64,000 bases of DNA from positions 29,378 through 93,377 of the forward strand of contig CAYQEG010000004.1 in assembly GCA_964416435.1 (NCBI GenBank), read 5' to 3'. The stretch comes from an uncultured Rickettsiales bacterium (GTDB lineage: Bacteria; Myxococcota_A; UBA796; UBA9615). Below, in pieces: positions 1 through 64,000 of this stretch. A program made the translations under genes and the position numbers. The notes under the pieces were generated by a model. It saw nothing but the letters and a program-made list of their open reading frames with translations, ran no database searches and was not told where the DNA came from. Position 1 is the stretch's first letter, and the number at the start of each line of letters is the position of its first letter.

Positions 1-25
1 AAACGGGCTGTTACAGTCCGGCGCC

Positions 26-505
26 GTGACGGTTCGGGTGCTCGCCATCGCCCTCGTCTTCGTGCTCGGCGCCTGCGCGTCGGGGGGCTCTTCACGGCCG
101 GTCGGCATCGTCGTGTTGAAGGGCGCCGACCAGGTCCTCTCGTTCGATCGCCTCGGTGAGATCGTGCCGATCTCCGGCCCCGCCGCGGTGGTGGAGGAGC
201 TCGATCGCCTCGTCGGGGCGCGCGTCGCCGTCCGCGGTCGGATCAACGACACAGGCGCCTGGATTCGGGCCTACGAGCTGCTCGAGGCGCCCGACGGGAT
301 GGTGCCCTACGTCGGCACGCTCGTCTTCGACCAGGCGGGGCTGCGCCTCCACGACGAGACGACGGGTACCCGCCTCGCGCTCCGCTCCTCCGAGTTGGAC
401 GCCCTCAAGCGCCATCACGGTGACCGGCTGTGGGTCACCGGCAGCATCGTCGGCCCCCAGATCGTCCTCGTCGCCCACTGGGGTGTGATCCGCAACGCCC
501 CCTGA
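26..505 (+). CDS. hypothetical lipoprotein
   Basis: GTG start. The N-terminus MTVRVLAIALVFVLGACASGG has a signal peptide with lipobox LGAC. Codon third positions are GC-rich. No recognisable family. Confidence 0.55.
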   Translation: MTVRVLAIALVFVLGACASGGSSRPVGIVVLKGADQVLSFDRLGEIVPISGPAAVVEELDRLVGARVAVRGRINDTGAWIRAYELLEAPDGMVPYVGTLVFDQAGLRLHDETTGTRLALRSSELDALKRHHGDRLWVTGSIVGPQIVLVAHWGVIRNAP

Positions 506-529
506 CCCTTCGCCCCTTCCGGAGCCCCC

Positions 530-2089
530 ATGACGCTCGACCTCGTCCCCGTCCGCCGCGCCCTCCTGTCCGTCTGGGACAAGACCGGGGTGGTGGAGCT
601 CGCCCAGGATCTGCAATCTCGCGGGATCGAGCTGCTGTCGACCGGCGGCACGATGCGCACCCTGAAGGAGGCCGGCCTGCCCGTGACCGCCGTGGCCGAC
701 TTCACGGGTCACCCGGAGATCTTCTCGGGGCGGGTCAAGACACTCCACCCCAAGCTCGAGGGCGCGATCCTGTACCGCCGGCACGACCAGTCGGACGAAG
801 CGGCGACCCTTGGCATCCCCCCGATCGACCTCGTCGTGGTCAACCTCTACCCGTTCGAGGCGGTCACCGCGGACGCCTCCTGCGACCTCGCCCGGGCAAT
901 GGAGCACGTCGACATCGGCGGCCCCACGATGATCCGCGCCGCCTCCAAGAACCACGCTTCGGTCGCGGTCGTCACCGACCCTTCCAGCTACGGCGCGCTG
1001 CGCCTCGAGCTGGAGGAGCACGGGGGAGCGACCTCGGGGGCGGCCCGCGCGACCTGGGCCCGGGACGCCTTCGGGCGCACCGCGGAGTACGACGCGCGGA
1101 TCGCCGCCTGGCTGCAGCGGACCCAGCACGACGATCGGTTCGCGCCCCGCGTCTCGGTGCCGATGTCCCGGGTCCAGGAGCTGCGCTACGGCGAGAACCC
1201 CCACCAGCCCGCCGCCTTCTACGGTGAGGTCGGCTGGACCGGTCCGACCCTCGCGGACGCCCGGCAGCACCAGGGCAAGCACCTGTCCTACAACAACATC
1301 ATGGACGCCGACGCGGCGCTCCAGATGGTCCTGGAGCTGCAGGGGCCCGGGGCGGTGATCGTCAAGCACGCCAACCCCTGCGGCGCGGCCCAGGCGGCGG
1401 ACCTGGTCGCGGCCTACGACGACGCGCTGGCCTGCGACTCGACGTCGGCGTTCGGCGGCATCCTCGCGATCAACCGCCCGTTCACGGCGGCGCTCGCCGA
1501 GCGGATCGGCCGCCACTTCTTCGAGGTCATCCTCGCGCCGTCGTTCGAGGCGGACGGCCTGGAGCGCATGGCCCGCAAGAAGAACCTGCGCCTGCTGGAG
1601 ATCCCCCGCATGGACGTCGATCCGCGGGGGGACTGGTTCCTCAAGCGGGTGATGGGCGGCTACCTGCTCAGCGGCTGGGACGCGGGCGGCCCGGAGACCC
1701 GCGAGGTGGCCACGAAGCGGCAGCCGACCGACGCGGAGCTCGGCTCCCTCGAGTTCGCCTGGCGGATCTGCAAGCACGTCAAGAGCAACGCCATCCTGCT
1801 GGCCGCGGGCACCCGCACGATCGGCATCGGGGCCGGCCAGATGAGCCGGGTCGACGCCAGCGAGGTGGCGGTGCTCAAGGCCGGCCGCGCGGGCCTCGAC
1901 ACCACCGGCTCGGTCCTCGCGTCGGACGCGTTCTTCCCGTTCCGAGATGGGCTCGACGCGGCGGCGAAGGCCGGCTGCACGGCGGTGATCCAGCCGGGCG
2001 GGAGCAAGCGCGACGCGGAGGTGATCGCGGCGGCCGATGAGCACGGCATCGCGATGGTCTTCACCGGGACCCGCCACTTCCGGCACTGA
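530..2089 (+). CDS. purH: bifunctional AICAR transformylase / IMP cyclohydrolase
   Basis: 519 aa. N-terminal MGS-like block RALLSVWDKTGVVELAQDLQSRGIELLSTGGT and C-terminal AICARFT block with the ending GTRHFRH typical of PurH. Confidence 0.95.
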   Translation: MTLDLVPVRRALLSVWDKTGVVELAQDLQSRGIELLSTGGTMRTLKEAGLPVTAVADFTGHPEIFSGRVKTLHPKLEGAILYRRHDQSDEAATLGIPPIDLVVVNLYPFEAVTADASCDLARAMEHVDIGGPTMIRAASKNHASVAVVTDPSSYGALRLELEEHGGATSGAARATWARDAFGRTAEYDARIAAWLQRTQHDDRFAPRVSVPMSRVQELRYGENPHQPAAFYGEVGWTGPTLADARQHQGKHLSYNNIMDADAALQMVLELQGPGAVIVKHANPCGAAQAADLVAAYDDALACDSTSAFGGILAINRPFTAALAERIGRHFFEVILAPSFEADGLERMARKKNLRLLEIPRMDVDPRGDWFLKRVMGGYLLSGWDAGGPETREVATKRQPTDAELGSLEFAWRICKHVKSNAILLAAGTRTIGIGAGQMSRVDASEVAVLKAGRAGLDTTGSVLASDAFFPFRDGLDAAAKAGCTAVIQPGGSKRDAEVIAAADEHGIAMVFTGTRHFRH

Positions 2090-2166
2090 TCCGAACGACC
2101 GCGGGGGTCCCAACAAGGCCCCCCGGACCGGTACACTGTGGTCTTGCCGCCCGGCGCGGAGGGGCC

Positions 2167-4812
2167 ATGCAGATCACCTGCCAGCACTGCAGCAACAACT
2201 TCGACCACGACGTCCCCGCCTACGCACAGGGGGAGGGGACGGTCGTCTGCCCATCGTGCGGACGGGACACCCCTGCGGTGGACAGCTGGGCCGCCCTGGG
2301 CGCCGGAGGCGGCGACCTCTTCGGCGGCGGCGGCGGTGGCCTGGGCGGCGGCGGAGGAGGCCTGGGCCTCGCCGGCGGCGGGGCGGCCGGCGGTGCCGAG
2401 GCGCGGGTCTACTGCTTCAACTGCGGCAAGGCGATGAGCCCCCGCGAAGGGGAGCTCATCCCGGTCTGCGACGAGTGTCGGCAGGACGCCGGCCGCGCCG
2501 ACGCCACCACCGGCGCCGCGCCGACGGTCGACAGCACCTCGACGTCGGAGCAGCTGCTCCCGGGTGACGAAGAGCCGGTCGCCGACTGGATGATCCGCAA
2601 GGGCAACGGCAACGTCTACGGTCCGTTCCCCAACGAGACGATCGTCGAGTGGATCCGGGCCAAGAAGATCAACCCGGACGAAGAGGTCGCCCACATCGGC
2701 GGCGCCTGGCGGCTGTTCGGCCAGCACGAGGAGTTCGGGCGCTACTTCGACTCCACGTCCGACGTCACGGTCGGCGGCCCGGGGACCCAGGAGATCGACT
2801 TCCGGCGGCGCAGCCCGCTGCGGGACGCCCTCCGATCCGGCGGTCGCGGCATCACCGCGCTGGTCGTCCTCGCGGTCATCGGCGGCGGCGCCTGGTTCCT
2901 GATCAGCCGGGACGTGCTCGTCGTCCCGGAGTCGACCATCAACGCGGTGGCGGATCGGGTCTCGGACAGCACCAGCCGAGGCGGCGACTCCCCGATGATG
3001 AGTGAGGACGCCGGAGCGCTGCTCGTGCAGCTGTCGGACCGGTGGCCGGGCCTCGACGTCGACGGCGCCTCGAGCATGGAGCACTTCCTGCGGGGCCGCA
3101 CCGCGATGCTCCAGGACGGCGTGTCGGACCTGCAGAGCGCGCGCGAGCACCTGGAGAAGGCGGTCGTTCTCGACTCCACCAACGCCCTGGCGCTCGGCTC
3201 GCTCGCCGAGCTGTACAGCCTGCAGTCCAGCCGCGGTGAGGCGAGCCTCGACCTGCAGCGCCAGGCCATCTATCTCATCGAGCTGGCCGAGCAGCAGAAC
3301 AACTACACGACGGAGACCCTGCGGGCGCGAGCGTCCTGGCTGATCTACTCCGACAACCCGGCCGAGGGCGCGGGCATGGCCCAGCGGGCCCTGCAGAACA
3401 ACCCCGCCGATCCGGCGCTGCACTACCTGCTCGGCGTCTCGGCGGCGGCGCAAGTGCGGGGCGTCGGAGACGCGGCCCAGGGGCACTTCGACAAGGCGCT
3501 CGAGATCGACCCGGGCTTCCACCAGGTCTACGCCGAGCTCGGCAAGGGCCACGAAGAGATCGGCGACCTCCGGGGGGCGATCGAGTACTACGGCAAGAAG
3601 ATCGAGCTCGACCCTCGCGCGGCCGCCGCGCACACCTCGCTCGGCGCCATCTACCAGCGGGTCGGGGACGTCGCGAAGGCGTCGGGCCACTACGACCGGG
3701 CGATCGAGATCAACCCGTCCGGCCGGGACGCGATCATCGGCCGCGCCATCATCGCCTACCAGGTCGACGGGACCCCCGAGCGGGCGGCTCAGCTGCTCGC
3801 GCCGCTGCTCGCGGAGGGCGGGCCCGAGCTCAAGATCGTGGAGCGCAAGGAGGTCGGGGTGCACCTGACGGCGGCCCGTCGACTGGCCGGCGACCTGGAC
3901 GGCGCCATGGAGGCGATCGAGGCGGTCCTCAAGGAGGATCGCAACTACTCCGCCGGCCTCTTCCAGAAGGGCGTGACGATGATCGCCCGGGACGAGGCGG
4001 GCGCCTCGATCCCGCTGTTCACGAAGGCCGAGGACAAGTCCCTGACGACGCTGGAGCGGGCGACGATCCTCTTCTGGTCCGGCCGGGCGTCCGCCGCCGC
4101 GGGCCAGGGGCTGGACGCGCTCGAAGCGTACGACCGCGCCATCGAGGTCGACCCCACGTTCGTCCCGGCGTACCTGTGGAAGGCCGACGTCCGGCTCGAC
4201 CAGGGCAGCACCGGCGTCGCCGCGGCCGACATCCTGGAGCACGTCGGACGCGATCCGCTGGCCTACGCCCGGGTGCGTGAACCGGGCCTGTTCTTCGAGC
4301 CGCTCCCGGATCTGGCGCCCCTCGCCGCGCGGCTCAGGGAGGCGTCGAGCAAGACCGCGTTCGACCCGCCGCTGTACGCCGCGACCGGCATCGTGCTGTT
4401 CCACCACGGTGACCTCGGGAACGCGCGGCGCTGGCTCGGCAAGGCCCGCGAGCAGGACGACCGAAGCGAGGGCGCGGCCTTCTACCTGGGCCTCGTCGAG
4501 TACCGCAGCCGCCAGCACGCCGCCGCCAGCGCGCTGTTCCGCGCGCTGCTGACCCTGGTCCACAACAAGGGCGTCTACCACGTGTACATGGCCGACACGC
4601 TGCTGGAGCAGGGCCGCACCGACGACGCCGTCTCGGCTTACGAGAAGGGCCACGGCTACGGCGGGGAGAGCGCGTGGTCCCACACCCGGCTGGCCGAGGC
4701 GCTGGCCCGTCGAGGCGAGAACGACCAGGCCGCCGAGGAGATCGGCAAGGCCCTGAAGCTGGACGCCACCGCCGTCGCTCCCCGTCGCCAGGCGTTCCAG
4801 CTGGGGCTGTGA
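2167..4812 (+). CDS. zinc-ribbon / GYF_2 / transmembrane / TPR-repeat protein
   Basis: N-terminal MQITCQHCSNNF...VVCPSCG (MJ0042-type CxxC...CxxC finger) and a second CxxC...C pair. Gly-rich linker, then a GYF-like block DWMIRKGNGNVYGPFPNETIVEWI. One TM segment (ITALVVLAVIGGGAWFLI), then many TPR-like repeats (ALE.DP..). Confidence 0.8.
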   Translation: MQITCQHCSNNFDHDVPAYAQGEGTVVCPSCGRDTPAVDSWAALGAGGGDLFGGGGGGLGGGGGGLGLAGGGAAGGAEARVYCFNCGKAMSPREGELIPVCDECRQDAGRADATTGAAPTVDSTSTSEQLLPGDEEPVADWMIRKGNGNVYGPFPNETIVEWIRAKKINPDEEVAHIGGAWRLFGQHEEFGRYFDSTSDVTVGGPGTQEIDFRRRSPLRDALRSGGRGITALVVLAVIGGGAWFLISRDVLVVPESTINAVADRVSDSTSRGGDSPMMSEDAGALLVQLSDRWPGLDVDGASSMEHFLRGRTAMLQDGVSDLQSAREHLEKAVVLDSTNALALGSLAELYSLQSSRGEASLDLQRQAIYLIELAEQQNNYTTETLRARASWLIYSDNPAEGAGMAQRALQNNPADPALHYLLGVSAAAQVRGVGDAAQGHFDKALEIDPGFHQVYAELGKGHEEIGDLRGAIEYYGKKIELDPRAAAAHTSLGAIYQRVGDVAKASGHYDRAIEINPSGRDAIIGRAIIAYQVDGTPERAAQLLAPLLAEGGPELKIVERKEVGVHLTAARRLAGDLDGAMEAIEAVLKEDRNYSAGLFQKGVTMIARDEAGASIPLFTKAEDKSLTTLERATILFWSGRASAAAGQGLDALEAYDRAIEVDPTFVPAYLWKADVRLDQGSTGVAAADILEHVGRDPLAYARVREPGLFFEPLPDLAPLAARLREASSKTAFDPPLYAATGIVLFHHGDLGNARRWLGKAREQDDRSEGAAFYLGLVEYRSRQHAAASALFRALLTLVHNKGVYHVYMADTLLEQGRTDDAVSAYEKGHGYGGESAWSHTRLAEALARRGENDQAAEEIGKALKLDATAVAPRRQAFQLGL

Positions 4813-4888
4813 TCGCCGGGCCGCCCGCAGCGGGTTGAACGCCGGCTGAGTTCCTGCAACAGTCCGCCTCCCCGTGGAGGCTGCCGCC

Positions 4889-6169
4889 ATGCGTGTGCTC
4901 GTCATCGGCGGCGGAGGGCGCGAACACGCCCTCTGCTGGAAGATCGCCCGGTCGCCGTCCTGCGACGACCTGCTCGTGGCGCCCGGCAACGCCGGCACGT
5001 CCGAAGTCGCGCGCTCGCTCGCGCTCGACGTGGGAGACCACGCCGCGACCCTCGCCGCCTGCCGCGACCAGGGGGTGGACCTGGTCGTCATCGGCCCCGA
5101 AGCCCCGCTCGTCGACGGCCTCGCGGACTCCCTCCGAGCCGGCGGCGTGAGCGTGTTCGGTCCGTCGGCTGCCGCCTCGCGGCTGGAGGGGAGCAAGTCG
5201 TTCGCCAAGGACTTCATGGAGCGACACGGCATCCCGACCGCCGGCGCGACGGTGTTCGACGACGGCGCCGCCCTCCAGGCCCACCTGCTGACCTGCCCTT
5301 TGCCGACGGTGGTCAAGGCCGATGGGCTCGCCGCGGGCAAGGGCGTCATCGTCTGCTTCACGCGCGAGGAGGCGGTCGACGCAGGCCGCCAGATGGTCGT
5401 GGAAGGGCGGTTCGGGGCTGCCGCCGACCGGGTGGTGGTCGAGGAGTTCATGGCGGGCGAAGAGGCGACGGTGTTCGCGCTCGTCGACGGCGAGACGGTG
5501 GTCCCCCTGCAGGCCTCTCAGGACCACAAGCGCCGGTTCGAGGGGGACGAAGGGCCCAACACCGGCGGCATGGGCGCCTACACCCCGGTCCCGGCGGTGG
5601 ACGACGCGCTCCTGCGGCGGGTCACGGACGACGTCCTGATCCCGGCGGCCAGAGGCATGGTGGCCGACGGCACGCCCTACCAGGGGCTGCTGTACGCCGG
5701 GCTGATGCTGACCGACCGGGGCCCCCGGGTGGTCGAGTTCAACTGCCGCTTCGGTGATCCCGAGTGCCAGCCGCTCCTGCTGGCGATGGAGTCGGACCTC
5801 CTGCCGCTGCTCGCGGCCACGGCCGACGGCACGCTCGGGTCGGCCCCGGCCCCCCGCTTCTTCGACGGGGCGACCCTGTGCGTGGTCCTGGTCAGCGGCG
5901 GCTACCCGGGCCCCTACGACAAGGGGTTGCCGATCAACGGCGTGCCGGCGGACGACGACGACGTGGTCGTCTTCCACGCCGGGACCCGCCGAGCCGATGA
6001 CGGCGCCCTGCTGACGAACGGCGGCCGGGTGCTCGGCGTCACCGCGCGCGGGGACACCGTCGCTCAGGCTCGGGACCGCGCCTACGCGGTCGTGGACCAG
6101 ATCCGCTGGGAGGGCATGGCCTTCCGAACTGACATCGCATGGCGCACTGGCGCCGCACAGAGAGGGTGA
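4889..6169 (+). CDS. purD: phosphoribosylamine-glycine ligase
   Basis: MRVLVIGGGGREHALCWKIA N-terminus and ATP-grasp body. GGAGG lies 8 nt upstream of ATG 4889; the ORF track starts 5 codons earlier at GTG 4874. Confidence 0.93.
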   Translation: MRVLVIGGGGREHALCWKIARSPSCDDLLVAPGNAGTSEVARSLALDVGDHAATLAACRDQGVDLVVIGPEAPLVDGLADSLRAGGVSVFGPSAAASRLEGSKSFAKDFMERHGIPTAGATVFDDGAALQAHLLTCPLPTVVKADGLAAGKGVIVCFTREEAVDAGRQMVVEGRFGAAADRVVVEEFMAGEEATVFALVDGETVVPLQASQDHKRRFEGDEGPNTGGMGAYTPVPAVDDALLRRVTDDVLIPAARGMVADGTPYQGLLYAGLMLTDRGPRVVEFNCRFGDPECQPLLLAMESDLLPLLAATADGTLGSAPAPRFFDGATLCVVLVSGGYPGPYDKGLPINGVPADDDDVVVFHAGTRRADDGALLTNGGRVLGVTARGDTVAQARDRAYAVVDQIRWEGMAFRTDIAWRTGAAQRG

Positions 6170-6173
6170 TTCG

Positions 6174-6665
6174 ATGAGCGCTTCCGTTGGCATCTTGATG
6201 GGTTCGATCAGCGACCGAGAGGTCATGCAGGCGTGCGCCGACACGCTGGACCGCTTCGGGATCGACTACGAGTGGCGGGTGATGTCCGCGCACCGCACGC
6301 CCGAGGCGGCGGCCGAGTTCTGCAGCACCGCTCGGGCGCGCGGCGTCGGGGTCCTGATCTGCGGCGCCGGGATGGCCGCCCACCTCGCCGGCGCGGCGGC
6401 CGCCCACAGCACGCTGCCGGTCATCGGGGTCCCCATCGCGGCGTCCCTCGACGGCATGGACGCGCTGCTCGCGACGGTGCAGATGCCGCCCGGGCTGCCC
6501 GTCGCCACCGTGGCGATCGGTCGGGCCGGCGCCCGCAACGCGGCGATCCTCGCCGTGCAGATCCTGGCCACCTCCGACGACGAGGTGCTCGCCCGGCTGG
6601 AGGCGGACCGGGTCGCGATGAAGGCGAAGGTCGAGGCGGCGGACCGGGAGCTCCAGAACCGCTGA
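6174..6665 (+). CDS. purE: 5-(carboxyamino)imidazole ribonucleotide mutase
   Basis: 163 aa. [14 protein letters not shown]...[10 protein letters not shown]...[10 protein letters not shown] is the classic PurE signature. Confidence 0.93.
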
Positions 6666-6667
6666 CC

Positions 6668-7276
6668 ATGGAAGCCCTCCTGCGCGTCCTTCGCGACGGC
6701 GGGCTCGTCGTCTACCCGACCGAGACCGTGTACGGCATCGGCACCGCCTTGTCGGCCGGTCAGGCCGGCGTCGAGCGGGTGCGGGCGGCCAAGGGGAGCC
6801 CGCCGGGGCGACCGTTCCTCGTCGTGGCGGCCGACGCCGCGATGGCGTTCTCCCTGTGGAGCCGGATCCCCGACGCCGCCCACGCTCTCGCCGACGAGGC
6901 CTGGCCGGGCCCGTTGACGTTGATCGGCCCCGCGCGTGAGGGGCTGCCGCCCGGCCTGCTCGGGGAGCGCGACGGTGAACCCACGATCAGCGTGAGGGTG
7001 CCTGGCGATGCGTGGCTCCGACGCGTGCTCACGTCGCTCGGTGAACCCCTGATCTCGACGTCCGCCAACCGGGCCGGGGAGCCGCCTCCGGGGGCGTTCG
7101 AGGACGTCGATCTCGATGCCCTGAGACCCGACCACGCGGTCGACCGCGGGCGGTGCGCGGGGGGCACGCCGTCGACCTTGATCGACCTCCTCACGGACCC
7201 GCCGACGCTGCTGCGTCGGGGGGCCCTGAATGTGCTATCCATCCCGCTCCTCGGATCCGAGGGAGCCAGCCGATGA
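6668..7276 (+). CDS. tsaC: L-threonylcarbamoyladenylate synthase (YrdC/Sua5 family)
   Basis: Internal ATG of the long ORF 6233-7276. [16 protein letters not shown]...KGSPPGRPF...[12 protein letters not shown] are YrdC-domain motifs. The stop overlaps the leuS start (ATGA). Confidence 0.85.
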
Positions 7277-9921
7277 CCACCGAAGAGACCGCCTATCGAC
7301 CCTCCGCCATCGAGGCGAAGTGGCAGGCCCGCTGGGACGCGGACCGCACCTTCGCCGTCGCCGATGACGGGGGGGATCGCCCGAAGTTCTACATGCTGGA
7401 GATGTTCCCGTACCCCAGCGGCAAGCTGCACATGGGGCACGTGCGCAACTACTCCATCGGCGACGTGCTGGCCCGCTTCAAGCGCGCCCGCGGCTTCGAC
7501 GTGCTGCACCCGATGGGCTGGGACGCCTTCGGCCTGCCGGCCGAGAACGCCGCGCGCGAGCACGGCACCCACCCGGCCACCTGGACCCGCGCCAACATCG
7601 CAACCATGCGCGACCAGCTGAAGCGGCTGGGCTTCGCCTACGACTGGTCCCGCGAGCTGACCACCTGCGACCCCGACTACTACCGGTGGGAGCAGCAGGT
7701 CTTCATCAAGATGTGGGAGCGCGGCCTGGCCTACCGCAAGAAGGGGCTGCTGAACTGGTGCGACGGCTGCGGCACCGTCCTGGCCAACGAGCAGGTCGAG
7801 GACGGCAGTTGCTGGCGCGGACACGGGACGGTCCGCCAGCGCGAGATGGAGCAGTGGTACCTGCGCATCACCGACTACGCGGACGAGCTGCTGGACGACC
7901 TGGCGAAGCTGGGCGGCTGGCCGTCGGCGGTGACGGTCCAGCAGGAAGCCTGGATCGGCAAGTCCCACGGCGCCTCGATCCTGTTCGAGGTGGCCGACGC
8001 GGCCGACATCGACGGCATCGACGGCCCCCTGGAGGTCTTCACCACCCGGCCGGACACGCTGTACGGCTGCACCTTCATGTCCCTGGCGCCCGAGCATCCG
8101 TGGACGCGCAAGCTGTGCGTCGGCACGGAGCAGGAGGCCGCCGTCCTGGCGTTCATCGACGAGATGGGCACGACGGACAAGGCCGCCCGGATGGACGACA
8201 AGACCGAGAAGAAGGGGCTGTTCACCGGGCGCCACGCGATCAACCCGGTCAACGGGCGACGCGTGCCGATCTACACCGCCAACTTCGTGCTGGCCGACTA
8301 CGGAACCGGCGCGGTCATGGCGGTGCCCGCCCACGACCAGCGGGACTTCGAGTTCGCCGACAAGTACGGCATCGACAAGGTCGTCGTGATCCAGCCCGAC
8401 GGCGTCGACGCGCTGGACGTCGCCACCATGACAGAGGCGTTCGCGGGCGAGGGGACGATGCTGAACAGCGGCCCCCACGACGGCCTCCACAGCACCGACG
8501 GCAAGGGCGCGGTGGTGCAGGAGCTGGTCGACGGCGACTCCGGGAGCGCGACGATCAACTTCCGGCTGCGGGACTGGGGGCTGAGCCGTCAGCGCTTCTG
8601 GGGCTCCCCGGTGCCGATGATCCATTGCGGCGCCTGCGGGATCGTGCCGGTCCCCGAGGCGGACCTGCCGGTGGTGCTGCCCGAAGACGTCGACCTGGCC
8701 GGGCACGGCGGCTCGCCGCTGCCCGCGCTGGAGTCGTTCTGGAAGGTCGACTGTCCGTCCTGCGGGGCGGCCTCGCGCCGGGACACGGACACGTTCGACA
8801 CCTTCATGGAGAGCAGCTGGTACCAGATCCGCTACTGCTCGCCGCACTTCACCGGCGGCATGGTGGATCCCGACCAGGCGCGTCGCTTCCTGCCCGTCGA
8901 CCAGTACGTCGGGGGCATCGAGCACGCGGTGATGCACCTGCTGTACGCGCGCTTCTACACGAAGGTCCTGCGGGACCTGGGGATCGTCGAGGTCGACGAG
9001 CCGTTCACCAACCTGCTGTGCCAGGGGATGGTCTGCCACGAGACCTACAGCACGGGGGAGGGGACCGACCGCAAGTACTACTTCCCGACGGACGTCGACA
9101 TCCGGACCGAGGGCGAGGAGCGTCGCGCGTTCCTGAAGGACGGCGCGGAGGTCGAGATCGGCCCCGTCATCAAGATGTCCAAGTCCAAGAAGAACGTGGT
9201 CGATCCCGAAGCCCTGATGGGGCGCTTCGGAGCGGACACCGCGCGGCTGTTCTGCCTGTTCGCGGCGCCGCCTCACAAGGACCTGGACTGGGCCGACACC
9301 GGGGTCGAAGGGAGCGCCCGCTTCCTGTCCCGGGTCTGGCGGCTGGTCCAGCGGCGAGTCGACCTGATCCGCGACGCCCAGGGCACGTTCGATGGCATCA
9401 GCAAGGCGGGCCAGGCGCTGCGCCGGACCCTGCACCAGACGATCGCGAAGGTGACCGACGACATCGAGCGTCGCCTGGTGTTCAACACCGCCATCGCCGC
9501 GATCATGGAGCTGTCCAACGCGATGGCGTCCTTCGAGAGCAAGGAAGGCAAGCCGGTCGAGCTGAGCAGCGGCGACGCCGACGCGTTCGCCGAGGCGGCC
9601 CGGACGGTGCTGCTGATGCTGAGCCCGTTCGCGCCGCACTTCGCCGACGAGCTGTGGGAGACGATCGGCGGCGACGGCCTGGTGGAGGACCAGCCGTGGC
9701 CCGAGGCCGACGCCGACGTGGCGGCCGAGGACGAGATCACGATCGTGGTGATGGTCCAGGGCAAGAAGCGCGACGAGCTGCAGGTGCCGGCCTCGAGCGC
9801 CGAAGCCGAGGTGGTCGCCGCCGCGATGGCCCGAGACTCGGTCCGCAAGTGGGTCGGCGACAAGCCCCCCCGCTTCGTCAAGTACGTGCCCGGCCGCCTC
9901 GTCAACATCGTGCCGGGCTAG
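7273..9921 (+). CDS. leuS: leucine-tRNA ligase
   Basis: Start [25 protein letters not shown]-type motif PYPSGKLHMGH and KMSKS motif (IKMSKSKKN). About 882 aa. Confidence 0.95.
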   Translation: MTTEETAYRPSAIEAKWQARWDADRTFAVADDGGDRPKFYMLEMFPYPSGKLHMGHVRNYSIGDVLARFKRARGFDVLHPMGWDAFGLPAENAAREHGTHPATWTRANIATMRDQLKRLGFAYDWSRELTTCDPDYYRWEQQVFIKMWERGLAYRKKGLLNWCDGCGTVLANEQVEDGSCWRGHGTVRQREMEQWYLRITDYADELLDDLAKLGGWPSAVTVQQEAWIGKSHGASILFEVADAADIDGIDGPLEVFTTRPDTLYGCTFMSLAPEHPWTRKLCVGTEQEAAVLAFIDEMGTTDKAARMDDKTEKKGLFTGRHAINPVNGRRVPIYTANFVLADYGTGAVMAVPAHDQRDFEFADKYGIDKVVVIQPDGVDALDVATMTEAFAGEGTMLNSGPHDGLHSTDGKGAVVQELVDGDSGSATINFRLRDWGLSRQRFWGSPVPMIHCGACGIVPVPEADLPVVLPEDVDLAGHGGSPLPALESFWKVDCPSCGAASRRDTDTFDTFMESSWYQIRYCSPHFTGGMVDPDQARRFLPVDQYVGGIEHAVMHLLYARFYTKVLRDLGIVEVDEPFTNLLCQGMVCHETYSTGEGTDRKYYFPTDVDIRTEGEERRAFLKDGAEVEIGPVIKMSKSKKNVVDPEALMGRFGADTARLFCLFAAPPHKDLDWADTGVEGSARFLSRVWRLVQRRVDLIRDAQGTFDGISKAGQALRRTLHQTIAKVTDDIERRLVFNTAIAAIMELSNAMASFESKEGKPVELSSGDADAFAEAARTVLLMLSPFAPHFADELWETIGGDGLVEDQPWPEADADVAAEDEITIVVMVQGKKRDELQVPASSAEAEVVAAAMARDSVRKWVGDKPPRFVKYVPGRLVNIVPG

Positions 9922-9932
9922 GCTGGCGCGCG

Positions 9933-10973
9933 ATGGCGGCTCGAGGCAGAGGAAAGGCCGACCCGTTCGGTGACGTCCGCGCCGATGTTCGGGGCGGCGA
10001 GCTGAAGCCCATCTACGTGCTGTTCGGCCCCGAACCCCACCTGCAGCGACAGGCCTACGATCTGCTCTTCGCGGCCGCGGTGGCGGGGGGCCCGCGAGGC
10101 TTCAACGAGCAGGTGTTCGAGGGCGGATCGGCGTCGGGTGACGCGATCGCCGGCGCCGCCCAGCACCTGCCGATGATGGCGAGTCGCCGGGTCATCGTCG
10201 TGCGCAACGCGGCCAAGCTCAACGCCGAGTCCCAGGCGCGGCTCGCGGAGTACTGCTCCAACCCGTCCCCCACCACGGTGCTCATCTTCCTGGGCGCGGA
10301 CGGCGCCAAGAAGGTCTTCGACGGCCGCCAGAAGCTGGCCAAGGCGATCAAGAAGCACGGCCGCTGGTGCGAGTTCAGGAAGCTGTACGGGCGCAACCTC
10401 TCGAGCTGGATCGAGGCGGAGGCCGATGCCCTGGGCAAGGCTCTGGAGCGTGGGGGGGCGAGCCTCTTCGAGGACCTGATGGGCAACGACCTGGCCCAGA
10501 TCGCCAACGGCTTGCGGCACGCGGCGCTCTTCGTCGGCGACGACAGCGACCGGATCTCCGTCGAGGATCTGCAGCAGGTGCTCGTGGGGCGCAACACCGA
10601 GGCGCTGTGGGGGCTGCTGGACGCGGTCGGCCAGCGCCGGCGGGAGTCGGCCCTGCGCTGCCTGCAGCTGCTGTGGGGCCAGGGACAGACGCCCTTCTCC
10701 GTCTACAACCTCGTCGCCCGGCGCGTCCGACAGCTGCTCGCGGCCGAGCGGGCGATCGCCCACGGCAGCAGCGGCGACGACGCGCTCCGCGCCGCCGGGG
10801 TGGCGCCCAACATGCTCTGGAAGTGGCGGGATCAGCTCGGCCGTTATCGCCTGGGCGAGCTGCAGCGCGCCAGCAGCCGCATGCTCGCGGCCGAGTCTGC
10901 CCTCAAGGGTGGCTACCGGATCGACCCGAAGTGGTCGGTCGAGACCGCCATCGCCGACGTCATCGGGCGCTAG
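9933..10973 (+). CDS. holA: DNA polymerase III delta subunit
   Basis: The last 346 codons of ORF 7686-10973, starting at ATG 9933. PIYVLFGPEPHLQRQA...MMASRRVIVVRNAAKL is typical of the HolA N-domain. Position directly after leuS matches the common leuS-(lptE)-holA context. Confidence 0.8.
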   Translation: MAARGRGKADPFGDVRADVRGGELKPIYVLFGPEPHLQRQAYDLLFAAAVAGGPRGFNEQVFEGGSASGDAIAGAAQHLPMMASRRVIVVRNAAKLNAESQARLAEYCSNPSPTTVLIFLGADGAKKVFDGRQKLAKAIKKHGRWCEFRKLYGRNLSSWIEAEADALGKALERGGASLFEDLMGNDLAQIANGLRHAALFVGDDSDRISVEDLQQVLVGRNTEALWGLLDAVGQRRRESALRCLQLLWGQGQTPFSVYNLVARRVRQLLAAERAIAHGSSGDDALRAAGVAPNMLWKWRDQLGRYRLGELQRASSRMLAAESALKGGYRIDPKWSVETAIADVIGR

Positions 10974-11132
10974 GAGCCTGGAGCGCATAGCCGCCTGTCG
11001 CCCCGAGGACCGGATGCGCCCGATCCCGGCGTTGCTCCTCGTCGCGCATTCCCGATGCATCTCCTCGTCGCGCCTTGGCCTCGGACGCCCCGGTCTCACG
11101 GGGCTCGGGCTCCAATGCGCTCCAGGCTCCTA
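10971..11132. repeat. perfect 18-bp inverted repeat bracketing 126 bp
   Basis: TAGGAGCCTGGAGCGCAT (10971-10988) is the exact reverse complement of ATGCGCTCCAGGCTCCTA (11115-11132). The interior carries a 13-nt direct repeat CTCCTCGTCGCGC (11035-11047 and 11061-11073) and a GCCCCG/CGGGGC hairpin (11087-11104). Confidence 0.85.
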
Positions 11133-11144
11133 GACCACCTCACC

Positions 11145-11194
11145 AAGCAGACGAGGCCGGAGGGGGCTTTCCCTCCGGCCTCGAGCTTCTGCTT
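11145..11194. terminator. bidirectional intrinsic-terminator-like hairpin between holA and rpsT
   Basis: CGAGGCCGGAGGG-ggcttt-CCCTCCGGCCTCG, a 13-bp GC-rich stem at 11152-11183, extended by AAGCAGA/TCTGCTT. It lies about 50 nt downstream of the rpsT stop on the minus strand, and T-containing tracts follow on both strands. Confidence 0.6.
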
Positions 11195-11243
11195 CAGCGG
11201 GTGCGTGGTCTGCGTCTGCGCCTGCGCGAGTCTCTGCGTACTG

Positions 11244-11516
11244 CTAGGCCCCTGCGGACAGCTTGTTGTAAGCCGCCTGGAGCCGGGAAATCTTGCGGGA
11301 GGCCGTGTTCTTGTGAATCACGCCCTTGGACTGGGCACGGTCGGTGAGGCTGATCGCCGCACCCAGGGCCGCGCCAGCGGCTTCCACGTCGTTCGCGGCG
11401 AGGGCCGCTCGGAACTTCTTGACCTGCGTGCGCATGCGACCGCGGTGCAGGCGGTTGCGGAGGCGGCGCTTGTGGTTCTGCCGCACTCGCTTGAGCGCGC
11501 TCTTGTGGTTCGCCAT
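11244..11516 (-). CDS. rpsT: 30S ribosomal protein S20
   Basis: 90 aa. [22 protein letters not shown]... is the characteristic S20 N-terminus. Confidence 0.93.
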
Positions 11517-11590
11517 CGAGTTCTTCTCCGGTTCGCTTTCGCACGTCCTTGCGGGACATGCTGTCCGCCGGTGTCCCGACGAGCCGGCAG

Positions 11591-11619
11591 CTTTTATCGG
11601 ACCAGTTCGGGGGTGTCAA
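11591..11619 (-). promoter_or_regulatory. sigma70-type promoter candidate for rpsT
   Basis: The minus strand reads TTGACA (11619-11614), 17 nt, TAAAAG (11596-11591), about 75 nt upstream of the rpsT ATG. Confidence 0.5.
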
Positions 11620-11683
11620 CGGTCATTTGCGCCAAATTCGGGGCCGTCCGGTGCGGCCGGGTGTGGCCCCCGGCGGCCCCTTG

Positions 11684-13507
11684 ATGTACAAGGCGGCGGC
11701 CGTGTCGGACCTCTCCCACATCCGCAACTTCGCGATCATCGCGCACGTCGACCATGGCAAGTCGACGCTCGCCGACCGGATGATCGAGCTCACCGGCAGC
11801 GTCTCCGATCGCGAGATGAAGGCCCAGTACCTCGACTCCATGGACCTGGAGCGGGAGCGCGGCATCACGATCAAGGCCAACACCGTCCGGCTCGACTACA
11901 AGGCCGACGATGGTGAGACCTACCAGCTCAACCTGATCGACACCCCCGGCCACGTCGACTTCAGCTACGAGGTCTCCCGGTCCCTCGCCGCCTGCGAGGG
12001 CGTGCTGCTGGTCGTCGACGCCGCCCAGGGCATCCAGGCGCAGACGCTGGCCAACATCTACCTCGCCCTCGAGGCGGACCTGGAGCAGGTCCCGGTGCTC
12101 AACAAGATCGACCTGCCGGGGGCCGACCCCGACGCGGTGGTCGAGGAGCTCGAGGACCACGTCGGCGTCGACTGCACCCACGCGGTGCACGCCTCAGCGA
12201 AGACGGGCCTGGGCGTGCGGGACTGCCTGGAGGCGGTGGTCGCCCACATCCCCGCGCCGACGGGTGACCGCGAGGCGCCGCTCCGGGTGCTGATCATCGA
12301 CTCCTGGTACGACAGCTACCAGGGGGTCATCTGCCTGGTGCGCGTCGTCGACGGCGTGCTCCGCAAGCGCCAGAAGATCCGGTTCATGTCGACCCGGAAC
12401 GAGGTCGAGGTCAACGCGCTGGCCGTCAAGGCCCCGGCGTCGGTCGCGGTCGAGGAGCTCGGCGCCGGCGAAGTGGGCCTGGTGGTCACGGGCATCAAGG
12501 ACATCGGGGAGACCCGGGTCGGCGACACCGTGACGGATCCCCGCAACCCGTGCGAAGAGCCGCTGTCCGGCTTCCGCGAGCCCCAGCAGATGGTGTTCGC
12601 GGGCGTGTTCCCGGTCGACCCTGCCGACTACGACGACCTGCGGGACGCGCTGACGAAGCTGTCGCTCAACGACGCCTCCTTCTCGTGGGAACCGGAGACG
12701 TCGGAGGCGCTCGGCTTCGGCTTCCGCTGTGGCTTCCTCGGTCTGCTCCACATGGAGATCATCCAGGAGCGGCTGGAGCGCGAGTACGAGCTCAACCTCA
12801 TCACCACCGCGCCCAACGTCGTCTACAAGGCGCGCCTCAAGGAGACGGGCGAGGAGCTGGAGCTGCATCGTCCCAGCGACGTGCCCGACGCGCTGGTCCT
12901 GCAGGACATGTCCGAGCCCCGGGTCCACGCCCGGGTGCACGTGCCGGCCGAGCACGTCGGCTCGGTCATCCGCCTGTGCGAGGAGAAGCGGGGCCGCCAG
13001 CTGGGCATGGAGTACCTCTCGGCGACCAAGGTGGTGGTCCAGTACGACCTGCCGTTCGCGGAGATCGTCTTCGACTTCTACGACAAGCTGAAGTCCGCCA
13101 CCCGCGGCTATGCGTCCCTGGACTACGAGCTCGCCAGCTTCGAGGTCGCGCCGCTGGTCAAGATGGACATCCTCGTCAACAGCGAGGTCGTCGACGCCCT
13201 GAGCGTCATCTGTCACCGGGACCGCGCCTTCGGCATGGGTCAGAAGCTCACGAGCAAGCTGAAGGAATACATCCCCCGCCAGATGTTTCAGGTACCCATC
13301 CAGGCCGCGATCGGGCGCAAGGTAATCGCGCGCACCAACATCAAGGCCTTTCGAAAGAACGTGACGGCCAAATGTTACGGCGGCGACATCTCCCGCAAGC
13401 GGAAGCTGCTGGAGAAGCAGAAGAAGGGCAAGGCGCGCATGAAGGCGGTGGGATCGGTGGAGATCCCGCAGGAGGCCTTCTTCGCGGTGCTCAAGCTGGA
13501 CGAATGA
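11684..13507 (+). CDS. lepA: translation elongation factor 4
   Basis: [20 protein letters not shown] (G1), DTPGHVDF (G3), NKID (G4) and the LepA C-terminal domain. ATG 11684 gives about 607 aa. Confidence 0.95.
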
Positions 13508-14265
13508 GCGACGAACCCACGACGAGCGAAGTCCCGCCCAACCCGGCCGGCAAGCCGAAGTCGACGTTCCGCGAGTACGTCGAGGCGATCGGCATCGCCC
13601 TCTCCGTCGCCCTGCTGCTCCGCTTCTTCGTCATCGAGGCGTTCAAGATCCCGTCCGGTTCGATGGTCGAGACGCTGGCGATCGGTGACTTCATCTTCGT
13701 CAACAAGCTCAGCTACCGCAGCGAGATCCCCTACGCCTTCCTCGGCCGTCGCATCCCCAAGGGGGGCACTACGCTGCTGGAGTGGGACGAGCCGGACCGC
13801 GGCGACGTCGTCGTGTTCCGATACCCCAACGACCAGAAGGTCGACTACATCAAGCGGGTCGTCGCCCTGGAGGGGGACGTGGTCGAGGTGCGCGGCGGGG
13901 TGCTGTTCATCAACGATGAGGAGCACACGCGCACCTACGAGCGGGAGTACCGCTACCAGTCCCAGAGCTGCGGCGAAGAACGGGTCCGGCTCTACTCGGA
14001 GACCAGCCCCACCGGCAAGACCTACTCGGTGCTCGCCAAGGACGGCGTGCAGGCGGGTGAGAACTTCGGCCCGATCACGGTGCGGGACGACCACTTCTTC
14101 GCGATGGGGGACAACCGCGACAACAGCAGCGACAGCCGCGTGTTCGGGCAGGTCCCGATCCGGTACGTGAAGGGGCGGGCGATGTTCGTCTGGCTGTCGA
14201 TGAACCGCTGCGGGGAGTGGCTCGGCAAGGTCCGCTGGAAACGCTTCTTCCACCGGGTTCGGTAG
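13504..14265 (+). CDS. lepB: signal peptidase I
   Basis: [10 protein letters not shown] (catalytic Ser box), [11 protein letters not shown] (Lys box) and [11 protein letters not shown] box. ATGA overlap with the lepA stop. Confidence 0.9.
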
Positions 14266-14312
14266 CGCTGGAAAATAGCGTGCGCTGACCCCTTGCGAGC
14301 GCCTCGCGATCG

Positions 14313-14879
14313 ATGCAAGGTGCCCCCGGTTTGAGCGCCTCCCAGCAAATCCTGGACGGCAACGGAGTGCGGCGCTGCCTGCGCCGGATGGCCTCCGAGA
14401 TCGTGGACGTCTGTCCGTCCGATGTGCCGATCTCGCTGGTCGGGATCCGGCGCGGCGGGGTCCCCCTGGCCGAGCGCCTCGCGGACCTGATCGCCGAGGC
14501 GGAGGGCGCGCGCCCCAGCGTCGGCGCCATCGACATCACCCTGTACCGCGACGACCTGTACACCGGCCTCGAGAGCCCCACGTTCGGCGAGACCGAGCTC
14601 CCGGGGGACATGGAGGGCACCGGGATCGTGCTCGTCGACGACGTGCTCTACACGGGGCGGACCGTGCGGGCCGCCATGGGCGTGGTGCACGACTACGGGC
14701 GACCGCGCTGGATCAAGCTCGCGGTGCTCGTCGACCGGGGCTGGCGGGAGCTTCCGATCCAGGCGGACTTCGTCGGTCGCACGATCAAGTCCGAGCGGAG
14801 CGACCGGATCGAGGTCGAGGCGGCGGACTCGGCGGGTCAGTCCGACCGCGTGGTCCTGCACCCCGGAGGGGCGGCGTGA
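14313..14879 (+). CDS. pyrR: pyrimidine operon regulator / uracil phosphoribosyltransferase
   Basis: [15 protein letters not shown] and the PRPP-binding loop [16 protein letters not shown]. Located directly upstream of pyrB-pyrC. Confidence 0.9.
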
Positions 14880-15859
14880 CCCGCTACGACGAGACCGGCA
14901 CCGGCTTCGCGCGCAAGGACCTGCTCGGCCTGCAGCACCTCTCGGCGGACGAGATCTCGCACATCCTGGACGTCGCCGACCAGTTCCGGGAGCTGAACCT
15001 CCGCACGATCAAGAAGGTCCCGACGCTGCGCGGCAAGTCGGTCGTGCACCTGTTCCTGGAGCCGTCGACGCGGACCAAGGTCTCCTTCGACATCGCCGCG
15101 AAGCGGATGTCGGCGGACACCTTCAGCATCAGCGGCGGCAGCAGCTCCGCCACCAAGGGCGAGACGCTCCTGGACACCGCGAAGAACCTCGCCGCGATGC
15201 ACCCCGACGTCATCGTCGTGCGGCACCGCCGGGCGGGTGGCGCGGCGCTCCTGAGCAGGGAGCTGCCCGGGACCTGCATCATCAACGCCGGAGACGGTCG
15301 CCACGAGCACCCGACCCAGGGGCTGCTCGACCTGCTGACCATCCGGCGCGCCCTGGGCGGCATCCGCGGTCGGACGGTCACCATCGTCGGCGACATCACC
15401 CACTCGCGGGTGGCGCGCTCGAACATCTGGGGCCTCACCAAGCTCGGCGCCAAGGTCCGCGTCTGCGGGCCGCGCACGCTCATCCCGATGGGGGTGGAGC
15501 AGATGGGGGTCGAGGTGCACGACCAGCTCCGCAGCGGCATCGACGGGGCGGACGTGGTGATGATGCTCCGGATCCAGAAGGAGCGGCTGAGCCGCGGCGG
15601 GCACTACTTCCCGTCGTCGCGCGAGTACTCCCGCCGCTTCGGCCTCAACCGGGACAAGCTGACCCGCTGGGCGCGCAAGGACGTGGTGATCATGCACCCC
15701 GGCCCCGTCAACCGGGGAGTCGAACTCGAGGCCGAGGTGGCCGACGGCGACTGGTCGGTGATCCTCGACCAGGTCGAGAACGGCGTCGCGGTCCGCATGG
15801 CGGCGATGTACCTGGTGCTCGGCGGAGAGCGCTCCGCCCGCAAGGAGGGGCGAGGCTGA
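14876..15859 (+). CDS. pyrB: aspartate carbamoyltransferase catalytic subunit
   Basis: [12 protein letters not shown] (STRT motif), [20 protein letters not shown] overlap with the pyrR stop. Confidence 0.93.
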
Positions 15860-17199
15860 TGGCGGCTGGACGAGCCATGGTCGTGCGCGGCGGCCGCGTC
15901 ATCGATCCCGCCTCGGGGCTCGACGAGGTCACCGACGTCCTGATCGGCGCCGACGGCAAGATCGCCGGGATCGGCCCGGGCCTGGACGCCCCCCGCGGGG
16001 CGGAGGTGGTCCGGGCGAAGGGGCACTGGGTCCTGCCCGGCTTCGTCGATCTGCACGTCCACTTCCGCGAGCCGGGCCACGAGTACAAGGAGACGGTCGA
16101 GACCGGCTCACGGGCCGCGGTGTCCGGCGGCTTCACGACCGTCTGCTGCATGGCCAACACCACGCCGGTCAACGACAGCGGCGCGGTGACCCGGTACATC
16201 GTCGAGAAGGCGAACGCCTGCGGTCTCTGCCGGGTGCTCCCCATCGGGGCGGTGTCCCGGGGGATGAAGGGCGGGGAGCTCGCCGAGATCGGCGACATGG
16301 TCGACCAGGGTGCCGTCGCGGTGTCCGACGACGGCCTGCCCGTCATGGACGCCCACCTGATGCGGCGCGCGCTCGAGTACGCCCGGACCATCGGCGTGCC
16401 GGTGGTCGTGCACGAAGAGGATTCGTGCCTGTCCGGCGGCTGCATGCACGAAGGGCCGGTCTCCACCGAGCTCGGCCTGCAGGGCATCCCCGGCGCGGCC
16501 GAGGACGTGATGGTCGCGCGGGACATCATCCTCGCCGAGCTGACCGGCGGGCACGTCCACGTCGCCCACGTCTCCACCGCCGGCGCGGTGCGCATGATCC
16601 GCGACGCCCGGGAGCGCGGCATCCACGTCACGACCGAGGTGACGCCGCACCACTTCACGCTCACGGACGAGGCGGTCCGGGGGTACGACACGTCGTACAA
16701 GATGGCGCCCCCGCTGCGGGCCGGCGCAGACGTCGAGGCGGTCATCGAGGCGATGAACGACGGCACGATCGCCGCCATCGCCACCGACCACGCCCCCCAC
16801 TCCACGATCGAGAAGGAGGTCGAGTTCGAGCTCGCGTCCTTCGGCGTGATCGGGCTGGAGACGGCGTGGGGGCTGACGTACCGGCTGGTCCAGGCCGGCC
16901 ACATCGACCTGATGACGGCCGTGCGCATGCTCACGTCGGGCCCGGCCGAGACGTTCGGGCTGGACGTCGGGCGGCTCGCCGTCGGCGCCCCCGGCGACGT
17001 GACGATCATCGACCCCGACGGTCACCAGGACGTGAGCCGGGCGACCCTGTACGGCAAGTCCGACAACACGCCGTTCCTGGGGTGGCAGCTGCCGACGCGC
17101 GTCGAACGCACCATCTTCGGCGGTCGCACCGTCTACGAGTGGGACGGCGAGCGGGGCCACGTCGGTCTCGACGACGACCGGGGCCTGCTCACGCTCTGA
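15859..17199 (+). CDS. pyrC: dihydroorotase
   Basis: GFVDLHVHFREPG (HxH metal site), TDHAPH. The start ATG shares one base with the pyrB TGA. Confidence 0.92.
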   Translation: MAAGRAMVVRGGRVIDPASGLDEVTDVLIGADGKIAGIGPGLDAPRGAEVVRAKGHWVLPGFVDLHVHFREPGHEYKETVETGSRAAVSGGFTTVCCMANTTPVNDSGAVTRYIVEKANACGLCRVLPIGAVSRGMKGGELAEIGDMVDQGAVAVSDDGLPVMDAHLMRRALEYARTIGVPVVVHEEDSCLSGGCMHEGPVSTELGLQGIPGAAEDVMVARDIILAELTGGHVHVAHVSTAGAVRMIRDARERGIHVTTEVTPHHFTLTDEAVRGYDTSYKMAPPLRAGADVEAVIEAMNDGTIAAIATDHAPHSTIEKEVEFELASFGVIGLETAWGLTYRLVQAGHIDLMTAVRMLTSGPAETFGLDVGRLAVGAPGDVTIIDPDGHQDVSRATLYGKSDNTPFLGWQLPTRVERTIFGGRTVYEWDGERGHVGLDDDRGLLTL

Positions 17200-17271
17200 G
17201 CGACCGCCAGCGCACACAGAGCTTGCGCTGAGCCGCGTCGTCACTACACTCCCCGCTTCTTTGGAGGCGCC

Positions 17272-17748
17272 GTGTTGAAGAGGTACCCGATCACTCCCGC
17301 AGGTCACATCGCGCTCAAGGCCGAGGTCCGCCGGCTCGTCGAGGTGGAGCGACCGGCCATCGTCAAGGCGATCGAGGTGGCGCGCGCCCACGGCGACCTG
17401 AGCGAGAACGCCGAGTACGACTACGCCAAGGACAAGCAGGGGATGATCGAGGCGATGATCCGCGACCTGGAGGCGAAGCTCTCGATGGCCGAGGTCATCG
17501 ATCCGAGCCAGCTCGAGGGCGACCGGGTCATGTTCGGAGCGCGGGTCAGCCTCGAGGACGTCGACACGGACGAGTCGCTGACCTACCAGCTGGTCGGGGG
17601 CTTCGAGTCGGACGTCAGCAAGGGCAAGATCTCGATCGAGTCGCCCATCGGCCGCGCCCTGCTGGGCAAGGAGATCGACGACGAGGTCATCATCCGCGTG
17701 CCCAAGGGCGACCGCACCGTGGTCATCACGGACGTCGTCTACGAGTGA
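17272..17748 (+). CDS. greA: transcription elongation factor GreA
   Basis: 158 aa. ARAHGDLSENAEYDYAKDKQ is the coiled-coil tip motif. GGAGG lies upstream of the GTG start. Confidence 0.93.
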   Translation: MLKRYPITPAGHIALKAEVRRLVEVERPAIVKAIEVARAHGDLSENAEYDYAKDKQGMIEAMIRDLEAKLSMAEVIDPSQLEGDRVMFGARVSLEDVDTDESLTYQLVGGFESDVSKGKISIESPIGRALLGKEIDDEVIIRVPKGDRTVVITDVVYE

Positions 17749-17764
17749 CCGCGAAGGCGGCGCC

Positions 17765-19831
17765 ATGAGCGACGCGGCGGTCCCCGTCGATCGCCTCAAG
17801 GGCGTCGGTCCCGTCAAGCGGGACGCGCTGAGCACCGCGGGCCTGCACACCGTCGCGGATCTGCTCCACCACCTCCCTCGCCGCTACCAGGACCGCAGCT
17901 CGGCCACCCCGATCCGGGAGCTGAAGCCCGGCGTCGACGCGGTCGTGTTCGGCGAGGTGACCGGTGTGCGCAGCGGCCGAGGCCGTCGGATGCGGTTCCT
18001 GGAGGTGGCGGTCAGCGACGGCACCGGCAGCGTGCTCGCGACCTGGTTCCGGCCCGCGCCCTGGGTGCGCAAGGCGTTCAGCCGAGGCGACCGGGTCTGC
18101 CTGCTCGGCGCGGTCGACAAGCGGGGACCGCCGCTCCGTCTCACGCACCCGGAGTTCGAACGGGCGGACGCCCGGACCGAAGGAGTGCACCGCGGAATCG
18201 TGGTGCCGGTCTACTCGCTGCCCGACGGCATCGGTCAGCGCACCCTGCGCAGCCTCATCCACCGGGCGTTCGAAGACTTCGCGACGGGGGTGCCGGACCG
18301 GGTGCCCGGCGGGCTCCGGACCCGGCTGGGGCTGCCGACCCGGGCGGAGGCCCTCCGAGCGGTGCACTTCCCCGACGGGGTGGACGACGTACCGGCGCTC
18401 CAGGCCGGTCGACACCCCGCCCACGAGGCGCTGCTGTGGGAGGACCTGTTCGTGCTGCAGGTCGCGCTGCGTCGTCGGCGGGAGGAGCTCGCGGCGCGGG
18501 GCGGGCCGGCCTCGCCCGACCCCCCGGGGGACCTGCGGGACGCCCTGGCGGGGGCGCTCCCGTTCCCGCTCACCGGGGCCCAGCGGCGGGTCCTGGACGA
18601 GCTGCGGCTCGACATGGCGTCGGGCCGGCCGATGCAGCGGCTGCTCCAGGGGGACGTCGGGGCCGGCAAGACCGTGACGGCGCTGCTCGCCGCGGCGGAC
18701 GTAGTCGAAGCGGGGGGGCAGGCGGCGGTGCTCGCCCCGACGGAGGTGCTGGCGGGCCAGTGGCTGCAGCGGGCCCGTGCGCTGTACGGCGACGACCGGG
18801 TGGCGATGCTCACGGGCGGGCAGGGGGCGGCCGAGCGCCGGGCCCAGCGGGCCCGCGTCGCGGCGGGTGAGGTCGCGATCGTGGTGGGCACCCACGCGCT
18901 GTTCCAGGAGGGCGTGGAGTTCGCCGCCCTGGAGCTCGCCGTGGTCGACGAGCAGCACCGCTTCGGGGTGTTCCAGCGCGCGCGCTTGACCGAGAAGGGG
19001 CCGGAGCCCCACCTGCTGGCGATGACCGCGACCCCGATCCCCCGGTCGCTCGCCCTGACGATGTTCGGCGACCTCGACCTGTCGGTGCTCGACGAGCGGC
19101 CTGCGCGCGGCGAACGGCGGACGGGCCTGTGGCCGACGGAGCGCCAGGGGGAGGCGTGGCAGGTGGTGCGGTCGGCCGTGGACGCGGGGGAGCGGGCGTT
19201 CGTCGTCTGTCCCCGGGTCGACGGTCGCGGGGATGGCCACGCCGCGGTGCCGACCGCCGAGCGGCTGGCCGACGGGCCGCTGGCGGGGCTGCGCGTGGGC
19301 GTGCTCCACGGCCGGATGGACTCGGCCGCCAAGGAGCGGGCGCTGGAGCTGTTCCGGGCCGGGCGGATCCAGGTCCTCGTCGGAACGACGGTGGTCGAGG
19401 TCGGCGTAGACGTGTCGGAGGCGACGGTGATGGTGGTGCTCGACGCGGATCGCTTCGGCCTCGCCCAGCTGCACCAGCTCCGCGGGCGGATCGGACGGAG
19501 CGAGCGCGGCGGGCGCTGCCTGTTGCTGACCGATCGGCCCGCCGAGCACGAGCGCCTCGCCGTCCTCTGCTCGACGGACGACGGCTTCGAGATCGCCGAC
19601 CACGACCTGGCGATTCGAGGCCCCGGCGACCTCGTCGGGGCCCGCCAGTCCGGCGCCCCGGCGTTCCGGCTGTCGACCACCCCACGGTTCGGGGAGCTGC
19701 TCGAGGCGGCGCGGGTCGAGGCGAAGGCGGTGGCGGCGAGGCCCGACTACGAGACCGCGGCGGAGCTGGAGCCGCTCCGCGCCGCCGTCGCCGTACGCCT
19801 CGCCCAGGGGCCGGCCGCCCGCGCCGGCTGA
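17765..19831 (+). CDS. recG: ATP-dependent DNA helicase RecG
   Basis: N-terminal wedge/OB region, then LLQGDVGAGKT (Walker A), VDEQHRFG (DEQH box), and helicase C with QLHQLRGRIGRS. Confidence 0.92.
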   Translation: MSDAAVPVDRLKGVGPVKRDALSTAGLHTVADLLHHLPRRYQDRSSATPIRELKPGVDAVVFGEVTGVRSGRGRRMRFLEVAVSDGTGSVLATWFRPAPWVRKAFSRGDRVCLLGAVDKRGPPLRLTHPEFERADARTEGVHRGIVVPVYSLPDGIGQRTLRSLIHRAFEDFATGVPDRVPGGLRTRLGLPTRAEALRAVHFPDGVDDVPALQAGRHPAHEALLWEDLFVLQVALRRRREELAARGGPASPDPPGDLRDALAGALPFPLTGAQRRVLDELRLDMASGRPMQRLLQGDVGAGKTVTALLAAADVVEAGGQAAVLAPTEVLAGQWLQRARALYGDDRVAMLTGGQGAAERRAQRARVAAGEVAIVVGTHALFQEGVEFAALELAVVDEQHRFGVFQRARLTEKGPEPHLLAMTATPIPRSLALTMFGDLDLSVLDERPARGERRTGLWPTERQGEAWQVVRSAVDAGERAFVVCPRVDGRGDGHAAVPTAERLADGPLAGLRVGVLHGRMDSAAKERALELFRAGRIQVLVGTTVVEVGVDVSEATVMVVLDADRFGLAQLHQLRGRIGRSERGGRCLLLTDRPAEHERLAVLCSTDDGFEIADHDLAIRGPGDLVGARQSGAPAFRLSTTPRFGELLEAARVEAKAVAARPDYETAAELEPLRAAVAVRLAQGPAARAG

Positions 19832-19896
19832 GCGTCCGAGCGCTCCTTGCTCCGCCGCGTCGGCTCGACTACAACCGGCCGCCTCGGAGGAAGCCG

Positions 19897-21690
19897 ATGA
19901 CCGCGCCGCAGTTCCGCAACCTGCCAGACCTGATCCAGCAGTCTGTCGCCCGCTTCGGCGGCAACCCCTACATGGGCACCCGGAGGGCGGACGGGAGCTG
20001 GGAGTTCATCACCTACCGGGAGTTCGGCGAGCTGGTCGACCGGTTCCGGGGGGGCCTCGTGTCGCTCGGCGTGGCGCCGGGCGATCGGGTCGCGGTGATC
20101 GCGGACAACTGCCCCGAGTGGGCGGTCGGCGCCCACGCGACGTACAGCGCCGGCGCCTGCTACGTGCCGATGTACCAGAAGCAGAACTACGCCGACTGGG
20201 CGCACATCGTGAAAGACAGCGGCGCCAAGGTGCTGCTCGTCGCCAACGCCGACATCGCCGCGAAGACGGCGCCTCTGCTGCAGGAGGCGGAGACGCTGGA
20301 GCAGATCGTGGACCTGCGAGGCTCGGTCGAGGACCCGCTGTCGTTCCAGGGGTTGGTCGCCGCGGGCGCCGACAGCCCCTCGTCCGCGGCCGACCCCGAC
20401 CCCGAGGACCTGTGCGGCTTCATCTACACGTCGGGCACCACCGGCAAGCCCAAGGGCGTGCGGCTGACCCACGGCAACATCACCAGCAACGTCAACGCGG
20501 TGCAGACGCTCTTCCCCATGGAGGAAGCGGATCGCTCGCTGTCGTTCCTGCCGTGGGCCCACAGCTTCGGCCAGACGGTCGAGCTGCACTGCGGCACGAG
20601 CTTCGGCGCGTCGATGGCGATCTGCGACGACGTCAGCAGGCTGATCGGCTACCTGCCCGAGGTGCAGCCGACGCTGCTCTTCAGCGTGCCGCGCATCTTC
20701 AACCGCATCTACGACGGTCTGAACAAGAGGATCGAGGCCGGCTCGCCGATCTCTCGCGTGCTGTTCAACGCCGCGCTGTCCAACGCCCGGCTGCGCAAGG
20801 AGCTCGCCGCGGCCGGTCGTTCCAGCGCCTGGGTCGACCTGAAGCACAAGGTGCTCGACAGCCTGGTCTTCGCCAAGGTCCGCGCCGGCCTGGGCGGCCG
20901 CCTGCGATACGCGTTCAGCGGCGGCGCCGCGATCAGCCGCGAGGTGGCCGAGTTCATCGACACCGTTGGCATCACCGTCTACGAGGGCTACGGCCTGTCG
21001 GAGACGTCGCCCATCGCCACCGCCAACTACCCGGGCTCCCAGCGGATCGGCTCGGTCGGCAGGGCGATCCCCGGGGTCGAGATCATCATCGACACCAGCG
21101 CAGTCGACGGCCAGATGGGGGAGGAGGGGGAGATCCTCATCCGCGGCCCCAACATCATGCAGGGCTACCACAACCTCGCCGACGAGACGGCGAAGGTGAT
21201 CCGCGCCGACGGCGCCTTCCACACCGGTGACCTGGGCCGGGTCGACGGCGACGGCTTCGTCTACATCACGGGCCGGATCAAGGAGCAGTACAAGCTGGAG
21301 AACGGCAAGTACGTCGTGCCCGCCCCGCTCGAGGAGCAGCTCAAGCTGTCCGGCTTCATCAACCAGGTGATGGTGTTCGGCGCCAACAAGCTGTTCAACG
21401 TCGCCATCATCGTGCCCGACGTCGCCGCGCTGACCGACTGGGCGAAGCAACAGGGGCTGCCCGGGGAGCTGGGCGGCCTGCTCGGCCACGACAAGGTGCG
21501 GGAGCTGTACCTGGCCCAGCTCGACCGGTACCACCAGGACGTCTTCAAGGGCTTCGAGCGGGTCAAGGAGTTCGCCCTGATTCCCGACGAGTTCACGACC
21601 GACAACGACATGCTCACGCCGACGCTCAAGCTCAAGCGCCGCAACGTGATCAAGGCCTACAACGACCTGATCGAGTCGCTCTACGAGTAG
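19897..21690 (+). CDS. long-chain fatty-acid-CoA ligase (AMP-dependent synthetase)
   Basis: Internal ATG 19897 of ORF 19129-21690. AMP-binding motif FIYTSGTTGKPKGV and GYGLSETSP. About 597 aa, FadD-like length. Confidence 0.85.
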   Translation: MTAPQFRNLPDLIQQSVARFGGNPYMGTRRADGSWEFITYREFGELVDRFRGGLVSLGVAPGDRVAVIADNCPEWAVGAHATYSAGACYVPMYQKQNYADWAHIVKDSGAKVLLVANADIAAKTAPLLQEAETLEQIVDLRGSVEDPLSFQGLVAAGADSPSSAADPDPEDLCGFIYTSGTTGKPKGVRLTHGNITSNVNAVQTLFPMEEADRSLSFLPWAHSFGQTVELHCGTSFGASMAICDDVSRLIGYLPEVQPTLLFSVPRIFNRIYDGLNKRIEAGSPISRVLFNAALSNARLRKELAAAGRSSAWVDLKHKVLDSLVFAKVRAGLGGRLRYAFSGGAAISREVAEFIDTVGITVYEGYGLSETSPIATANYPGSQRIGSVGRAIPGVEIIIDTSAVDGQMGEEGEILIRGPNIMQGYHNLADETAKVIRADGAFHTGDLGRVDGDGFVYITGRIKEQYKLENGKYVVPAPLEEQLKLSGFINQVMVFGANKLFNVAIIVPDVAALTDWAKQQGLPGELGGLLGHDKVRELYLAQLDRYHQDVFKGFERVKEFALIPDEFTTDNDMLTPTLKLKRRNVIKAYNDLIESLYE

Positions 21691-23270
21691 TCCGCCCGAC
21701 GCCGCAGGCCGAGCAGGAGCAGCAGCCCGGGGAGCAGCAGGCCGGTCCGGTTGAAGCCGTCCCGGCTGTCGTCCTCCTTCTTGGCGCAGCCCTGGCAGCC
21801 CTGCCCGCCGCCGTCGTCGTCGTCGTCCGCGTCGTCATCGTCGCCCGCGTCGTCATCGTCTCCGCCGGCCCCCTCGGCCACCTCGATGGTCCAGTTCACC
21901 GACCCGTCCATCGCGTGCGGGAGGTCGCCGAGCACCCATCCGATGCGGTCTTCGACGACGGCCCGCACGGTCTGGGTGCCGTCCGCGAGGTCGGTGGGAC
22001 TGAGCTGCAGGGTCTCCATGCCCGGCCCCTCGGCGATGCGGTCGCCCGCCTCCACCCACCACCAGGTGATCCACAGGGGCTCGCCGCCGGGCTGCAGGGT
22101 CTGGACCCACAGCGAGACCTCGTCCCCGTCGTCCAGGGGCTCGGACGGCCCCGCGGAGGAGGACAACAGCAGCGACGGGACGTGGCTGTAGATGGTGCGG
22201 ACCAGCTGCTCGCGGCAGACGACGCAGAAGCTGTCCTGCAGCACGTTCATGATGCAGGCCTCGTCGGTGGGCCGGAAGTAGTCGGTGAAGCTGCACTGGG
22301 CGAACGCGTCGACGCCCGCGCTGCCCTCGTCGATCCACGGCTGCCAGGGCACGCCGCTGGCTTCCCAGTGACAGTTCGGGAGGGGCGTCTGGGCCCCGCC
22401 GGAGGGGTAGCCGTAGCTGTACTCGTCCGCCAGTTGGCCGTCGCTGTGGGCCATCTCGTGGGCGGCGACCTGCTCGAAGTCGACGCCGGTGTAGGTGACG
22501 GCGTAGTCGGGGCCGCCGCTGCCCCCGTAGGTCGCGTCGTTGACGAGCACGACGCGAACGTCGTCCCCCGGCGCCCACGACGCCAACGCGAGCACCGCCG
22601 CGGGGGAGCAGTCGATCAAGCGGTCGATGCCGTAGGCGCCGTAGAAGCAGCCGAGGTTGGTCGCGACGAACTCCTGAGGGTTCGCCTCGAGGTGGTCGGC
22701 TCCCTCCTCCAGGGACGCGTCGAAGACCGCGTAGACGTTCACGAAGGGCAGGTACCGGTCGTACGGCTCGATCGTCGACAGGTACGCGACCGCGGCGTCG
22801 ACGTCGGCCAGGAAGTCGTTGCCCTGGCCCTCGAGGTAGCCCTCGGACAGGAACACGATGTCCTGGTGGTCCTCCGGATCCCCGGCGATCGAGATCTCGA
22901 ACACCTCCGGGGGCGGCTCCTCTTCCTCACCGCGCGGGGAGGAGATCGGCACGTCGACGTGCAGCGTGCGCTCCCCGACCTGGATCGGCACCCGGGCGCC
23001 CGCGGCGGTCGCCGGCACCACGACGGCCGCGGCGCGCGCCGGCGGGTCGTAGCGTTCGCCGCTCAGCTGTCCGCTCTGCGGGTCGGCCCACTCGGCGATG
23101 CGAGTCGTGGCCGTCGTCACCGCGGCGCCGCCGGCCGGCCGGTCGGTCGGTCGGCTCTGGACGACCTCGACGGTGTCGCCGTCGATCTGGACGATGAGTT
23201 GAATGGAGGGCTCCGCCGCGCCGGAGGCGGTCGGCAGGAGCAACACGATGCAGGCGAGCAGTCGCTTCAT
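21681..23270 (-). CDS. secreted M64-like zinc metallopeptidase with MYXO-CTERM-like tail
   Basis: Start MKRLLACIVLLLPTASGAAEP (signal peptide) at 23270. HExxH site in AAHEMAHSDGQLADEY (M64 style HExxHxxxxLxDEY). C-terminus GCQGCAKK...GLLLPGLLLLLGLRRRADYS. The upstream 278 codons of the ORF track are rejected as Ser/Ala/Arg-rich shadow. Confidence 0.75.
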   Translation of the reverse strand: MKRLLACIVLLLPTASGAAEPSIQLIVQIDGDTVEVVQSRPTDRPAGGAAVTTATTRIAEWADPQSGQLSGERYDPPARAAAVVVPATAAGARVPIQVGERTLHVDVPISSPRGEEEEPPPEVFEISIAGDPEDHQDIVFLSEGYLEGQGNDFLADVDAAVAYLSTIEPYDRYLPFVNVYAVFDASLEEGADHLEANPQEFVATNLGCFYGAYGIDRLIDCSPAAVLALASWAPGDDVRVVLVNDATYGGSGGPDYAVTYTGVDFEQVAAHEMAHSDGQLADEYSYGYPSGGAQTPLPNCHWEASGVPWQPWIDEGSAGVDAFAQCSFTDYFRPTDEACIMNVLQDSFCVVCREQLVRTIYSHVPSLLLSSSAGPSEPLDDGDEVSLWVQTLQPGGEPLWITWWWVEAGDRIAEGPGMETLQLSPTDLADGTQTVRAVVEDRIGWVLGDLPHAMDGSVNWTIEVAEGAGGDDDDAGDDDDADDDDDGGGQGCQGCAKKEDDSRDGFNRTGLLLPGLLLLLGLRRRADYS

Positions 23271-23307
23271 CTCAGCCTCGGAGCCTAGCAGGTAGGATCC
23301 TCCCCGC

Positions 23308-24915
23308 ATGGCGTCCCGCTCGTCGCTCTGGGCTGAAGTCGTCGCGAACCTCGCCTTGATCGCGGTCGTCACGGTGGCGCTGAACGCCGTGCTCGTCGGC
23401 AAGGTGGTGCAGGGTCGCGAGGCGGAGCTCCGCGCGGCGGTCGCGTCGGACCTGAGCCGCACCCTGGCGCTCCGGGCGAGCTTCATCGCGGCCTCCGACG
23501 GTCCCCCCGATCCGGCCACCGCGGCGGTCTGGCAGACCGCCTTCGACGGCGCCGACGTTCCCGACGGCGAGCCGTTCTTCGCCGTCCTCGTGACCCGGGA
23601 CCTCCGCCCCGTGGCGACCGCCGGCCGGTGGCCCGGTCCGCTGGTCGACCCGGCCCTGCGCGCCGAGGAGCTGGAGGCGCTGCGGGCGACGTGGCTGTTC
23701 GAGTCGACCGATCTGAGGGCGAGCATGACCGGCCGGCGAACCGAGCGCTCCGAGTGGCAGCCGCGGGCGAGCTTCTTCTCGGGGCGCGTCTGGGCGACGG
23801 CCAGCTCGCCCGTGATCGATCCCGGCGGCGACGTGGTCGGCGCGGTGCGTGCTGTCTCCCCGGTCGGGGTGCCGGTGCTCGGCCCCTGGGACCGCCGGAC
23901 GCTGCCGGTGCTCGCGCTGTCGGCGGTGCTCGGCGCGCTGACCGTCGGGGCCTTCGGTTTCTTCTTGTTCCGACGGCGGATCCTGCAGCCGATCGAGGCG
24001 CTCGCCGATGGCACGCGGCAGCTCGCGGAGGGGCACTTCGAGACCCGGCTGCCGGGCGGCGCACACGACGAGCTGGGCGAGCTCGCGAGTCGCTTCAACG
24101 ACATGGCCGAGGCGCTGGAGACCTACCGGAGGGAGAACGAAGCGCAGGTCGCCGAGCTGCGGGCGATCAACGACGACCTGATCCAGGCCCGCGAGGACCT
24201 GATCTTCGCCGAGAAGATGGCGACCGTCGGACGCCTCGCCGCCGGCGTGGCCCACGAGGTCGGCAACCCGCTGGCGTCCGTCATCGGGTTCGCCGAGCTC
24301 CTCGAGAGCGACCTCGACCTGGCGGGGGACCTGCTGCCGCGCATCCGCAAGGAGCTGGATCGGATCCACCGGATCATCCGCGATCTGCTGGCATACTCGC
24401 GGCCCACGGGGCTGACGAACACCGAGCTGGAGCCGATCTCCCCGGTTCCGGCGATCGCCGTGCAGGAGGTGGTGGAGGCCGCGGCCCAGCTGATCGCGGC
24501 CCAGCCTCGGTTCGCCGACGTCACGCTGCACCACGACCTGCCGGAGGAGCTGCCGGCGGTGCTCGTGCCCGCCGACCGGCTGCAGCAGGTGCTGCTGAAC
24601 CTGTTCGTCAACGCCGCCGAGGCCATGGAGGGCCGGGGCGCCATCCGCATCCGCGACATCGCGGAGCCGGACCCCGAGCTGATCACGCTGGAGATCGAGG
24701 ATGAGGGGCCGGGGATCGACCCCCGCGCCGGCTCGAACATCTACGAGCCTTTCTTCACGACCAAGGATGTCGGCTCGGGCACCGGGCTGGGCCTCGCGGT
24801 CTCGCTGCGGCTGGTCGAGAAGATGGGGGGCCGCCTGCGCCACATCCGCGACCGCCGCGGAGGCGCCTGCTTCCACCTCTCGCTGCCGGTCTCCGACCCG
24901 GCTCTGGGGGCCTGA
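23308..24915 (+). CDS. sensor histidine kinase (2 TM, HAMP, HisKA, HATPase_c)
   Basis: TM at the N-terminus and LSAVLGALTVGAFGFFLF. HAMP (PIEALADGTRQLAEGHF...FNDMAEAL), H-box GVAHEVGNPL, N-box LLNLFVNAAEAM, G-boxes DEGPGI and GSGTGLGLAVS. No adjacent response regulator. Confidence 0.88.
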   Translation: MASRSSLWAEVVANLALIAVVTVALNAVLVGKVVQGREAELRAAVASDLSRTLALRASFIAASDGPPDPATAAVWQTAFDGADVPDGEPFFAVLVTRDLRPVATAGRWPGPLVDPALRAEELEALRATWLFESTDLRASMTGRRTERSEWQPRASFFSGRVWATASSPVIDPGGDVVGAVRAVSPVGVPVLGPWDRRTLPVLALSAVLGALTVGAFGFFLFRRRILQPIEALADGTRQLAEGHFETRLPGGAHDELGELASRFNDMAEALETYRRENEAQVAELRAINDDLIQAREDLIFAEKMATVGRLAAGVAHEVGNPLASVIGFAELLESDLDLAGDLLPRIRKELDRIHRIIRDLLAYSRPTGLTNTELEPISPVPAIAVQEVVEAAAQLIAAQPRFADVTLHHDLPEELPAVLVPADRLQQVLLNLFVNAAEAMEGRGAIRIRDIAEPDPELITLEIEDEGPGIDPRAGSNIYEPFFTTKDVGSGTGLGLAVSLRLVEKMGGRLRHIRDRRGGACFHLSLPVSDPALGA

Positions 24916-24917
24916 CC

Positions 24918-26540
24918 GTGTTCTCCTGGCTGCATGATCACGACGGCCACGTGGCGCTCGCCCAGGTCCTGGTGTGGGCGGGGCTGATCGGCGTGGCGGG
25001 GCCGGCGCTGCTGCGCGCCTGGCGGGACCTCGACGCGACGCTGCGGTGGCGGCTCGTCTTCATCGGGCTGGCGGCCACCGGGCTGTCGGTGTTCGGGTTC
25101 CCGCTCGGCCGCTACGACGCGCTGGGCCACTCCGCCAGCTACTACGAGTGCTACCTGGGGGCCCAGACCCCGAGCAACGCGGCCGGCTGGGAGGCGTTCG
25201 TCACGTACCCGCTGCTGCGGTGGTCCTACTGGGCGATCGGCGGGCTGGTGGGCCGGGACTCGGGCCCCGTGCCGCTCATCGTGCTCAACGCGCTCGCCTC
25301 CGGCCTGGGGGTGCTCGCCTTCGGTTGGCTCGTGGCCGTCCTGATGCGGAGCGGGCGCGCCGCGACCGCGGCGGCCGTGCTGCTCGCGCTCCACCCGGTG
25401 CACGCGTTCTGGGGGGCCGCGACGTTCAACGTCTCGCTGCCCCACGCCGGGATCGTGCTCTGCGTGCTGCTCAGCGTGATCGCCTGGGGGCGCGGCGACT
25501 GGCGTCTGCTCGCGGCGGCGGCCGCGACCGGGGGGCTGGTCGTGGCGCTGCGGGTCGAGTGGGGGCTCCTCGGCCCGGCGCTGTTGCTGCTCCTGCTGGC
25601 GCTCGGCAAGGCCTGGGGGCGGGCCGACGGGGTGTGGGGCCCGCGGTTCTGGGGACCCGGGATCGCCGTCGCGGTGGCCTACTTCCTGACGACGATCCCG
25701 GCGAGCGGTGGTTCGCTCGCCGAGCAGGGCGGCTATCACGGCGTCTCGGGCTACCTGGAGACGGTGGGTCGTCAGATCTTCTTCTTCGAGGTCTTCGCCC
25801 CCTGGCACCTCCCCTGGATGGCCGCGCTCGTCGCCCTGGGCCTCGGCGTGGCGGCCCGGCCGGACCGGCTGGGGTCCCGGGGCGCGCTGGGCCTCGTCGG
25901 GTTCGCGGTCGTCGCTCACCTCGGCATGTCGACCTTCAACGACAGCGCGTACCGACACGCCCTGCTCCCGTCCCTGACCGTGATCGCGGCGGCGTCGGCG
26001 GCGGCCGACCTGGTGGTCGACTCCAGCCGCGTCTGGCTCCGCGGGCTGGCGGGGGCGCTGTTGGCGGCGGCGGTCGTGACGACGTCCCTCGGCGTGCTCC
26101 AGGGCCGGGATCGCTACTTCGCCGAGCCGGAGCAGTTCTTCGAGTCCGTGGCCGGGTTCCGGGGGGACGAGCTGGCCGCCGCGGACATCGAGTCGGGGGA
26201 GTGCTACCTGGTCACGGACGACGAGCGGCTCTGGGGCATGGGCCTGGCGGGCTCCCACTTCAACCTGATGGATCCGGGCGAGGCGGTGATGCACTACCGG
26301 GACCACGGCGGCTGCATCCTGTGGCTGTACGACCGGTCCCAGTGGCGCTGGGATGGGGTCGCGGCCCGCGCCCGCGCGGCCAAGATGCTCTACTGGTTCG
26401 ACTGGGAGGAGCAGGGCTGGGTGGAGCTCGACGAGGGTCTGCTGGCGGTCGTGTATCGCATGGCGTCCCCGCCCTGGGGGATCGCCGACGACGAGCCGCT
26501 GCCCGACTCCGAGTTCTTCCGCAGCCGCGAGGGGGAGTGA
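24918..26540 (+). CDS. polytopic inner-membrane protein, possibly GT-C (ArnT/PMT)-like
   Basis: GTG start 2 nt after the kinase stop. About 10 hydrophobic segments in the first 380 aa, then a soluble roughly 150-aa C-terminal domain. The family assignment is only an impression from topology. Confidence 0.6.
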   Translation: MFSWLHDHDGHVALAQVLVWAGLIGVAGPALLRAWRDLDATLRWRLVFIGLAATGLSVFGFPLGRYDALGHSASYYECYLGAQTPSNAAGWEAFVTYPLLRWSYWAIGGLVGRDSGPVPLIVLNALASGLGVLAFGWLVAVLMRSGRAATAAAVLLALHPVHAFWGAATFNVSLPHAGIVLCVLLSVIAWGRGDWRLLAAAAATGGLVVALRVEWGLLGPALLLLLLALGKAWGRADGVWGPRFWGPGIAVAVAYFLTTIPASGGSLAEQGGYHGVSGYLETVGRQIFFFEVFAPWHLPWMAALVALGLGVAARPDRLGSRGALGLVGFAVVAHLGMSTFNDSAYRHALLPSLTVIAAASAAADLVVDSSRVWLRGLAGALLAAAVVTTSLGVLQGRDRYFAEPEQFFESVAGFRGDELAAADIESGECYLVTDDERLWGMGLAGSHFNLMDPGEAVMHYRDHGGCILWLYDRSQWRWDGVAARARAAKMLYWFDWEEQGWVELDEGLLAVVYRMASPPWGIADDEPLPDSEFFRSREGE

Positions 26541-26541
26541 G

Positions 26542-29475
26542 ATGACGGCTCGTCTGCTCGCCGCCCTCGTGGCGTTGCTGCTCCTCGCCCCGTCGCCCTC
26601 GTCGGCCCAGATCCAGCTGCCCGGCTTCGACTCGGACGCGGTGCTGATCGCCCAGGACCCGGTGGACGAGCTCAAGGCGACGCTGGACGCCCGGCAGCAG
26701 GAGTTCGGGAGCCGGCTGGCCCGCCGCCAGGCGGAGTTCCGATGGCGGTTGGAGCGACTGGACCGGCTGCGCACGGAGCTGGCGACGGACGAGCAGCGCT
26801 GGCGGGAACGGCGCGACGTGTTGCTGGCCCGCCGACGCGCGGGGCCGGCCCGACGTGAGGTGCTCACGCAGCTGCTCGAGCGGGCGCGAGACCTCGACGG
26901 CCTGCTCCGCGCCACCGAGACGGCCTTCGACAACCAGATCCAGGCGCTGAGCGACGCCGAGGCGCAGGCGCGGCAGCTGCAGCTCGACCTGTCCTCGACC
27001 CCCGACTGGGTCGACGAGGACATCACCACCGCGGAGATCGACCGGGCCCTCGAGGACCTCGAGGTCGAGGTCGCCCGGTACGAGACCCGCCACGTGGAGT
27101 TCGAGTCGTCGCGCGAGCTCCTCAAGGCGGCGTTCACGGAGCACCGGGTCGCCCTGGACGAGGCGCGGCTGCGCATGGTGGTCGAGGAGGCGGTGGAGGT
27201 CCTGGAGCAGGTCCCGGAGCCGACCCCGATCCCGCTGCCCAGCCCCGACCCCCTCGACCCCCTCGCGATCCTCGATGACCTGCCGCTCCCCGAGCCCGCC
27301 ACGCCCGCCCCGGTCGAGCTGTCCGAGGCGGACCGTGAGCTGATCCGCCTTCGCGACGACCTGCGGGGGCTGGAGGCGGCGATCCTCGAGCGCAGCGCGG
27401 AGCTCGACCGCAAGCGGATCGAGCTGGTCGACCTCGACATCGAGCGGGTCGAGCTCGAGCTCCCGGTCCTGCGCTACTTCTCGAACGGCTGGCGGGAGCG
27501 CCGGGCCGAGGTGGCCGCCCGTGAAGGGGAGGGGATCTTCCGACGGGGCGACGCCCTGCTCGACGGCGAGGTCCTATCGCTCGGCTCCGCCTATACCCAG
27601 GACCTGGTCGCCGATCCGAGCGCCACCCTGGAGGCGGTGCAGGCTCGAATCGAGGCGGCGCGTCGGCCGCCCCGGACGACCGGCGTCCCGATGATGGTGC
27701 TGCTGCTGATCCTCGGCGTGGCGACCTTCGCGATCGGCCGCCAGGCGCTCCCGACCCTGGTGGGGTCTCCGCGGGACAGCCGCGCCGATCGACTCATCCT
27801 CACCGGGCTCCGGGCGATGGTGCCGGTGTTCCCCGTCACGCTGGTGTGCGGGCTGCTGCTGGTGATCGGCGCGATCCCCGATCCGCTGCAGCCGCTGTAC
27901 CGCTTCAGCGCAGTCGCCCCTCCGCTGGTCTCGGCGGTGATCGCGGTCGCGACGGTGCTGTTCCCCGAAGCGGGGAGCGAGTCGATGACCCCGTCGGTCT
28001 CCCGGTACCTGCGGGGCCTCGTGCGCGTCGGCGCGACGCTCGCCACCGGCATCGCGCTGGCCGCCGCGATGCTCCCGCTGTTCGGCTACCCGCCCCAGGT
28101 CCGTCGCCTGCTCCAGGCCGCGCTGGTCGCGTGGTTGCTGATCGGCTGGCTGGGCGTACTGCTGCGCAAGGACGAGCTGCTCGCGTTGATCGGGGCGGAC
28201 GGCGATGTCGCCTCGGTCGGCGTCCTGCGCGCGGGGGTGCGACGCCTCTACCCGGTGTTCGCGCTCGGGCCCGTAGCGGTCTACGGCCTGTACGCGGCCG
28301 GCTACGCCAACCTCGCGCGCCTGCTCGTGCGGGGCGGGCTCGTGACCCTGGGGGTGCTGCTCCTGGCGCCGTGGGTGTACCACCGGCTGGAGCAGGTGAT
28401 GGGACGCCTGCTCGGCTACCCCGACGGGGGCGGCGTGCTCGCGCTCACGCCGGAGGGCTCACGCACCGCCTGGCGCACGGTGATGCCGCTGGTGCTCGTC
28501 CTGGTGGGCGGCGCGTCGGCGGCGCTGGTGGCGTCGGGCTGGGACTACGACGGCAACGTGTTCGGAAACCTCGCGGCGCTGGTGACCCGGCCGCTGTTGC
28601 AGGTCGGCGGCAGCCACATCACAGGGGTCTCGCTCCTGCTGTTCGGCTGCACGGTGGTGGTGACGATCGTGGTCTCGCGCTGGGTGCTCCGCGTACTTCG
28701 GCGCTCGGTGTACCCGCTGTACGACCTCGATCGGGGCACCCAGGCGACGCTGGACACGGTCATCCGCTACGCGATGTTCGGACTCGGCACGGTCATCGGG
28801 CTGGACGTCATCGGCGTCGGCCTGGGCTTCTTGACGATCTTCGCCGGCGTCGTCGGCCTGGCGATCGGCTTCGGGAGCCAGACCCTGGCGGCCAACTTCA
28901 TGGCCGGGCTGATCCTGCTCGCGGCTCGCCGGATCTCGGTCGACGACGTGATCGAGTTGGACGGCATGGTGGGCCGTGTCGTCCGGATCGCCGGCTACGC
29001 GACCACCGTGCGAACGCTCGACAACCTCCTGGTGATCATCCCCAACAGCAAGCTGATCGACGGCACCGTCACCAACTGGAGCGTCGAGGACATCCGGGTG
29101 CGGATCCCGATCGTCGTCGGCGTCGCCTACGGCAGCGACGTAGCCCTGGTGCGCCGGTTGCTGCTCCAGACGGCCCAGTCCGACCCGCGGGTGCTCGACC
29201 GACCGGCCGCGCTGGCGCGGTTCGATGACTTCGGCGACTCGGGGCTGATCTTCAGCCTCAACGTCTGGATCGACGACGCGGACGAGCGGCTCGTCGTCGC
29301 GAGCGACCTGCGGCTGCGGATCGACCGCCTGTTCCGGGAGCACGAAGTGGAGATCCCCTTCCCGCAGCGGGATCTGCACCTGCGGTCGAGCGACGAGACG
29401 CTCAAGCTGGCTCTGGAGCAGGGGTTCGCCGTGCGCGGGGCCGACGGCGTCCGCATCGAGGCCGTCGAGGACTGA
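26542..29475 (+). CDS. MscK/KefA-like mechanosensitive channel
   Basis: ATG 26542. Signal peptide MTARLLAALVALLLLAPSPSSAQ and a long coiled-coil periplasmic region (about 350 aa), followed by many TM segments. C-terminal MscS core GLAIGFGSQTLAANFMAGLILLAARRISVDDVIELDGMVGRVVRIAGYATTVRTLDN. Confidence 0.85.
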   Translation: MTARLLAALVALLLLAPSPSSAQIQLPGFDSDAVLIAQDPVDELKATLDARQQEFGSRLARRQAEFRWRLERLDRLRTELATDEQRWRERRDVLLARRRAGPARREVLTQLLERARDLDGLLRATETAFDNQIQALSDAEAQARQLQLDLSSTPDWVDEDITTAEIDRALEDLEVEVARYETRHVEFESSRELLKAAFTEHRVALDEARLRMVVEEAVEVLEQVPEPTPIPLPSPDPLDPLAILDDLPLPEPATPAPVELSEADRELIRLRDDLRGLEAAILERSAELDRKRIELVDLDIERVELELPVLRYFSNGWRERRAEVAAREGEGIFRRGDALLDGEVLSLGSAYTQDLVADPSATLEAVQARIEAARRPPRTTGVPMMVLLLILGVATFAIGRQALPTLVGSPRDSRADRLILTGLRAMVPVFPVTLVCGLLLVIGAIPDPLQPLYRFSAVAPPLVSAVIAVATVLFPEAGSESMTPSVSRYLRGLVRVGATLATGIALAAAMLPLFGYPPQVRRLLQAALVAWLLIGWLGVLLRKDELLALIGADGDVASVGVLRAGVRRLYPVFALGPVAVYGLYAAGYANLARLLVRGGLVTLGVLLLAPWVYHRLEQVMGRLLGYPDGGGVLALTPEGSRTAWRTVMPLVLVLVGGASAALVASGWDYDGNVFGNLAALVTRPLLQVGGSHITGVSLLLFGCTVVVTIVVSRWVLRVLRRSVYPLYDLDRGTQATLDTVIRYAMFGLGTVIGLDVIGVGLGFLTIFAGVVGLAIGFGSQTLAANFMAGLILLAARRISVDDVIELDGMVGRVVRIAGYATTVRTLDNLLVIIPNSKLIDGTVTNWSVEDIRVRIPIVVGVAYGSDVALVRRLLLQTAQSDPRVLDRPAALARFDDFGDSGLIFSLNVWIDDADERLVVASDLRLRIDRLFREHEVEIPFPQRDLHLRSSDETLKLALEQGFAVRGADGVRIEAVED

Positions 29476-29547
29476 TTGCGGAAACCAGGTTTCTAGACCG
29501 CTCCTGCTCGCCCCCGCGGTCCGATCTCGGCGTCGCTCCTCGGTCAC

Positions 29548-29612
29548 GAGGGAGCGACCTTGCTCCCTCGTCGCTCCTGGACCTCGAACCGCGGGGCCTT
29601 CGGATCCGCGGT
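29548..29612. terminator. hairpin cluster between convergent genes
   Basis: GAGGGAGC-gacctt-GCTCCCTC (29548-29569) and ACCGCGG-N11-CCGCGGT (29588-29612). They lie between the channel gene (plus strand) and the methyltransferase gene (minus strand). No clean U-tracts. Confidence 0.4.
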
Positions 29613-29644
29613 CAACAAACCCGGTTCCCGCAATGACTCGATCG

Positions 29645-30475
29645 CTACATCGGCCCTCGGATCGCGACGAACCGAGCCAGGAAGTTGCTCGGCTGCTCGT
29701 GGCGGAACGCCCTCCAGCCGGCCTTCATCAGCGCCGTACCGAACTCCTCCATCGCGATGAACGACAGCCCCGACGCGTCGCTCATGGCGCGCTGGGCCTG
29801 GGCGATGTGGGGGAGGTTGCTGCGCGCCAGGGTGACCCCGACGAGCCGCCCCCCGGGCGGGAGCAGGCGGGCGAGTCGGCGAGCGTGATCCAGCGCGTTG
29901 TCGAGCCCGTGCAGCAGCCCGAACGACAGGATCCCGGAGAAGCCGCCCGCCCGGAGCGGCGGCCGGTCCTGGTCGCAGCGGACGAGGCTCCAGCTCCCCA
30001 GCCCCGTGCGGGCCAGCGGCTGCCGCCCGGCCCGCAGCTCGTCGAGCGCGTCGTCGCAGACCACCACGGTGGAGTCGGGGCAGGCGTCCACCACGATCGA
30101 CGCGAGCTCACCGCGCCCGGCGCCCAGGACGAGCAGCGGCCGGCCCGGCTCGTGGTCGAGCCAGCCGAGCAGCGTGAACAGCTCGTCCTCCAGGTCGGTG
30201 TCGCGGAACGCGCCGAGCTGCAGCGCGGCCTCGTGGAAGTGCCAGAAGTCGAGGTCTCGGCCCTGGAACGGATACCGGCGGATCCGGGCCGAGGGGGACC
30301 CGTCGACCAGGTCCAGCACCCCGCCCTTGCAGCGGAAGCTCGCCCCGCAGTCGATGCAGTCGATGTCCGAGAACGGGTTCTCGGCGTCGTCCGGCGGGGG
30401 GACGAGGGTCCCCTGGCATCGCGCGCAGACGAAGCGCGCGATGGTCTCGTTCCGGGCTCGCAGCTGATCGCTCAT
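29645..30475 (-). CDS. class I SAM-dependent methyltransferase with N-terminal zinc ribbon
   Basis: Start MSDQLRARNE. CARCQG...CIDCG zinc-ribbon (Trm112-like) head. Motif I LLVLGAGRGELA and a later LLPPGGRLV block. An alternative start lies 6 codons upstream. Confidence 0.75.
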   Translation of the reverse strand: MSDQLRARNETIARFVCARCQGTLVPPPDDAENPFSDIDCIDCGASFRCKGGVLDLVDGSPSARIRRYPFQGRDLDFWHFHEAALQLGAFRDTDLEDELFTLLGWLDHEPGRPLLVLGAGRGELASIVVDACPDSTVVVCDDALDELRAGRQPLARTGLGSWSLVRCDQDRPPLRAGGFSGILSFGLLHGLDNALDHARRLARLLPPGGRLVGVTLARSNLPHIAQAQRAMSDASGLSFIAMEEFGTALMKAGWRAFRHEQPSNFLARFVAIRGPM

Positions 30476-30563
30476 CGGGCAGCGCCGGAGCATCGCCCGC
30501 CCGGCCGATGTTGACAAGACCTCCGGGCCCCTCCGAAACTCCGCGGTGGAGGGACGGGTGGTC

Positions 30564-31124
30564 ATGAGCGAGACGACGGAAGAGAGCGACCGGGGCAGCG
30601 GGGAGCTGGGCAGCGACGAGGTCAAGGCCCTCGTCGACGGGGCAGCCGAGCTGTTCGACAACCTCAAGGAGGTCTTCACCCGGAGCCGAGAGGAGATCCT
30701 GCGGGGCGCCCAGCTGGGCAAGGTGCGGATCGACCTCTATCAGCTGCGCAAGGACCGGGAGCTGCTGCTGACGCGGCTCGGCGCGGCCGCCCTGGAGCTG
30801 CTCGCGGCTGAGGAGATCGCACACGCGGGGCTCGCCGATCTGCACCACGAGCTGCGCCAGGTGGACTCCGCGATCGCCGAGCACGAAGCCGAGATCGCGG
30901 GGCTGGCGACGGACGAGGACGGCGTCGACGTGGACGCTGCGGCCAACGAGCCGACGCCGGTGGAGGCGACGCCGGTGGAGGCGACGCCGGAGCCCGAGCC
31001 CCCCAAGAAGGCCGCCCCCAAGGCGAAGGCGAAGGCCGCCGCGAAGCCGCGGAAGCGGGCTCCCGCGCGGACGAAGAAGACCACTCGGGGCACCACGTCG
31101 AAGAACACGAAGAAGAAGACCTGA
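30564..31124 (+). CDS. coiled-coil protein with histone-H1-like Lys/Ala/Pro tail (PhaM/PhaF-like?)
   Basis: GGAGG lies 11 nt upstream of ATG 30564; GTG 30546 is an alternative start. Helical N-terminal two thirds. C-terminus PPKKAAPKAKAKAAAKPRKRAPARTKKTTRGTTSKNTKKKT. Confidence 0.6.
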   Translation: MSETTEESDRGSGELGSDEVKALVDGAAELFDNLKEVFTRSREEILRGAQLGKVRIDLYQLRKDRELLLTRLGAAALELLAAEEIAHAGLADLHHELRQVDSAIAEHEAEIAGLATDEDGVDVDAAANEPTPVEATPVEATPEPEPPKKAAPKAKAKAAAKPRKRAPARTKKTTRGTTSKNTKKKT

Positions 31125-31143
31125 CGATCGCCCCTCTACGAGG

Positions 31144-31172
31144 TTGACAAGGCGTTCCCTGCTCTCTAGTTT
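31144..31172 (+). promoter_or_regulatory. sigma70-type promoter of tRNA-Ala
   Basis: TTGACA (31144-31149), 17 nt, TAGTTT (31167-31172), ending 15 nt before the mature tRNA 5' end. Confidence 0.55.
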
Positions 31173-31187
31173 CCCGCGACCTCTTCA

Positions 31188-31263
31188 GGGGCCATAGCTC
31201 AGCTGGGAGAGCGCGTGACTGGCAGTCACGAGGTCGGGGGTTCGATCCCCCCTGGCTCCACCA
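31188..31263 (+). tRNA. tRNA-Ala (anticodon GGC)
   Basis: A 76-nt cloverleaf folded by hand. Acceptor GGGGCCA/TGGCTCC with the G3:U70 alanine identity pair. D-arm GCTC/GAGC, anticodon stem CGTGA/TCACG with loop CTGGCAG, T-arm GGGGG-TTCGATC-CCCCC, and an encoded CCA. Confidence 0.95.
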
Positions 31264-31270
31264 AATCGAC

Positions 31271-31299
31271 ACCGCCGCGGCCCACCCGGTCGCGGCGGT
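31271..31299 (+). terminator. intrinsic terminator after tRNA-Ala
   Basis: ACCGCCGCG-N11-CGCGGCGGT, a 9-bp GC stem followed by TTGTCGTTCT. Confidence 0.55.
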
Positions 31300-31326
31300 T
31301 GTCGTTCTGGCGTCCCAGGCGCCGTC

Positions 31327-31391
31327 TTGTGCAAGAGCACAACGCAAATGCACAAAATGCACTTGACGATTTGTGCAGTCGCACATAGGTT
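31327..31391 (+). promoter_or_regulatory. phasin-operon promoter with GTGC/GCAC operator-like palindromes
   Basis: TTGACG (31363-31368), 17 nt, TAGGTT (31386-31391). The spacer is filled by the palindrome TGTGC-AGTC-GCACA (31372-31385). Upstream are a second palindrome TTGTGC-AAGA-GCACAA (31327-31342) and the direct repeat ATGCAC-AAA-ATGCAC (31347-31361). Confidence 0.5.
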
Positions 31392-31437
31392 CTCCTCACC
31401 GGCTGGCCAACCCGCCCGCCGAACCTGGAGCAGAGCG

Positions 31438-31773
31438 ATGAGCACTACGAAGACCAACACCAAGAAGAGCAACCCCGCGGCCGACGCCGCCCAGCAGGCG
31501 ACCGCCTGGATGACCGACCCCACCCTCGCCGCCCGGGCGTGGCAGGACGCCATGCTCAGCGGGATCGACGGCCTGATCTCGATGCACGAGGAGTTCGGCA
31601 AGGCGATCACGAAGCAGCTCGACTCGCTCCGGACCGAGCGGGAGCGCTTCACCAAGGCCGGTGACGACGCCCTCACCGAGGTGTTCGACAGCGGTATCGA
31701 GGCCAGCCGCAAGGCGCTCGGCTACGCGCGGGACCAGGTCGAGCGGTTCGCCCGGCCGCAGCCCGAGGCGTAG
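31438..31773 (+). CDS. small helical phasin-like protein
   Basis: GGAG lies 7 nt upstream of ATG 31438. 111 aa, predicted all-helical and charged, with no TM. It is the first gene of the PHA operon behind PhaR-type palindromes. The phasin call rests on context and composition, not on a recognised motif. Confidence 0.5.
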   Translation: MSTTKTNTKKSNPAADAAQQATAWMTDPTLAARAWQDAMLSGIDGLISMHEEFGKAITKQLDSLRTERERFTKAGDDALTEVFDSGIEASRKALGYARDQVERFARPQPEA

Positions 31774-31782
31774 GGTCCGACG

Positions 31783-33267
31783 ATGAACCTGCACGGCGAC
31801 CCGATCGCGAGCCGAGCTCGCGCGACTCCGGACCGACCGGCGCTGCGGGAGCTGCGAAGTGGACGCAGTCGAAGCTACGCCGAGTTGAATCGCAGGGCCG
31901 ACGCGGCCGCCGCGGTGCTGTCCGGCCGCTTCGGGGTGGGCCCTTCCGATCGGGTCGCCGTGCTGTCTCGTAACAACCTCGAGCAGGTCGAGTTGCTGAT
32001 CGCCTGTGCCCGACTCGGGGCGATCCTCGTCCCCCTGAACTGGCGACTCGCACCGCGTGAGCTCGCCGGGGTGATGGTGGACGCCGACCCGAGCGTGTTG
32101 TTCGTCGACGCGCCGGGGGCCGCGCTCGCGGCGCGGCTGGAGCAGGCGCCGATCACGATCCGTCTGGGCGACGGCTGGGACGCCGCCGGGCTGCCGAGCC
32201 CCCAGCGGCTCGACCCGGACGGGACCACGCCCCTGCTGGTCCTCTACACGAGCGGCAGCACCGGTCGACCCAAGGGCGCCGTGCTGACCCACGAGTCGAT
32301 CCTGTTCAACGCCATGAACACGCTCATGGCCTGGGAGCTCGGCGCCGCGGATCGCACCCTGATCTCGGCGCCGCTGTTCCACACGGGGGGCTGGAACGTC
32401 CTCCTCCTTCCGCTGCTGATCGCCGGCGGCTGCGTGGCGCTCGCGCCAGACTTCGACGCCGACGAGACGCTGCGTGCCGTCCAGGAGCACCGGCTGACGG
32501 CGCTGTTCGGCGTGCCCACGATGTTCGCGGCGATGCGGCGGGCCGACGCCTTCGACTCGGCCGACCTGGCCAGCCTCCAGTGGGTGATCAGCGGGGGCGC
32601 GCCCTGTCCGCTGCCCGAGATCGAGGCCTGGTGGAGGCGCGGGGTCGAGTTCCGGCAGGGGTACGGCCTGACCGAGGTGGGACCCAACTGCTTCACGATG
32701 CCCCCCGGTGAGGGGCTGCGCCGGGCCGGCACGGTCGGCTTCGCGATGCCCTGGCTGGAGACGCGGATCGTCGACGGGCTCGGGGCCGAGGTGGCTGACG
32801 ACGACGTCGGCGAGCTGCTGCTCCGGGGTCCGACGGTGTGCGCCGGTTACTGGCGCAACCCGGCCGCGACCGCGGCGGCGATCGACGCCGACGGCTGGTT
32901 CCACACCGGCGACCTGTTCGCCCGGTCCTCCGACGGTGGCTTCCGGTGCGTCGGCCGTCGCAAGGAGATGTTCATCAGCGGGGGCGAGAACGTGTACCCC
33001 GGGGAGGTCGAGCGGGTGCTCGCCGGGATCCCGGGTGTCGTCGAGTCTGCCGTCGTACCGGTGCCCCACCCGCTGTGGGGCGAGGTCGGTCACGCCTTCG
33101 TCGCCTTCGCGGAGCACCGGATCGCCGCGGACGAGATCCTCGCCCTGTGCCGGAGCGAGCTGGCGGGGTACAAGGTGCCCAAGCACGTCACCGCGCTCCC
33201 CGAGCTGCCCAAGGGCCCGACCGGGAAGATCCACAAGCCAACGCTCAGCCAGATGGCCGCCCGATGA
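31783..33267 (+). CDS. acyl-CoA (medium/short-chain or hydroxyacyl) ligase, AMP-dependent synthetase family
   Basis: LVLYTSGSTGRPKGAVLTH, GYGLTEVGP, and a C-terminal GKIHK lysine motif. 494 aa. Confidence 0.88.
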   Translation: MNLHGDPIASRARATPDRPALRELRSGRSRSYAELNRRADAAAAVLSGRFGVGPSDRVAVLSRNNLEQVELLIACARLGAILVPLNWRLAPRELAGVMVDADPSVLFVDAPGAALAARLEQAPITIRLGDGWDAAGLPSPQRLDPDGTTPLLVLYTSGSTGRPKGAVLTHESILFNAMNTLMAWELGAADRTLISAPLFHTGGWNVLLLPLLIAGGCVALAPDFDADETLRAVQEHRLTALFGVPTMFAAMRRADAFDSADLASLQWVISGGAPCPLPEIEAWWRRGVEFRQGYGLTEVGPNCFTMPPGEGLRRAGTVGFAMPWLETRIVDGLGAEVADDDVGELLLRGPTVCAGYWRNPAATAAAIDADGWFHTGDLFARSSDGGFRCVGRRKEMFISGGENVYPGEVERVLAGIPGVVESAVVPVPHPLWGEVGHAFVAFAEHRIAADEILALCRSELAGYKVPKHVTALPELPKGPTGKIHKPTLSQMAAR

Positions 33268-34616
33268 CCGACCGAAGTCCGTTCGCCGCGCTGATGGATC
33301 TGTGGGCCCAGGGGGCGCGGCAGGGCATGGAGCAGGCGACGACCTTCTGGAAGGCGGCGGGCATCGACCGCGCCGCCGAGCAGCTCGACCAGATGAGGGT
33401 CGCCGCCGGCCTCCCCCCCGCGGGTGACCAGCTCGCCGCGCTGTGGCGCAGCGCCGTCGGCGAGTACGAGTCGGACCTGGGCGGCCTGCCGCCGTCGGAG
33501 CTCGAGGTCGACCTGCGGCCCCTCGCGGAGGCGTGGGGCGCGGTCACGTCGGGGACGGCGGACGAACGCCAGCGGGGCATGGTCCAGCGATTCAGTCGGG
33601 CGATGGCGGTCAAGGCCCGCCTGGGCGCGGAGTACTACGTCGATCCGGCCGAGGTCGCGGTCCGACCCACCCCGCGTGATCGCGTGAGCCGTGAGGGCAC
33701 CGTCGAGCTGTACCGGTACGACGCGGGCCCCGACGCCCCCCCCCGCAGCGGCGACCCGGTCCTGATCGTCTATTCGGTCATCAACCGTTCCTACATCCTC
33801 GACCTGCAGGAGGACTGCAGCGTCGTCCGGCACCTGCTCGACCGGGGGCTGGACGTCTGGATGATCGAGTGGTCCCAGCCCCACGAAGGGGCCGCGGACG
33901 CCACCCTCCCGGACTACATCGACGCCATCGGCGAGTGCGTGGCGCGCATCCAGGGGCACACCTCCAGCGCCGGCGTCTCCTTGTTCGGACACTGCATCGG
34001 CGGCACGCTGGCCGCGATGTACACGGCCTTGAAGCCCGCCGGCGTGAGTCGGCTGCTCACGCTCACGGCGCCGTTCCGATCGCCCGAGCGGGGGCTCGTC
34101 GCCACCATCGTCGATCCCTCGATGTTCCCCGTGGGCGCGGTCACCGGGGCGTTCGGCAAGATGCCGGCGAAGCTGATCCGGTACACCTTCGTCGCCCTCA
34201 AGCCGTACTACGAGCTGATGAAGTGGAAGATGTTCGTGGGCAACCTCGACCAGCCGAGCGCGATGGACCGCTTCGCCGCGATCGACAAGTGGGCCAACGA
34301 CAACGTCGACATCCCGGCCGAGGTGTTCCGGGTGTACATCGACGAGGTCTTCCACAGCGGTCGACTGGCGCGCGGTGAGACCGAGCTCCGGGGTGAGCGG
34401 GTGGACTTCGCGGCGATCCCCTGTCCCGTCCTCAACCTCGCCGGGGCGGACGACTGGATCGTGCCGCCGGACTCGGCCCGGCCGCTCGACGAGCAGGCTC
34501 CCAACGCTACGTACGAGGAGCTGTCGGGCTCCCACCTCACGCTGGTCCTGGACCCGAGGATGCAGGAGCGCTGGGTCGTTCTCAGCGACTTCCTGCTCGG
34601 AGGGGAGGCGGCGTGA
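33264..34616 (+). CDS. phaC: poly(3-hydroxyalkanoate) synthase, class III/IV-like PhaC with N-terminal extension
   Basis: ATGA overlap with the ligase stop. PVLIVYSVINRSYILDLQ...GLDVWMIEW...SLFGHCIGGTLAAMY shows the G-x-C-x-G-G lipase-box with a Cys nucleophile, as in PhaC. A later D and H fit a C-D-H triad. About 450 aa. Confidence 0.8.
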   Translation: MTDRSPFAALMDLWAQGARQGMEQATTFWKAAGIDRAAEQLDQMRVAAGLPPAGDQLAALWRSAVGEYESDLGGLPPSELEVDLRPLAEAWGAVTSGTADERQRGMVQRFSRAMAVKARLGAEYYVDPAEVAVRPTPRDRVSREGTVELYRYDAGPDAPPRSGDPVLIVYSVINRSYILDLQEDCSVVRHLLDRGLDVWMIEWSQPHEGAADATLPDYIDAIGECVARIQGHTSSAGVSLFGHCIGGTLAAMYTALKPAGVSRLLTLTAPFRSPERGLVATIVDPSMFPVGAVTGAFGKMPAKLIRYTFVALKPYYELMKWKMFVGNLDQPSAMDRFAAIDKWANDNVDIPAEVFRVYIDEVFHSGRLARGETELRGERVDFAAIPCPVLNLAGADDWIVPPDSARPLDEQAPNATYEELSGSHLTLVLDPRMQERWVVLSDFLLGGEAA

Positions 34617-35503
34617 GTGCCCGTCGTCATCTTTGCGTGAGTGCTGTGCTGAGCTGCCTCACGGTGGCCTGCGGGGTGGGGTCGACGGAGCCTCCGCCGG
34701 CCCCGGACGAGCGGGTGGAGTGGGGCACCCGTGAGCTCCCCGCTACCCAGTGTGTCGGCGACGCCGACGGGGTCATCACGGCCGATGAGCTGGTGTTCGC
34801 GCCGGGGCTCGCGCCGACGGCTGCGTTCCTGGTCGATCCGCCGGAGTCCGAGCCCTCGCTGCCCGGCTCACGGTGGGACCTGGACTGGGCCGCGGACGGC
34901 GCCGACGCCGTCGCGTGGCTCGGCCCGGAGGAGGCGGGCGGGGCGTGGTTCGACGGTTGGTTCCCCGCGGCGGACTTCCACGCGCTCACGGACGTCGGCG
35001 CGGCCAGCCGCTCGATCTACGCGGTGTCCGGCGACTCGCTGCTGATGCTCGGCGTCGCCTCGGAGACCCCGGACGAATCGGTCCTCCGCTACGACCCGGC
35101 GGTCCCGGTGCTGCCGCTGCCGCTGCAGGTCGGCGACAGTTGGACGGCCGAGGTGGACGCCGAGGGCGTGCACGACGGCCAGGAGTACCCGGCCGACTTC
35201 GGGATCCAGGGGGTCGTCACCCTCGTGCACCGCTACTCGTTCGAGGTGGTGGAGTTCGGCGTGCTGTCGGTGCCGGCCGCCGATCTGCCGGCGCTGCGGA
35301 TCCGGGTCGAGCTCGTCACCGAGGCCCACAACAGCTTCGTCGGGCTGTTCGCGTCCGAGTCGGTTCGACTGGATCTCATGGTGGCCGAGTGCCTGGGGGT
35401 GGTCGCCCGCATCCGCAGTCTGCCGGACGAGCCGTCGGCCGACTTCACGGTCGCCCAGGAGGTGCAGCGGCTCGGCTTCGAGCCGGAGCTCCTCGACCCG
35501 TGA
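34613..35503 (+). CDS. lipoprotein of unknown function (paralog of 38030-38860)
   Basis: GTGA overlap with the phaC stop. Signal peptide plus lipobox LTVAC. It shares blocks with the 38030 gene (C..DADG..(T/S)ADEL; LP/RLPL..G..W). Confidence 0.65.
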   Translation: MSARRHLCVSAVLSCLTVACGVGSTEPPPAPDERVEWGTRELPATQCVGDADGVITADELVFAPGLAPTAAFLVDPPESEPSLPGSRWDLDWAADGADAVAWLGPEEAGGAWFDGWFPAADFHALTDVGAASRSIYAVSGDSLLMLGVASETPDESVLRYDPAVPVLPLPLQVGDSWTAEVDAEGVHDGQEYPADFGIQGVVTLVHRYSFEVVEFGVLSVPAADLPALRIRVELVTEAHNSFVGLFASESVRLDLMVAECLGVVARIRSLPDEPSADFTVAQEVQRLGFEPELLDP

Positions 35504-36405
35504 GTCGGCTGCTCCTGGCGCTGGTGCTCACGCTCTCGCTCGGCCTCTCCGGCTGCCTGCGGCGCCAGGTCGCGCCCTACGACTACGCCGCCGACCCCCA
35601 CGCCCACTCCACGTTCGAGCTGGACGGCACGATGATCCACTACGCCGACCAGGGTCGCCGGGACGCGCCCCCGGTGGTGATGATCCACGGCTTCGGCTCC
35701 TCCATCCGGGTCTGGAACGAGCTGACGATCGGCCTGACCGACGATCGCCGGGTCGTGCGGGTGGACCTCCCGGGGTTCGGTCGGTCGAGCCGCTACGAGG
35801 ACGACTACTCGCGCGCGCGGCTCTCCGAAGTCGTGCTCGCGCTCATGGACCACCTCGCCATCGAGCGCGCGGACCTGGTGGCCCACTCGATGGGGAGCGC
35901 GATCGCGCTGAGCGTCGCCGGGTCGAACCCCGATCGGGTCGGCCGCGTCGTCCTCGCGGCGCCCTGGACCTACGAGGACCAGGTGCCCTGGGGGCTGCGG
36001 GACGCGCGTCGGCCGGGGGTCGGGGAGTTCATCTTCGGGGTCTGGTACCTCGAGCACCTGGACTGGCGGTTCCGACTGAGCTTCGCCGACCCGGACGCCT
36101 GGGTCACCGAGGGGATGGTGCAGCGGGCCCGCGATGACCTGACGCAGCCCGGCGGCCGCTACGCCGCCCTGCAGGTCGTGCGGGGCACCGATCTGGAGAC
36201 GCTGGAGGCGATGCTCGGGTCGGTGGAGGCGCCGGTGCTCGTCGTCCAGTGCGACGCCGACGTCGTCTCCCGGCCGGAGTACGCGCGGCGGCTCGCGTCG
36301 TCGCTGGCTCACGCCGAGCTCGAGGAACTCACGGGTTGTGGGCACTTCCCGATGATCGAGCGCTCCGACCGGTTCGCGGCCCTGGTGCAGGGGTGGCTGC
36401 AGTGA
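35500..36405 (+). CDS. alpha/beta-hydrolase lipoprotein
   Basis: GTGA overlap. VSRLLLALVLTLSLGLSGC lipobox. HGFGSS oxyanion region, nucleophile elbow AHSMGSA, C-terminal GCGHFPMIE histidine. Confidence 0.8.
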   Translation: MSRLLLALVLTLSLGLSGCLRRQVAPYDYAADPHAHSTFELDGTMIHYADQGRRDAPPVVMIHGFGSSIRVWNELTIGLTDDRRVVRVDLPGFGRSSRYEDDYSRARLSEVVLALMDHLAIERADLVAHSMGSAIALSVAGSNPDRVGRVVLAAPWTYEDQVPWGLRDARRPGVGEFIFGVWYLEHLDWRFRLSFADPDAWVTEGMVQRARDDLTQPGGRYAALQVVRGTDLETLEAMLGSVEAPVLVVQCDADVVSRPEYARRLASSLAHAELEELTGCGHFPMIERSDRFAALVQGWLQ

Positions 36406-38024
36406 AGCGGCTCGCGCTGCTGGGGGCGCTGCTGCTGGCGTTGCCGGCGGCGTCGCACGCGGGGGAGGGGACCGGCCTGCGCCCGCTCCCGGCGCACGCC
36501 GGAGGCGCCCGCCCCGAGACGTTCACCCTGGACGGCTACTTCCGCACCCGCGGCGCGCTGATGCACAACCTGGACCTCGACCGGGGACCGACCCCGAGCG
36601 CGGGGGAGCCGATCTACCCGGTCCCCCCTAGCGGCGGTCAGCTGCTCGGCAGCGCCGACGCTCGGCTGAGGCTCGACCTGGGCATCCACGTCGGCGACGT
36701 GGTGACGGCCCACCTGAAGGTCGACGTGTTGGACGGCCTGGTGCTCGGCTCGACCCCCGAGGGGTTCCCGCCGACGCGCTGGTCCCAGACCGGGTGGGCG
36801 TCGTCGCGCCAGCTGGCCCCCAGCGCCGGGTTCAACTCGTTCGTCGACTCGATCCGGGTCAAGGAGGCATACGGCGAGGTGCTCACGCCCGCCGGCACGC
36901 TGTCCTTCGGCCGCATGCAGCTGCCCGTCTGGGGCCTGGGCATGGTGACCGGCCAGGAGGCGGACGTCGACAGCGACTGGGACGACCCGGTCGATCGGCT
37001 CGCCTTCGCGACGTCCTTCGCCGACCACCTGCTCGGGGTGTCGTTCGACGTCAACGCCGTGGGTCCGACGTCGGCCACCTCCCGGGGGAGCCGCACGCCG
37101 GGCCAGGCTGTCGACCTGGATCTCGCCGACAACGCCTACACGCTGAGCCTGGCGTTCGGCCGGTTTCACGAGGACGCGGCGGTGCTCCGGCGGCGGGCCG
37201 CCTCCAAGCCGACGTTCAGCTACGGGGCCTACGCCACCTGGCGCTTCCAGCAGACCGACCTGCCGACCTACTACCTCGACGGCATCGCGTCGGAGGACGC
37301 CGCCTGGGACGGCGACGACGCAGTCCGCCGGGATCTTCACGCCGTGCTCGCCGACGGCTGGGCGCGGCTGTACGCCGGGCCGATCCGGGTCGAGCTCGAG
37401 GTCGCCTACCTGTGGTCCCGGGTGGGGGACCCCTCGGGGGATCCCAGCGTGAGCCTGCCGACGATGACCGGCAACCAGGCCGGCGGCGTGCTCGAGGTCG
37501 AGGTCGAGGCCCTTCGAGAGCGCCTCTGGGTGCAGATCACCGCGGGGCTGGCGTCGGGCGATCCCGCCCCGGGGCTGGGGGTCGCGCCGCCGGTCGGTCA
37601 GCTGACGGGCGTGGCGGGGGACCTGGACGCCCCGCAGTTCTCCCTCCCCGACGACGTGGAGTTCAACAACTTCCGGTTCCACCCCGGCTACCGGGTGGAC
37701 CTCGTGTTCTGGCGATCGATCGTCGGCGCGGTCACGGACGCCTTCTTCGTCCGCCCGCAGCTCAACTGGCGCGCCTCGGACGCCCTGTCGGGTTCGGTCG
37801 CTGGCGTCCTGTCGACGGCCCTGGTGGCCGACTCCACGCCGACCGGGGATCCCGTGTACGGCGGCGAGATCGACCTCGCGGTCCGGTGGGCCCCCGTCGC
37901 CGGCTTCGTCGTCGTCGGCGAGTACGGCCTCTTCCTGCCGGGGACCGCCCTGGATCATCCGACCGAGGGTTGGCGAGCGCAGCCGGCCCAGGTCTTCCGC
38001 GGCACCGCCGCCGTCGTCTGGTGA
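36402..38024 (+). CDS. outer-membrane beta-barrel protein (putative porin/transporter)
   Basis: GTGA overlap. Signal peptide VKRLALLGALLLALPAASHAGEG. Alternating hydrophobic beta-strand pattern throughout. C-terminal ...VFRGTAAVVW ends in an aromatic residue, as in OMP beta-signals. Confidence 0.6.
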   Translation: MKRLALLGALLLALPAASHAGEGTGLRPLPAHAGGARPETFTLDGYFRTRGALMHNLDLDRGPTPSAGEPIYPVPPSGGQLLGSADARLRLDLGIHVGDVVTAHLKVDVLDGLVLGSTPEGFPPTRWSQTGWASSRQLAPSAGFNSFVDSIRVKEAYGEVLTPAGTLSFGRMQLPVWGLGMVTGQEADVDSDWDDPVDRLAFATSFADHLLGVSFDVNAVGPTSATSRGSRTPGQAVDLDLADNAYTLSLAFGRFHEDAAVLRRRAASKPTFSYGAYATWRFQQTDLPTYYLDGIASEDAAWDGDDAVRRDLHAVLADGWARLYAGPIRVELEVAYLWSRVGDPSGDPSVSLPTMTGNQAGGVLEVEVEALRERLWVQITAGLASGDPAPGLGVAPPVGQLTGVAGDLDAPQFSLPDDVEFNNFRFHPGYRVDLVFWRSIVGAVTDAFFVRPQLNWRASDALSGSVAGVLSTALVADSTPTGDPVYGGEIDLAVRWAPVAGFVVVGEYGLFLPGTALDHPTEGWRAQPAQVFRGTAAVVW

Positions 38025-38029
38025 GACCG

Positions 38030-38860
38030 ATGAGAACTGCCGCCCTCGCCCTGCTGTTCCCGCTGCTCGCGTGCACGCCCGGGCCGACCAACCCCGACGT
38101 CAGCGAGCCGGTCGGGCCGCCCGTGCCGGAGTGTCGGATCGACGCGGACGGCCAGCTGTCGGCGGATGAACTCCCGCTGCAGCCGGGGATCTCGGTCCGG
38201 TACGTGCGCAACGAGCCGGGCACCACCGTCTCGTTCCCCCCCGACGGCGCGGTCGGCGACGCCGGCGCTCGGATCTGGGACTTCACCGAGGGCCCGGCGG
38301 AGGTCGGCGCGACGCTGACCACGCTGGACCCGGCCGAACACTGGTTCGGCCCCCTGTTCCCCGACGCGGACCTGGCGTCGCCGCTCCTCGTGGAGTCACC
38401 GGAGCTGGTCGGCGTCTACCAGTACGCCCCGGAGGAGGGGGAGCTCAGGCTCCTGGGGGTGACCACCGCGACGGAGCAGCCCCCGGAGCGCAAGACGCTG
38501 ATCATCTATGACGAGCCGGTCGTTGCGCTGCGCCTCCCCCTGACCGAAGGGGCGACCTGGGGTCAGCAGGCGACGTTCCGGGACGCGGTGATCGCCGGTC
38601 TGCCCAACGCGGGGGTCGAGGACTGGCACGTGGAGGTCGACGCCGCGGGAGCGGCCCGGCTCCGCGGGGACGTGGAGGTGAGGCAGGTGCTCCGCGTACG
38701 CAGCTCGGTCCACCGCACCCTCGCCGTCGCGCTGGGCGAGCCGAGCACCGCGCTGCACAAGATCGTCTGGATGGCGCCTTGCTTCGGGGACATCGCGTCT
38801 CTCTCGGGGGCCGACGCGACGCTGCAGCCGGCCGACGAGCTCCGTCGCTACTACCCCTGA
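38030..38860 (+). CDS. lipoprotein of unknown function (paralog of 34613-35503)
   Basis: Starts 5 nt after the barrel gene. MRTAALALLFPLLAC lipobox. Shares blocks with the 34613 lipoprotein. Confidence 0.65.
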   Translation: MRTAALALLFPLLACTPGPTNPDVSEPVGPPVPECRIDADGQLSADELPLQPGISVRYVRNEPGTTVSFPPDGAVGDAGARIWDFTEGPAEVGATLTTLDPAEHWFGPLFPDADLASPLLVESPELVGVYQYAPEEGELRLLGVTTATEQPPERKTLIIYDEPVVALRLPLTEGATWGQQATFRDAVIAGLPNAGVEDWHVEVDAAGAARLRGDVEVRQVLRVRSSVHRTLAVALGEPSTALHKIVWMAPCFGDIASLSGADATLQPADELRRYYP

Positions 38861-39453
38861 CCGCCGCCGCCGAGCATCTTCATCAGCTCCGCCATCTGCG
38901 CCTTGAGCGCGGCGACGTCATTGGCGAGCCTCGGCTCAGCCGGGTCGGCCTCGGCCTCGGCCTCCGCCTCCGCCTGAGGCTCCGGAGCCGGCTCGGGGTC
39001 TGCGTCGGGCGCGCCCGTCGGCTGCTTGCCCGTGCTCCCGAAGGCGCCGGTCACCATCTCCATCCAGGCGTTCGCTCCGGCGCGGGCGGCCTCGGCGGCC
39101 GAGCCGAAGGCGGTGTCGAGCTGGCGGCTCCACGCCTCGCCGACGGAGAGGAACTGCTGCAGCGACTCGCCCAGGAACGTTGACAGGGCCTCGGCCTGGA
39201 CCGTGCCCTGGACCCGGATCACGTGGTGGAGGAGGTCGATCGGGAGCAGGTCGAGCCGCTCCTGCTCGTCCAGGATCACCTGCACGAGCACCTGGCGGGT
39301 CAGGTCGTCGCCGCTCTTGGCGTCCACCACCTCCACCCGGCGGCCGGCGCGCACGATGGCGGCGAGCTCGGCCAGGGTGATGTAGCGGCTCTGATCGGTG
39401 TCGTAGAGCCGCCGGTTCGCGTACTTCTTGATCCGCAGAGGGTCTTGCTGCAT
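38851..39453 (-). CDS. phaR: polyhydroxyalkanoate synthesis repressor PhaR
   Basis: The N-terminus IKKYANRRLYDTDQSRYITLAELAAIV is the diagnostic PhaR DNA-binding block. 200 aa with an acidic/Ala-Glu-Pro C-terminal tail. Confidence 0.9.
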   Translation of the reverse strand: MQQDPLRIKKYANRRLYDTDQSRYITLAELAAIVRAGRRVEVVDAKSGDDLTRQVLVQVILDEQERLDLLPIDLLHHVIRVQGTVQAEALSTFLGESLQQFLSVGEAWSRQLDTAFGSAAEAARAGANAWMEMVTGAFGSTGKQPTGAPDADPEPAPEPQAEAEAEAEADPAEPRLANDVAALKAQMAELMKMLGGGGQG

Positions 39454-39501
39454 GGGCGAGAGACTATACAGCGAGACTCTCGCAGTACAGCGCTTTGCTC
39501 A

Positions 39502-39554
39502 TTGGTGCGACGCACCAAATCGAGTTGACACGTCGCAGTCGCACACCGTACGCT
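39502..39554 (+). promoter_or_regulatory. phaR / phaC2 divergent control region
   Basis: Perfect 17-bp palindrome TTGGTGCG-A-CGCACCAA (39502-39518). TTGACA (39525-39530) is followed by GCAGTCGCACA (39535-39545), an 11-mer identical to 31375-31385 in the phasin promoter, then a TACGCT -10-like hexamer (39549-39554). Confidence 0.45.
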
Positions 39555-39560
39555 GTCGTC

Positions 39561-40601
39561 ATGTTGCAATGCACCATCGACAATGTCACCCGCGCCGCGC
39601 GCGTCTGGGCCGAGCTGACCCCGGGCCCCGAGCACGACGTGGACTGGACCACCCCTCACGGCGTCGTGCTGAAGACCTCGTCCCTGACGCTGCGGGACTT
39701 TGGCGGGGGCGCGCCGGGGAGCGAGCACCCGCTCCTCATCGTCGCCCCGGAGGTCAACGGCTCCAACCTCGCCGACTACGGCCCCGGCCAGAGCCTCGTC
39801 GCCGTCGCGAAGAGCGCGGGGTTCGGGCGTGTCTGCGTGCTCCACTGGGAGCAGATCACCGACGCGACCGCGCACCGGGACATCGACGACTCCATCGCCG
39901 ACGTCGTGCGCTGCATCGACGCCATCGGGGGCCGCGCCCACCTGCTCGGCATCTGCCAGGGGGGCTGGGAGTCGGCCATCGTCGCGGCGATGTGGCCCGA
40001 CAAGGTGGCGAGCCTGACCCTGGCGGGCGCCGCCATTGACTTCCGGGCCGGCTGGGGGGCGATCACCCGGCTGGTCGACCAGGTGCCCGAGCCCGTCTAC
40101 CGGGGCATGGTCGCCTCGGGCGGCGGCGTGATGCGGGGTGAGCTGATCCGCGTGGGGTTCGACGCCCTGCAGGCCTGGAACCGCTGGGTCGTCGACCCCA
40201 TCCAGCTGTGGAACCGCGTCGACGACGAGGCGTACTCCGAGCGGCGCGCTCGCATGGACCGCTGGTACCGGGTGCGCAAGGACCTCGCCGGGCCGATGTA
40301 CCTGCGGGTCGTCGAGGACCTGTTCCGACACAACAAGCTGATCGCGGGGGAGCTCGAGGTGCTCGGTCGCACGGTCGACCTGGGCGACGTCGTCTGCCCG
40401 ATCGCCATGGTCGCGGGGACCCACGACCACATCACGCTCCCCGAGCAGGTGTGGGCCATCGAGCCGGTGGCGAGCAGCGAGCGGACGGAGCGATTCGAGG
40501 TGCCGGGAGGGCACGTCGGCCTGGTCATCGGAAGCCGCGCCCAGCGACGCTACTGGCCCGACGTGTTCGCCTGGATCAAGCGGGGCGAGGAGCGCGACTG
40601 A
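39561..40601 (+). CDS. Cys-nucleophile alpha/beta-hydrolase, PhaC (class III)-like or intracellular PhaZ-like
   Basis: ATG 39561 (MLQCTIDNV). PLLIVAPEVNGSNLADY, then HLLGICQGGWESAIVAAMWPDKVASLTLAGAAIDF (G-x-C-x-G-G box). Late GTHDHI and GGHVGL. 346 aa. Confidence 0.7.
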   Translation: MLQCTIDNVTRAARVWAELTPGPEHDVDWTTPHGVVLKTSSLTLRDFGGGAPGSEHPLLIVAPEVNGSNLADYGPGQSLVAVAKSAGFGRVCVLHWEQITDATAHRDIDDSIADVVRCIDAIGGRAHLLGICQGGWESAIVAAMWPDKVASLTLAGAAIDFRAGWGAITRLVDQVPEPVYRGMVASGGGVMRGELIRVGFDALQAWNRWVVDPIQLWNRVDDEAYSERRARMDRWYRVRKDLAGPMYLRVVEDLFRHNKLIAGELEVLGRTVDLGDVVCPIAMVAGTHDHITLPEQVWAIEPVASSERTERFEVPGGHVGLVIGSRAQRRYWPDVFAWIKRGEERD

Positions 40602-40625
40602 CAGGTCGGGTAGTCTCCGCGTCGC

Positions 40626-42044
40626 TTGCTTTTTCCGACGCTCGACTACCTGGTGTTCCTGCCTCTGTGCGTCGCCCTGTACTGGGCGGTGCCCCGGCGC
40701 GCTCGCATGTGGGTGCTGCTCGTCGCGTCGATCTTCTTCTACGCGTCGTGGCGGCTCGAGTACCTGGCCATCCTCGCGGCCGTCGTCGGGCTGACCTGGA
40801 TCGGCTCGCTGTGGGTGGAGGACCGTCGGCATCGCGGGCAGCCGCTGCAGGTCGCCTGGCTCGTCCTGATCCCGCTGATCCTCAGCCCCCTGGTCGTCTT
40901 CAAGTACTGGAACTGGCTCGCCGGCGACGTCCAGGCGTTCCTGCAGGCGATCGGGCTCGCGGTCGACCTGCCCGACCACAAGCTGCCGCTGCCCATCGGG
41001 ATCAGCTTCTTCACCTTCCAGGCGATCGCCTACCTCGTGGATGTCGGCCGGGGGGACGACGCCGAGCGGGATCCGGTCCGCTTCTCGACGTTCATCACCT
41101 TCTTCCCGCAGCTCATCGCCGGCCCCATCGTCCGCGGCCGGGAGATGCTCCCCCAGCTGCGTCGGCTCCCGCTGCTCGCCAACGACCAGATCTCGGCCGG
41201 CCTGTTCCGCATCGCGCGGGGCATGTTCAAGAAGATCGTGCTGGCCGACATCCTGCGCGTCGGGATCGTCGACCCGCTGTTCACCGACCCGCAGAACTTC
41301 ACCGGCGTCGAGCTGATGATCGGCCTGTACGCCTACACGCTGCAGATCTACTACGACTTCAGCGGCTACACCGACATCGCCATCGGCTCCGGCCGGCTCT
41401 TCGGGTACGAGCTCCCCGAGAACTTCCGCCGGCCCTACAAGGCGACCAACGTCACCGCCTTCTGGCGGCGTTGGCACGTCACCCTGAGCCTGTGGGTCCG
41501 CCACTACATCTACTTCCCCCTGGGGGGGGCGAGGGTCGGCCCGTCCCGGGTCTACGTGAACCTCGCCCTGACCTTCCTCGTGCTCGGGATCTGGCACGGC
41601 GCGTCGTGGAACTTCGTCGTCTACGGCGCCATCCACGGCGGGGCGATGTGCACCCACCGCTACTTCCGCAAGCGACACGGGCGGGACCCGGACGACGTGC
41701 CCCCCGGCTGGTGGTCCTGGACGTGGCGCTGGCTGGTCACGTTCCACTTCGTGGTGCTCGCCCGGATCCTGTTCCGGGCGGAGGACTTCAGCACCTCGGG
41801 TGAGTACTTCCGGGGCCTGTTCGACGCCACGATGCTGATGCCGCGGTTCGCCCCGCTGGCCCTCGGCGTCATGGCCGCCGGCCTGGCCATCCACCTCAGT
41901 CCCGACGACTGGCAGCCGCGCGCCCGGGCCTGGTTCGCCCGCATCGGGCCCGTCGGCCAGGCGCTGGTGCTCGCCATCGTGGCGGCCGCCTGCCTGCTCC
42001 TCGGCACCGGCGAGCAGCTCTCCTTCGTGTACTACAGTTTCTAG
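40626..42044 (+). CDS. MBOAT-family membrane O-acyltransferase (AlgI/PatA/DltB-like)
   Basis: TTG start MLFPTLDYLVFLP. Multi-TM. The FW(R)RWH(V)TLS.W block and a conserved His in GIWHGASWNF are typical of AlgI-type MBOATs. Confidence 0.88.
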   Translation: MLFPTLDYLVFLPLCVALYWAVPRRARMWVLLVASIFFYASWRLEYLAILAAVVGLTWIGSLWVEDRRHRGQPLQVAWLVLIPLILSPLVVFKYWNWLAGDVQAFLQAIGLAVDLPDHKLPLPIGISFFTFQAIAYLVDVGRGDDAERDPVRFSTFITFFPQLIAGPIVRGREMLPQLRRLPLLANDQISAGLFRIARGMFKKIVLADILRVGIVDPLFTDPQNFTGVELMIGLYAYTLQIYYDFSGYTDIAIGSGRLFGYELPENFRRPYKATNVTAFWRRWHVTLSLWVRHYIYFPLGGARVGPSRVYVNLALTFLVLGIWHGASWNFVVYGAIHGGAMCTHRYFRKRHGRDPDDVPPGWWSWTWRWLVTFHFVVLARILFRAEDFSTSGEYFRGLFDATMLMPRFAPLALGVMAAGLAIHLSPDDWQPRARAWFARIGPVGQALVLAIVAAACLLLGTGEQLSFVYYSF

Positions 42045-42046
42045 GC

Positions 42047-43609
42047 ATGCCCGACTCCACCCACCGCAGGGAGCTTCGACGCGGCGCGATCGTGCTGGGG
42101 TTGCTGTGCCTGCTCGGGGGCGGCACGTACCTCGTGCCCCAGGCCGAGGCGATGCGGCCCTGGCTGCCGGGGGAGGAGATCCCGGTCGTGCACCTGCTGC
42201 TCCCCCGGGGGGAGCGGGTGGTCAAGGAGGACGATCGGGGCGAGCTCGCAGTGCTGGACGCGGAGCCGGTGACGCCCGCGCCGACGCCCGCGCCGTTGAG
42301 CCCCGCGGCGCGGCTGCCCGAGCGGGACGGCGCCGTGCGCACCCCGCTGGAGTTGCCCGACGGCGGGGTCCTGGATCCCTTCTTCCAGGTGCTCGCGGCG
42401 GCCGAGACCGGGGAGCCCGATCGGATCGTCCGGGTGCTGCACTGGGGCGACTCGACGATCGCCGCCGACGGCATCTGCAGCCGGGTGCGCCAGCGGATGC
42501 AGGCTCGGTTCGGAGACGGGGGGCCCGGCTTCCTGCCGGTGCACGTCGACACCCGCTGGCAGATCCGGCCCGGCATCCTGCGCGTCAACGACGACAGCGA
42601 GTGGGAGACCTTCAACGTCACCTTCGCGGGCAGCGACGAGTGGCGGTACGGCCTGGGTGGCCACGTCAGCACCGCGTCGGGCGAGGCGTCCGTCACGCTC
42701 GGGGGGGAGCGGCGCGGCGACGACAAGAAGCGCCAGCCGCTGCACCGCTTCGACGTCTACTACCAGGCCCGCCCCGAAGCCGGCTCCGTCTCCATCACGC
42801 CCAGCGGGGCGCGCGGCGTGCGCATCAACACCGCGGCCGCCCGGGTGCAGGACCGCTTCCGCGAGCTCACCTCCGCCGGCGGCAGCAGCAAGCTGTGGAT
42901 CAAGGCCAACGGGGACGGGCCGGTGTCGCTGTACGGCGTCGCCCTGGAGACCGAGGGGCCGGGCATCACGTGGGAGACGCTGGGCGTCGCCGGGTCGTCG
43001 ATCGCGTCGGTCATCAACCACCAGGGCCGGGTCCACCTCAAGGGCCAGGTGGAGCGGCGATCGCCCGACCTGATCGTCTACCAGACCGGCGGCAACGAGT
43101 TGGAATACCCGGACCTGCAGCGCGGCGAGGGGCTCGCCTACCGGGCCAAGTACCTGGAGGCGCTGGACAAGCTCCGGGCCGGCGCCCCCTACACGCCGTG
43201 CCTCATGATCGGCCCGATCGACCAGGGCACGCGGGTCCGCGGGGACGTCGTCAGCCGCGAGGGGCTCGACAAGATCATCCGCCTGCAGCGCGAGGCGGCG
43301 ACCGAGGCGGGCTGCGCCTACTGGAACGCCCGCGGCGTGATGGGGGACGACGGAGGCTTCGCGCGCTGGATCCAGCACACGCCGCAGCTGGCGAGCACCG
43401 ACCTGCTCCACCTCACCACCGAGGGCTTCGACCTGATCGGGGACAGCCTCGCCGACGCGTTGCTCGACCGCTACGACGAGTGGCGCGAGGCCCACCCCGA
43501 GGCGGGCTGGATCATCGAGGGCGAGCAGGTCGGGCCGCCGCTGCCCGAGCCCGAACCCGAGCCCGAGGCCACGCCCGAACCGGCGGTCAGCCCCCCTCCA
43601 GCGCCGTGA
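42047..43609 (+). CDS. membrane-anchored SGNH/GDSL-like acyl-transferase/esterase
   Basis: Starts 2 nt after the MBOAT gene. N-terminal TM anchor. SGNH blocks VLHWGDSTIA (block I), YQTGGNE (block III) and DLLHLT (block V D-x-x-H), with a roughly 170-aa insertion between blocks I and III. Pro/Glu-rich C-terminal tail. Confidence 0.7.
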   Translation: MPDSTHRRELRRGAIVLGLLCLLGGGTYLVPQAEAMRPWLPGEEIPVVHLLLPRGERVVKEDDRGELAVLDAEPVTPAPTPAPLSPAARLPERDGAVRTPLELPDGGVLDPFFQVLAAAETGEPDRIVRVLHWGDSTIAADGICSRVRQRMQARFGDGGPGFLPVHVDTRWQIRPGILRVNDDSEWETFNVTFAGSDEWRYGLGGHVSTASGEASVTLGGERRGDDKKRQPLHRFDVYYQARPEAGSVSITPSGARGVRINTAAARVQDRFRELTSAGGSSKLWIKANGDGPVSLYGVALETEGPGITWETLGVAGSSIASVINHQGRVHLKGQVERRSPDLIVYQTGGNELEYPDLQRGEGLAYRAKYLEALDKLRAGAPYTPCLMIGPIDQGTRVRGDVVSREGLDKIIRLQREAATEAGCAYWNARGVMGDDGGFARWIQHTPQLASTDLLHLTTEGFDLIGDSLADALLDRYDEWREAHPEAGWIIEGEQVGPPLPEPEPEPEATPEPAVSPPPAP

Positions 43610-44960
43610 GGAAGCGGTCGGCCGACCACTCGTAGCTGCGACGCACGAAGTGGATCCCGTCCCGCGACGCCATCGCGGGGCTCAGCTGCTGCCAGACCCG
43701 CATCGAGCCCGGCCCTCCGGTCGCGAGCTGCCAGTCCCAGAAGGCGCAGCCGTAGCGGGGGGCGACCTGCCGCTGCACCTCGGCGACGAGCTCGGTGCGT
43801 GCCCACGTGCTCCAGACGCCTCGCCGCCGCCGGGTCCGGTCCGACGGGCCGACCAGCACGCACGCGACGTCCGGCAGAGCCCCGCGGAGCTTCTCGAGGA
43901 CCGCCGCCAGGTCCGTGGCGTAGTCCGACATGTCGTAGCGCGTGTCCGCCGCTTCGTTGGTCCCGTAGGCGAGCACCACGAGATCGGGGCTCAGCGCCTG
44001 CAGGCCGTCGGCGAACAGCGAGTCGTCCCACGCCAGCCAGTCCTTCGCCTGGCGCCCCCGGATGCCCATCGTGTCGACGAGGGCGCCGCCGCCGGCCCGC
44101 TCCATCGACACCCCGAAGAGCCGCACCTCGCCGTCCCCGACCGGGCGCAGGACCATGCGGTGGGGTCCGTCGGGGACGTCGATGCGCGTCTGCTGCAGCC
44201 GGACAGCCGTCGCGTCGGTGGTGATCGCCGCCGCCGGTCGACCGTCCACCTCGACGGCGATCGTGCCCCCGCCCGGCTGGGCCATCGAGAAGACGTCGAA
44301 CCGCTCTACCCGCTGGCCGTGGGGGTTGCTGTGGGCGGTCTCCAGCCAGCCGAAGTCCTCGGGGTCGTCGCTGCTCACGCTCATGCCGGCGAAGCCCAAC
44401 AGGCCGTCATCGCGGCCGCCCCGCCGGCCCGCCCAGTCGCTGCGCCAGCCGCCGGTCCGGCACAGGTTGACGTCCTGGCCCCGGTACCCGGAGTAGAGCG
44501 CGGCGGGCAGGATGAAGCCGTGGCCGAGGTCGCCCCAGCGGCTCTGGAGGGTGCGCCGGACCTGGCCGGTCCACCAGTCCGCCGACGTGTGCGACGCGCC
44601 GTAGAACGACAGCCGCACCCGCTCCCCGGCGTCCCCCCGAGCGAACACGTCGCGCACCCGGGCGATCACGTCGGGCGGCCCCTCCAGCGGCTGCACGGGC
44701 AGCTCGTCGGGCCGGGCCGCGGGGTGGTCGGGGAGGGGAGGGGGCGGAGTCTCCGGCTCGCCGCCGCTGCTGATCGACGGGACGTCGGCCGTGGCGATCT
44801 CCGGCGGCGGGAGCTGGAGCGCCTCGCGGCAGGTCGGATGCTCGGGCGGGCCCGGGGCCTCGATGACCACCACGATCTGCGGCTCGAGCGCGAGCGCCGA
44901 CGCGGCGACGAGGCAGCCCGTCGCGGCGAGCAGCAGCAGCGAAGCGGTCGAACGGCTCAC
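43587..44960 (-). CDS. secreted SGNH-like protein, paralog of 42047-43609
   Basis: GTG 44960 overlaps the stop of the upstream gene (GTGA). Signal peptide VSRSTASLLLLAATGCLVAAS. Blocks FYGASHT, AYGTNE and DGIHFV sit in the same order and spacing as the paralog. Confidence 0.65.
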   Translation of the reverse strand: MSRSTASLLLLAATGCLVAASALALEPQIVVVIEAPGPPEHPTCREALQLPPPEIATADVPSISSGGEPETPPPPLPDHPAARPDELPVQPLEGPPDVIARVRDVFARGDAGERVRLSFYGASHTSADWWTGQVRRTLQSRWGDLGHGFILPAALYSGYRGQDVNLCRTGGWRSDWAGRRGGRDDGLLGFAGMSVSSDDPEDFGWLETAHSNPHGQRVERFDVFSMAQPGGGTIAVEVDGRPAAAITTDATAVRLQQTRIDVPDGPHRMVLRPVGDGEVRLFGVSMERAGGGALVDTMGIRGRQAKDWLAWDDSLFADGLQALSPDLVVLAYGTNEAADTRYDMSDYATDLAAVLEKLRGALPDVACVLVGPSDRTRRRRGVWSTWARTELVAEVQRQVAPRYGCAFWDWQLATGGPGSMRVWQQLSPAMASRDGIHFVRRSYEWSADRFLTALEGG

Positions 44961-46615
44961 GGCGTCGGGGCGGCTCCTTGCTCGTAGTCGACCCGGTAGA
45001 CGCACACGCTGTTCCCGCCGACGCCCTTCTTGCCCTGGCTCGTCGTCCAGACGTAGCGGCCGTCGGGGCTCACCGCGAGGCCGACGGTGTAGCTGTCGGT
45101 CCGCACCCGGCTGACGATGTTCATCGTCGCGGCGTCGATGACCACGATCTCGGCCCGGCCGTTGACCGCCGCGAAGATGTAGCGCCCGCCCGGCCCCAGC
45201 TCGATCGTCCGAGCGCCCGCGCCGACGTAGACCGCCTCCCAGCCCTCGACCGGGACCCGCTTCCCGTCGGCCGCCCGCAGGGCCTCGATGACGACGGCGA
45301 TGTCGATCTTGCTGACGTAGCCGCTGACGTTGCTCGACACGAACAGCGTCTGGCCGTCGGGCGAGACCACCAGGTGGCGCGGGGTCGGCTTCATGCCGAG
45401 CACGGTGCCCAGGTAGGCGCCCGACTCGACGTCGAAGCCCGCGATCCCTCCGCCCCCCATGCGCGAGACGAGCAGCGTCTTGCTGTCGGGGGAGAAGACC
45501 GTGCCGCGCAGGCAGTAGCCGCACGCCTTGTCGCGGTCCTCGCCCGCCAGGCCGGACTGGGACAGCGCCCGCTCCACCACGAGGCGCTCGTCGCGGTAGC
45601 GGAACTCCATCGGGTCGTCGCTGCTCACGTCGATCAGCGCGACCGTGTTGTCTCCCCAGTGCGTGATCGCGACCCAGTTTCCGTCGGCGGACGCCGAGAC
45701 GTACTTGGGGATCGGCCCGGTCGGCATCACCCGGACGACGGTGTCGGTCGTCGTGTCGATGATCGCGACCGCCGACGGCGACGTGCCGCCGCCGTCCCAG
45801 GAGCGACGGTAGTAGGGCACCCACAGGTACCGGCCGTCGTGGGAGAGCGCCGACTCCACCGGCTTGCCGCTGAACTGGTTGACGTCGCCGCTGCTGGGGC
45901 GCTTGTTGTAGACGTACCCGTAGACGGAGCTCTCGCCGTCCTTGAACAACGCCCCGTCATCCCCGTCGAACTTGTGGGAGATCGCCCCCAGCTTGGTGGG
46001 TCCCGACGCGTCGTAGACCGCCGTCCGGAACCCCTCCAGCGAGTTCACGTAGACCTTTGAACCATCGGCAGAAAACCGAGCGCTCTTAGGCGAGTAGATG
46101 TCCTTGTCGTAGTAGTCGGTGTCCGCCGCGGGTTCGGCCCGGTAGTTCTGGAACCGGGCGACCAGCTCCAGCCGAACCGGCGCCTCGGCGGGGGACGAGG
46201 CGGTGCCGATGGCGACCCGGAGGGCGTCACTCCCGGGGGACTTCGCCTTGCGCGCCTTCTCCTTGGCCTGGACCAGCCAGGTCTTGGCGTCGTCGTGGTC
46301 CGGCTGCAGCTCGAGGGTCCGGGTCCAGGCCGCGACGGTGCTGTCCCAGCTGCCCCGGCTCCAGTAGGACCAGCCGATCTCGTAGTTGCAGGCGACGCAG
46401 TCGGGATCGAGCTCGAGGCACCGCCTGTAGTGCTGCAGGGCGGCGTCGCTGTCGGCCGCCTTCTGGGCCGCGAAGCCGGCGCGGTAGGCGGTCGTCGCGT
46501 CATCGGTGGAGCAGGTGGCGGACTCCTGGGCCGAGGCCGTCGCGGGAGCGAGGCCGAGCGCGAGGACGAGGAAGGCCGCGAATGGCGGAGGGAGCAGAGG
46601 AGCGGATGAGGACAT
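44957..46615 (-). CDS. secreted TPR + YVTN-type beta-propeller protein
   Basis: ATG 46615 (MSSSAPLLPPPFAAFLVLALGLAPATASAQ). TPR-like ALQHYRRCLELDPD... Repeated (S/T)PDG(K/R/Q).(L/Y)(F/W)V(S/T) propeller blades: FSADGSKVYV, LSHDGRYLWV, ASADGNWVAI, FSPDSKTLLV, VSPDGQTLFV, VSPDGRYVWT. Confidence 0.7.
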   Translation of the reverse strand: MSSSAPLLPPPFAAFLVLALGLAPATASAQESATCSTDDATTAYRAGFAAQKAADSDAALQHYRRCLELDPDCVACNYEIGWSYWSRGSWDSTVAAWTRTLELQPDHDDAKTWLVQAKEKARKAKSPGSDALRVAIGTASSPAEAPVRLELVARFQNYRAEPAADTDYYDKDIYSPKSARFSADGSKVYVNSLEGFRTAVYDASGPTKLGAISHKFDGDDGALFKDGESSVYGYVYNKRPSSGDVNQFSGKPVESALSHDGRYLWVPYYRRSWDGGGTSPSAVAIIDTTTDTVVRVMPTGPIPKYVSASADGNWVAITHWGDNTVALIDVSSDDPMEFRYRDERLVVERALSQSGLAGEDRDKACGYCLRGTVFSPDSKTLLVSRMGGGGIAGFDVESGAYLGTVLGMKPTPRHLVVSPDGQTLFVSSNVSGYVSKIDIAVVIEALRAADGKRVPVEGWEAVYVGAGARTIELGPGGRYIFAAVNGRAEIVVIDAATMNIVSRVRTDSYTVGLAVSPDGRYVWTTSQGKKGVGGNSVCVYRVDYEQGAAPTP

Positions 46616-46646
46616 CTGAGGGGTAGGACCGGGGTGGGGCTGAAGG

Positions 46647-46907
46647 TCAGTCGAAGTAGTCGGAGTCGTAGAAGTACAGGCCCGTAAAGTTACTCTCGAC
46701 CGTTTCCCATGAAGTAGCAATCATTGCAGCTACTTCGCAGGTTGGGTGTTTGGTCTGCTGGACGAGGATCCAGGACTCCTTCCCGGACGTCGGGATCGAG
46801 CCGTGGAGCTTGCTGAGGTCTTCGGGAGGGCCCGAGCCGTCGTCCACCCAGCAGCGCTGCTTGAAGCGGCCGGAGCTGCGGTCGTAGACGAAGACATACT
46901 CGTGCAC
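46647..46907 (-). CDS. small hypothetical protein (86 aa)
   Basis: GTG start 9 nt after the stop of the giant repeat gene. The first roughly 55 codons have the GC-rich third positions of genuine genes here. No SD, no family recognised, and it contains an AT-rich patch. Confidence 0.4.
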   Translation of the reverse strand: MHEYVFVYDRSSGRFKQRCWVDDGSGPPEDLSKLHGSIPTSGKESWILVQQTKHPTCEVAAMIATSWETVESNFTGLYFYDSDYFD

Positions 46908-46916
46908 GGCGGGAGC

Positions 46917-49900
46917 CTACACGCTGCGGCGTCTCCTGCGCAGGAGCGGCCCGAGGAGCAGCAGCAGGCCGGCCGCGGGGGCGGCGTCGCCGCCGTCGAG
47001 GCGGCTGTTGCAGGCGCAGTCGGGGCCGCTGCCGAAGTCGCAATCCTCGTCCTCGGTGTCCGGCAGCCCGTCGCAGTCGTTGTCGAAGCCGTCGGCGCAG
47101 TCCTCGCCCGCGCCCGGGAAGGTGTCGGCGGACAGGTCCTCGCAGTCGTCCCCGCCGCAGGCCTCCTTCTCGTGGCCGTCCGAGTCGGCGTCGCGCACGA
47201 TGCCCTCGTCGGCGACGCCGTCGCAGTTGTTGTCGAGCCCGTCGCACAGCTCGGCGACGTCCGGGTTGACCGTCGGGTCCTCGTCGTCGCAGTCGCCGTC
47301 GCACCCGGGGACGCCGTCGCCGTCCAGGTCCTCCTCGCCCTCCTCGGACAGCTCTCCGTCGCAGTCGTCGTCCACGCCGTTGCAGATCTCGGGGGCGTCG
47401 GGGTGGACGCCCTGGGCGTCGTCGTCGCAGTCCGTGCCACCGCACTCGGCGTCGAAGTGCCCGTCGCCGTCCTCGTCGACGGTGTGGGTGTCCCCGTCAC
47501 AGTCCAGGTCCGCCCCGTCGCAGGTGTCCGTCGCGTGGGGGCCGACCTCCGGGTCGTCGTCGTCGCAGTCGGGGCCGCCGCAGGCGTCGCTCTCCGTCCC
47601 GTCCTCGTCTGCATCCGACGGCAGATCGTCCCCCGAGCAGTCCTGGTCGATCCCGTCGCCGCACACCTCGTCGGCGCCGGGGCTGGTGCCCGCGTCCGCG
47701 TCGTTGCAGTCCTCGCAGGCGTGCCAGGTGTCGCCGTCGTCGTCGCCGCTGGGGGTGGTGAGGGCGTCGTCGTCGACGGCGTCGGCGCCGCCGCAGGCCG
47801 CGGCGGAGGAGGCGTCGTCGCAGTCGTCGCCCCCGCAGTCGGTCGCGGCGTAGCCGTCTTCGTCCGCGTCCACCCCGTCGACGAGGCCGTCGCAGTCGTT
47901 GTCCAGGAAGTCGCCGCAGACCTCCTCCTGGCCGGGGTTCTGCAGATCCGAGTTGTCGTTGCAGTCCTCGCAGGCGTCGTAGCCGTCACCGTCGTCGTCG
48001 ATGCCCGGGTGGATCAGGGAAGACGTGTCGTCGCAGTCGTCGCCGCCGATGCCGTCGTCGGTGGTGTAGCCGTCGCCGTCGGCGTCGTGCAGGTCGTCGC
48101 CGCCGTCGCAGTCCTGGTCGATCCCGTCGCCGCAGATCTCCGGCGTCGTCGGGCTGAGCGTCGGGTCGTTGTCGTCGCAGTCGTCGCAGGCCGACGAGCC
48201 GTCGCCGTCTTCGTCGACGCCGGGGTTCAGCAGCGGGTCGCCGTCGTCGCAGTCGTCGCCCCCACAGGCGGCGTCGATCCAGCCGTCGCCGTCCAGGTCG
48301 CCCGTCGCGTCCACCCCGTCGCAGTTCTGGTCGACGCCGTCGAGGCAGATCTCCGTCGCCCCGGGATTGATCGTGTCGTCCGCCTCGTCGCAGTCGCCGC
48401 AGGCGTTCCAGCCGTCGTTGTCGGCGTCGTCGGGGGTCGCGAACTCGAAGTCGAGGGTGATGTCGTTGACCGTGCCCGAGAAGGCGGTGCAGTACTGGTA
48501 GATGTCCACGGTCCAGACCCCGATCGGGTCCTCGCCGTAGAAGATCGAGAGCGGGTCGACGGGGCTGAACGTCCCGGCGAACGGAGCGGAGCCGGCGGTG
48601 ATCGAGGTGGAGGCGTCGTCGTCGAGCACGGTGCCCGTGAAGTCAGCGCCGAAGCCGCCGACGGCGTCGAACAGCGTGATGGTGGTGCCCAGCGGCGAGA
48701 TCACGGTCACGAGCAGGTCCGACGTCGGGCTGATCGTCAGGTCGAAGGTCACGTCCAGGTCGAAGACGTCGGTCGTCGTGCCGGCGACCTCGAACGTGAT
48801 CGGGGTGCTGCTGGCGCAGCCGAACAGCGGCGTGCCGGCGCCCGACGAGAGCGACTGGGGCGGGTCGCTGACGCCGCCGACGTCGACGTCCTCGCCGTCC
48901 TCCAGCCCGTCGCAGTCGGAGTCGATCGAGTCGCACGCCTCCGGCGCGTCGGGGTAGACGGACCCGTCGCTGTCGTCGCAGTCCTCGCACGCGTCGAAGC
49001 CATCGCCGTCGTCGTCGGTGTTGGCGCCGACGTCGGGGTCGTTGTCGTCGCAGTCGGTGCCGCCGCACTCCGGCGGGTAGTCGCCGTCGCCGTCGGCGTC
49101 GAGGTCGTCGACGATCCCCGAGCAGTCGTTGTCGAGCCCGTCGCAGGTCTCGGCCCCCGACGGGAAGGCCAGCGGCTCCTCGTCGTCGCAGTCGGCGCAG
49201 ACGTCGAAGCCGTCGCCGTCGCTGTCGACGCCGGGGTAGGCGGCCGGGTCCTCGTCGAAGCAGTCATCGCCCCCGCAGGCGACGGCGATGTAGCCGTCGA
49301 AGTCGGCGTCCGGCTGCTCGTCGACCCCCGAGCAGTCCTGGTCGATGGCGTCGCCGCAGATCTCGACTTCGCCGGGGTTGATGAAGTCGAAGACATCGCT
49401 GCAGTCCAGGCAGGCGTTCCAGCCGTCGCCGTCCACGTCGACGGACGGGTTCATGTCCGGGTCGTCGTCGTCGCAGTCGTCCCCGCCCAGACACTGGTCG
49501 GAGACCCAGCCGTCCCCGTCCGCGTCGAGCACCCCGTCGAACAGGTCGCAGTCGCTGTCGGCGCCGTCCTCGCAGATCTCGATCGCGTCGGGGTGCACCT
49601 CGGGGTCGCTGTCGTCGCAGTCCAGCCCGCCGCACGCGTCGTCGTCGAACCCGTCGCCGTCGGCGTCGGTGCACGTCGAGAAGGCCGTGGCGGTGCCGGT
49701 CAGGGCGGAGGCCGCGTCGCACGAGAACTCGAGGGGATCGACCCCCCCGTCCTGGATTCCGATGGTCGCGCTCGCCCCCTCGTCGAAGCCCGTCACCCCG
49801 CCGAACACCGCGTCCACCCAGTGCAGCTCGACCGCCCCCGATGGGAGCAGGTGGATCTGGAACGTGGCGCCGTCATAGGTCGGAGGGGGCCAGCCGAAGT

Positions 49901-50351
49901 AGGCGATGTCCTCCCAGGAGACGATGAAGCGATCGTTGCCGCCGAGGTTGTCGTGCCACGCGTAGACCGATCCGCCCGAGTCCACGCTCAAGTCATCCCA
50001 GTAGACGGCGATGTCGGGGCCCAGGCCGTCGGGCAGGCAGCCGTTGTAGTAGGGGATCACCGAGGCGGCGCCGAAGCTGGCGCCGCCGTTGTCGCCGACC
50101 CGGATCTCCGAGTAGGAGGCGCCGTACCACTCGAATGACCAGGGGAGCGTGACCGTGACGACGCCGTCGTCGAACAGCGCCAGCGGCGTCTCGCTCCCGG
50201 GCACCGTCACCGGGTCGTAGTCGGTCGGAGCGAACTCGTAGCCGTACGCGTTGGGGCCACCGGTCTGGGCGGCGGCGACGGCCGGGAACAGCAGCAGGGC
50301 GGGCAGCAGCAGCAGCAGGCAGCGAGGCACGGGTCCCTCCACGGTTCGCAA
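46917..50351 (-). CDS. giant secreted protein: N-terminal globular domain, about 18 MopE-type Cys/Asp metal-binding modules, central proprotein-convertase P-domain, MYXO-CTERM-like tail
   Basis: Signal peptide MRTVEGPVPRCLLLLLPALLLFPAVAAAQ. Modules of the form DADGDG(F/W/Y)..CGG.DCDD.DP...PG..E.C.DG.D.DCDG: 7 before and about 11 after the P-domain by my count. P-domain ...DLLVTVISPLGTTITLF...DPIGVWTVDIYQ. Tail CACNSRLDGG..AAGLLLLLGPLLRRRRRSV. Confidence 0.85.
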   Translation of the reverse strand: MRTVEGPVPRCLLLLLPALLLFPAVAAAQTGGPNAYGYEFAPTDYDPVTVPGSETPLALFDDGVVTVTLPWSFEWYGASYSEIRVGDNGGASFGAASVIPYYNGCLPDGLGPDIAVYWDDLSVDSGGSVYAWHDNLGGNDRFIVSWEDIAYFGWPPPTYDGATFQIHLLPSGAVELHWVDAVFGGVTGFDEGASATIGIQDGGVDPLEFSCDAASALTGTATAFSTCTDADGDGFDDDACGGLDCDDSDPEVHPDAIEICEDGADSDCDLFDGVLDADGDGWVSDQCLGGDDCDDDDPDMNPSVDVDGDGWNACLDCSDVFDFINPGEVEICGDAIDQDCSGVDEQPDADFDGYIAVACGGDDCFDEDPAAYPGVDSDGDGFDVCADCDDEEPLAFPSGAETCDGLDNDCSGIVDDLDADGDGDYPPECGGTDCDDNDPDVGANTDDDGDGFDACEDCDDSDGSVYPDAPEACDSIDSDCDGLEDGEDVDVGGVSDPPQSLSSGAGTPLFGCASSTPITFEVAGTTTDVFDLDVTFDLTISPTSDLLVTVISPLGTTITLFDAVGGFGADFTGTVLDDDASTSITAGSAPFAGTFSPVDPLSIFYGEDPIGVWTVDIYQYCTAFSGTVNDITLDFEFATPDDADNDGWNACGDCDEADDTINPGATEICLDGVDQNCDGVDATGDLDGDGWIDAACGGDDCDDGDPLLNPGVDEDGDGSSACDDCDDNDPTLSPTTPEICGDGIDQDCDGGDDLHDADGDGYTTDDGIGGDDCDDTSSLIHPGIDDDGDGYDACEDCNDNSDLQNPGQEEVCGDFLDNDCDGLVDGVDADEDGYAATDCGGDDCDDASSAAACGGADAVDDDALTTPSGDDDGDTWHACEDCNDADAGTSPGADEVCGDGIDQDCSGDDLPSDADEDGTESDACGGPDCDDDDPEVGPHATDTCDGADLDCDGDTHTVDEDGDGHFDAECGGTDCDDDAQGVHPDAPEICNGVDDDCDGELSEEGEEDLDGDGVPGCDGDCDDEDPTVNPDVAELCDGLDNNCDGVADEGIVRDADSDGHEKEACGGDDCEDLSADTFPGAGEDCADGFDNDCDGLPDTEDEDCDFGSGPDCACNSRLDGGDAAPAAGLLLLLGPLLRRRRRSV

Positions 50352-50467
50352 TCTACTACTCGACGCGTGCCACGGGGCCGGGCGTCCCGTCGCCCGCGCG
50401 CCCCCGGAGGGCCGCCCGCCGGGGGGCCGGATTTTGCTAGCCTTCCGTCCCCAACTCGGAGGAGTGC

Positions 50468-51862
50468 ATGTCGATTCTCATCAAGGGTGGCCGCATCATC
50501 ACCGCGGTCGACGACTGGTACGGCGACGTCTACATCGAGGGCGAGTCCATCGTCCGGCTCGGCGCGGATCTCGACGTCCAGGCCGACACCGTCATCGACG
50601 CGGCCGGCAAGCTCGTGATCCCGGGCGGCATCGACGCCCACACCCACATGGACATGCCGTTCGGCGGCACCACGTCCGCCGACGACTTCGACAGCGGCAC
50701 CAAGGCGGCGGCCCACGGCGGCACGACGACGATCGTCGACTTCGCGATCCAGGCGAAGGGCGAGTCGACCCTCAAGGGGCTCGACGTGTGGCACGAGAAG
50801 GCGGCCGGCAAGGCGACCATCGACTACTCGTTCCACATGATCGTGACGGACATGCCGGTCAGCCGGCTGGGCGAGATGGAAAGGCTGGCCGAGGAGGGTG
50901 TGACCTCCTACAAGCTGTTCATGGCGTACCCCGGCGTGCTCTACGTCGACGACGGCACGCTGTACCGCGCGTTCCGGCAGGCGGGGCTCAACGGCACCCG
51001 GATCTGCATGCACGCCGAGAACGGCATCGTCATCGACGAGATCATCCGCGAGGCCGTGGCCGACGGGAAGATCGAGCCCCGTTGGCACGCCCACACCCGC
51101 CCGACCCGGATGGAGGCGGAGGGCGTGCACCGCTCCATCGCCATCGCCGAGGTGGCCGATGTGCCGCTGTACATCGTGCACCTCAGCTGCAGCGACGCCC
51201 TGGAGGAGGTCAAGCGGGCCCGCAACCGCGGCGTCGACGTGATGGCCGAGACCTGCCCGCAGTACCTGTTCCTGGATCAGACGATCTACGACAAGCCGAA
51301 CTTCGAGGGCGCCAAGTGGGTGATGACGCCGGCGCTGCGGGAGAAGTGGAACCAGGGCGAGCTGTGGCAGGGGCTCAAGTACGGCCACCTCGCCAACGTC
51401 GCGACCGACCATTGCCCCTTCTGCTTCAAGGGCCAGAAGGAGCTCGGCCGGGAGAGCTTCACGAAGATCCCCAACGGCGCCCCCGGCGTCGAGAACCGCG
51501 TCTCGCTGATGTATCACGGCGGCGTGGTCGAGGGCCGGCTGACCCTCAACGAGTGGGTCAACCTGACGTCGACGGCGGCCGCCAAGACGTTCGGCATGTT
51601 CCCCAAGAAGGGCACGATCGCCGTCGGCAGCGACGCGGACATCGTGATCTTCGACCCGGATCTCAAGCGCACCATCAGCGTCGACGACCCGGCCACGCAC
51701 CACATGCGGGTCGACTTCAGCGCCTACGAGGGCTTCGAGATCCAGGGTTGGTCCGAGACCGTGCTCAGCCGCGGCCGCGTGATCGTCGACAAGGGCGACC
51801 TGAAGACCGAAGGCGGCGGCGAGTTCATCAAGCGCGCCCGCCAGGGAGAGCTGCTGCGGTAG
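50468..51862 (+). CDS. dihydropyrimidinase / D-hydantoinase
   Basis: MSILIKGGRIIT...VIPGGIDAHTHMDMPFGG (HxH), SYKLFMAY (carbamylated Lys region), HAENG, IVHLS, TDHCPF. 464 aa. Confidence 0.92.
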   Translation: MSILIKGGRIITAVDDWYGDVYIEGESIVRLGADLDVQADTVIDAAGKLVIPGGIDAHTHMDMPFGGTTSADDFDSGTKAAAHGGTTTIVDFAIQAKGESTLKGLDVWHEKAAGKATIDYSFHMIVTDMPVSRLGEMERLAEEGVTSYKLFMAYPGVLYVDDGTLYRAFRQAGLNGTRICMHAENGIVIDEIIREAVADGKIEPRWHAHTRPTRMEAEGVHRSIAIAEVADVPLYIVHLSCSDALEEVKRARNRGVDVMAETCPQYLFLDQTIYDKPNFEGAKWVMTPALREKWNQGELWQGLKYGHLANVATDHCPFCFKGQKELGRESFTKIPNGAPGVENRVSLMYHGGVVEGRLTLNEWVNLTSTAAAKTFGMFPKKGTIAVGSDADIVIFDPDLKRTISVDDPATHHMRVDFSAYEGFEIQGWSETVLSRGRVIVDKGDLKTEGGGEFIKRARQGELLR

Positions 51863-51871
51863 CCCCTCCGG

Positions 51872-53089
51872 CTACCCCCCGAGCGACGTCCGCACCTTCA
51901 CTTCGCCGTGCAGCGAGCGGTGCACGGGGCACTTGTCCGCGATCTCGAGCAGCCGCGCCCGCTGCTCGGCGTCCAGGTCGCCGTCGAGCACCAGCTCACG
52001 CGTGATCTCGTCGATCCGGCCGCTTGGGGAGTCGCAGTCGTCGCAGTCCTTGACGTGGACCTTGCGGTGGGTGAGGTGCACCGTCGCCCCGCGCAGGTCC
52101 CAGCCCTTGCGGTCGGCGTACATGCGGAGCGTCATCGAGGTGCAGGCGCCCAGCCCCGACATCAGCAGGTCGTAGGGACCGGGCCCCAGGTCGGTGCCCC
52201 CGACGGCGACCGGCTCGTCCGCGACGAGGCGGTGGCCCGCGGCCAACACGTCGGTGCGGAACCCGGTCGGCCCGGTGTGCACGACGACCTCGGCGCCCCG
52301 GGGGTCCAGCGCGGTCGAGTGCTCCTCGATCCCCAGGTAGCGGCGGGCCCACGCGGCGATCATCTCGCCCGCGAACCGGGCGTCGCGGCCGTCGCTCAGC
52401 AGGTGGTCGGCGCCGTCCAGGCCGATGAAGCTCTTGGGGTGCAGGGCTGCGACGTAGGCCTTGCGGGCGTCGTCCACCGAGACCGTGTGGTCGATCGGTG
52501 AGTGGAGGATGAGGAGCGCCCGACGCAGGCCGCGCAGCACCGTCGCCGGGTCGTGGTTCTCCAGGTCTTCGAGGAACTCCTTGCGGATCCGGAACGTGCG
52601 GCCCGCGAGCACCACCTCCGCCTCGCCCGCCGCCTGGATCTCGGCCCGGGCGGGGGCGAGCAGCCGGGTGACGTGCTCGGGGTCGTAGGGGGCTCCGATG
52701 GTCGCGACGGCGAGGCTGCTGTCGATCCGGTCCGCCGCCTGGACGACCGCGGCGCCGCCGAGGCTGTGTCCGATGAGCAGCTTGGGGGGCTCCCGCTCCT
52801 CCGACAGCCAGCGGCTCGCGGCGACCAGGTCGTCGGTGTTGGAGCTGAACGTGGTGTCGGCGAACTCGCCCTCGCTGGAGCCCAGCCCCGTGAAGTCGAA
52901 CCGAAGCGTCGCGATGCCGGCCGCGGCCAGCGCCCCCGTGATGTGCCGGATCGCCTCGAGGCTCTTGCCGCAGGTGAAGCAATGGGCGAACAGCGCGTAG
53001 GCCTCCGGGGCCGAGGAGGCCGGCAGGTCGAGGATCGCGGCGAGGCGCTGCCCCCGGCCGTTGCTGAATCGGATGCGCTCGGACTTCAC
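51872..53089 (-). CDS. bifunctional alpha/beta-hydrolase / OsmC-family peroxiredoxin-like protein
   Basis: GTG 53089 with GAGGAG upstream. FAHCFTCGK...LIGHSLGGAA (GxSxG) in the N-half. OsmC fold in the C-half (PYDLLMSGLGACTSMTL...DKCPVHRSL with the two conserved Cys). Confidence 0.85.
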   Translation of the reverse strand: MKSERIRFSNGRGQRLAAILDLPASSAPEAYALFAHCFTCGKSLEAIRHITGALAAAGIATLRFDFTGLGSSEGEFADTTFSSNTDDLVAASRWLSEEREPPKLLIGHSLGGAAVVQAADRIDSSLAVATIGAPYDPEHVTRLLAPARAEIQAAGEAEVVLAGRTFRIRKEFLEDLENHDPATVLRGLRRALLILHSPIDHTVSVDDARKAYVAALHPKSFIGLDGADHLLSDGRDARFAGEMIAAWARRYLGIEEHSTALDPRGAEVVVHTGPTGFRTDVLAAGHRLVADEPVAVGGTDLGPGPYDLLMSGLGACTSMTLRMYADRKGWDLRGATVHLTHRKVHVKDCDDCDSPSGRIDEITRELVLDGDLDAEQRARLLEIADKCPVHRSLHGEVKVRTSLGG

Positions 53090-54303
53090 GTCGTCTCCTC
53101 GTATCGCCAGGCGGCGAAGCCGCGATCTTCGTCGTCGCGAGGATCGGGCAACGCCGCGGCCGCTCGCCGGATGCGCTCCCGCGCGACGTCGGCGATGGTG
53201 GCGAGGCCCCGCTTGCCGGCCGCCGAGCCGGCCGAACAGGGCTCCGGTCGCTGCACACAGACGAAGCGTCGGCGCCCGCCGTCCTGGGCGTTGACCGCGA
53301 GCACGGCGTGGGCGGTGGTACAGGAGCCGGCGAAGAAGTCGACGACCAGGTCGTCTCCGCCGCTGGCGATGCGTACGAAGTGGCTGAGCAGGCGCACCGG
53401 CTTGGGGTGGTCGAGCACCTCCCCGCCGAACAGGTCGAGCAGGTCCCGGCGGCCGGTCCGGGTCCGCCCGAAGCGACGCTCGACCAGCAGGCTGCGGGGC
53501 CGCGCCGAGGGCTTGCGGTAGTTCTTCGTGTAGACGCTGCCGTTGCGGAAGACGAGCTCGTCGTAGCGCTCCCGCACGCTCGTCTCGCTCCAGCGCCACC
53601 GCGCCTGCTTGTGCTCCGGGTCCTTGTGGTGGACCTCGTAGACGCGCCCGTCGGGCCCCTCGATGGGGAAGTCGAGCGACGCGAAGTAGCCCAGGTTCTG
53701 CTTGTCCAGCCGCTCCAGGCTGAACTGGCCGCGCTCGTCGGAGTGGGGGTAGCGCGTGCTCACGGTCGCCTCGGGGTCGTCCCGCAGGCCGGCCGCGCTG
53801 GTCCGGCCGAACGCCACGACGTACTCGTGGTCGAGGACCATCGCGGAGACGTCCGACGCGCCGCCGGACTTCATCTTCCAGACGAAGTCCCCCAGCTGGT
53901 GCTCGGCGCCGAAGATCTCCTGCATCAGCACGACCAGGCGGGCGTGCTCGACCTCGTCGATCGAGACGAGGATCACGCCGTCGTCCCGGAGCAGGTCCCG
54001 GGCGATGCGCAGGCGCGGCGCCATCATCGAGAGCCAGGCCGCGTGGCTGCTCCAGCGGTCCTCGTACACGAAGTCGCCGCCGGTGTTGTACGGCGGGTCG
54101 ATGTAGATGAGGGCGACCTGGCCCGCCAGCTCCTGCCGCAGCAGCCGAAGCACCGGGAGGTTGTCGCCTTCGATGAACCGGTGCCGGCTGTGGTGGGGGT
54201 CGACGCCGAGCGCCTCGTCCAGGCGCAGCCGCCCCGACGCCGGCGCGTCCGCTCGGGCCATCGCGTCGGCCTTTCCGGCCCAGGTCAGCTCGCAGTCCGC
54301 CAC
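53086..54303 (-). CDS. N6/N4 DNA methyltransferase, beta-class, type III Mod-like, no Res partner
   Basis: GTG 54303, 12 nt after the upstream stop. N-terminal ELTWAGK, motif IV IYIDPPYN, a long variable region, then motif I VVDFFAGSCTTAHA. The stop overlaps the next start (GTGA). Confidence 0.85.
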   Translation of the reverse strand: MADCELTWAGKADAMARADAPASGRLRLDEALGVDPHHSRHRFIEGDNLPVLRLLRQELAGQVALIYIDPPYNTGGDFVYEDRWSSHAAWLSMMAPRLRIARDLLRDDGVILVSIDEVEHARLVVLMQEIFGAEHQLGDFVWKMKSGGASDVSAMVLDHEYVVAFGRTSAAGLRDDPEATVSTRYPHSDERGQFSLERLDKQNLGYFASLDFPIEGPDGRVYEVHHKDPEHKQARWRWSETSVRERYDELVFRNGSVYTKNYRKPSARPRSLLVERRFGRTRTGRRDLLDLFGGEVLDHPKPVRLLSHFVRIASGGDDLVVDFFAGSCTTAHAVLAVNAQDGGRRRFVCVQRPEPCSAGSAAGKRGLATIADVARERIRRAAAALPDPRDDEDRGFAAWRYEETT

Positions 54304-54314
54304 GGCGGCGGAGT

Positions 54315-54860
54315 CTACTCGGAAGTGGCGAGCAGGCTCGTCGCCTCGGCCTCGATGTCCGAGAAGGTGCCCGGCATGTTCCCCGAGCTGCGGTGGCGGA
54401 TCAGCTGCTTGCGGTCGAACACGAACGCCTCGGGGCGCTGCAGTCCGAAGTCGTAGCGCTCGCTGATCTCGCCCTCCGGATCGATCAGGATGGGGAAGCT
54501 CAGGTCGAAGAACCCGGCGAAGTCCGCCGCCTCGTCCGGCTCGGGGGTGTCGCCGCTGGCGTCCTGGTCGAACACCGCGATGACGACCAGCCCGTCGGCC
54601 TGCCGCTCCTGCCACAGGCCCTCCAGCTCCACGCTGAGCTCCTGGCAGAGCGGACACCACATCTCGCCGAACACCGCGACCACGACCTCGCCCTCGAAGT
54701 CCGACAGCCGGACGGCCTGCCCGTCCTCGTCGAGCACCTCGAAGCCGGGGGCGCAGTCGCCCACCCTCGTGCCCTCGCTGCACGTCTCGGGGTCGAACGT
54801 CGGCGGGGCGCAGCCCGTCACCAGGAGCAGCGCCAGCGCGAGCGGGGAGGTCGATCTCAT
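54315..54860 (-). CDS. TlpA/ResA-like thiol:disulfide oxidoreductase lipoprotein
   Basis: MRSTSPLALALLLVTGC lipobox. Thioredoxin-fold active site FGEMWCPLCQ. 181 aa. Confidence 0.8.
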   Translation of the reverse strand: MRSTSPLALALLLVTGCAPPTFDPETCSEGTRVGDCAPGFEVLDEDGQAVRLSDFEGEVVVAVFGEMWCPLCQELSVELEGLWQERQADGLVVIAVFDQDASGDTPEPDEAADFAGFFDLSFPILIDPEGEISERYDFGLQRPEAFVFDRKQLIRHRSSGNMPGTFSDIEAEATSLLATSE

Positions 54861-54945
54861 GCACACTCCTGCTTGGGTCCGGGTTCTCCAGCCGAGGTTA
54901 CGCGGCGCTGCGTCCGTCGGATCGAAACAGTTAGGATCCCGGGCC

Positions 54946-57900
54946 GTGCCTCCCACCCACTCCGTCGACTCGGTGCCGCCCGAGGAGCTGCCGATCACCT
55001 TCGGCCGCTACACCCTGCTGCGCCTGTTGGGGCAGGGCGGCATGGGGCGCGTCTTCGAGGCCGAGCTGAGCGGGCCGTCCGGCTTCCGCAAGCGCCTCGC
55101 CCTCAAGGTCGTCGCCGAGCGCTCCTTCGGACAGGACGACCGGTCCCGGGACGAGTTCCTGCGGGAGGCGAGGATCGGCGGCCTGCTGCGCCACCCCAAC
55201 GTCATCGACTGCTACGACTTCGGCGTCACCGACGGCCACCCGTTCATCGCCATGGAGCTGGTCGACGGGCTGTCGCTGCGGGAGCTCGTCGCCCGGGGGC
55301 CGCTGCCGCCCACGGTGTTGCTCGACTGCGCGGTGCAGATCTGCGAGGGGCTCGCCCACGCTCACGGGCTGGTGGTCGACGGAGAGCCGCTGGAGCTGGT
55401 GCACCGCGACCTCAAGCCGTCCAACCTGCTGGTGACCCGCCAGGGCCTCGTCAAGATCCTCGACTTCGGGCTCGCCCGGGCGTCCCAGGCGGTCGCCGGG
55501 GCGGAGGTCGCGGGGGCCATCACCAAGACCGGCACCGTGCGCGGCACGCCGTCCTACATGAGCCCCGAGCAGGCCAACGGCAGCGACGTCGACCCGCGGT
55601 CGGACCTCTTCGCGCTGGGCGCGGTCCTCTTCGAGCTGGCGACGGGGGAGCGGTTCTTCGACGCCGACGATCTCCTCGCCGTGATGATGGCGATCGTCGA
55701 CGTGGACAACCGCAACGACCGCGTGATGCTCGTCGACGGCGTCGCGCCCGGCCTCGGCGGGCTGCTCGGTCGCCTGCTCCGCTCCGATCCGGGCATGCGA
55801 TACGGCCGGGCCAGTGACCTCGCGGTGGACCTCCGCGTGATGCAGCGTCGGCTGCCCCCCGGGCCCGACCTGCGGACCTGGGTCGGCCGGCTGTCCGGCC
55901 AGTCCTCCCCCTCGCAGGCCACCCCGTCGGACGACGGACCCGACACGATCCGGGTCGACCCGTCGACCTGGCCGGTCGGCTCCCTCCCCAGCAGCCGCGC
56001 CTCGGCCATGGCCGCCCGCCGCACCAACCTGTCGGCCGAGGGCGCCCGCTTCGTCGGTCGGGAGGGCGACGTGGCGGCGCTGGACGAGGCGCTCCGGGAG
56101 GGCTCGCTGGTGACCCTGGCGGGCACCGCGGGGGCGGGCAAGACGCGCCTGGCGACCCACTACGGCCTGCAGCGCCTGGACCGGTACGTGCCCTACGGCG
56201 GCGTCTGGTTCTGCAACCTCGTCGAGGCCCGAACCGTCGCCGGGCTCCTCCACGAGGTGGCTCGGGTGCTCGCCGTGCCGCTGCAGGAGGCGGGCCCGGC
56301 GGACGGGGTCCAGCGGCTCGGCTGGGCGCTCGCGGGGCGGGGGCGGATCCTGCTGATCTTCGACAACTTCGAGCAGCTGGGGCCCGACGCCGCCGACGCC
56401 GTGGCGACCTGGATCGACCTCGCCCCCGAGGCGCTGTTCGTCGTCACCAGCCGCGCGCCCCTCCGCCTGCCGGCGGAGCGGGTGCTGGAGGTCGGCCCGC
56501 TGCCCGACGACCAGGGGGTCCGCCTGTTCGAGGCCCGCGCCAAGACCGTGCGCGCCGACTTCGCGGTCCGGGAGGACGAGGTCGACCTCGTCCAGGAGAT
56601 CGTCCGGCGGCTCGACGGTATCCCGCTGGCCATCGAGCTGGCCGCGGCCCGGACCTCCGTCCTGTCCCCGCGGCGCATCCTCGACCGCCTGGATCAGCGG
56701 TTCAAGCTGCTCGCCGGGGGACACCGGGGCGCCGGCGCGCGGGGCACGCTGCGCGGGGCCATCGACTGGTCCTGGGAGCTGCTCGAGGCCGCCGAGCGGG
56801 ACGCGCTCCTGCAGGTCTCCGTGTTCCTCGGAGGCTTCACCCTGGAGGCGGCCGAGGAGGTCGTCGACCTCGACCACCACGCCGACGCGCCCTGGGTCCT
56901 GGACGTGCTGGAGTCGCTGCGGGACAAGAGCATGCTCCGCACCTGGCGACCCGAGGGGTTGGGCGGCGAGATCCGGTTCGGGATGTACGAGAGCATCCGC
57001 GAGTACGCCCGGGGCAAGCGGGACTCCGCCGGTCCGGCCGACCGCGCGCTGGTGCAGCGGCATGGCGCCTGGGCCGTCCGTCGGGGCGAGGAGCTGGAGT
57101 GGAAGATCGGCGGGGTCGGCGGCGGACGGGCTCACGCCGAGCTCGCGCTGGAGATCGACAACCTCTTCGTCGTGGTGGACCGCGCCGAGGCGGACGGGGA
57201 CGCCGACCTCGGGGTGCGGGCCGCCGTGGTGGCCGCAGAGTGCTTCCGGATGAGCGGGTCGTCGGGCAACCGGCGCCGAGTCCTCGAGCGGGGCCTGGCG
57301 CTGTCGGGCGCGTCCGACGCGGCGCGGGCGGGGCTCCATCTCGGCATGGCCCGGGTGCTGTCCACCCAGACCGAGGAGGAGGCGTCGATGTGGCACGCCT
57401 CGGAGGCGATCGACCTCGCCCGGCGGGCCGGCCTGACCCGCATCCAGGTCCAGGCGATGTGGAAGTTCAGCGACGCGCTGACCGGCCGCGGGGACCTGGC
57501 CCGGTCGCTGGAGGTGTCCGACGAGGCCCTCGCGCTGGCCAACTCGGTCGGGGACTCGGTGCTCGTCGGCTGGGCCCTCAGCTCCCGCGGTCGCACCCAC
57601 CAGTCCCAGCAGCGCTACGGCGACGCGTACGACGTGCACGCCCGAGCCGCCGAGCTGTTCACCGCCGCGGGCCGACCGCGCGCCGCCGGCATGGAGATCA
57701 ACAGCATGGCCATCGCGGCCGTCTACCTGGGGCGCCACGACGAGGGGGAGCGGCTGTTCGCCCGCTGCCTCCAGGGCTCGGAGGCCAACGGCTACAACAT
57801 CGGCCGCACCCGGGCGTACTGCAACCTGGGGCTGGTGCGCGGCGCGCTGGGTCGGGTGGAGGAGGGGCTGACCGCGCTGCGCAAGGCGCTGCGGCTCTCC

Positions 57901-58518
57901 CGCCGGGCGGGCGACACGAGCGCCCGCGTGCTGATCCTCGTCGCCCTCGCCGACCTCACCCTGCTTGAGGGCGACGTGGAGCAGGCGGTCTCCTTGCACG
58001 AGGAGGTCGCAGGCCTGCTCGAGTCGCGGCCGATCCCGTACCTGCAGGCGACCTGGCACCGCTCCTATGCCACGAGCCTGTTCCGAGCCGGTCGGATCGA
58101 CGACGCGATCGCGGCGTGCCACAGCGGCGTGCGCTGGTCCCGCGAGGACGAGGGGCGTCCCTGCCTGATCTCCAACACCGCCGTCCTGGCCGTCATCCAC
58201 GCCTGCCTCGACGACGTCGAACGGGCCCACGCCGCCCGGGACGACGTCCAGCGGTTCGCCGCCGGCCGAGGACCCGACGAGGACCTGGAGGACCACTACC
58301 GGGAGCTCGCCGACGGCTTCCTGGCCGCGCTCGACGCGCGGGTGGCGCTGCAGGAGGGCCGGTCCTCGGACGCGGAGTCGCTCCTGGACAGCGTCGACGG
58401 CGACGAGGGGCCGCTCCCCTCGCTCGAGGGGCTGCCCTACCTCGAGGTGGTCATTCGCGTGCTCGTTCGGGTGCTCCGGGCGCACGTCGTCGACGCGCGG
58501 GCCTCGCTCAGCTCCTGA
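54946..58518 (+). CDS. Ser/Thr protein kinase fused to STAND/AAA NTPase and TPR array
   Basis: GTG 54946. Hanks motifs GQGGMGRVF, ALKVV, HRDLKPSN, DFGLA, GTPSYMSPE. Then Walker A LAGTAGAGKTRLA and Walker B ILLIFDNFEQ, then about 500 aa of TPR-like helical repeats. Confidence 0.85.
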   Translation: MPPTHSVDSVPPEELPITFGRYTLLRLLGQGGMGRVFEAELSGPSGFRKRLALKVVAERSFGQDDRSRDEFLREARIGGLLRHPNVIDCYDFGVTDGHPFIAMELVDGLSLRELVARGPLPPTVLLDCAVQICEGLAHAHGLVVDGEPLELVHRDLKPSNLLVTRQGLVKILDFGLARASQAVAGAEVAGAITKTGTVRGTPSYMSPEQANGSDVDPRSDLFALGAVLFELATGERFFDADDLLAVMMAIVDVDNRNDRVMLVDGVAPGLGGLLGRLLRSDPGMRYGRASDLAVDLRVMQRRLPPGPDLRTWVGRLSGQSSPSQATPSDDGPDTIRVDPSTWPVGSLPSSRASAMAARRTNLSAEGARFVGREGDVAALDEALREGSLVTLAGTAGAGKTRLATHYGLQRLDRYVPYGGVWFCNLVEARTVAGLLHEVARVLAVPLQEAGPADGVQRLGWALAGRGRILLIFDNFEQLGPDAADAVATWIDLAPEALFVVTSRAPLRLPAERVLEVGPLPDDQGVRLFEARAKTVRADFAVREDEVDLVQEIVRRLDGIPLAIELAAARTSVLSPRRILDRLDQRFKLLAGGHRGAGARGTLRGAIDWSWELLEAAERDALLQVSVFLGGFTLEAAEEVVDLDHHADAPWVLDVLESLRDKSMLRTWRPEGLGGEIRFGMYESIREYARGKRDSAGPADRALVQRHGAWAVRRGEELEWKIGGVGGGRAHAELALEIDNLFVVVDRAEADGDADLGVRAAVVAAECFRMSGSSGNRRRVLERGLALSGASDAARAGLHLGMARVLSTQTEEEASMWHASEAIDLARRAGLTRIQVQAMWKFSDALTGRGDLARSLEVSDEALALANSVGDSVLVGWALSSRGRTHQSQQRYGDAYDVHARAAELFTAAGRPRAAGMEINSMAIAAVYLGRHDEGERLFARCLQGSEANGYNIGRTRAYCNLGLVRGALGRVEEGLTALRKALRLSRRAGDTSARVLILVALADLTLLEGDVEQAVSLHEEVAGLLESRPIPYLQATWHRSYATSLFRAGRIDDAIAACHSGVRWSREDEGRPCLISNTAVLAVIHACLDDVERAHAARDDVQRFAAGRGPDEDLEDHYRELADGFLAALDARVALQEGRSSDAESLLDSVDGDEGPLPSLEGLPYLEVVIRVLVRVLRAHVVDARASLSS

Positions 58519-59923
58519 ACTCGTCCAGCGTCCAGCCCATCTGGTCGAGCAGGCGGTAGACCTGCTGGCGGGAGCAGCCGAGCTGACGCGCGGCCGCGGC
58601 GACGCTCCCGGACGACGCGGTGAGCGCCTCGCGGAGCGCCTCCGGCTCCGGCGGCGGGGCGACCCGACGCAGCAGCGGCTGGGTCTGCCCCAGGCCGGAC
58701 GGATCGGTCAGCGCCGGGGGCTCGGGGGCGGGCTCCTGGGCGACGAGCGCGCGATCGGCGTCCAGCAGCTGGCGAACCTCCGGAGTGAACGCGAGGGGGC
58801 CGTCGCCGCGGCCGATCAGCGCCACGGTCACGACGTTGAGCAGGCCCCGGACGTTGAGGGGCCAGGGGTGCAGCATCAGCGCTTCGACGAGGTCGGCGTC
58901 CAGCTCGACGTGAGCGGCGTCGTTGCGCGCCGCGAGGTGTCGCACGAGCAGCGGCACGTCTTCGGGTCGGTCGCGCAGGGTCGGCAGGCTGACCGGCCAC
59001 TGGTGCAGGCGGGCGAACAGGTCGCTGCGGAACCGCCCCGCCCGCACCTCGGCGAGCAGATCCCGGTGGGTCGCCGCGAGCACGCGCACGTCGACGGGGT
59101 GCTCCTTGCTGCCGCCCACCGGCTTGACGGTGCGCGACTCCAGGACCCGCAGCAGCTGGACCTGCAGCTCGGCCGGCATCTCGCCGACCTCGTCCAGGAA
59201 CAGCGTGCCGCCGTCGGCGGACCGGAACAGCCCGGGGCGGGCTTCGCTCGCGCCGGTGAACGCGCCCTTGCGGTGGCCGAACAGCTCGCTCGCGAGCAGT
59301 CCTTCGGCGACCGCGCCGCAGTTCATCGCGACGAACGAGCCGCGCCGGCCGCTCAGCGCGTGGATCGCTCGGGCGACGACCTCCTTGCCGGTGCCCGTCG
59401 CTCCGGTGATCAGCACGCTGCTCGCGTGGGGGGCGACCGCTCGGACCGTGCCACCGACGCGGGCCATGGCGTCGCTCGAGCCGACGAGCCCCGGGAGGAC
59501 CTGGTCGGGCTGGGCGGCGTCGGTCGCCAGGGAGCGGAAGACGAGGAGCGTGTTGCCGAGCCGGAGCACGTCGCCCTGGGACAGGTGGGCCCCCTCGTCA
59601 CCGACCTTGCGGTCGCGGACGAACGTCCCGTTGCGGCTGCCCAGGTCCCGCACGATCCAGCCGCCTTTGCCGTCGGGCACCACCTCCGCGTGGCGCCGGG
59701 AGAGGCGATCGTCGAGCAGCGCCCCCCCCGCGAAGGCATTGACTCCGCGGCCCAGGGTGATGCCGTCGGTCGGGAGCAGCAGTCGTTCGGGGCCTCGGCG
59801 CCCTTGATCCGCGAAAGCGAGGATCAGGCCGGCCCCCGCCGCCTCGATGGGCTCCAGGGCCGCCAGGGTGCCGGTGGCAGCGACTGTCGCCCCTCCGATC
59901 GTCTCGTTCGTGCGATCCGCCAT
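58508..59923 (-). CDS. sigma54-dependent transcriptional activator with N-terminal FHA domain
   Basis: ATG 59923. FHA (ITLGRG...SRRHAEV...VRDLGSRNGTFV). AAA+ with GATGTGKE, GAFTGA loop (HRKGAFTGA), GTLFLDEVGE. C-terminal HTH (AAARQLGCSRQQVYRLL). Confidence 0.9.
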   Translation of the reverse strand: MADRTNETIGGATVAATGTLAALEPIEAAGAGLILAFADQGRRGPERLLLPTDGITLGRGVNAFAGGALLDDRLSRRHAEVVPDGKGGWIVRDLGSRNGTFVRDRKVGDEGAHLSQGDVLRLGNTLLVFRSLATDAAQPDQVLPGLVGSSDAMARVGGTVRAVAPHASSVLITGATGTGKEVVARAIHALSGRRGSFVAMNCGAVAEGLLASELFGHRKGAFTGASEARPGLFRSADGGTLFLDEVGEMPAELQVQLLRVLESRTVKPVGGSKEHPVDVRVLAATHRDLLAEVRAGRFRSDLFARLHQWPVSLPTLRDRPEDVPLLVRHLAARNDAAHVELDADLVEALMLHPWPLNVRGLLNVVTVALIGRGDGPLAFTPEVRQLLDADRALVAQEPAPEPPALTDPSGLGQTQPLLRRVAPPPEPEALREALTASSGSVAAAARQLGCSRQQVYRLLDQMGWTLDEFRS

Positions 59924-59956
59924 CGCACAATCCTGCCAGATGTAGACTTGCGCGCC

Positions 59957-61609
59957 GTGAGTGAGCAACCCAACGAGACCACCGACCGTCCCCGACGCCG
60001 TCGCCGGCGTCGCCGCGGTCCCCGCAAACCCGACGTCAAGGCGGCGCTTCAGGCGACGCCGATCGAGCGGGAGGCGCCACCCTCCAAGGAGCTGAGCCCG
60101 GACGAGAGCCGGGCGATGCGACGGCACCTCAAGTTCCTGCGCGACCACCGGCGCGAGCTGCGCCTGAAGGTCAACGCCCAGGAGGACCTGCTGCTCAACG
60201 GGGCCCGCGAGCCCTCGGACCGCGGCGCCTGCGTCCACCTGCTGTCGAAGGTCGACCACGCCGCGGTGATGGGGGCGCTGGAGCGGATCGACGATCCCGG
60301 CAAGCGCCGCCGGCTGCTCCACGGGGTCGTTCAGTTCACCCAGGACGACGGCATCCTCCTGCTCTACCTGGAGGCGCTGGCCGACGACGCGTCCCGGGCC
60401 CAGGCGGCGGGAGCGCTCCCCCTGGCGGCCGAGCGGATCGACTTCGCCGGGCTGAGCGCGCCCCGGCTCGCCCGCCTGCTGGAGGTGATCGCGACGGTGT
60501 TCACCGTCCCGCAGGAGCGGGCCTCGGCCGTGTTCGGCCTGCTCCACAGCCCGAGCTTCCGCGGCCGCTTCCAGGAGGCTCAGGACGACCTCCCGGCGGA
60601 CCTGAAGCACTCGTTCGTGCCGCTGCTCGCGGTCTACGAGGCGTTCGTGCTCGGCGACGAGGAGAGCCACCCCGCCCGGGACATCGACGAGGGCGTGAGC
60701 ATCCTGCTGACCGTGCCCAAGGCGGTCATGGACGCGTGGCCGACGTCCATCCAGGAGCGGGTCCTGTCGGTCGCGCTGGCCCGAATGCACAAGGACGAGG
60801 TGGCCGACCGGGCCGCGGGCACCCTCCTGGAGGCGCTGCCGGCCGACTCGGACGCCTACCTGCGGGGCTCGCTGCTGCGCGCCTCCGCCCTCCTGCGGGG
60901 GCACGCCGACGCGCGGGCGACGTGGCAGCTCAAGCAGCTGCGCGGGGCGCACCCCGATCATCCCCACGCGGCGGACTGGCTCGCGGCGCTCAAGGCGCCC
61001 CGCGTCGGTCGGATCGCCCTGCGCCGCGGCTCGGACCGCAAGTCCAAGGGGCTGCAGGCGGGGTTCTGGCTGGACGAGCAGCGGGACGTGCTGATCCGGA
61101 TCGGCAAGCCGGACGACGCGGCCCGCTTCAGCCGGGAGGCGGACGTGCACCGCAAGCTGGCGTTGCCGGGGCTCACCCCGTTCCTCGTCGCCGGCAAGGC
61201 CGAAGGCGGCCGCCCCTGGATCGCGATCCCGGCCCTGGGTCGGCCCGCCCCGGACGCCCTCAAGGGCAAGCCGATGCATCCGTCGGCGGCGCTGTGGCTC
61301 TGCTGGCAAGGGGTCGGCCTGCTCGGCGGCGTCGCCGCTTCGGGCTGGCGACTGCCCGACGCGCGGAGCTGGCGGTTCCTGGTCCTCCCCGGGAAGCGGC
61401 CTACGCTGCTGCTCGCGGACCTCTCCGGGATCGAGCCGCTGGAAGGGGACGAGCGCACGCCCGACGCCCACCGGGGCGCCTCGTTCGGTTGGTGTCGGGA
61501 CGTCCTGCGGGACCAGGAGGTCGTGCCCGACCGGGTGGCCCGGGTCCTGCGTCGTCGCAAGGGCAAGGTCGGCGACCTGATCCGAGCGCTCGCGCTGTCG
61601 CTCGACTGA
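59957..61609 (+). CDS. hypothetical protein with poly-Arg N-terminus and degenerate kinase-like C-terminal region
   Basis: GTG 59957 (TTG 59948 is an alternative). GC-rich third positions throughout. N-terminal DRPRRRRRRRRGPRKPD. The C-terminal 200 aa show a VLIRIGK...E...LLLADLSG pattern reminiscent of an inactive kinase fold. Confidence 0.6.
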   Translation: MSEQPNETTDRPRRRRRRRRGPRKPDVKAALQATPIEREAPPSKELSPDESRAMRRHLKFLRDHRRELRLKVNAQEDLLLNGAREPSDRGACVHLLSKVDHAAVMGALERIDDPGKRRRLLHGVVQFTQDDGILLLYLEALADDASRAQAAGALPLAAERIDFAGLSAPRLARLLEVIATVFTVPQERASAVFGLLHSPSFRGRFQEAQDDLPADLKHSFVPLLAVYEAFVLGDEESHPARDIDEGVSILLTVPKAVMDAWPTSIQERVLSVALARMHKDEVADRAAGTLLEALPADSDAYLRGSLLRASALLRGHADARATWQLKQLRGAHPDHPHAADWLAALKAPRVGRIALRRGSDRKSKGLQAGFWLDEQRDVLIRIGKPDDAARFSREADVHRKLALPGLTPFLVAGKAEGGRPWIAIPALGRPAPDALKGKPMHPSAALWLCWQGVGLLGGVAASGWRLPDARSWRFLVLPGKRPTLLLADLSGIEPLEGDERTPDAHRGASFGWCRDVLRDQEVVPDRVARVLRRRKGKVGDLIRALALSLD

Positions 61610-61619
61610 TTTGAGCGCC

Positions 61620-62450
61620 TCAGAGCGCCGCGGACTCGATCAGCCAGGCCCAGATCTGGGCCGCGACCTCGTCGGGCCGCTCCAGGTGGGCGCAATGCCC
61701 GGCGCGCCGCACCGCCACGTGGCTGGCCCGCGGCAGCAGGCCGAGGAGATCGGCCGCGATGCCGCCGAACTTGTGGTCGTCGACGCCGGTGACGAGCAGC
61801 GTCGGCACCTGGAGATCCGCCAGTCGATCCCACACGGGCTCCATCGCCCCGGTGCCCATGCCTCGCAGCGACGCGGCCAGCCCTTCGGGCCGCTGCTCCC
61901 GTCGCCGCCGACGCAGGGGATCCCGCCAGCGCGGGTCGATCCGCTCCTGGCTGGCGATGACCGGGTGGCGCTCCCAGGCGTCGGCGAAGGAACCGACCCC
62001 GTCCCGCTCGATCGTGCTCGCCAGGGCCTCGTCCGACCGCTGGCGGGCCGCCCGCTCCGCCGGGTCCCGGATGCCCGGGCTCGCGCCGATCAGCACCAGC
62101 GCGGCGACCCGCTCGGGGTGGGTGAGGGCGAGGTGCAGCGCGACGCGTCCGCCCATCGAATAGCCGACGACCGGCACGCGACCCAGCTTGAGGTGGTTGA
62201 GCAGCCGCTCCAGGTCCGCGACCACCGAGCTCATCGTCCAGGCGGCCGGGTCCGCCGGCCCCTCCGTGCGTCCGTGCCCGGGGAGGTCCGGCGCTGTCAT
62301 CTGGCGCTGCAGGGCGTGGGCGAGGGCTGCGAAGTCGCGACCGCCGCCGCTGAACCCGTGCAGGGAGAGCAGCGAGGGCGGCTCCCCGTCGAACATCCAG
62401 ACGCGCCACCGCCGGTCCCCCAGGTGCACGTCGCGGCTGAGCGTCTCCAT
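61620..62450 (-). CDS. alpha/beta-hydrolase, MenH (SHCHC synthase)-like
   Basis: LLSLHGFSGGGRDF, nucleophile elbow VVGYSMGGRVAL, C-terminal AGHCAHLERP. The MenH assignment comes from overall resemblance only, and no men genes are nearby. Confidence 0.7.
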   Translation of the reverse strand: METLSRDVHLGDRRWRVWMFDGEPPSLLSLHGFSGGGRDFAALAHALQRQMTAPDLPGHGRTEGPADPAAWTMSSVVADLERLLNHLKLGRVPVVGYSMGGRVALHLALTHPERVAALVLIGASPGIRDPAERAARQRSDEALASTIERDGVGSFADAWERHPVIASQERIDPRWRDPLRRRRREQRPEGLAASLRGMGTGAMEPVWDRLADLQVPTLLVTGVDDHKFGGIAADLLGLLPRASHVAVRRAGHCAHLERPDEVAAQIWAWLIESAAL

Positions 62451-62476
62451 CGCGCAGCAGCGTAGACTGCCGGACC

Positions 62477-63343
62477 GTGCCGACGCGAACCTCCCTCCTG
62501 ACGATCCTCGGGTTCGGCCTCGCCGGCTGCCCGACGTCCCCCGATCCCGGTCCCCCCACAGAGGGCGAGCTGGACGTGCTGACGTACAACGTGCATGGCC
62601 TGCCCTCGAGCATCACCGGGGACGACACCGAAGCCCGCCTGGCTGCGATCGCGCCGCTCCTCGCCCCCTTCGACGTGATCGGCCTCCAGGAGGACTGGAT
62701 CGACACCAACCACGCGGTCCTGGAGGCCGGCGCGGGTCACCCGACCCGGCTGTGGTTCGCCGAGGTGCTCGACGACGACCGCTACTACGGCAGCGGCCTG
62801 GCGGTGCTGTCCGTGCTGCCGGAGGTCGACCACCGGCACGTGCACTACGACACCTGCAACGGCTTCCTGGACGGCGCCTCGGACTGCCTGGCGAGCAAGG
62901 GCGTGCAGGCGGTCCGGCTGGAGCTCGCCGAGGGGGTGACCTTCGACCTGTACAACACCCACTTCGAGGCCGGGGGCGGCGACGAGGACGACCTCGCGCG
63001 GGAGGCCCAGATCGAGGTCGTGCTCGACCTGATGAACTCGTGGTCGGCAGACCAGCCTCTGCTCTTCACCGGCGACTTCAACCTCCACCAGGGCGACGAT
63101 CCGGACGATGCGCAGCTGGCGCGCCTGACCGGGGGAGGGGGGCTGTCCGACTCCTGCGAGGCGGTCGCCTGCGAGGACCCGACGCACATCGATCGCGTCT
63201 TCTTCCGGGACGGTGGCGACCTGACCTGGACCGTGGAGGACTGGCGGGATCTCTCCGCGGACTTCCTGGACGACGAGGGAGTCGACCTGTCGGACCATCC
63301 GCCGATCGCGGCGACCATCGGCTGGACGACCGCGCCGCAGTAG
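62477..63343 (+). CDS. endonuclease/exonuclease/phosphatase (EEP) family lipoprotein
   Basis: GTG start. LLTILGFGLAGC lipobox. EEP motifs LTYNVHG, IGLQED, FTGDFN, LSDHPP. Confidence 0.75.
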   Translation: MPTRTSLLTILGFGLAGCPTSPDPGPPTEGELDVLTYNVHGLPSSITGDDTEARLAAIAPLLAPFDVIGLQEDWIDTNHAVLEAGAGHPTRLWFAEVLDDDRYYGSGLAVLSVLPEVDHRHVHYDTCNGFLDGASDCLASKGVQAVRLELAEGVTFDLYNTHFEAGGGDEDDLAREAQIEVVLDLMNSWSADQPLLFTGDFNLHQGDDPDDAQLARLTGGGGLSDSCEAVACEDPTHIDRVFFRDGGDLTWTVEDWRDLSADFLDDEGVDLSDHPPIAATIGWTTAPQ

Positions 63344-63412
63344 CGCACCCTGCCAGTTCGGCTTCCCCCTCGTGCACGCCCTGGCGGGCCGTGTGACCCG
63401 ATGGAGTGACCT

Positions 63413-64000
63413 GTGCAGCGACCGGCGCTGGACCCGAGAGCGTGGATGATGACGGGCGACCCGCCCCGGGCGCTCGCCGGCGATCCTGCGTTCGACTGGG
63501 GCGGCGACCAACCTCCCCGAACGCCCTGGAACGAGACCGTCATCTACGAGTGCCACGTGCGCGGCATGACGGCCCGCCACCCCGACGTGCGGCCCGAGCT
63601 CCGGGGCACCTACCTGGGCCTCGCCGAGCCCGCCGTCATCGACCACCTCCTGACGCTCGGGGTCACCGCGGTCGAGCTCATGCCGGTGCAGCACAAGCTG
63701 GATGAGGCTCGCCTGGGCGAGCTCGGGCTGAGCAACTACTGGGGCTACAACCCCGTCGGCTGGTTCGCCCCGGACGAGCGGTTCGCGACCGCGCCGGGGC
63801 GACAGCTGGACGAGTTCCGGGCGATGGTGCGCGCCCTGCACGCCGCGGAGATCGAGGTGATCCTCGACGTGGTGTTCAACCACACCGCGGAGGGCGGCGC
63901 GGACGGGCCGTCGCTGACGTGGAAGCTCATCGATCCGGCGCTCTACCGCCGCGACGCCAAGGGCCGGTACGTCGACTTCACCGGCTGCGGCAACACGGTC
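63413..64000 (+). CDS. glgX: glycogen debranching enzyme GlgX-like, partial (runs off window), N-terminally short
   Basis: Not in the ORF track because no stop occurs in the window. Translating from 63413 (GTG) or 63446 (ATG) gives ...PRTPWNETVIYECHVRGMTARHP...GTYLGL...LGVTAVELMPV...NYWGYNP...VILDVVFNHTAEGG...FTGCGNTV, matching GH13 GlgX regions. An in-frame TGA at 63407 caps the N-terminus. Confidence 0.8.
   Translation, partial: MQRPALDPRAWMMTGDPPRALAGDPAFDWGGDQPPRTPWNETVIYECHVRGMTARHPDVRPELRGTYLGLAEPAVIDHLLTLGVTAVELMPVQHKLDEARLGELGLSNYWGYNPVGWFAPDERFATAPGRQLDEFRAMVRALHAAEIEVILDVVFNHTAEGGADGPSLTWKLIDPALYRRDAKGRYVDFTGCGNTV

Follow-up and report, generated by a model that had tools for sequence, protein, structure and literature searches.

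The locus examined here raises the question of why genes for PHA-synthase chemistry are joined to genes for exported envelope proteins. The window, i.e. the whole 64 kb stretch of DNA analyzed, contains seven ORFs on the plus strand between 31438 and 38860, each with a single terminal stop codon, and the seven head-to-tail genes of the first-pass annotation were all found at the positions given there. These genes and the neighboring features are as follows.

30546–31124, plus strand, 192-aa protein, possible accessory gene
31188–31263, plus strand, tRNA-Ala(GGC)
31328–31341, upstream palindrome TGTGCAAGAGCACA, exact TGTGC-N4-GCACA, candidate PhaR-type operator
31363–31391, plus strand, sigma-70-like promoter (TTGACG 31363–31368, 17-nt spacer, TAGGTT 31386–31391)
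31372–31385, palindrome TGTGCAGTCGCACA in the promoter spacer
31438–31773, plus strand, g1, 111-aa protein
31783–33267, plus strand, g2, ANL-superfamily acyl-CoA ligase
33264–34616, plus strand, g3, PhaC-like synthase, 450 aa
34613–35503, plus strand, g4 (lipo1), lipoprotein with lipobox, new all-beta family
35500–36405, plus strand, g5, lipoprotein alpha/beta-hydrolase
36402–38024, plus strand, g6, outer-membrane beta-barrel, TIGR04551 family
38030–38860, plus strand, g7 (lipo2), lipoprotein with lipobox LLAC, paralogue of g4
38851–39453, minus strand, phaR, PHA-responsive repressor
39506–39573, phaR/phaC2 divergent control region (TGCGACGCA 39506–39514, TGCAATGCA 39565–39573)
39561–40601, plus strand, phaC2, second PhaC-like synthase

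The junctions from g1 to g7 were recomputed as +9, −4 (ATGA), −4, −4, −4 (GTGA), and +5 nt, which agreed with the tight spacing described before. At the PhaC-to-lipoprotein junction the start and stop codons overlap, as they also do in the related locus L084. The GC3 of the seven ORFs (0.92–0.97; 0.97 for g1) is a coding signature in a genome of approximately 72% GC. With four −4 nt junctions and one promoter, g1–g7 form a translationally coupled operon. Its 5′ boundary is the tRNA-Ala(GGC) gene (ARAGORN; Rfam RF00005, 65 bits), which is followed by a GC-rich hairpin and a T-run, and the operon has its own promoter downstream; the same tRNA and hairpin layout was observed in L004 and L007. The 192-aa protein encoded before the tRNA has a coiled N-terminal part and a Lys/Ala/Pro-rich histone-H1-like tail. 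Family searches with this protein gave no match, its gene is kept next to the operon in L004, L006, and L007, and its architecture, judged from composition, is possibly like that of PhaF/PhaM. At the 3′ end lies phaR, as had been reported, in convergent orientation to g7, the last 10 bp of which it overlaps.

On the cytoplasmic side, g2 was assigned to the ANL superfamily by PF00501 (288 bits) and PF13193, in line with its earlier description as an acyl-CoA ligase. It is of the FadD/MenE/feruloyl-CoA-synthetase type and not of the short-chain ACS type; its best NCBIfam matches fell under their cut-offs, and its best PDB matches were 8weu/8wev (337 bits), with FadD13 also among them. g3 scored 222 bits against TIGR01836 (cut-off 365) and 110 bits against TIGR01838, and matched PHA synthases in the PDB with E = 5e-19. 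Its class III-like catalytic domain spans residues 119–435 and is preceded by an N-terminal extension of about 118 aa. The GHCIGG Cys box that had marked g3 as PhaC-like is present, together with the triad C244/D397/H424; among 91 PhaC-like proteins of related loci, at least 99% retain these residues. The ORF of phaC2 opens at 39495, and the ATG at 39561 is its likely start; the protein matched TIGR01836 (137 bits), PF11339, and PF06850, carries a GICQGG box and the triad C154/D311/H340, and is 27% identical to g3 (E = 4e-26). No membrane domain was detected on the PhaC-like proteins in family scans. Related loci additionally carry a “mini-PhaE” of about 97 aa (21 of 24 match PF09712) and a FabG/PhaB-like SDR. 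The label “phasin-like” formerly given to g1 was not confirmed: g1 matched neither Pfam nor NCBIfam, and a weak match (E about 1e-4 to 3e-5; 3e-5 / 3.6e-4) connects it only to a family of small proteins of about 106 aa that adjoins phaR in 34 related loci. We treat g1 as a candidate granule-associated or accessory protein.

Among the envelope proteins, g6 belongs to TIGR04551 (336 bits, cut-off 300), possesses a signal peptide, and ends in ...AAVVW, consistent with the aromatic-ended barrel recognized previously; 50 of 60 barrel homologues likewise end in F, Y, or W. The AF2 model (pLDDT 85) has 18 strands, and its top 16 Foldseek matches were all AlgE (E about 1e-15, TM 0.5–0.67), with ChiP and OccK also among the fold matches. 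g6 itself had no Pfam match, and 7 of 69 homologues weakly matched PF13372 (Alginate_exp). The TIGR04551 barrel is a distant AlgE/Alginate_exp relative. A small hydrophilic solute would suit its lumen, where the conserved residues are polar and charged, with basic residues at 12 positions and acidic ones at 9. The lipoprotein hydrolase g5, also named as such in the first-pass annotation, was identified by PF00561, PF12697, and the lipobox LSGC. It contains a nucleophile elbow AHSMG and a C-terminal GCGHF motif, with S130 and H282 conserved (alignment A4). The PDB relatives of g5 are generic (MCP hydrolases, PlaF (6i8w), and the PHB depolymerase 8ynv), and neither these nor its profile relatives assign it to PHB esters.

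The lipoprotein g4 had no match in Pfam or NCBIfam, and its family comprises 649 representative clusters. It carries a conserved pair of Cys residues together with a C-x-G-D-x-D-G loop (alignment A2). Its AF2 model (pLDDT 84) weakly matches the YmcC-like lipoproteins 4fvs, 3fzx, and 2in5 (TM-scores 0.3–0.4). BLASTP upheld the proposed paralogy of g7 and g4 (E = 1e-9, 32% identity over 154 aa), and the two align end to end in A2. In some homologues the components are fused: hydrolase and barrel are joined in P0016, P0018, P0020, P0087, and P0119, and a lipase-like domain is joined to the lipoprotein domain in P0263. In the hydrolase–barrel proteins a lipobox at the N terminus is followed by a linker and by a barrel that lacks a signal peptide of its own; one such fusion was verified at the DNA level in L084. 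These two kinds of fusion argue that the components work together, and those of hydrolase and barrel would place the esterase at the channel.

The operon is preceded by the promoter TTGACG-17-TAGGTT, and the earlier report of a palindrome-covered promoter was borne out. With only three of six positions matching in the −10 box, the promoter escaped a generic scanner. TGTGCAGTCGCACA, of TGTGCA..TGCACA form, occupies the spacer, where a repressor classically sits, and exact TGTGC-N4-GCACA occurs in only two copies in the 64 kb window, the two listed above. The layout of −35 box, palindrome, and TAnnnT was also found upstream of g1 homologues in the four closest related loci (L004, L005, L006, and L007). 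PhaR was identified by PF07879 (96 bits, cut-off 25), its TIGR01848 score (105.8 bits) being slightly below the cut-off of 109.45. In the control region between phaR and phaC2, TGCGACGCA and TGCAATGCA are TGC-N3-GCA palindromes, which are typical upstream of phaR in this clade. Within 250 nt upstream of phaR, 77 copies of this motif were counted in 50 related loci versus 8.7 ± 2.9 in shuffles, an enrichment of about 9-fold between phaR and the envelope genes; 48 of the 50 loci had it, and this region is common to phaR and the divergent envelope genes. The mini-PhaE/ligase/PhaC genes farther downstream had no copy ahead of them in 28 loci, and therefore any PhaR control there would run via the promoter of the envelope genes. 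The palindromes at g1 exist as described and may be bound by PhaR; their half-sites are N4-spaced, one base wider than the N3 sites of the clade.

Of at least 558 matches, the best 80 were inspected for related loci, and all statements on linkage refer to these. The cassette of four genes (lipoprotein, lipoprotein alpha/beta-hydrolase, 18-strand TIGR04551 barrel, and paralogous lipoprotein) had all its members in 67 of 68 related loci. Among the 40 loci with enough flank, 39 had phaR or a PhaC-like gene within 6.5 kb of the cassette, 37 a PhaC-like gene, and 34 a ligase, which confirmed the co-occurrence of the envelope genes with pha genes that the first-pass annotation had proposed to check. 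The linkage persisted at barrel identities down to 37–40% and lipoprotein identities to about 28%, and in at least four gene orders, with ligase-PhaC upstream, downstream, in swapped order, or PhaC alone. The order in the window is a minority one; in most genomes the cassette comes first, divergent from phaR, followed by ligase and PhaC after gaps of 130–250 nt. L002-type loci are without nearby ligase and phaR. All carriers among these best matches come from one broad lineage, Myxococcota-type and Bradymonadales, and inherited synteny could account for some of the linkage. The combination of channel, esterase, and lipoproteins with PHA genes recurs in many myxobacteria-like predators, and Persicimonas caeni carries the full locus.

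Inner-membrane carriers also recur at these loci. SSF carriers adjoin the locus in eight loci plus L084, YaaH/SatP carriers in seven, and MFS proteins are inserted between phaR and the first lipoprotein gene in six; these are transporter families of monocarboxylate type. No carrier gene was found in the 64 kb window, and no inner-membrane polymer translocase or exporter, periplasmic scaffold, or TPR lipoprotein recurs in the approximately 80 loci.

We tentatively favor, at slightly short of an even chance, a PhaR-controlled salvage operon in which a dedicated uptake module of the outer membrane is tied to two cytoplasmic proteins that activate and polymerise the substrate. The substrates would be (R)-3-hydroxyacyl esters that are small and soluble, e.g. 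3-hydroxybutyrate dimers or oligomers whose source would be the PHA, or further hydroxyacyl esters, of prey or detritus. They would enter by way of the 18-strand TIGR04551 channel in the outer membrane, and the paralogous lipoproteins would help capture the substrate or pass it on. The lipid-anchored hydrolase at the periplasmic mouth of the channel would convert the esters to free hydroxy-acids, which an SSF, MFS, or SatP carrier, encoded beside the locus in many genomes, would move over the inner membrane. The ligase would then form CoA thioesters and the Cys-Asp-His PhaC-like synthase would polymerise them into granules. Granule formation would titrate PhaR off the operator, making uptake and storage mutually reinforcing. 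We infer which way material is transported, which substrate of what chain length is used, and the topology of the hydrolase. The CoA ligase beside PhaC implies that monomers arrive as free acids. The scavenge-and-store idea of the first-pass annotation fits better than its export alternative with respect to the carriers, the ligase, the hydrolase–barrel fusions, and the lack of a recurring inner-membrane exporter in these loci, whereas the likeness of barrel and lipoproteins to export proteins weighs against it. Bradymonabacteria, the order including P. caeni, accumulate PHA while preying (PMC7460792), and this fits salvage. Other points weigh against it, namely the generic homology of the hydrolase, the carrier-free window, the N4 spacing, the L002-type loci, and a ligase of FadD/MenE/feruloyl type beside class III-like PhaCs, which as a rule accept short monomers.

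The nearest structural and sequence relative of the barrel, AlgE, is an exporter, and the lipoproteins are weakly like GfcB/YmcC of capsule export loci. Accordingly, one may consider that short hydroxyacyl oligoesters, produced by ligase and PhaC, exit the cytoplasm and are released, or attached to envelope components, via the AlgE-like barrel; the hydrolase would trim the product or act as a transacylase, and the two lipoproteins would be periplasmic or outer-membrane scaffolds. Engineered E. coli secretes PhaC-made oligomers, with passage of the outer membrane ascribed to porins (PMC7889595), and the MFS proteins can be exporters. We nevertheless judge this direction quite improbable: the TM-scores of both resemblances are modest, no inner-membrane polymer translocase, scaffold, or TPR lipoprotein recurs in the approximately 80 loci, the PhaC-like proteins showed no membrane domain in the scans, SSF and SatP are uptake families, and a channel-tethered hydrolase would destroy the ester product unless it acted as a transferase.

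PhaR has a broader regulatory role in some bacteria, and the cassette might answer to it as a carbon-status regulator while remaining metabolically separate, with a phospholipase or lipid deacylase and a channel that remodel or hydrolyse outer-membrane or prey lipids and whose products are not channelled to PhaC. The profile search places the hydrolase family as near PlaF and generic esterases as the PHB depolymerase, the ligases are of fatty-acid type, and broader PhaR regulation is described in PMC12542648. This reading seems unlikely to us, because the link to ligase-PhaC outlasts repeated rearrangements and is translationally coupled in loci of the window type, monocarboxylate carriers recur nearby, and the lumen is charged, not hydrophobic as expected of a lipid channel. 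That envelope and pha genes are neighbors merely by descent, without functional coupling, appears very improbable. The single lineage and the 130–250 nt gaps of the common arrangement would agree with it, but the near-constant linkage across diverged sequences and gene orders, the overlapping codons in the window and L084, and the operator-rich region common to cassette and phaR speak against it. A literature search found no paper describing this channel–esterase–lipoprotein and PHA system, and the first-pass annotation knew of none either; the locus may represent a way, so far undescribed, of salvaging building blocks for storage polyester.

The known PHA systems for comparison are the class III/IV synthase loci, such as phaEC of Allochromatium vinosum, and the phaP/phaR model of Cupriavidus and Paracoccus. 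The present locus resembles class III/IV loci in its Cys-Asp-His PhaC with a class III-like catalytic domain, PhaR with a PHB_acc_N DNA-binding domain, TGC...GCA promoter palindromes, a small protein as first gene, and the mini-PhaE and FabG/PhaB-like SDR of related loci. It differs in the four exported proteins inside the operon, a CoA ligase replacing phaA/phaB beside PhaC, two PhaC-like genes per locus, both under the TIGR01836 cut-off here, and the lack of a full-length PhaE and of a Pfam phasin. With alginate export (AlgE, the AlgK lipoprotein, and AlgX/AlgL) it shares an 18-strand monomeric barrel with weak Alginate_exp matches, paired genetically with lipoproteins and a periplasmic hydrolase-fold enzyme. 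Unlike that system, it has no Alg8/Alg44-type inner-membrane synthase or TPR lipoprotein, its lumen is mixed-charge instead of uniformly basic, and its cytoplasmic chemistry is of polyester instead of polysaccharide. Group 4 capsule loci (GfcB/YmcC and GfcD/YjbH) likewise encode a small all-beta lipoprotein beside a large outer-membrane barrel, but the present locus has no Pfam YjbF/GfcB match and no OPX/Wza component, and its lipoproteins are about 280 aa long with a conserved disulfide pair and a DxDG loop.

Use of prey PHA is represented by the PHA depolymerase of Bdellovibrio bacteriovorus (Martinez et al. 2013, cited in PMC7460792) and by PHA accumulation in preying Bradymonabacteria. The ecological setting, predatory Deltaproteobacteria-type lineages, is shared with the present locus, and PHA granules rise during predation in the locus-carrying order, whereas the Bdellovibrio enzyme is a depolymerase for catabolism. 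To our knowledge, neither a channel/lipoprotein module in the outer membrane nor a route of re-polymerisation has been reported from Bdellovibrio. The salvage reading further resembles chitoporin ChiP with periplasmic chito-oligosaccharide hydrolases, in which oligomers pass a specific 18-strand channel and are cleaved in the periplasm, and acs-yjcH-actP of E. coli, in which an SSF monomer carrier adjoins an AMP-forming CoA ligase. The barrel has no sequence relationship to ChiP/OprD, and, in contrast to both systems, the hydrolase here carries a lipid anchor and in some cases forms one protein with the channel, the locus adds two lipoproteins, and the end product would be a storage polymer instead of serving catabolism.

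The seven open reading frames of the operon were located exactly at the positions read by the first-pass annotation, each with one terminal stop and a GC3 of 0.92–0.97 in a background of approximately 72% GC. The tight coupling of the genes described there was borne out as well: the successive junctions were +9, −4, −4, −4, −4, and +5 nt, with ATGA or GTGA start/stop overlaps, and phaR was confirmed at the 3′ end of the operon, convergent with the seventh gene. The 3′ ends of these two genes share 10 bp (38851-38860), which leaves no space for a terminator between them.

Features of the operon (g1–g7) and its surroundings
30546-31124, + strand: 192-aa protein; N-terminal part coiled, tail histone-H1-like and rich in Lys/Ala/Pro (KKAAPKAKAKAAAKPRKRAP...)
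31188-31263: tRNA-Ala upstream of the operon (ARAGORN; Rfam 65 bits); a GC hairpin with a T-run follows downstream of it
31363-31391: g1 promoter, TTGACG (31363-31368), 17-nt spacer, TAGGTT (31386-31391)
31438-38860, + strand: g1 (small protein, from 31438), g2 (ligase, 31783), g3 (PhaC-like protein, 33264), g4 (lipoprotein, 34613), g5 (hydrolase, 35500), g6 (barrel, 36402), g7 (lipoprotein, 38030)
34748-34795: loop C-x-(G/I)-D-(G/A)-D-G-x-(I/L/V)-x3-(D)E-L in g4 (residues 46-61), directly after the first conserved Cys
38126-38170: the same C-x-(G/I)-D-(G/A)-D-G loop in g7 (residues 33-47), directly after the first conserved Cys
38851-39453, − strand: phaR
39506-39573: sites of the phaR/phaC2 divergent control region (about 108 nt), TTGACA and the two TGC-N3-GCA sites TGCGACGCA and TGCAATGCA
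39561: likely ATG start of phaC2, a second PhaC-like gene beyond phaR; its frame opens at TTG 39495, 41 nt from phaR

A generic promoter/terminator scan of 30400-42500 detected no promoter, and the g1 promoter was recovered solely through comparison of five related loci. Its spacer is filled by the palindrome TGTGCAGTCGCACA; 44 nt upstream stands a further exact TGTGC-N4-GCACA, and no other exact copies occur in the 64 kb. The first-pass annotation had placed a palindrome-covered promoter here, and the same arrangement of a −35 box, TGTGCA..TGCACA, and TAnnnT was found in the four most closely related loci, ahead of their g1 homologues, which indicates that the g1 promoter is no chance match.

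On the cytoplasmic side, g2 encodes an acyl-CoA ligase of the ANL superfamily, FadD/MenE/feruloyl-CoA-synthetase type (AMP-binding 288.4 bits and AMP-binding_C 59.5 bits, both above the cut-offs) that reached no cut-off among the NCBIfam equivalog models. The product of g3 is PhaC-like and, as a predicted polymerase, class III-like: its domain scored 222.1 bits with TIGR01836, below the curated cut-off of 365.3, and its catalytic set comprises the GHCIGG box, C244, D397, and H424. The phaC2 product, which shares 27% identity with g3, has the set GICQGG, C154, D311, and H340, and scored 137.1 bits with the same model; the PhaC-like copies of Persicimonas scored 303.6 and 261.3 bits, all of these below 365.3. 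Of 91 PhaC-like proteins taken from related loci, at least 99% retained the Cys-Asp-His triad, and the Cys and Asp aligned with those of solved PHA synthases. A second ARAGORN tRNA-Ala (89 nt, 40089-40177, + strand), which lies inside the phaC2 frame without Rfam support, is probably a false positive.

No PhaE partner was found among the window genes with PF09712 or TIGR01834. In 28 related loci, a protein of about 97 aa is encoded in front of the ligase gene; it is a truncated PhaE (mini-PhaE), as 21 of 24 members matched PF09712. The N-terminal extension of g3 was considered as a fused mini-PhaE and rejected (hhalign E = 0.13, not significant). The predicted regulator PhaR matched PF07879 (PHB_acc_N) at 96 bits (cut-off 25) and, at 105.8 bits, fell just short of the TIGR01848 cut-off (109.45). 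Judged by sequence, the cytoplasmic half is a PHA locus of diverged class III-like type that includes PhaR.

The label "phasin-like" given earlier to g1 was not upheld, as no phasin model, Pfam, or NCBIfam entry matched, and g1 was kept as a candidate accessory protein. It is weakly related to a family of about 106 aa adjoining phaR in other genomes; 33 members of these weak relatives likewise had no Pfam or NCBIfam match, and profile comparison showed no relation of the g1 family to mini-PhaE. The 192-aa protein upstream, kept beside the operon in three related loci (L004, L006, and L007), matched no family model, and its architecture is reminiscent of PhaF and PhaM, which tether granules to the nucleoid.

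By profile, g6, read earlier as an outer-membrane barrel, belongs to TIGR04551, an NCBIfam family without assigned function: it scored 335.9 bits against a curated cut-off of 300 and covered positions 1-512 of 519. Homologues of g6 carry the NCBI and JGI name "TIGR04551 family protein". The AF2 model of g6 (pLDDT 85) contains 18 strands, and its 16 best PDB matches were all AlgE, which exports alginate (E about 1e-15, TM 0.5-0.67); MOMP, chitoporin, and OccK channels came next. These relatives came from fold comparison alone, as a search of the barrel profile against PDB sequences found nothing. PF13372 (Alginate_exp) matched 7 of 69 barrel homologues weakly (best 5.3e-5) and did not match g6 of the window at E ≤ 0.1. 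Conserved residues that face the lumen carry strong charge, with 12 positions basic and 9 acidic, a mixture that does not settle which way transport runs.

The g5 product is a lipobox alpha/beta-hydrolase with the motifs AHSMG and GCGHF, and across 32 homologues H129, S130, G132, and H282 varied little or not at all. It stayed below the cut-offs of the depolymerase models NF050089 (78 bits, cut-off 300) and TIGR02240 (42 bits, cut-off 250.6). With the single sequence, a PHB depolymerase (PDB 8ynv) was among the top matches, covering the N-terminal half alone, while with the family profile MCP hydrolases and the phospholipase PlaF scored above 8ynv. By sequence, g5 is about equally near C-C hydrolases, PlaF, generic esterases, and a PHB depolymerase. 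Assignment of its substrate from homology was rejected, since the single sequence and the family profile point to different relatives.

Several homologues are single chains in which an N-terminal lipobox and hydrolase are followed by a Pro-/Gly-rich linker and a barrel without its own signal peptide. One such hydrolase-barrel fusion (locus L084, 9001-11487) was verified in the DNA, with the rest of the operon in window order. From the fusion and the usual even-stranded topology of barrels, we infer that the esterase would be located at the periplasmic mouth of the channel. Fusions observed elsewhere comprise hydrolase with barrel, double and triple lipoprotein domains, and a lipase-like DUF7379 hydrolase with a lipoprotein domain; besides L084, the fusion-bearing entries are P0016, P0018, P0020, P0087, P0119, P0244, P0245, P0252, P0259, P0263, and P0371. 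Also in this set, a read-through of MFS and lipoprotein with an internal lipobox probably represents two merged genes.

The earlier view that g4 and g7 are paralogues held, and both share a conserved Cys pair; neither had a Pfam or other family match. The AF2 model of the lipoprotein is all-beta (pLDDT 84) and weakly suggests a YmcC/GfcB-like fold (Foldseek E 1e-3 to 3e-2, probability 0.77-0.99, yet TM 0.24-0.40). Just behind the first conserved Cys, the loop shared by both proteins is similar to a portion of a Ca-binding loop of the EF-hand or dockerin kind, except that its position 1 is not acidic. An exhaustive profile search collected 649 representative clusters in the lipoprotein family, including tandem multi-domain forms and a fusion with a lipase-like alpha/beta-hydrolase.

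Species-representative genomes were scanned with the barrel alignment, which gave at least 558 relatives as confirmed matches; the best 80 loci were mapped, and three more sites (Persicimonas caeni, CP042468 at 1.58-1.60 Mb, a metagenome contig, and the fusion-bearing contig) were looked up. Clustered at 90% identity, the barrel forms at least 1,400 groups. The module is widespread and conserved. Among the best 80 of at least 558, the cassette of lipoprotein, alpha/beta-hydrolase, TIGR04551 barrel, and lipoprotein was complete in 67 of 68 loci with enough flank, and within 6.5 kb a PhaC-like gene or phaR was present in 39 of 40 loci, a PhaC-like gene in 37 of 40, and a ligase gene in 34 of 40. 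Conservation of the envelope genes apart from pha genes, which according to the first-pass annotation would make the adjacency accidental, was thus not the pattern seen elsewhere, the linkage standing at 39 of the 40 loci examined. The same recurrent families were regained when every ORF of the loci was clustered. Linkage was retained at 37–40% identity of the barrel and about 28% of the lipoproteins, and together with the counts this shows that it has held through deep divergence and rearrangement.

In the loci examined, the gene order of the window was confined to its closest relatives (L004-L007 and L084). The usual order runs SDR(−), PhaC(−), small protein(−), and phaR(−) and then, divergent from these, lipoprotein, hydrolase, barrel, lipoprotein, mini-PhaE, ligase, and PhaC; orders beyond these two types were also found. 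In L001, the minus-strand segment 4624-7170 encodes a FabG/PhaB-like SDR, a PhaC-like protein, the protein of about 106 aa, and PhaR, and equivalents occur in about 27–34 loci. With this second, divergent pha unit, two PhaC-like synthases flank the cassette in most genomes; one may serve de novo synthesis and the other salvage. A further subtype (L002/L003, L008, and L010-L012) has, in this order, SSF, a 532-aa PhaC-like protein having a long N-terminal extension, and the cassette, and no ligase or phaR was found within 10 kb.

All carriers found belong to one broad lineage; those named are Myxococcales, Polyangiaceae, Sandaracinaceae, and Bradymonadales, the taxon labels of the nearest MAGs being unreliable. 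A search with the Persicimonas barrel for cultured carriers gave Persicimonas caeni as the sole named cultured species among the 120 matches listed.

Candidate PhaR sites were sought in the 250 nt upstream of phaR, the region common to phaR and the divergent cassette. TGC-N3-GCA occurred there in 77 copies in 50 loci as against 8.7 ± 2.9 in dinucleotide shuffles, an enrichment of about 9-fold, and 48 of the 50 loci had at least one copy. Before the mini-PhaE/ligase/PhaC genes of 28 loci there were 0 copies, and hence any PhaR control of these genes would run through the cassette promoter. At the g1 promoter, TGTGCA-N2-TGCACA (N4 spacing) is conserved in the spacer in five loci, and the palindromes have the GTGC/GCAC half-sites of TGC-N3-GCA with a spacing one base wider. 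We infer that PhaR may bind these palindromes as putative operators.

The genes flanking the locus in the window are unrelated (MscS-like channel, methyltransferase, M64 peptidase, MopE-repeat protein, and amidohydrolase). The MopE-repeat protein (46917-50477, − strand, 1186 aa) contains 12 repeats of the MopE type that putatively bind Cu (PF11617, E = 4e-84). Encoded at 40626-43609 (+ strand) are a DltB/AlgI-like MBOAT and, after it, a GDSL/SGNH protein of 521 aa, which together form a typical O-acyltransferase pair. This pair was found in the window, L004, and L007 alone, in opposite orientation in the latter two, and lies outside the conserved locus. A Dlt-like acylation by ligase, MBOAT, carrier protein, and esterase was therefore rejected, and no carrier protein was found.

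Three unrelated small-carboxylate carrier families recur at the locus: SSF in eight loci and in L084, where it is divergent from a g1-type promoter, MFS in six loci between phaR and the first lipoprotein gene, and YaaH/SatP in seven. No inner-membrane synthase, polymer translocase, or AlgK-type TPR lipoprotein was recurrent in 81 loci. A CoA ligase adjoining PhaC implies that the monomers arrive as free acids, and Bradymonabacteria build up PHA during predation (PMC7460792; its supplements cover phaC by KEGG counts alone and contain no expression values for these genes). On these four grounds, we tentatively favour an uptake-and-salvage line, to which we give slightly less than an even chance. 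The AlgE-like channel would admit esters across the outer membrane, the tethered esterase would cleave them next to the channel, an inner-membrane carrier would bring in the acids, the ligase would activate them, and PhaC would polymerise them, with PhaR providing feed-forward control. This proposal is weakened by the kinship of the barrel to an exporter, a ligase that is not of the short-chain type and is missing in some loci, and the window itself, in which no SSF or other carrier gene was found. The kinship to AlgE speaks instead for export of PhaC-made oligoesters, for which an engineered precedent exists (PMC7889595); the lack of a recurrent inner-membrane polymer translocase argues against such export, which we consider quite improbable. 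That the cassette serves an envelope-lipid function, co-regulated with the PHA genes yet separate from them, seems unlikely to us, and inherited synteny alone is very improbable, given that the linkage survives the low barrel and lipoprotein identities and the rearrangements.

Within uptake and salvage, a narrower version concerns Myxococcota-type predators: the channel, in complex with the tethered esterase and the two lipoproteins, would strip (R)-3-hydroxyacyl units from prey esters, and the ligase would feed the PHA synthase directly, bypassing PhaA/PhaB under feed-forward control by PhaR. Such esters could include PHA oligomers and perhaps also lipid A or further hydroxyacyl lipids. We regard this version as doubtful. 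If an uptake line is present, it would explain the filling of PHA granules in predatory Myxococcota and Bradymonadales during feeding, give functions to three function-less families (TIGR04551, the lipoprotein family, and the tethered esterase), and supply parts for cells that recycle polyester breakdown products straight into new polymer. If oligoesters are exported or deposited instead, the locus would be the first case of PhaC products being secreted by a natural route.

PHA metabolism is regarded as purely cytoplasmic, and to our knowledge no description exists of a pha operon equipped with outer-membrane machinery of its own. The first-pass annotation knew of no such system, and literature searches on TIGR04551, Myxococcus PhaC/PhaR with the outer membrane, myxobacterial PHA synthase, and 3HB-oligomer uptake likewise returned no description. 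Compared with known systems, class III PHA synthase loci have a PhaE partner, whereas no such partner was found among the window genes, and the envelope half has an AlgE-like barrel but lacks every other component of alginate or capsule export. In logic, the envelope half is similar to oligomer uptake by chitoporin with periplasmic hydrolases, and the activation step is similar to that of acs-actP.
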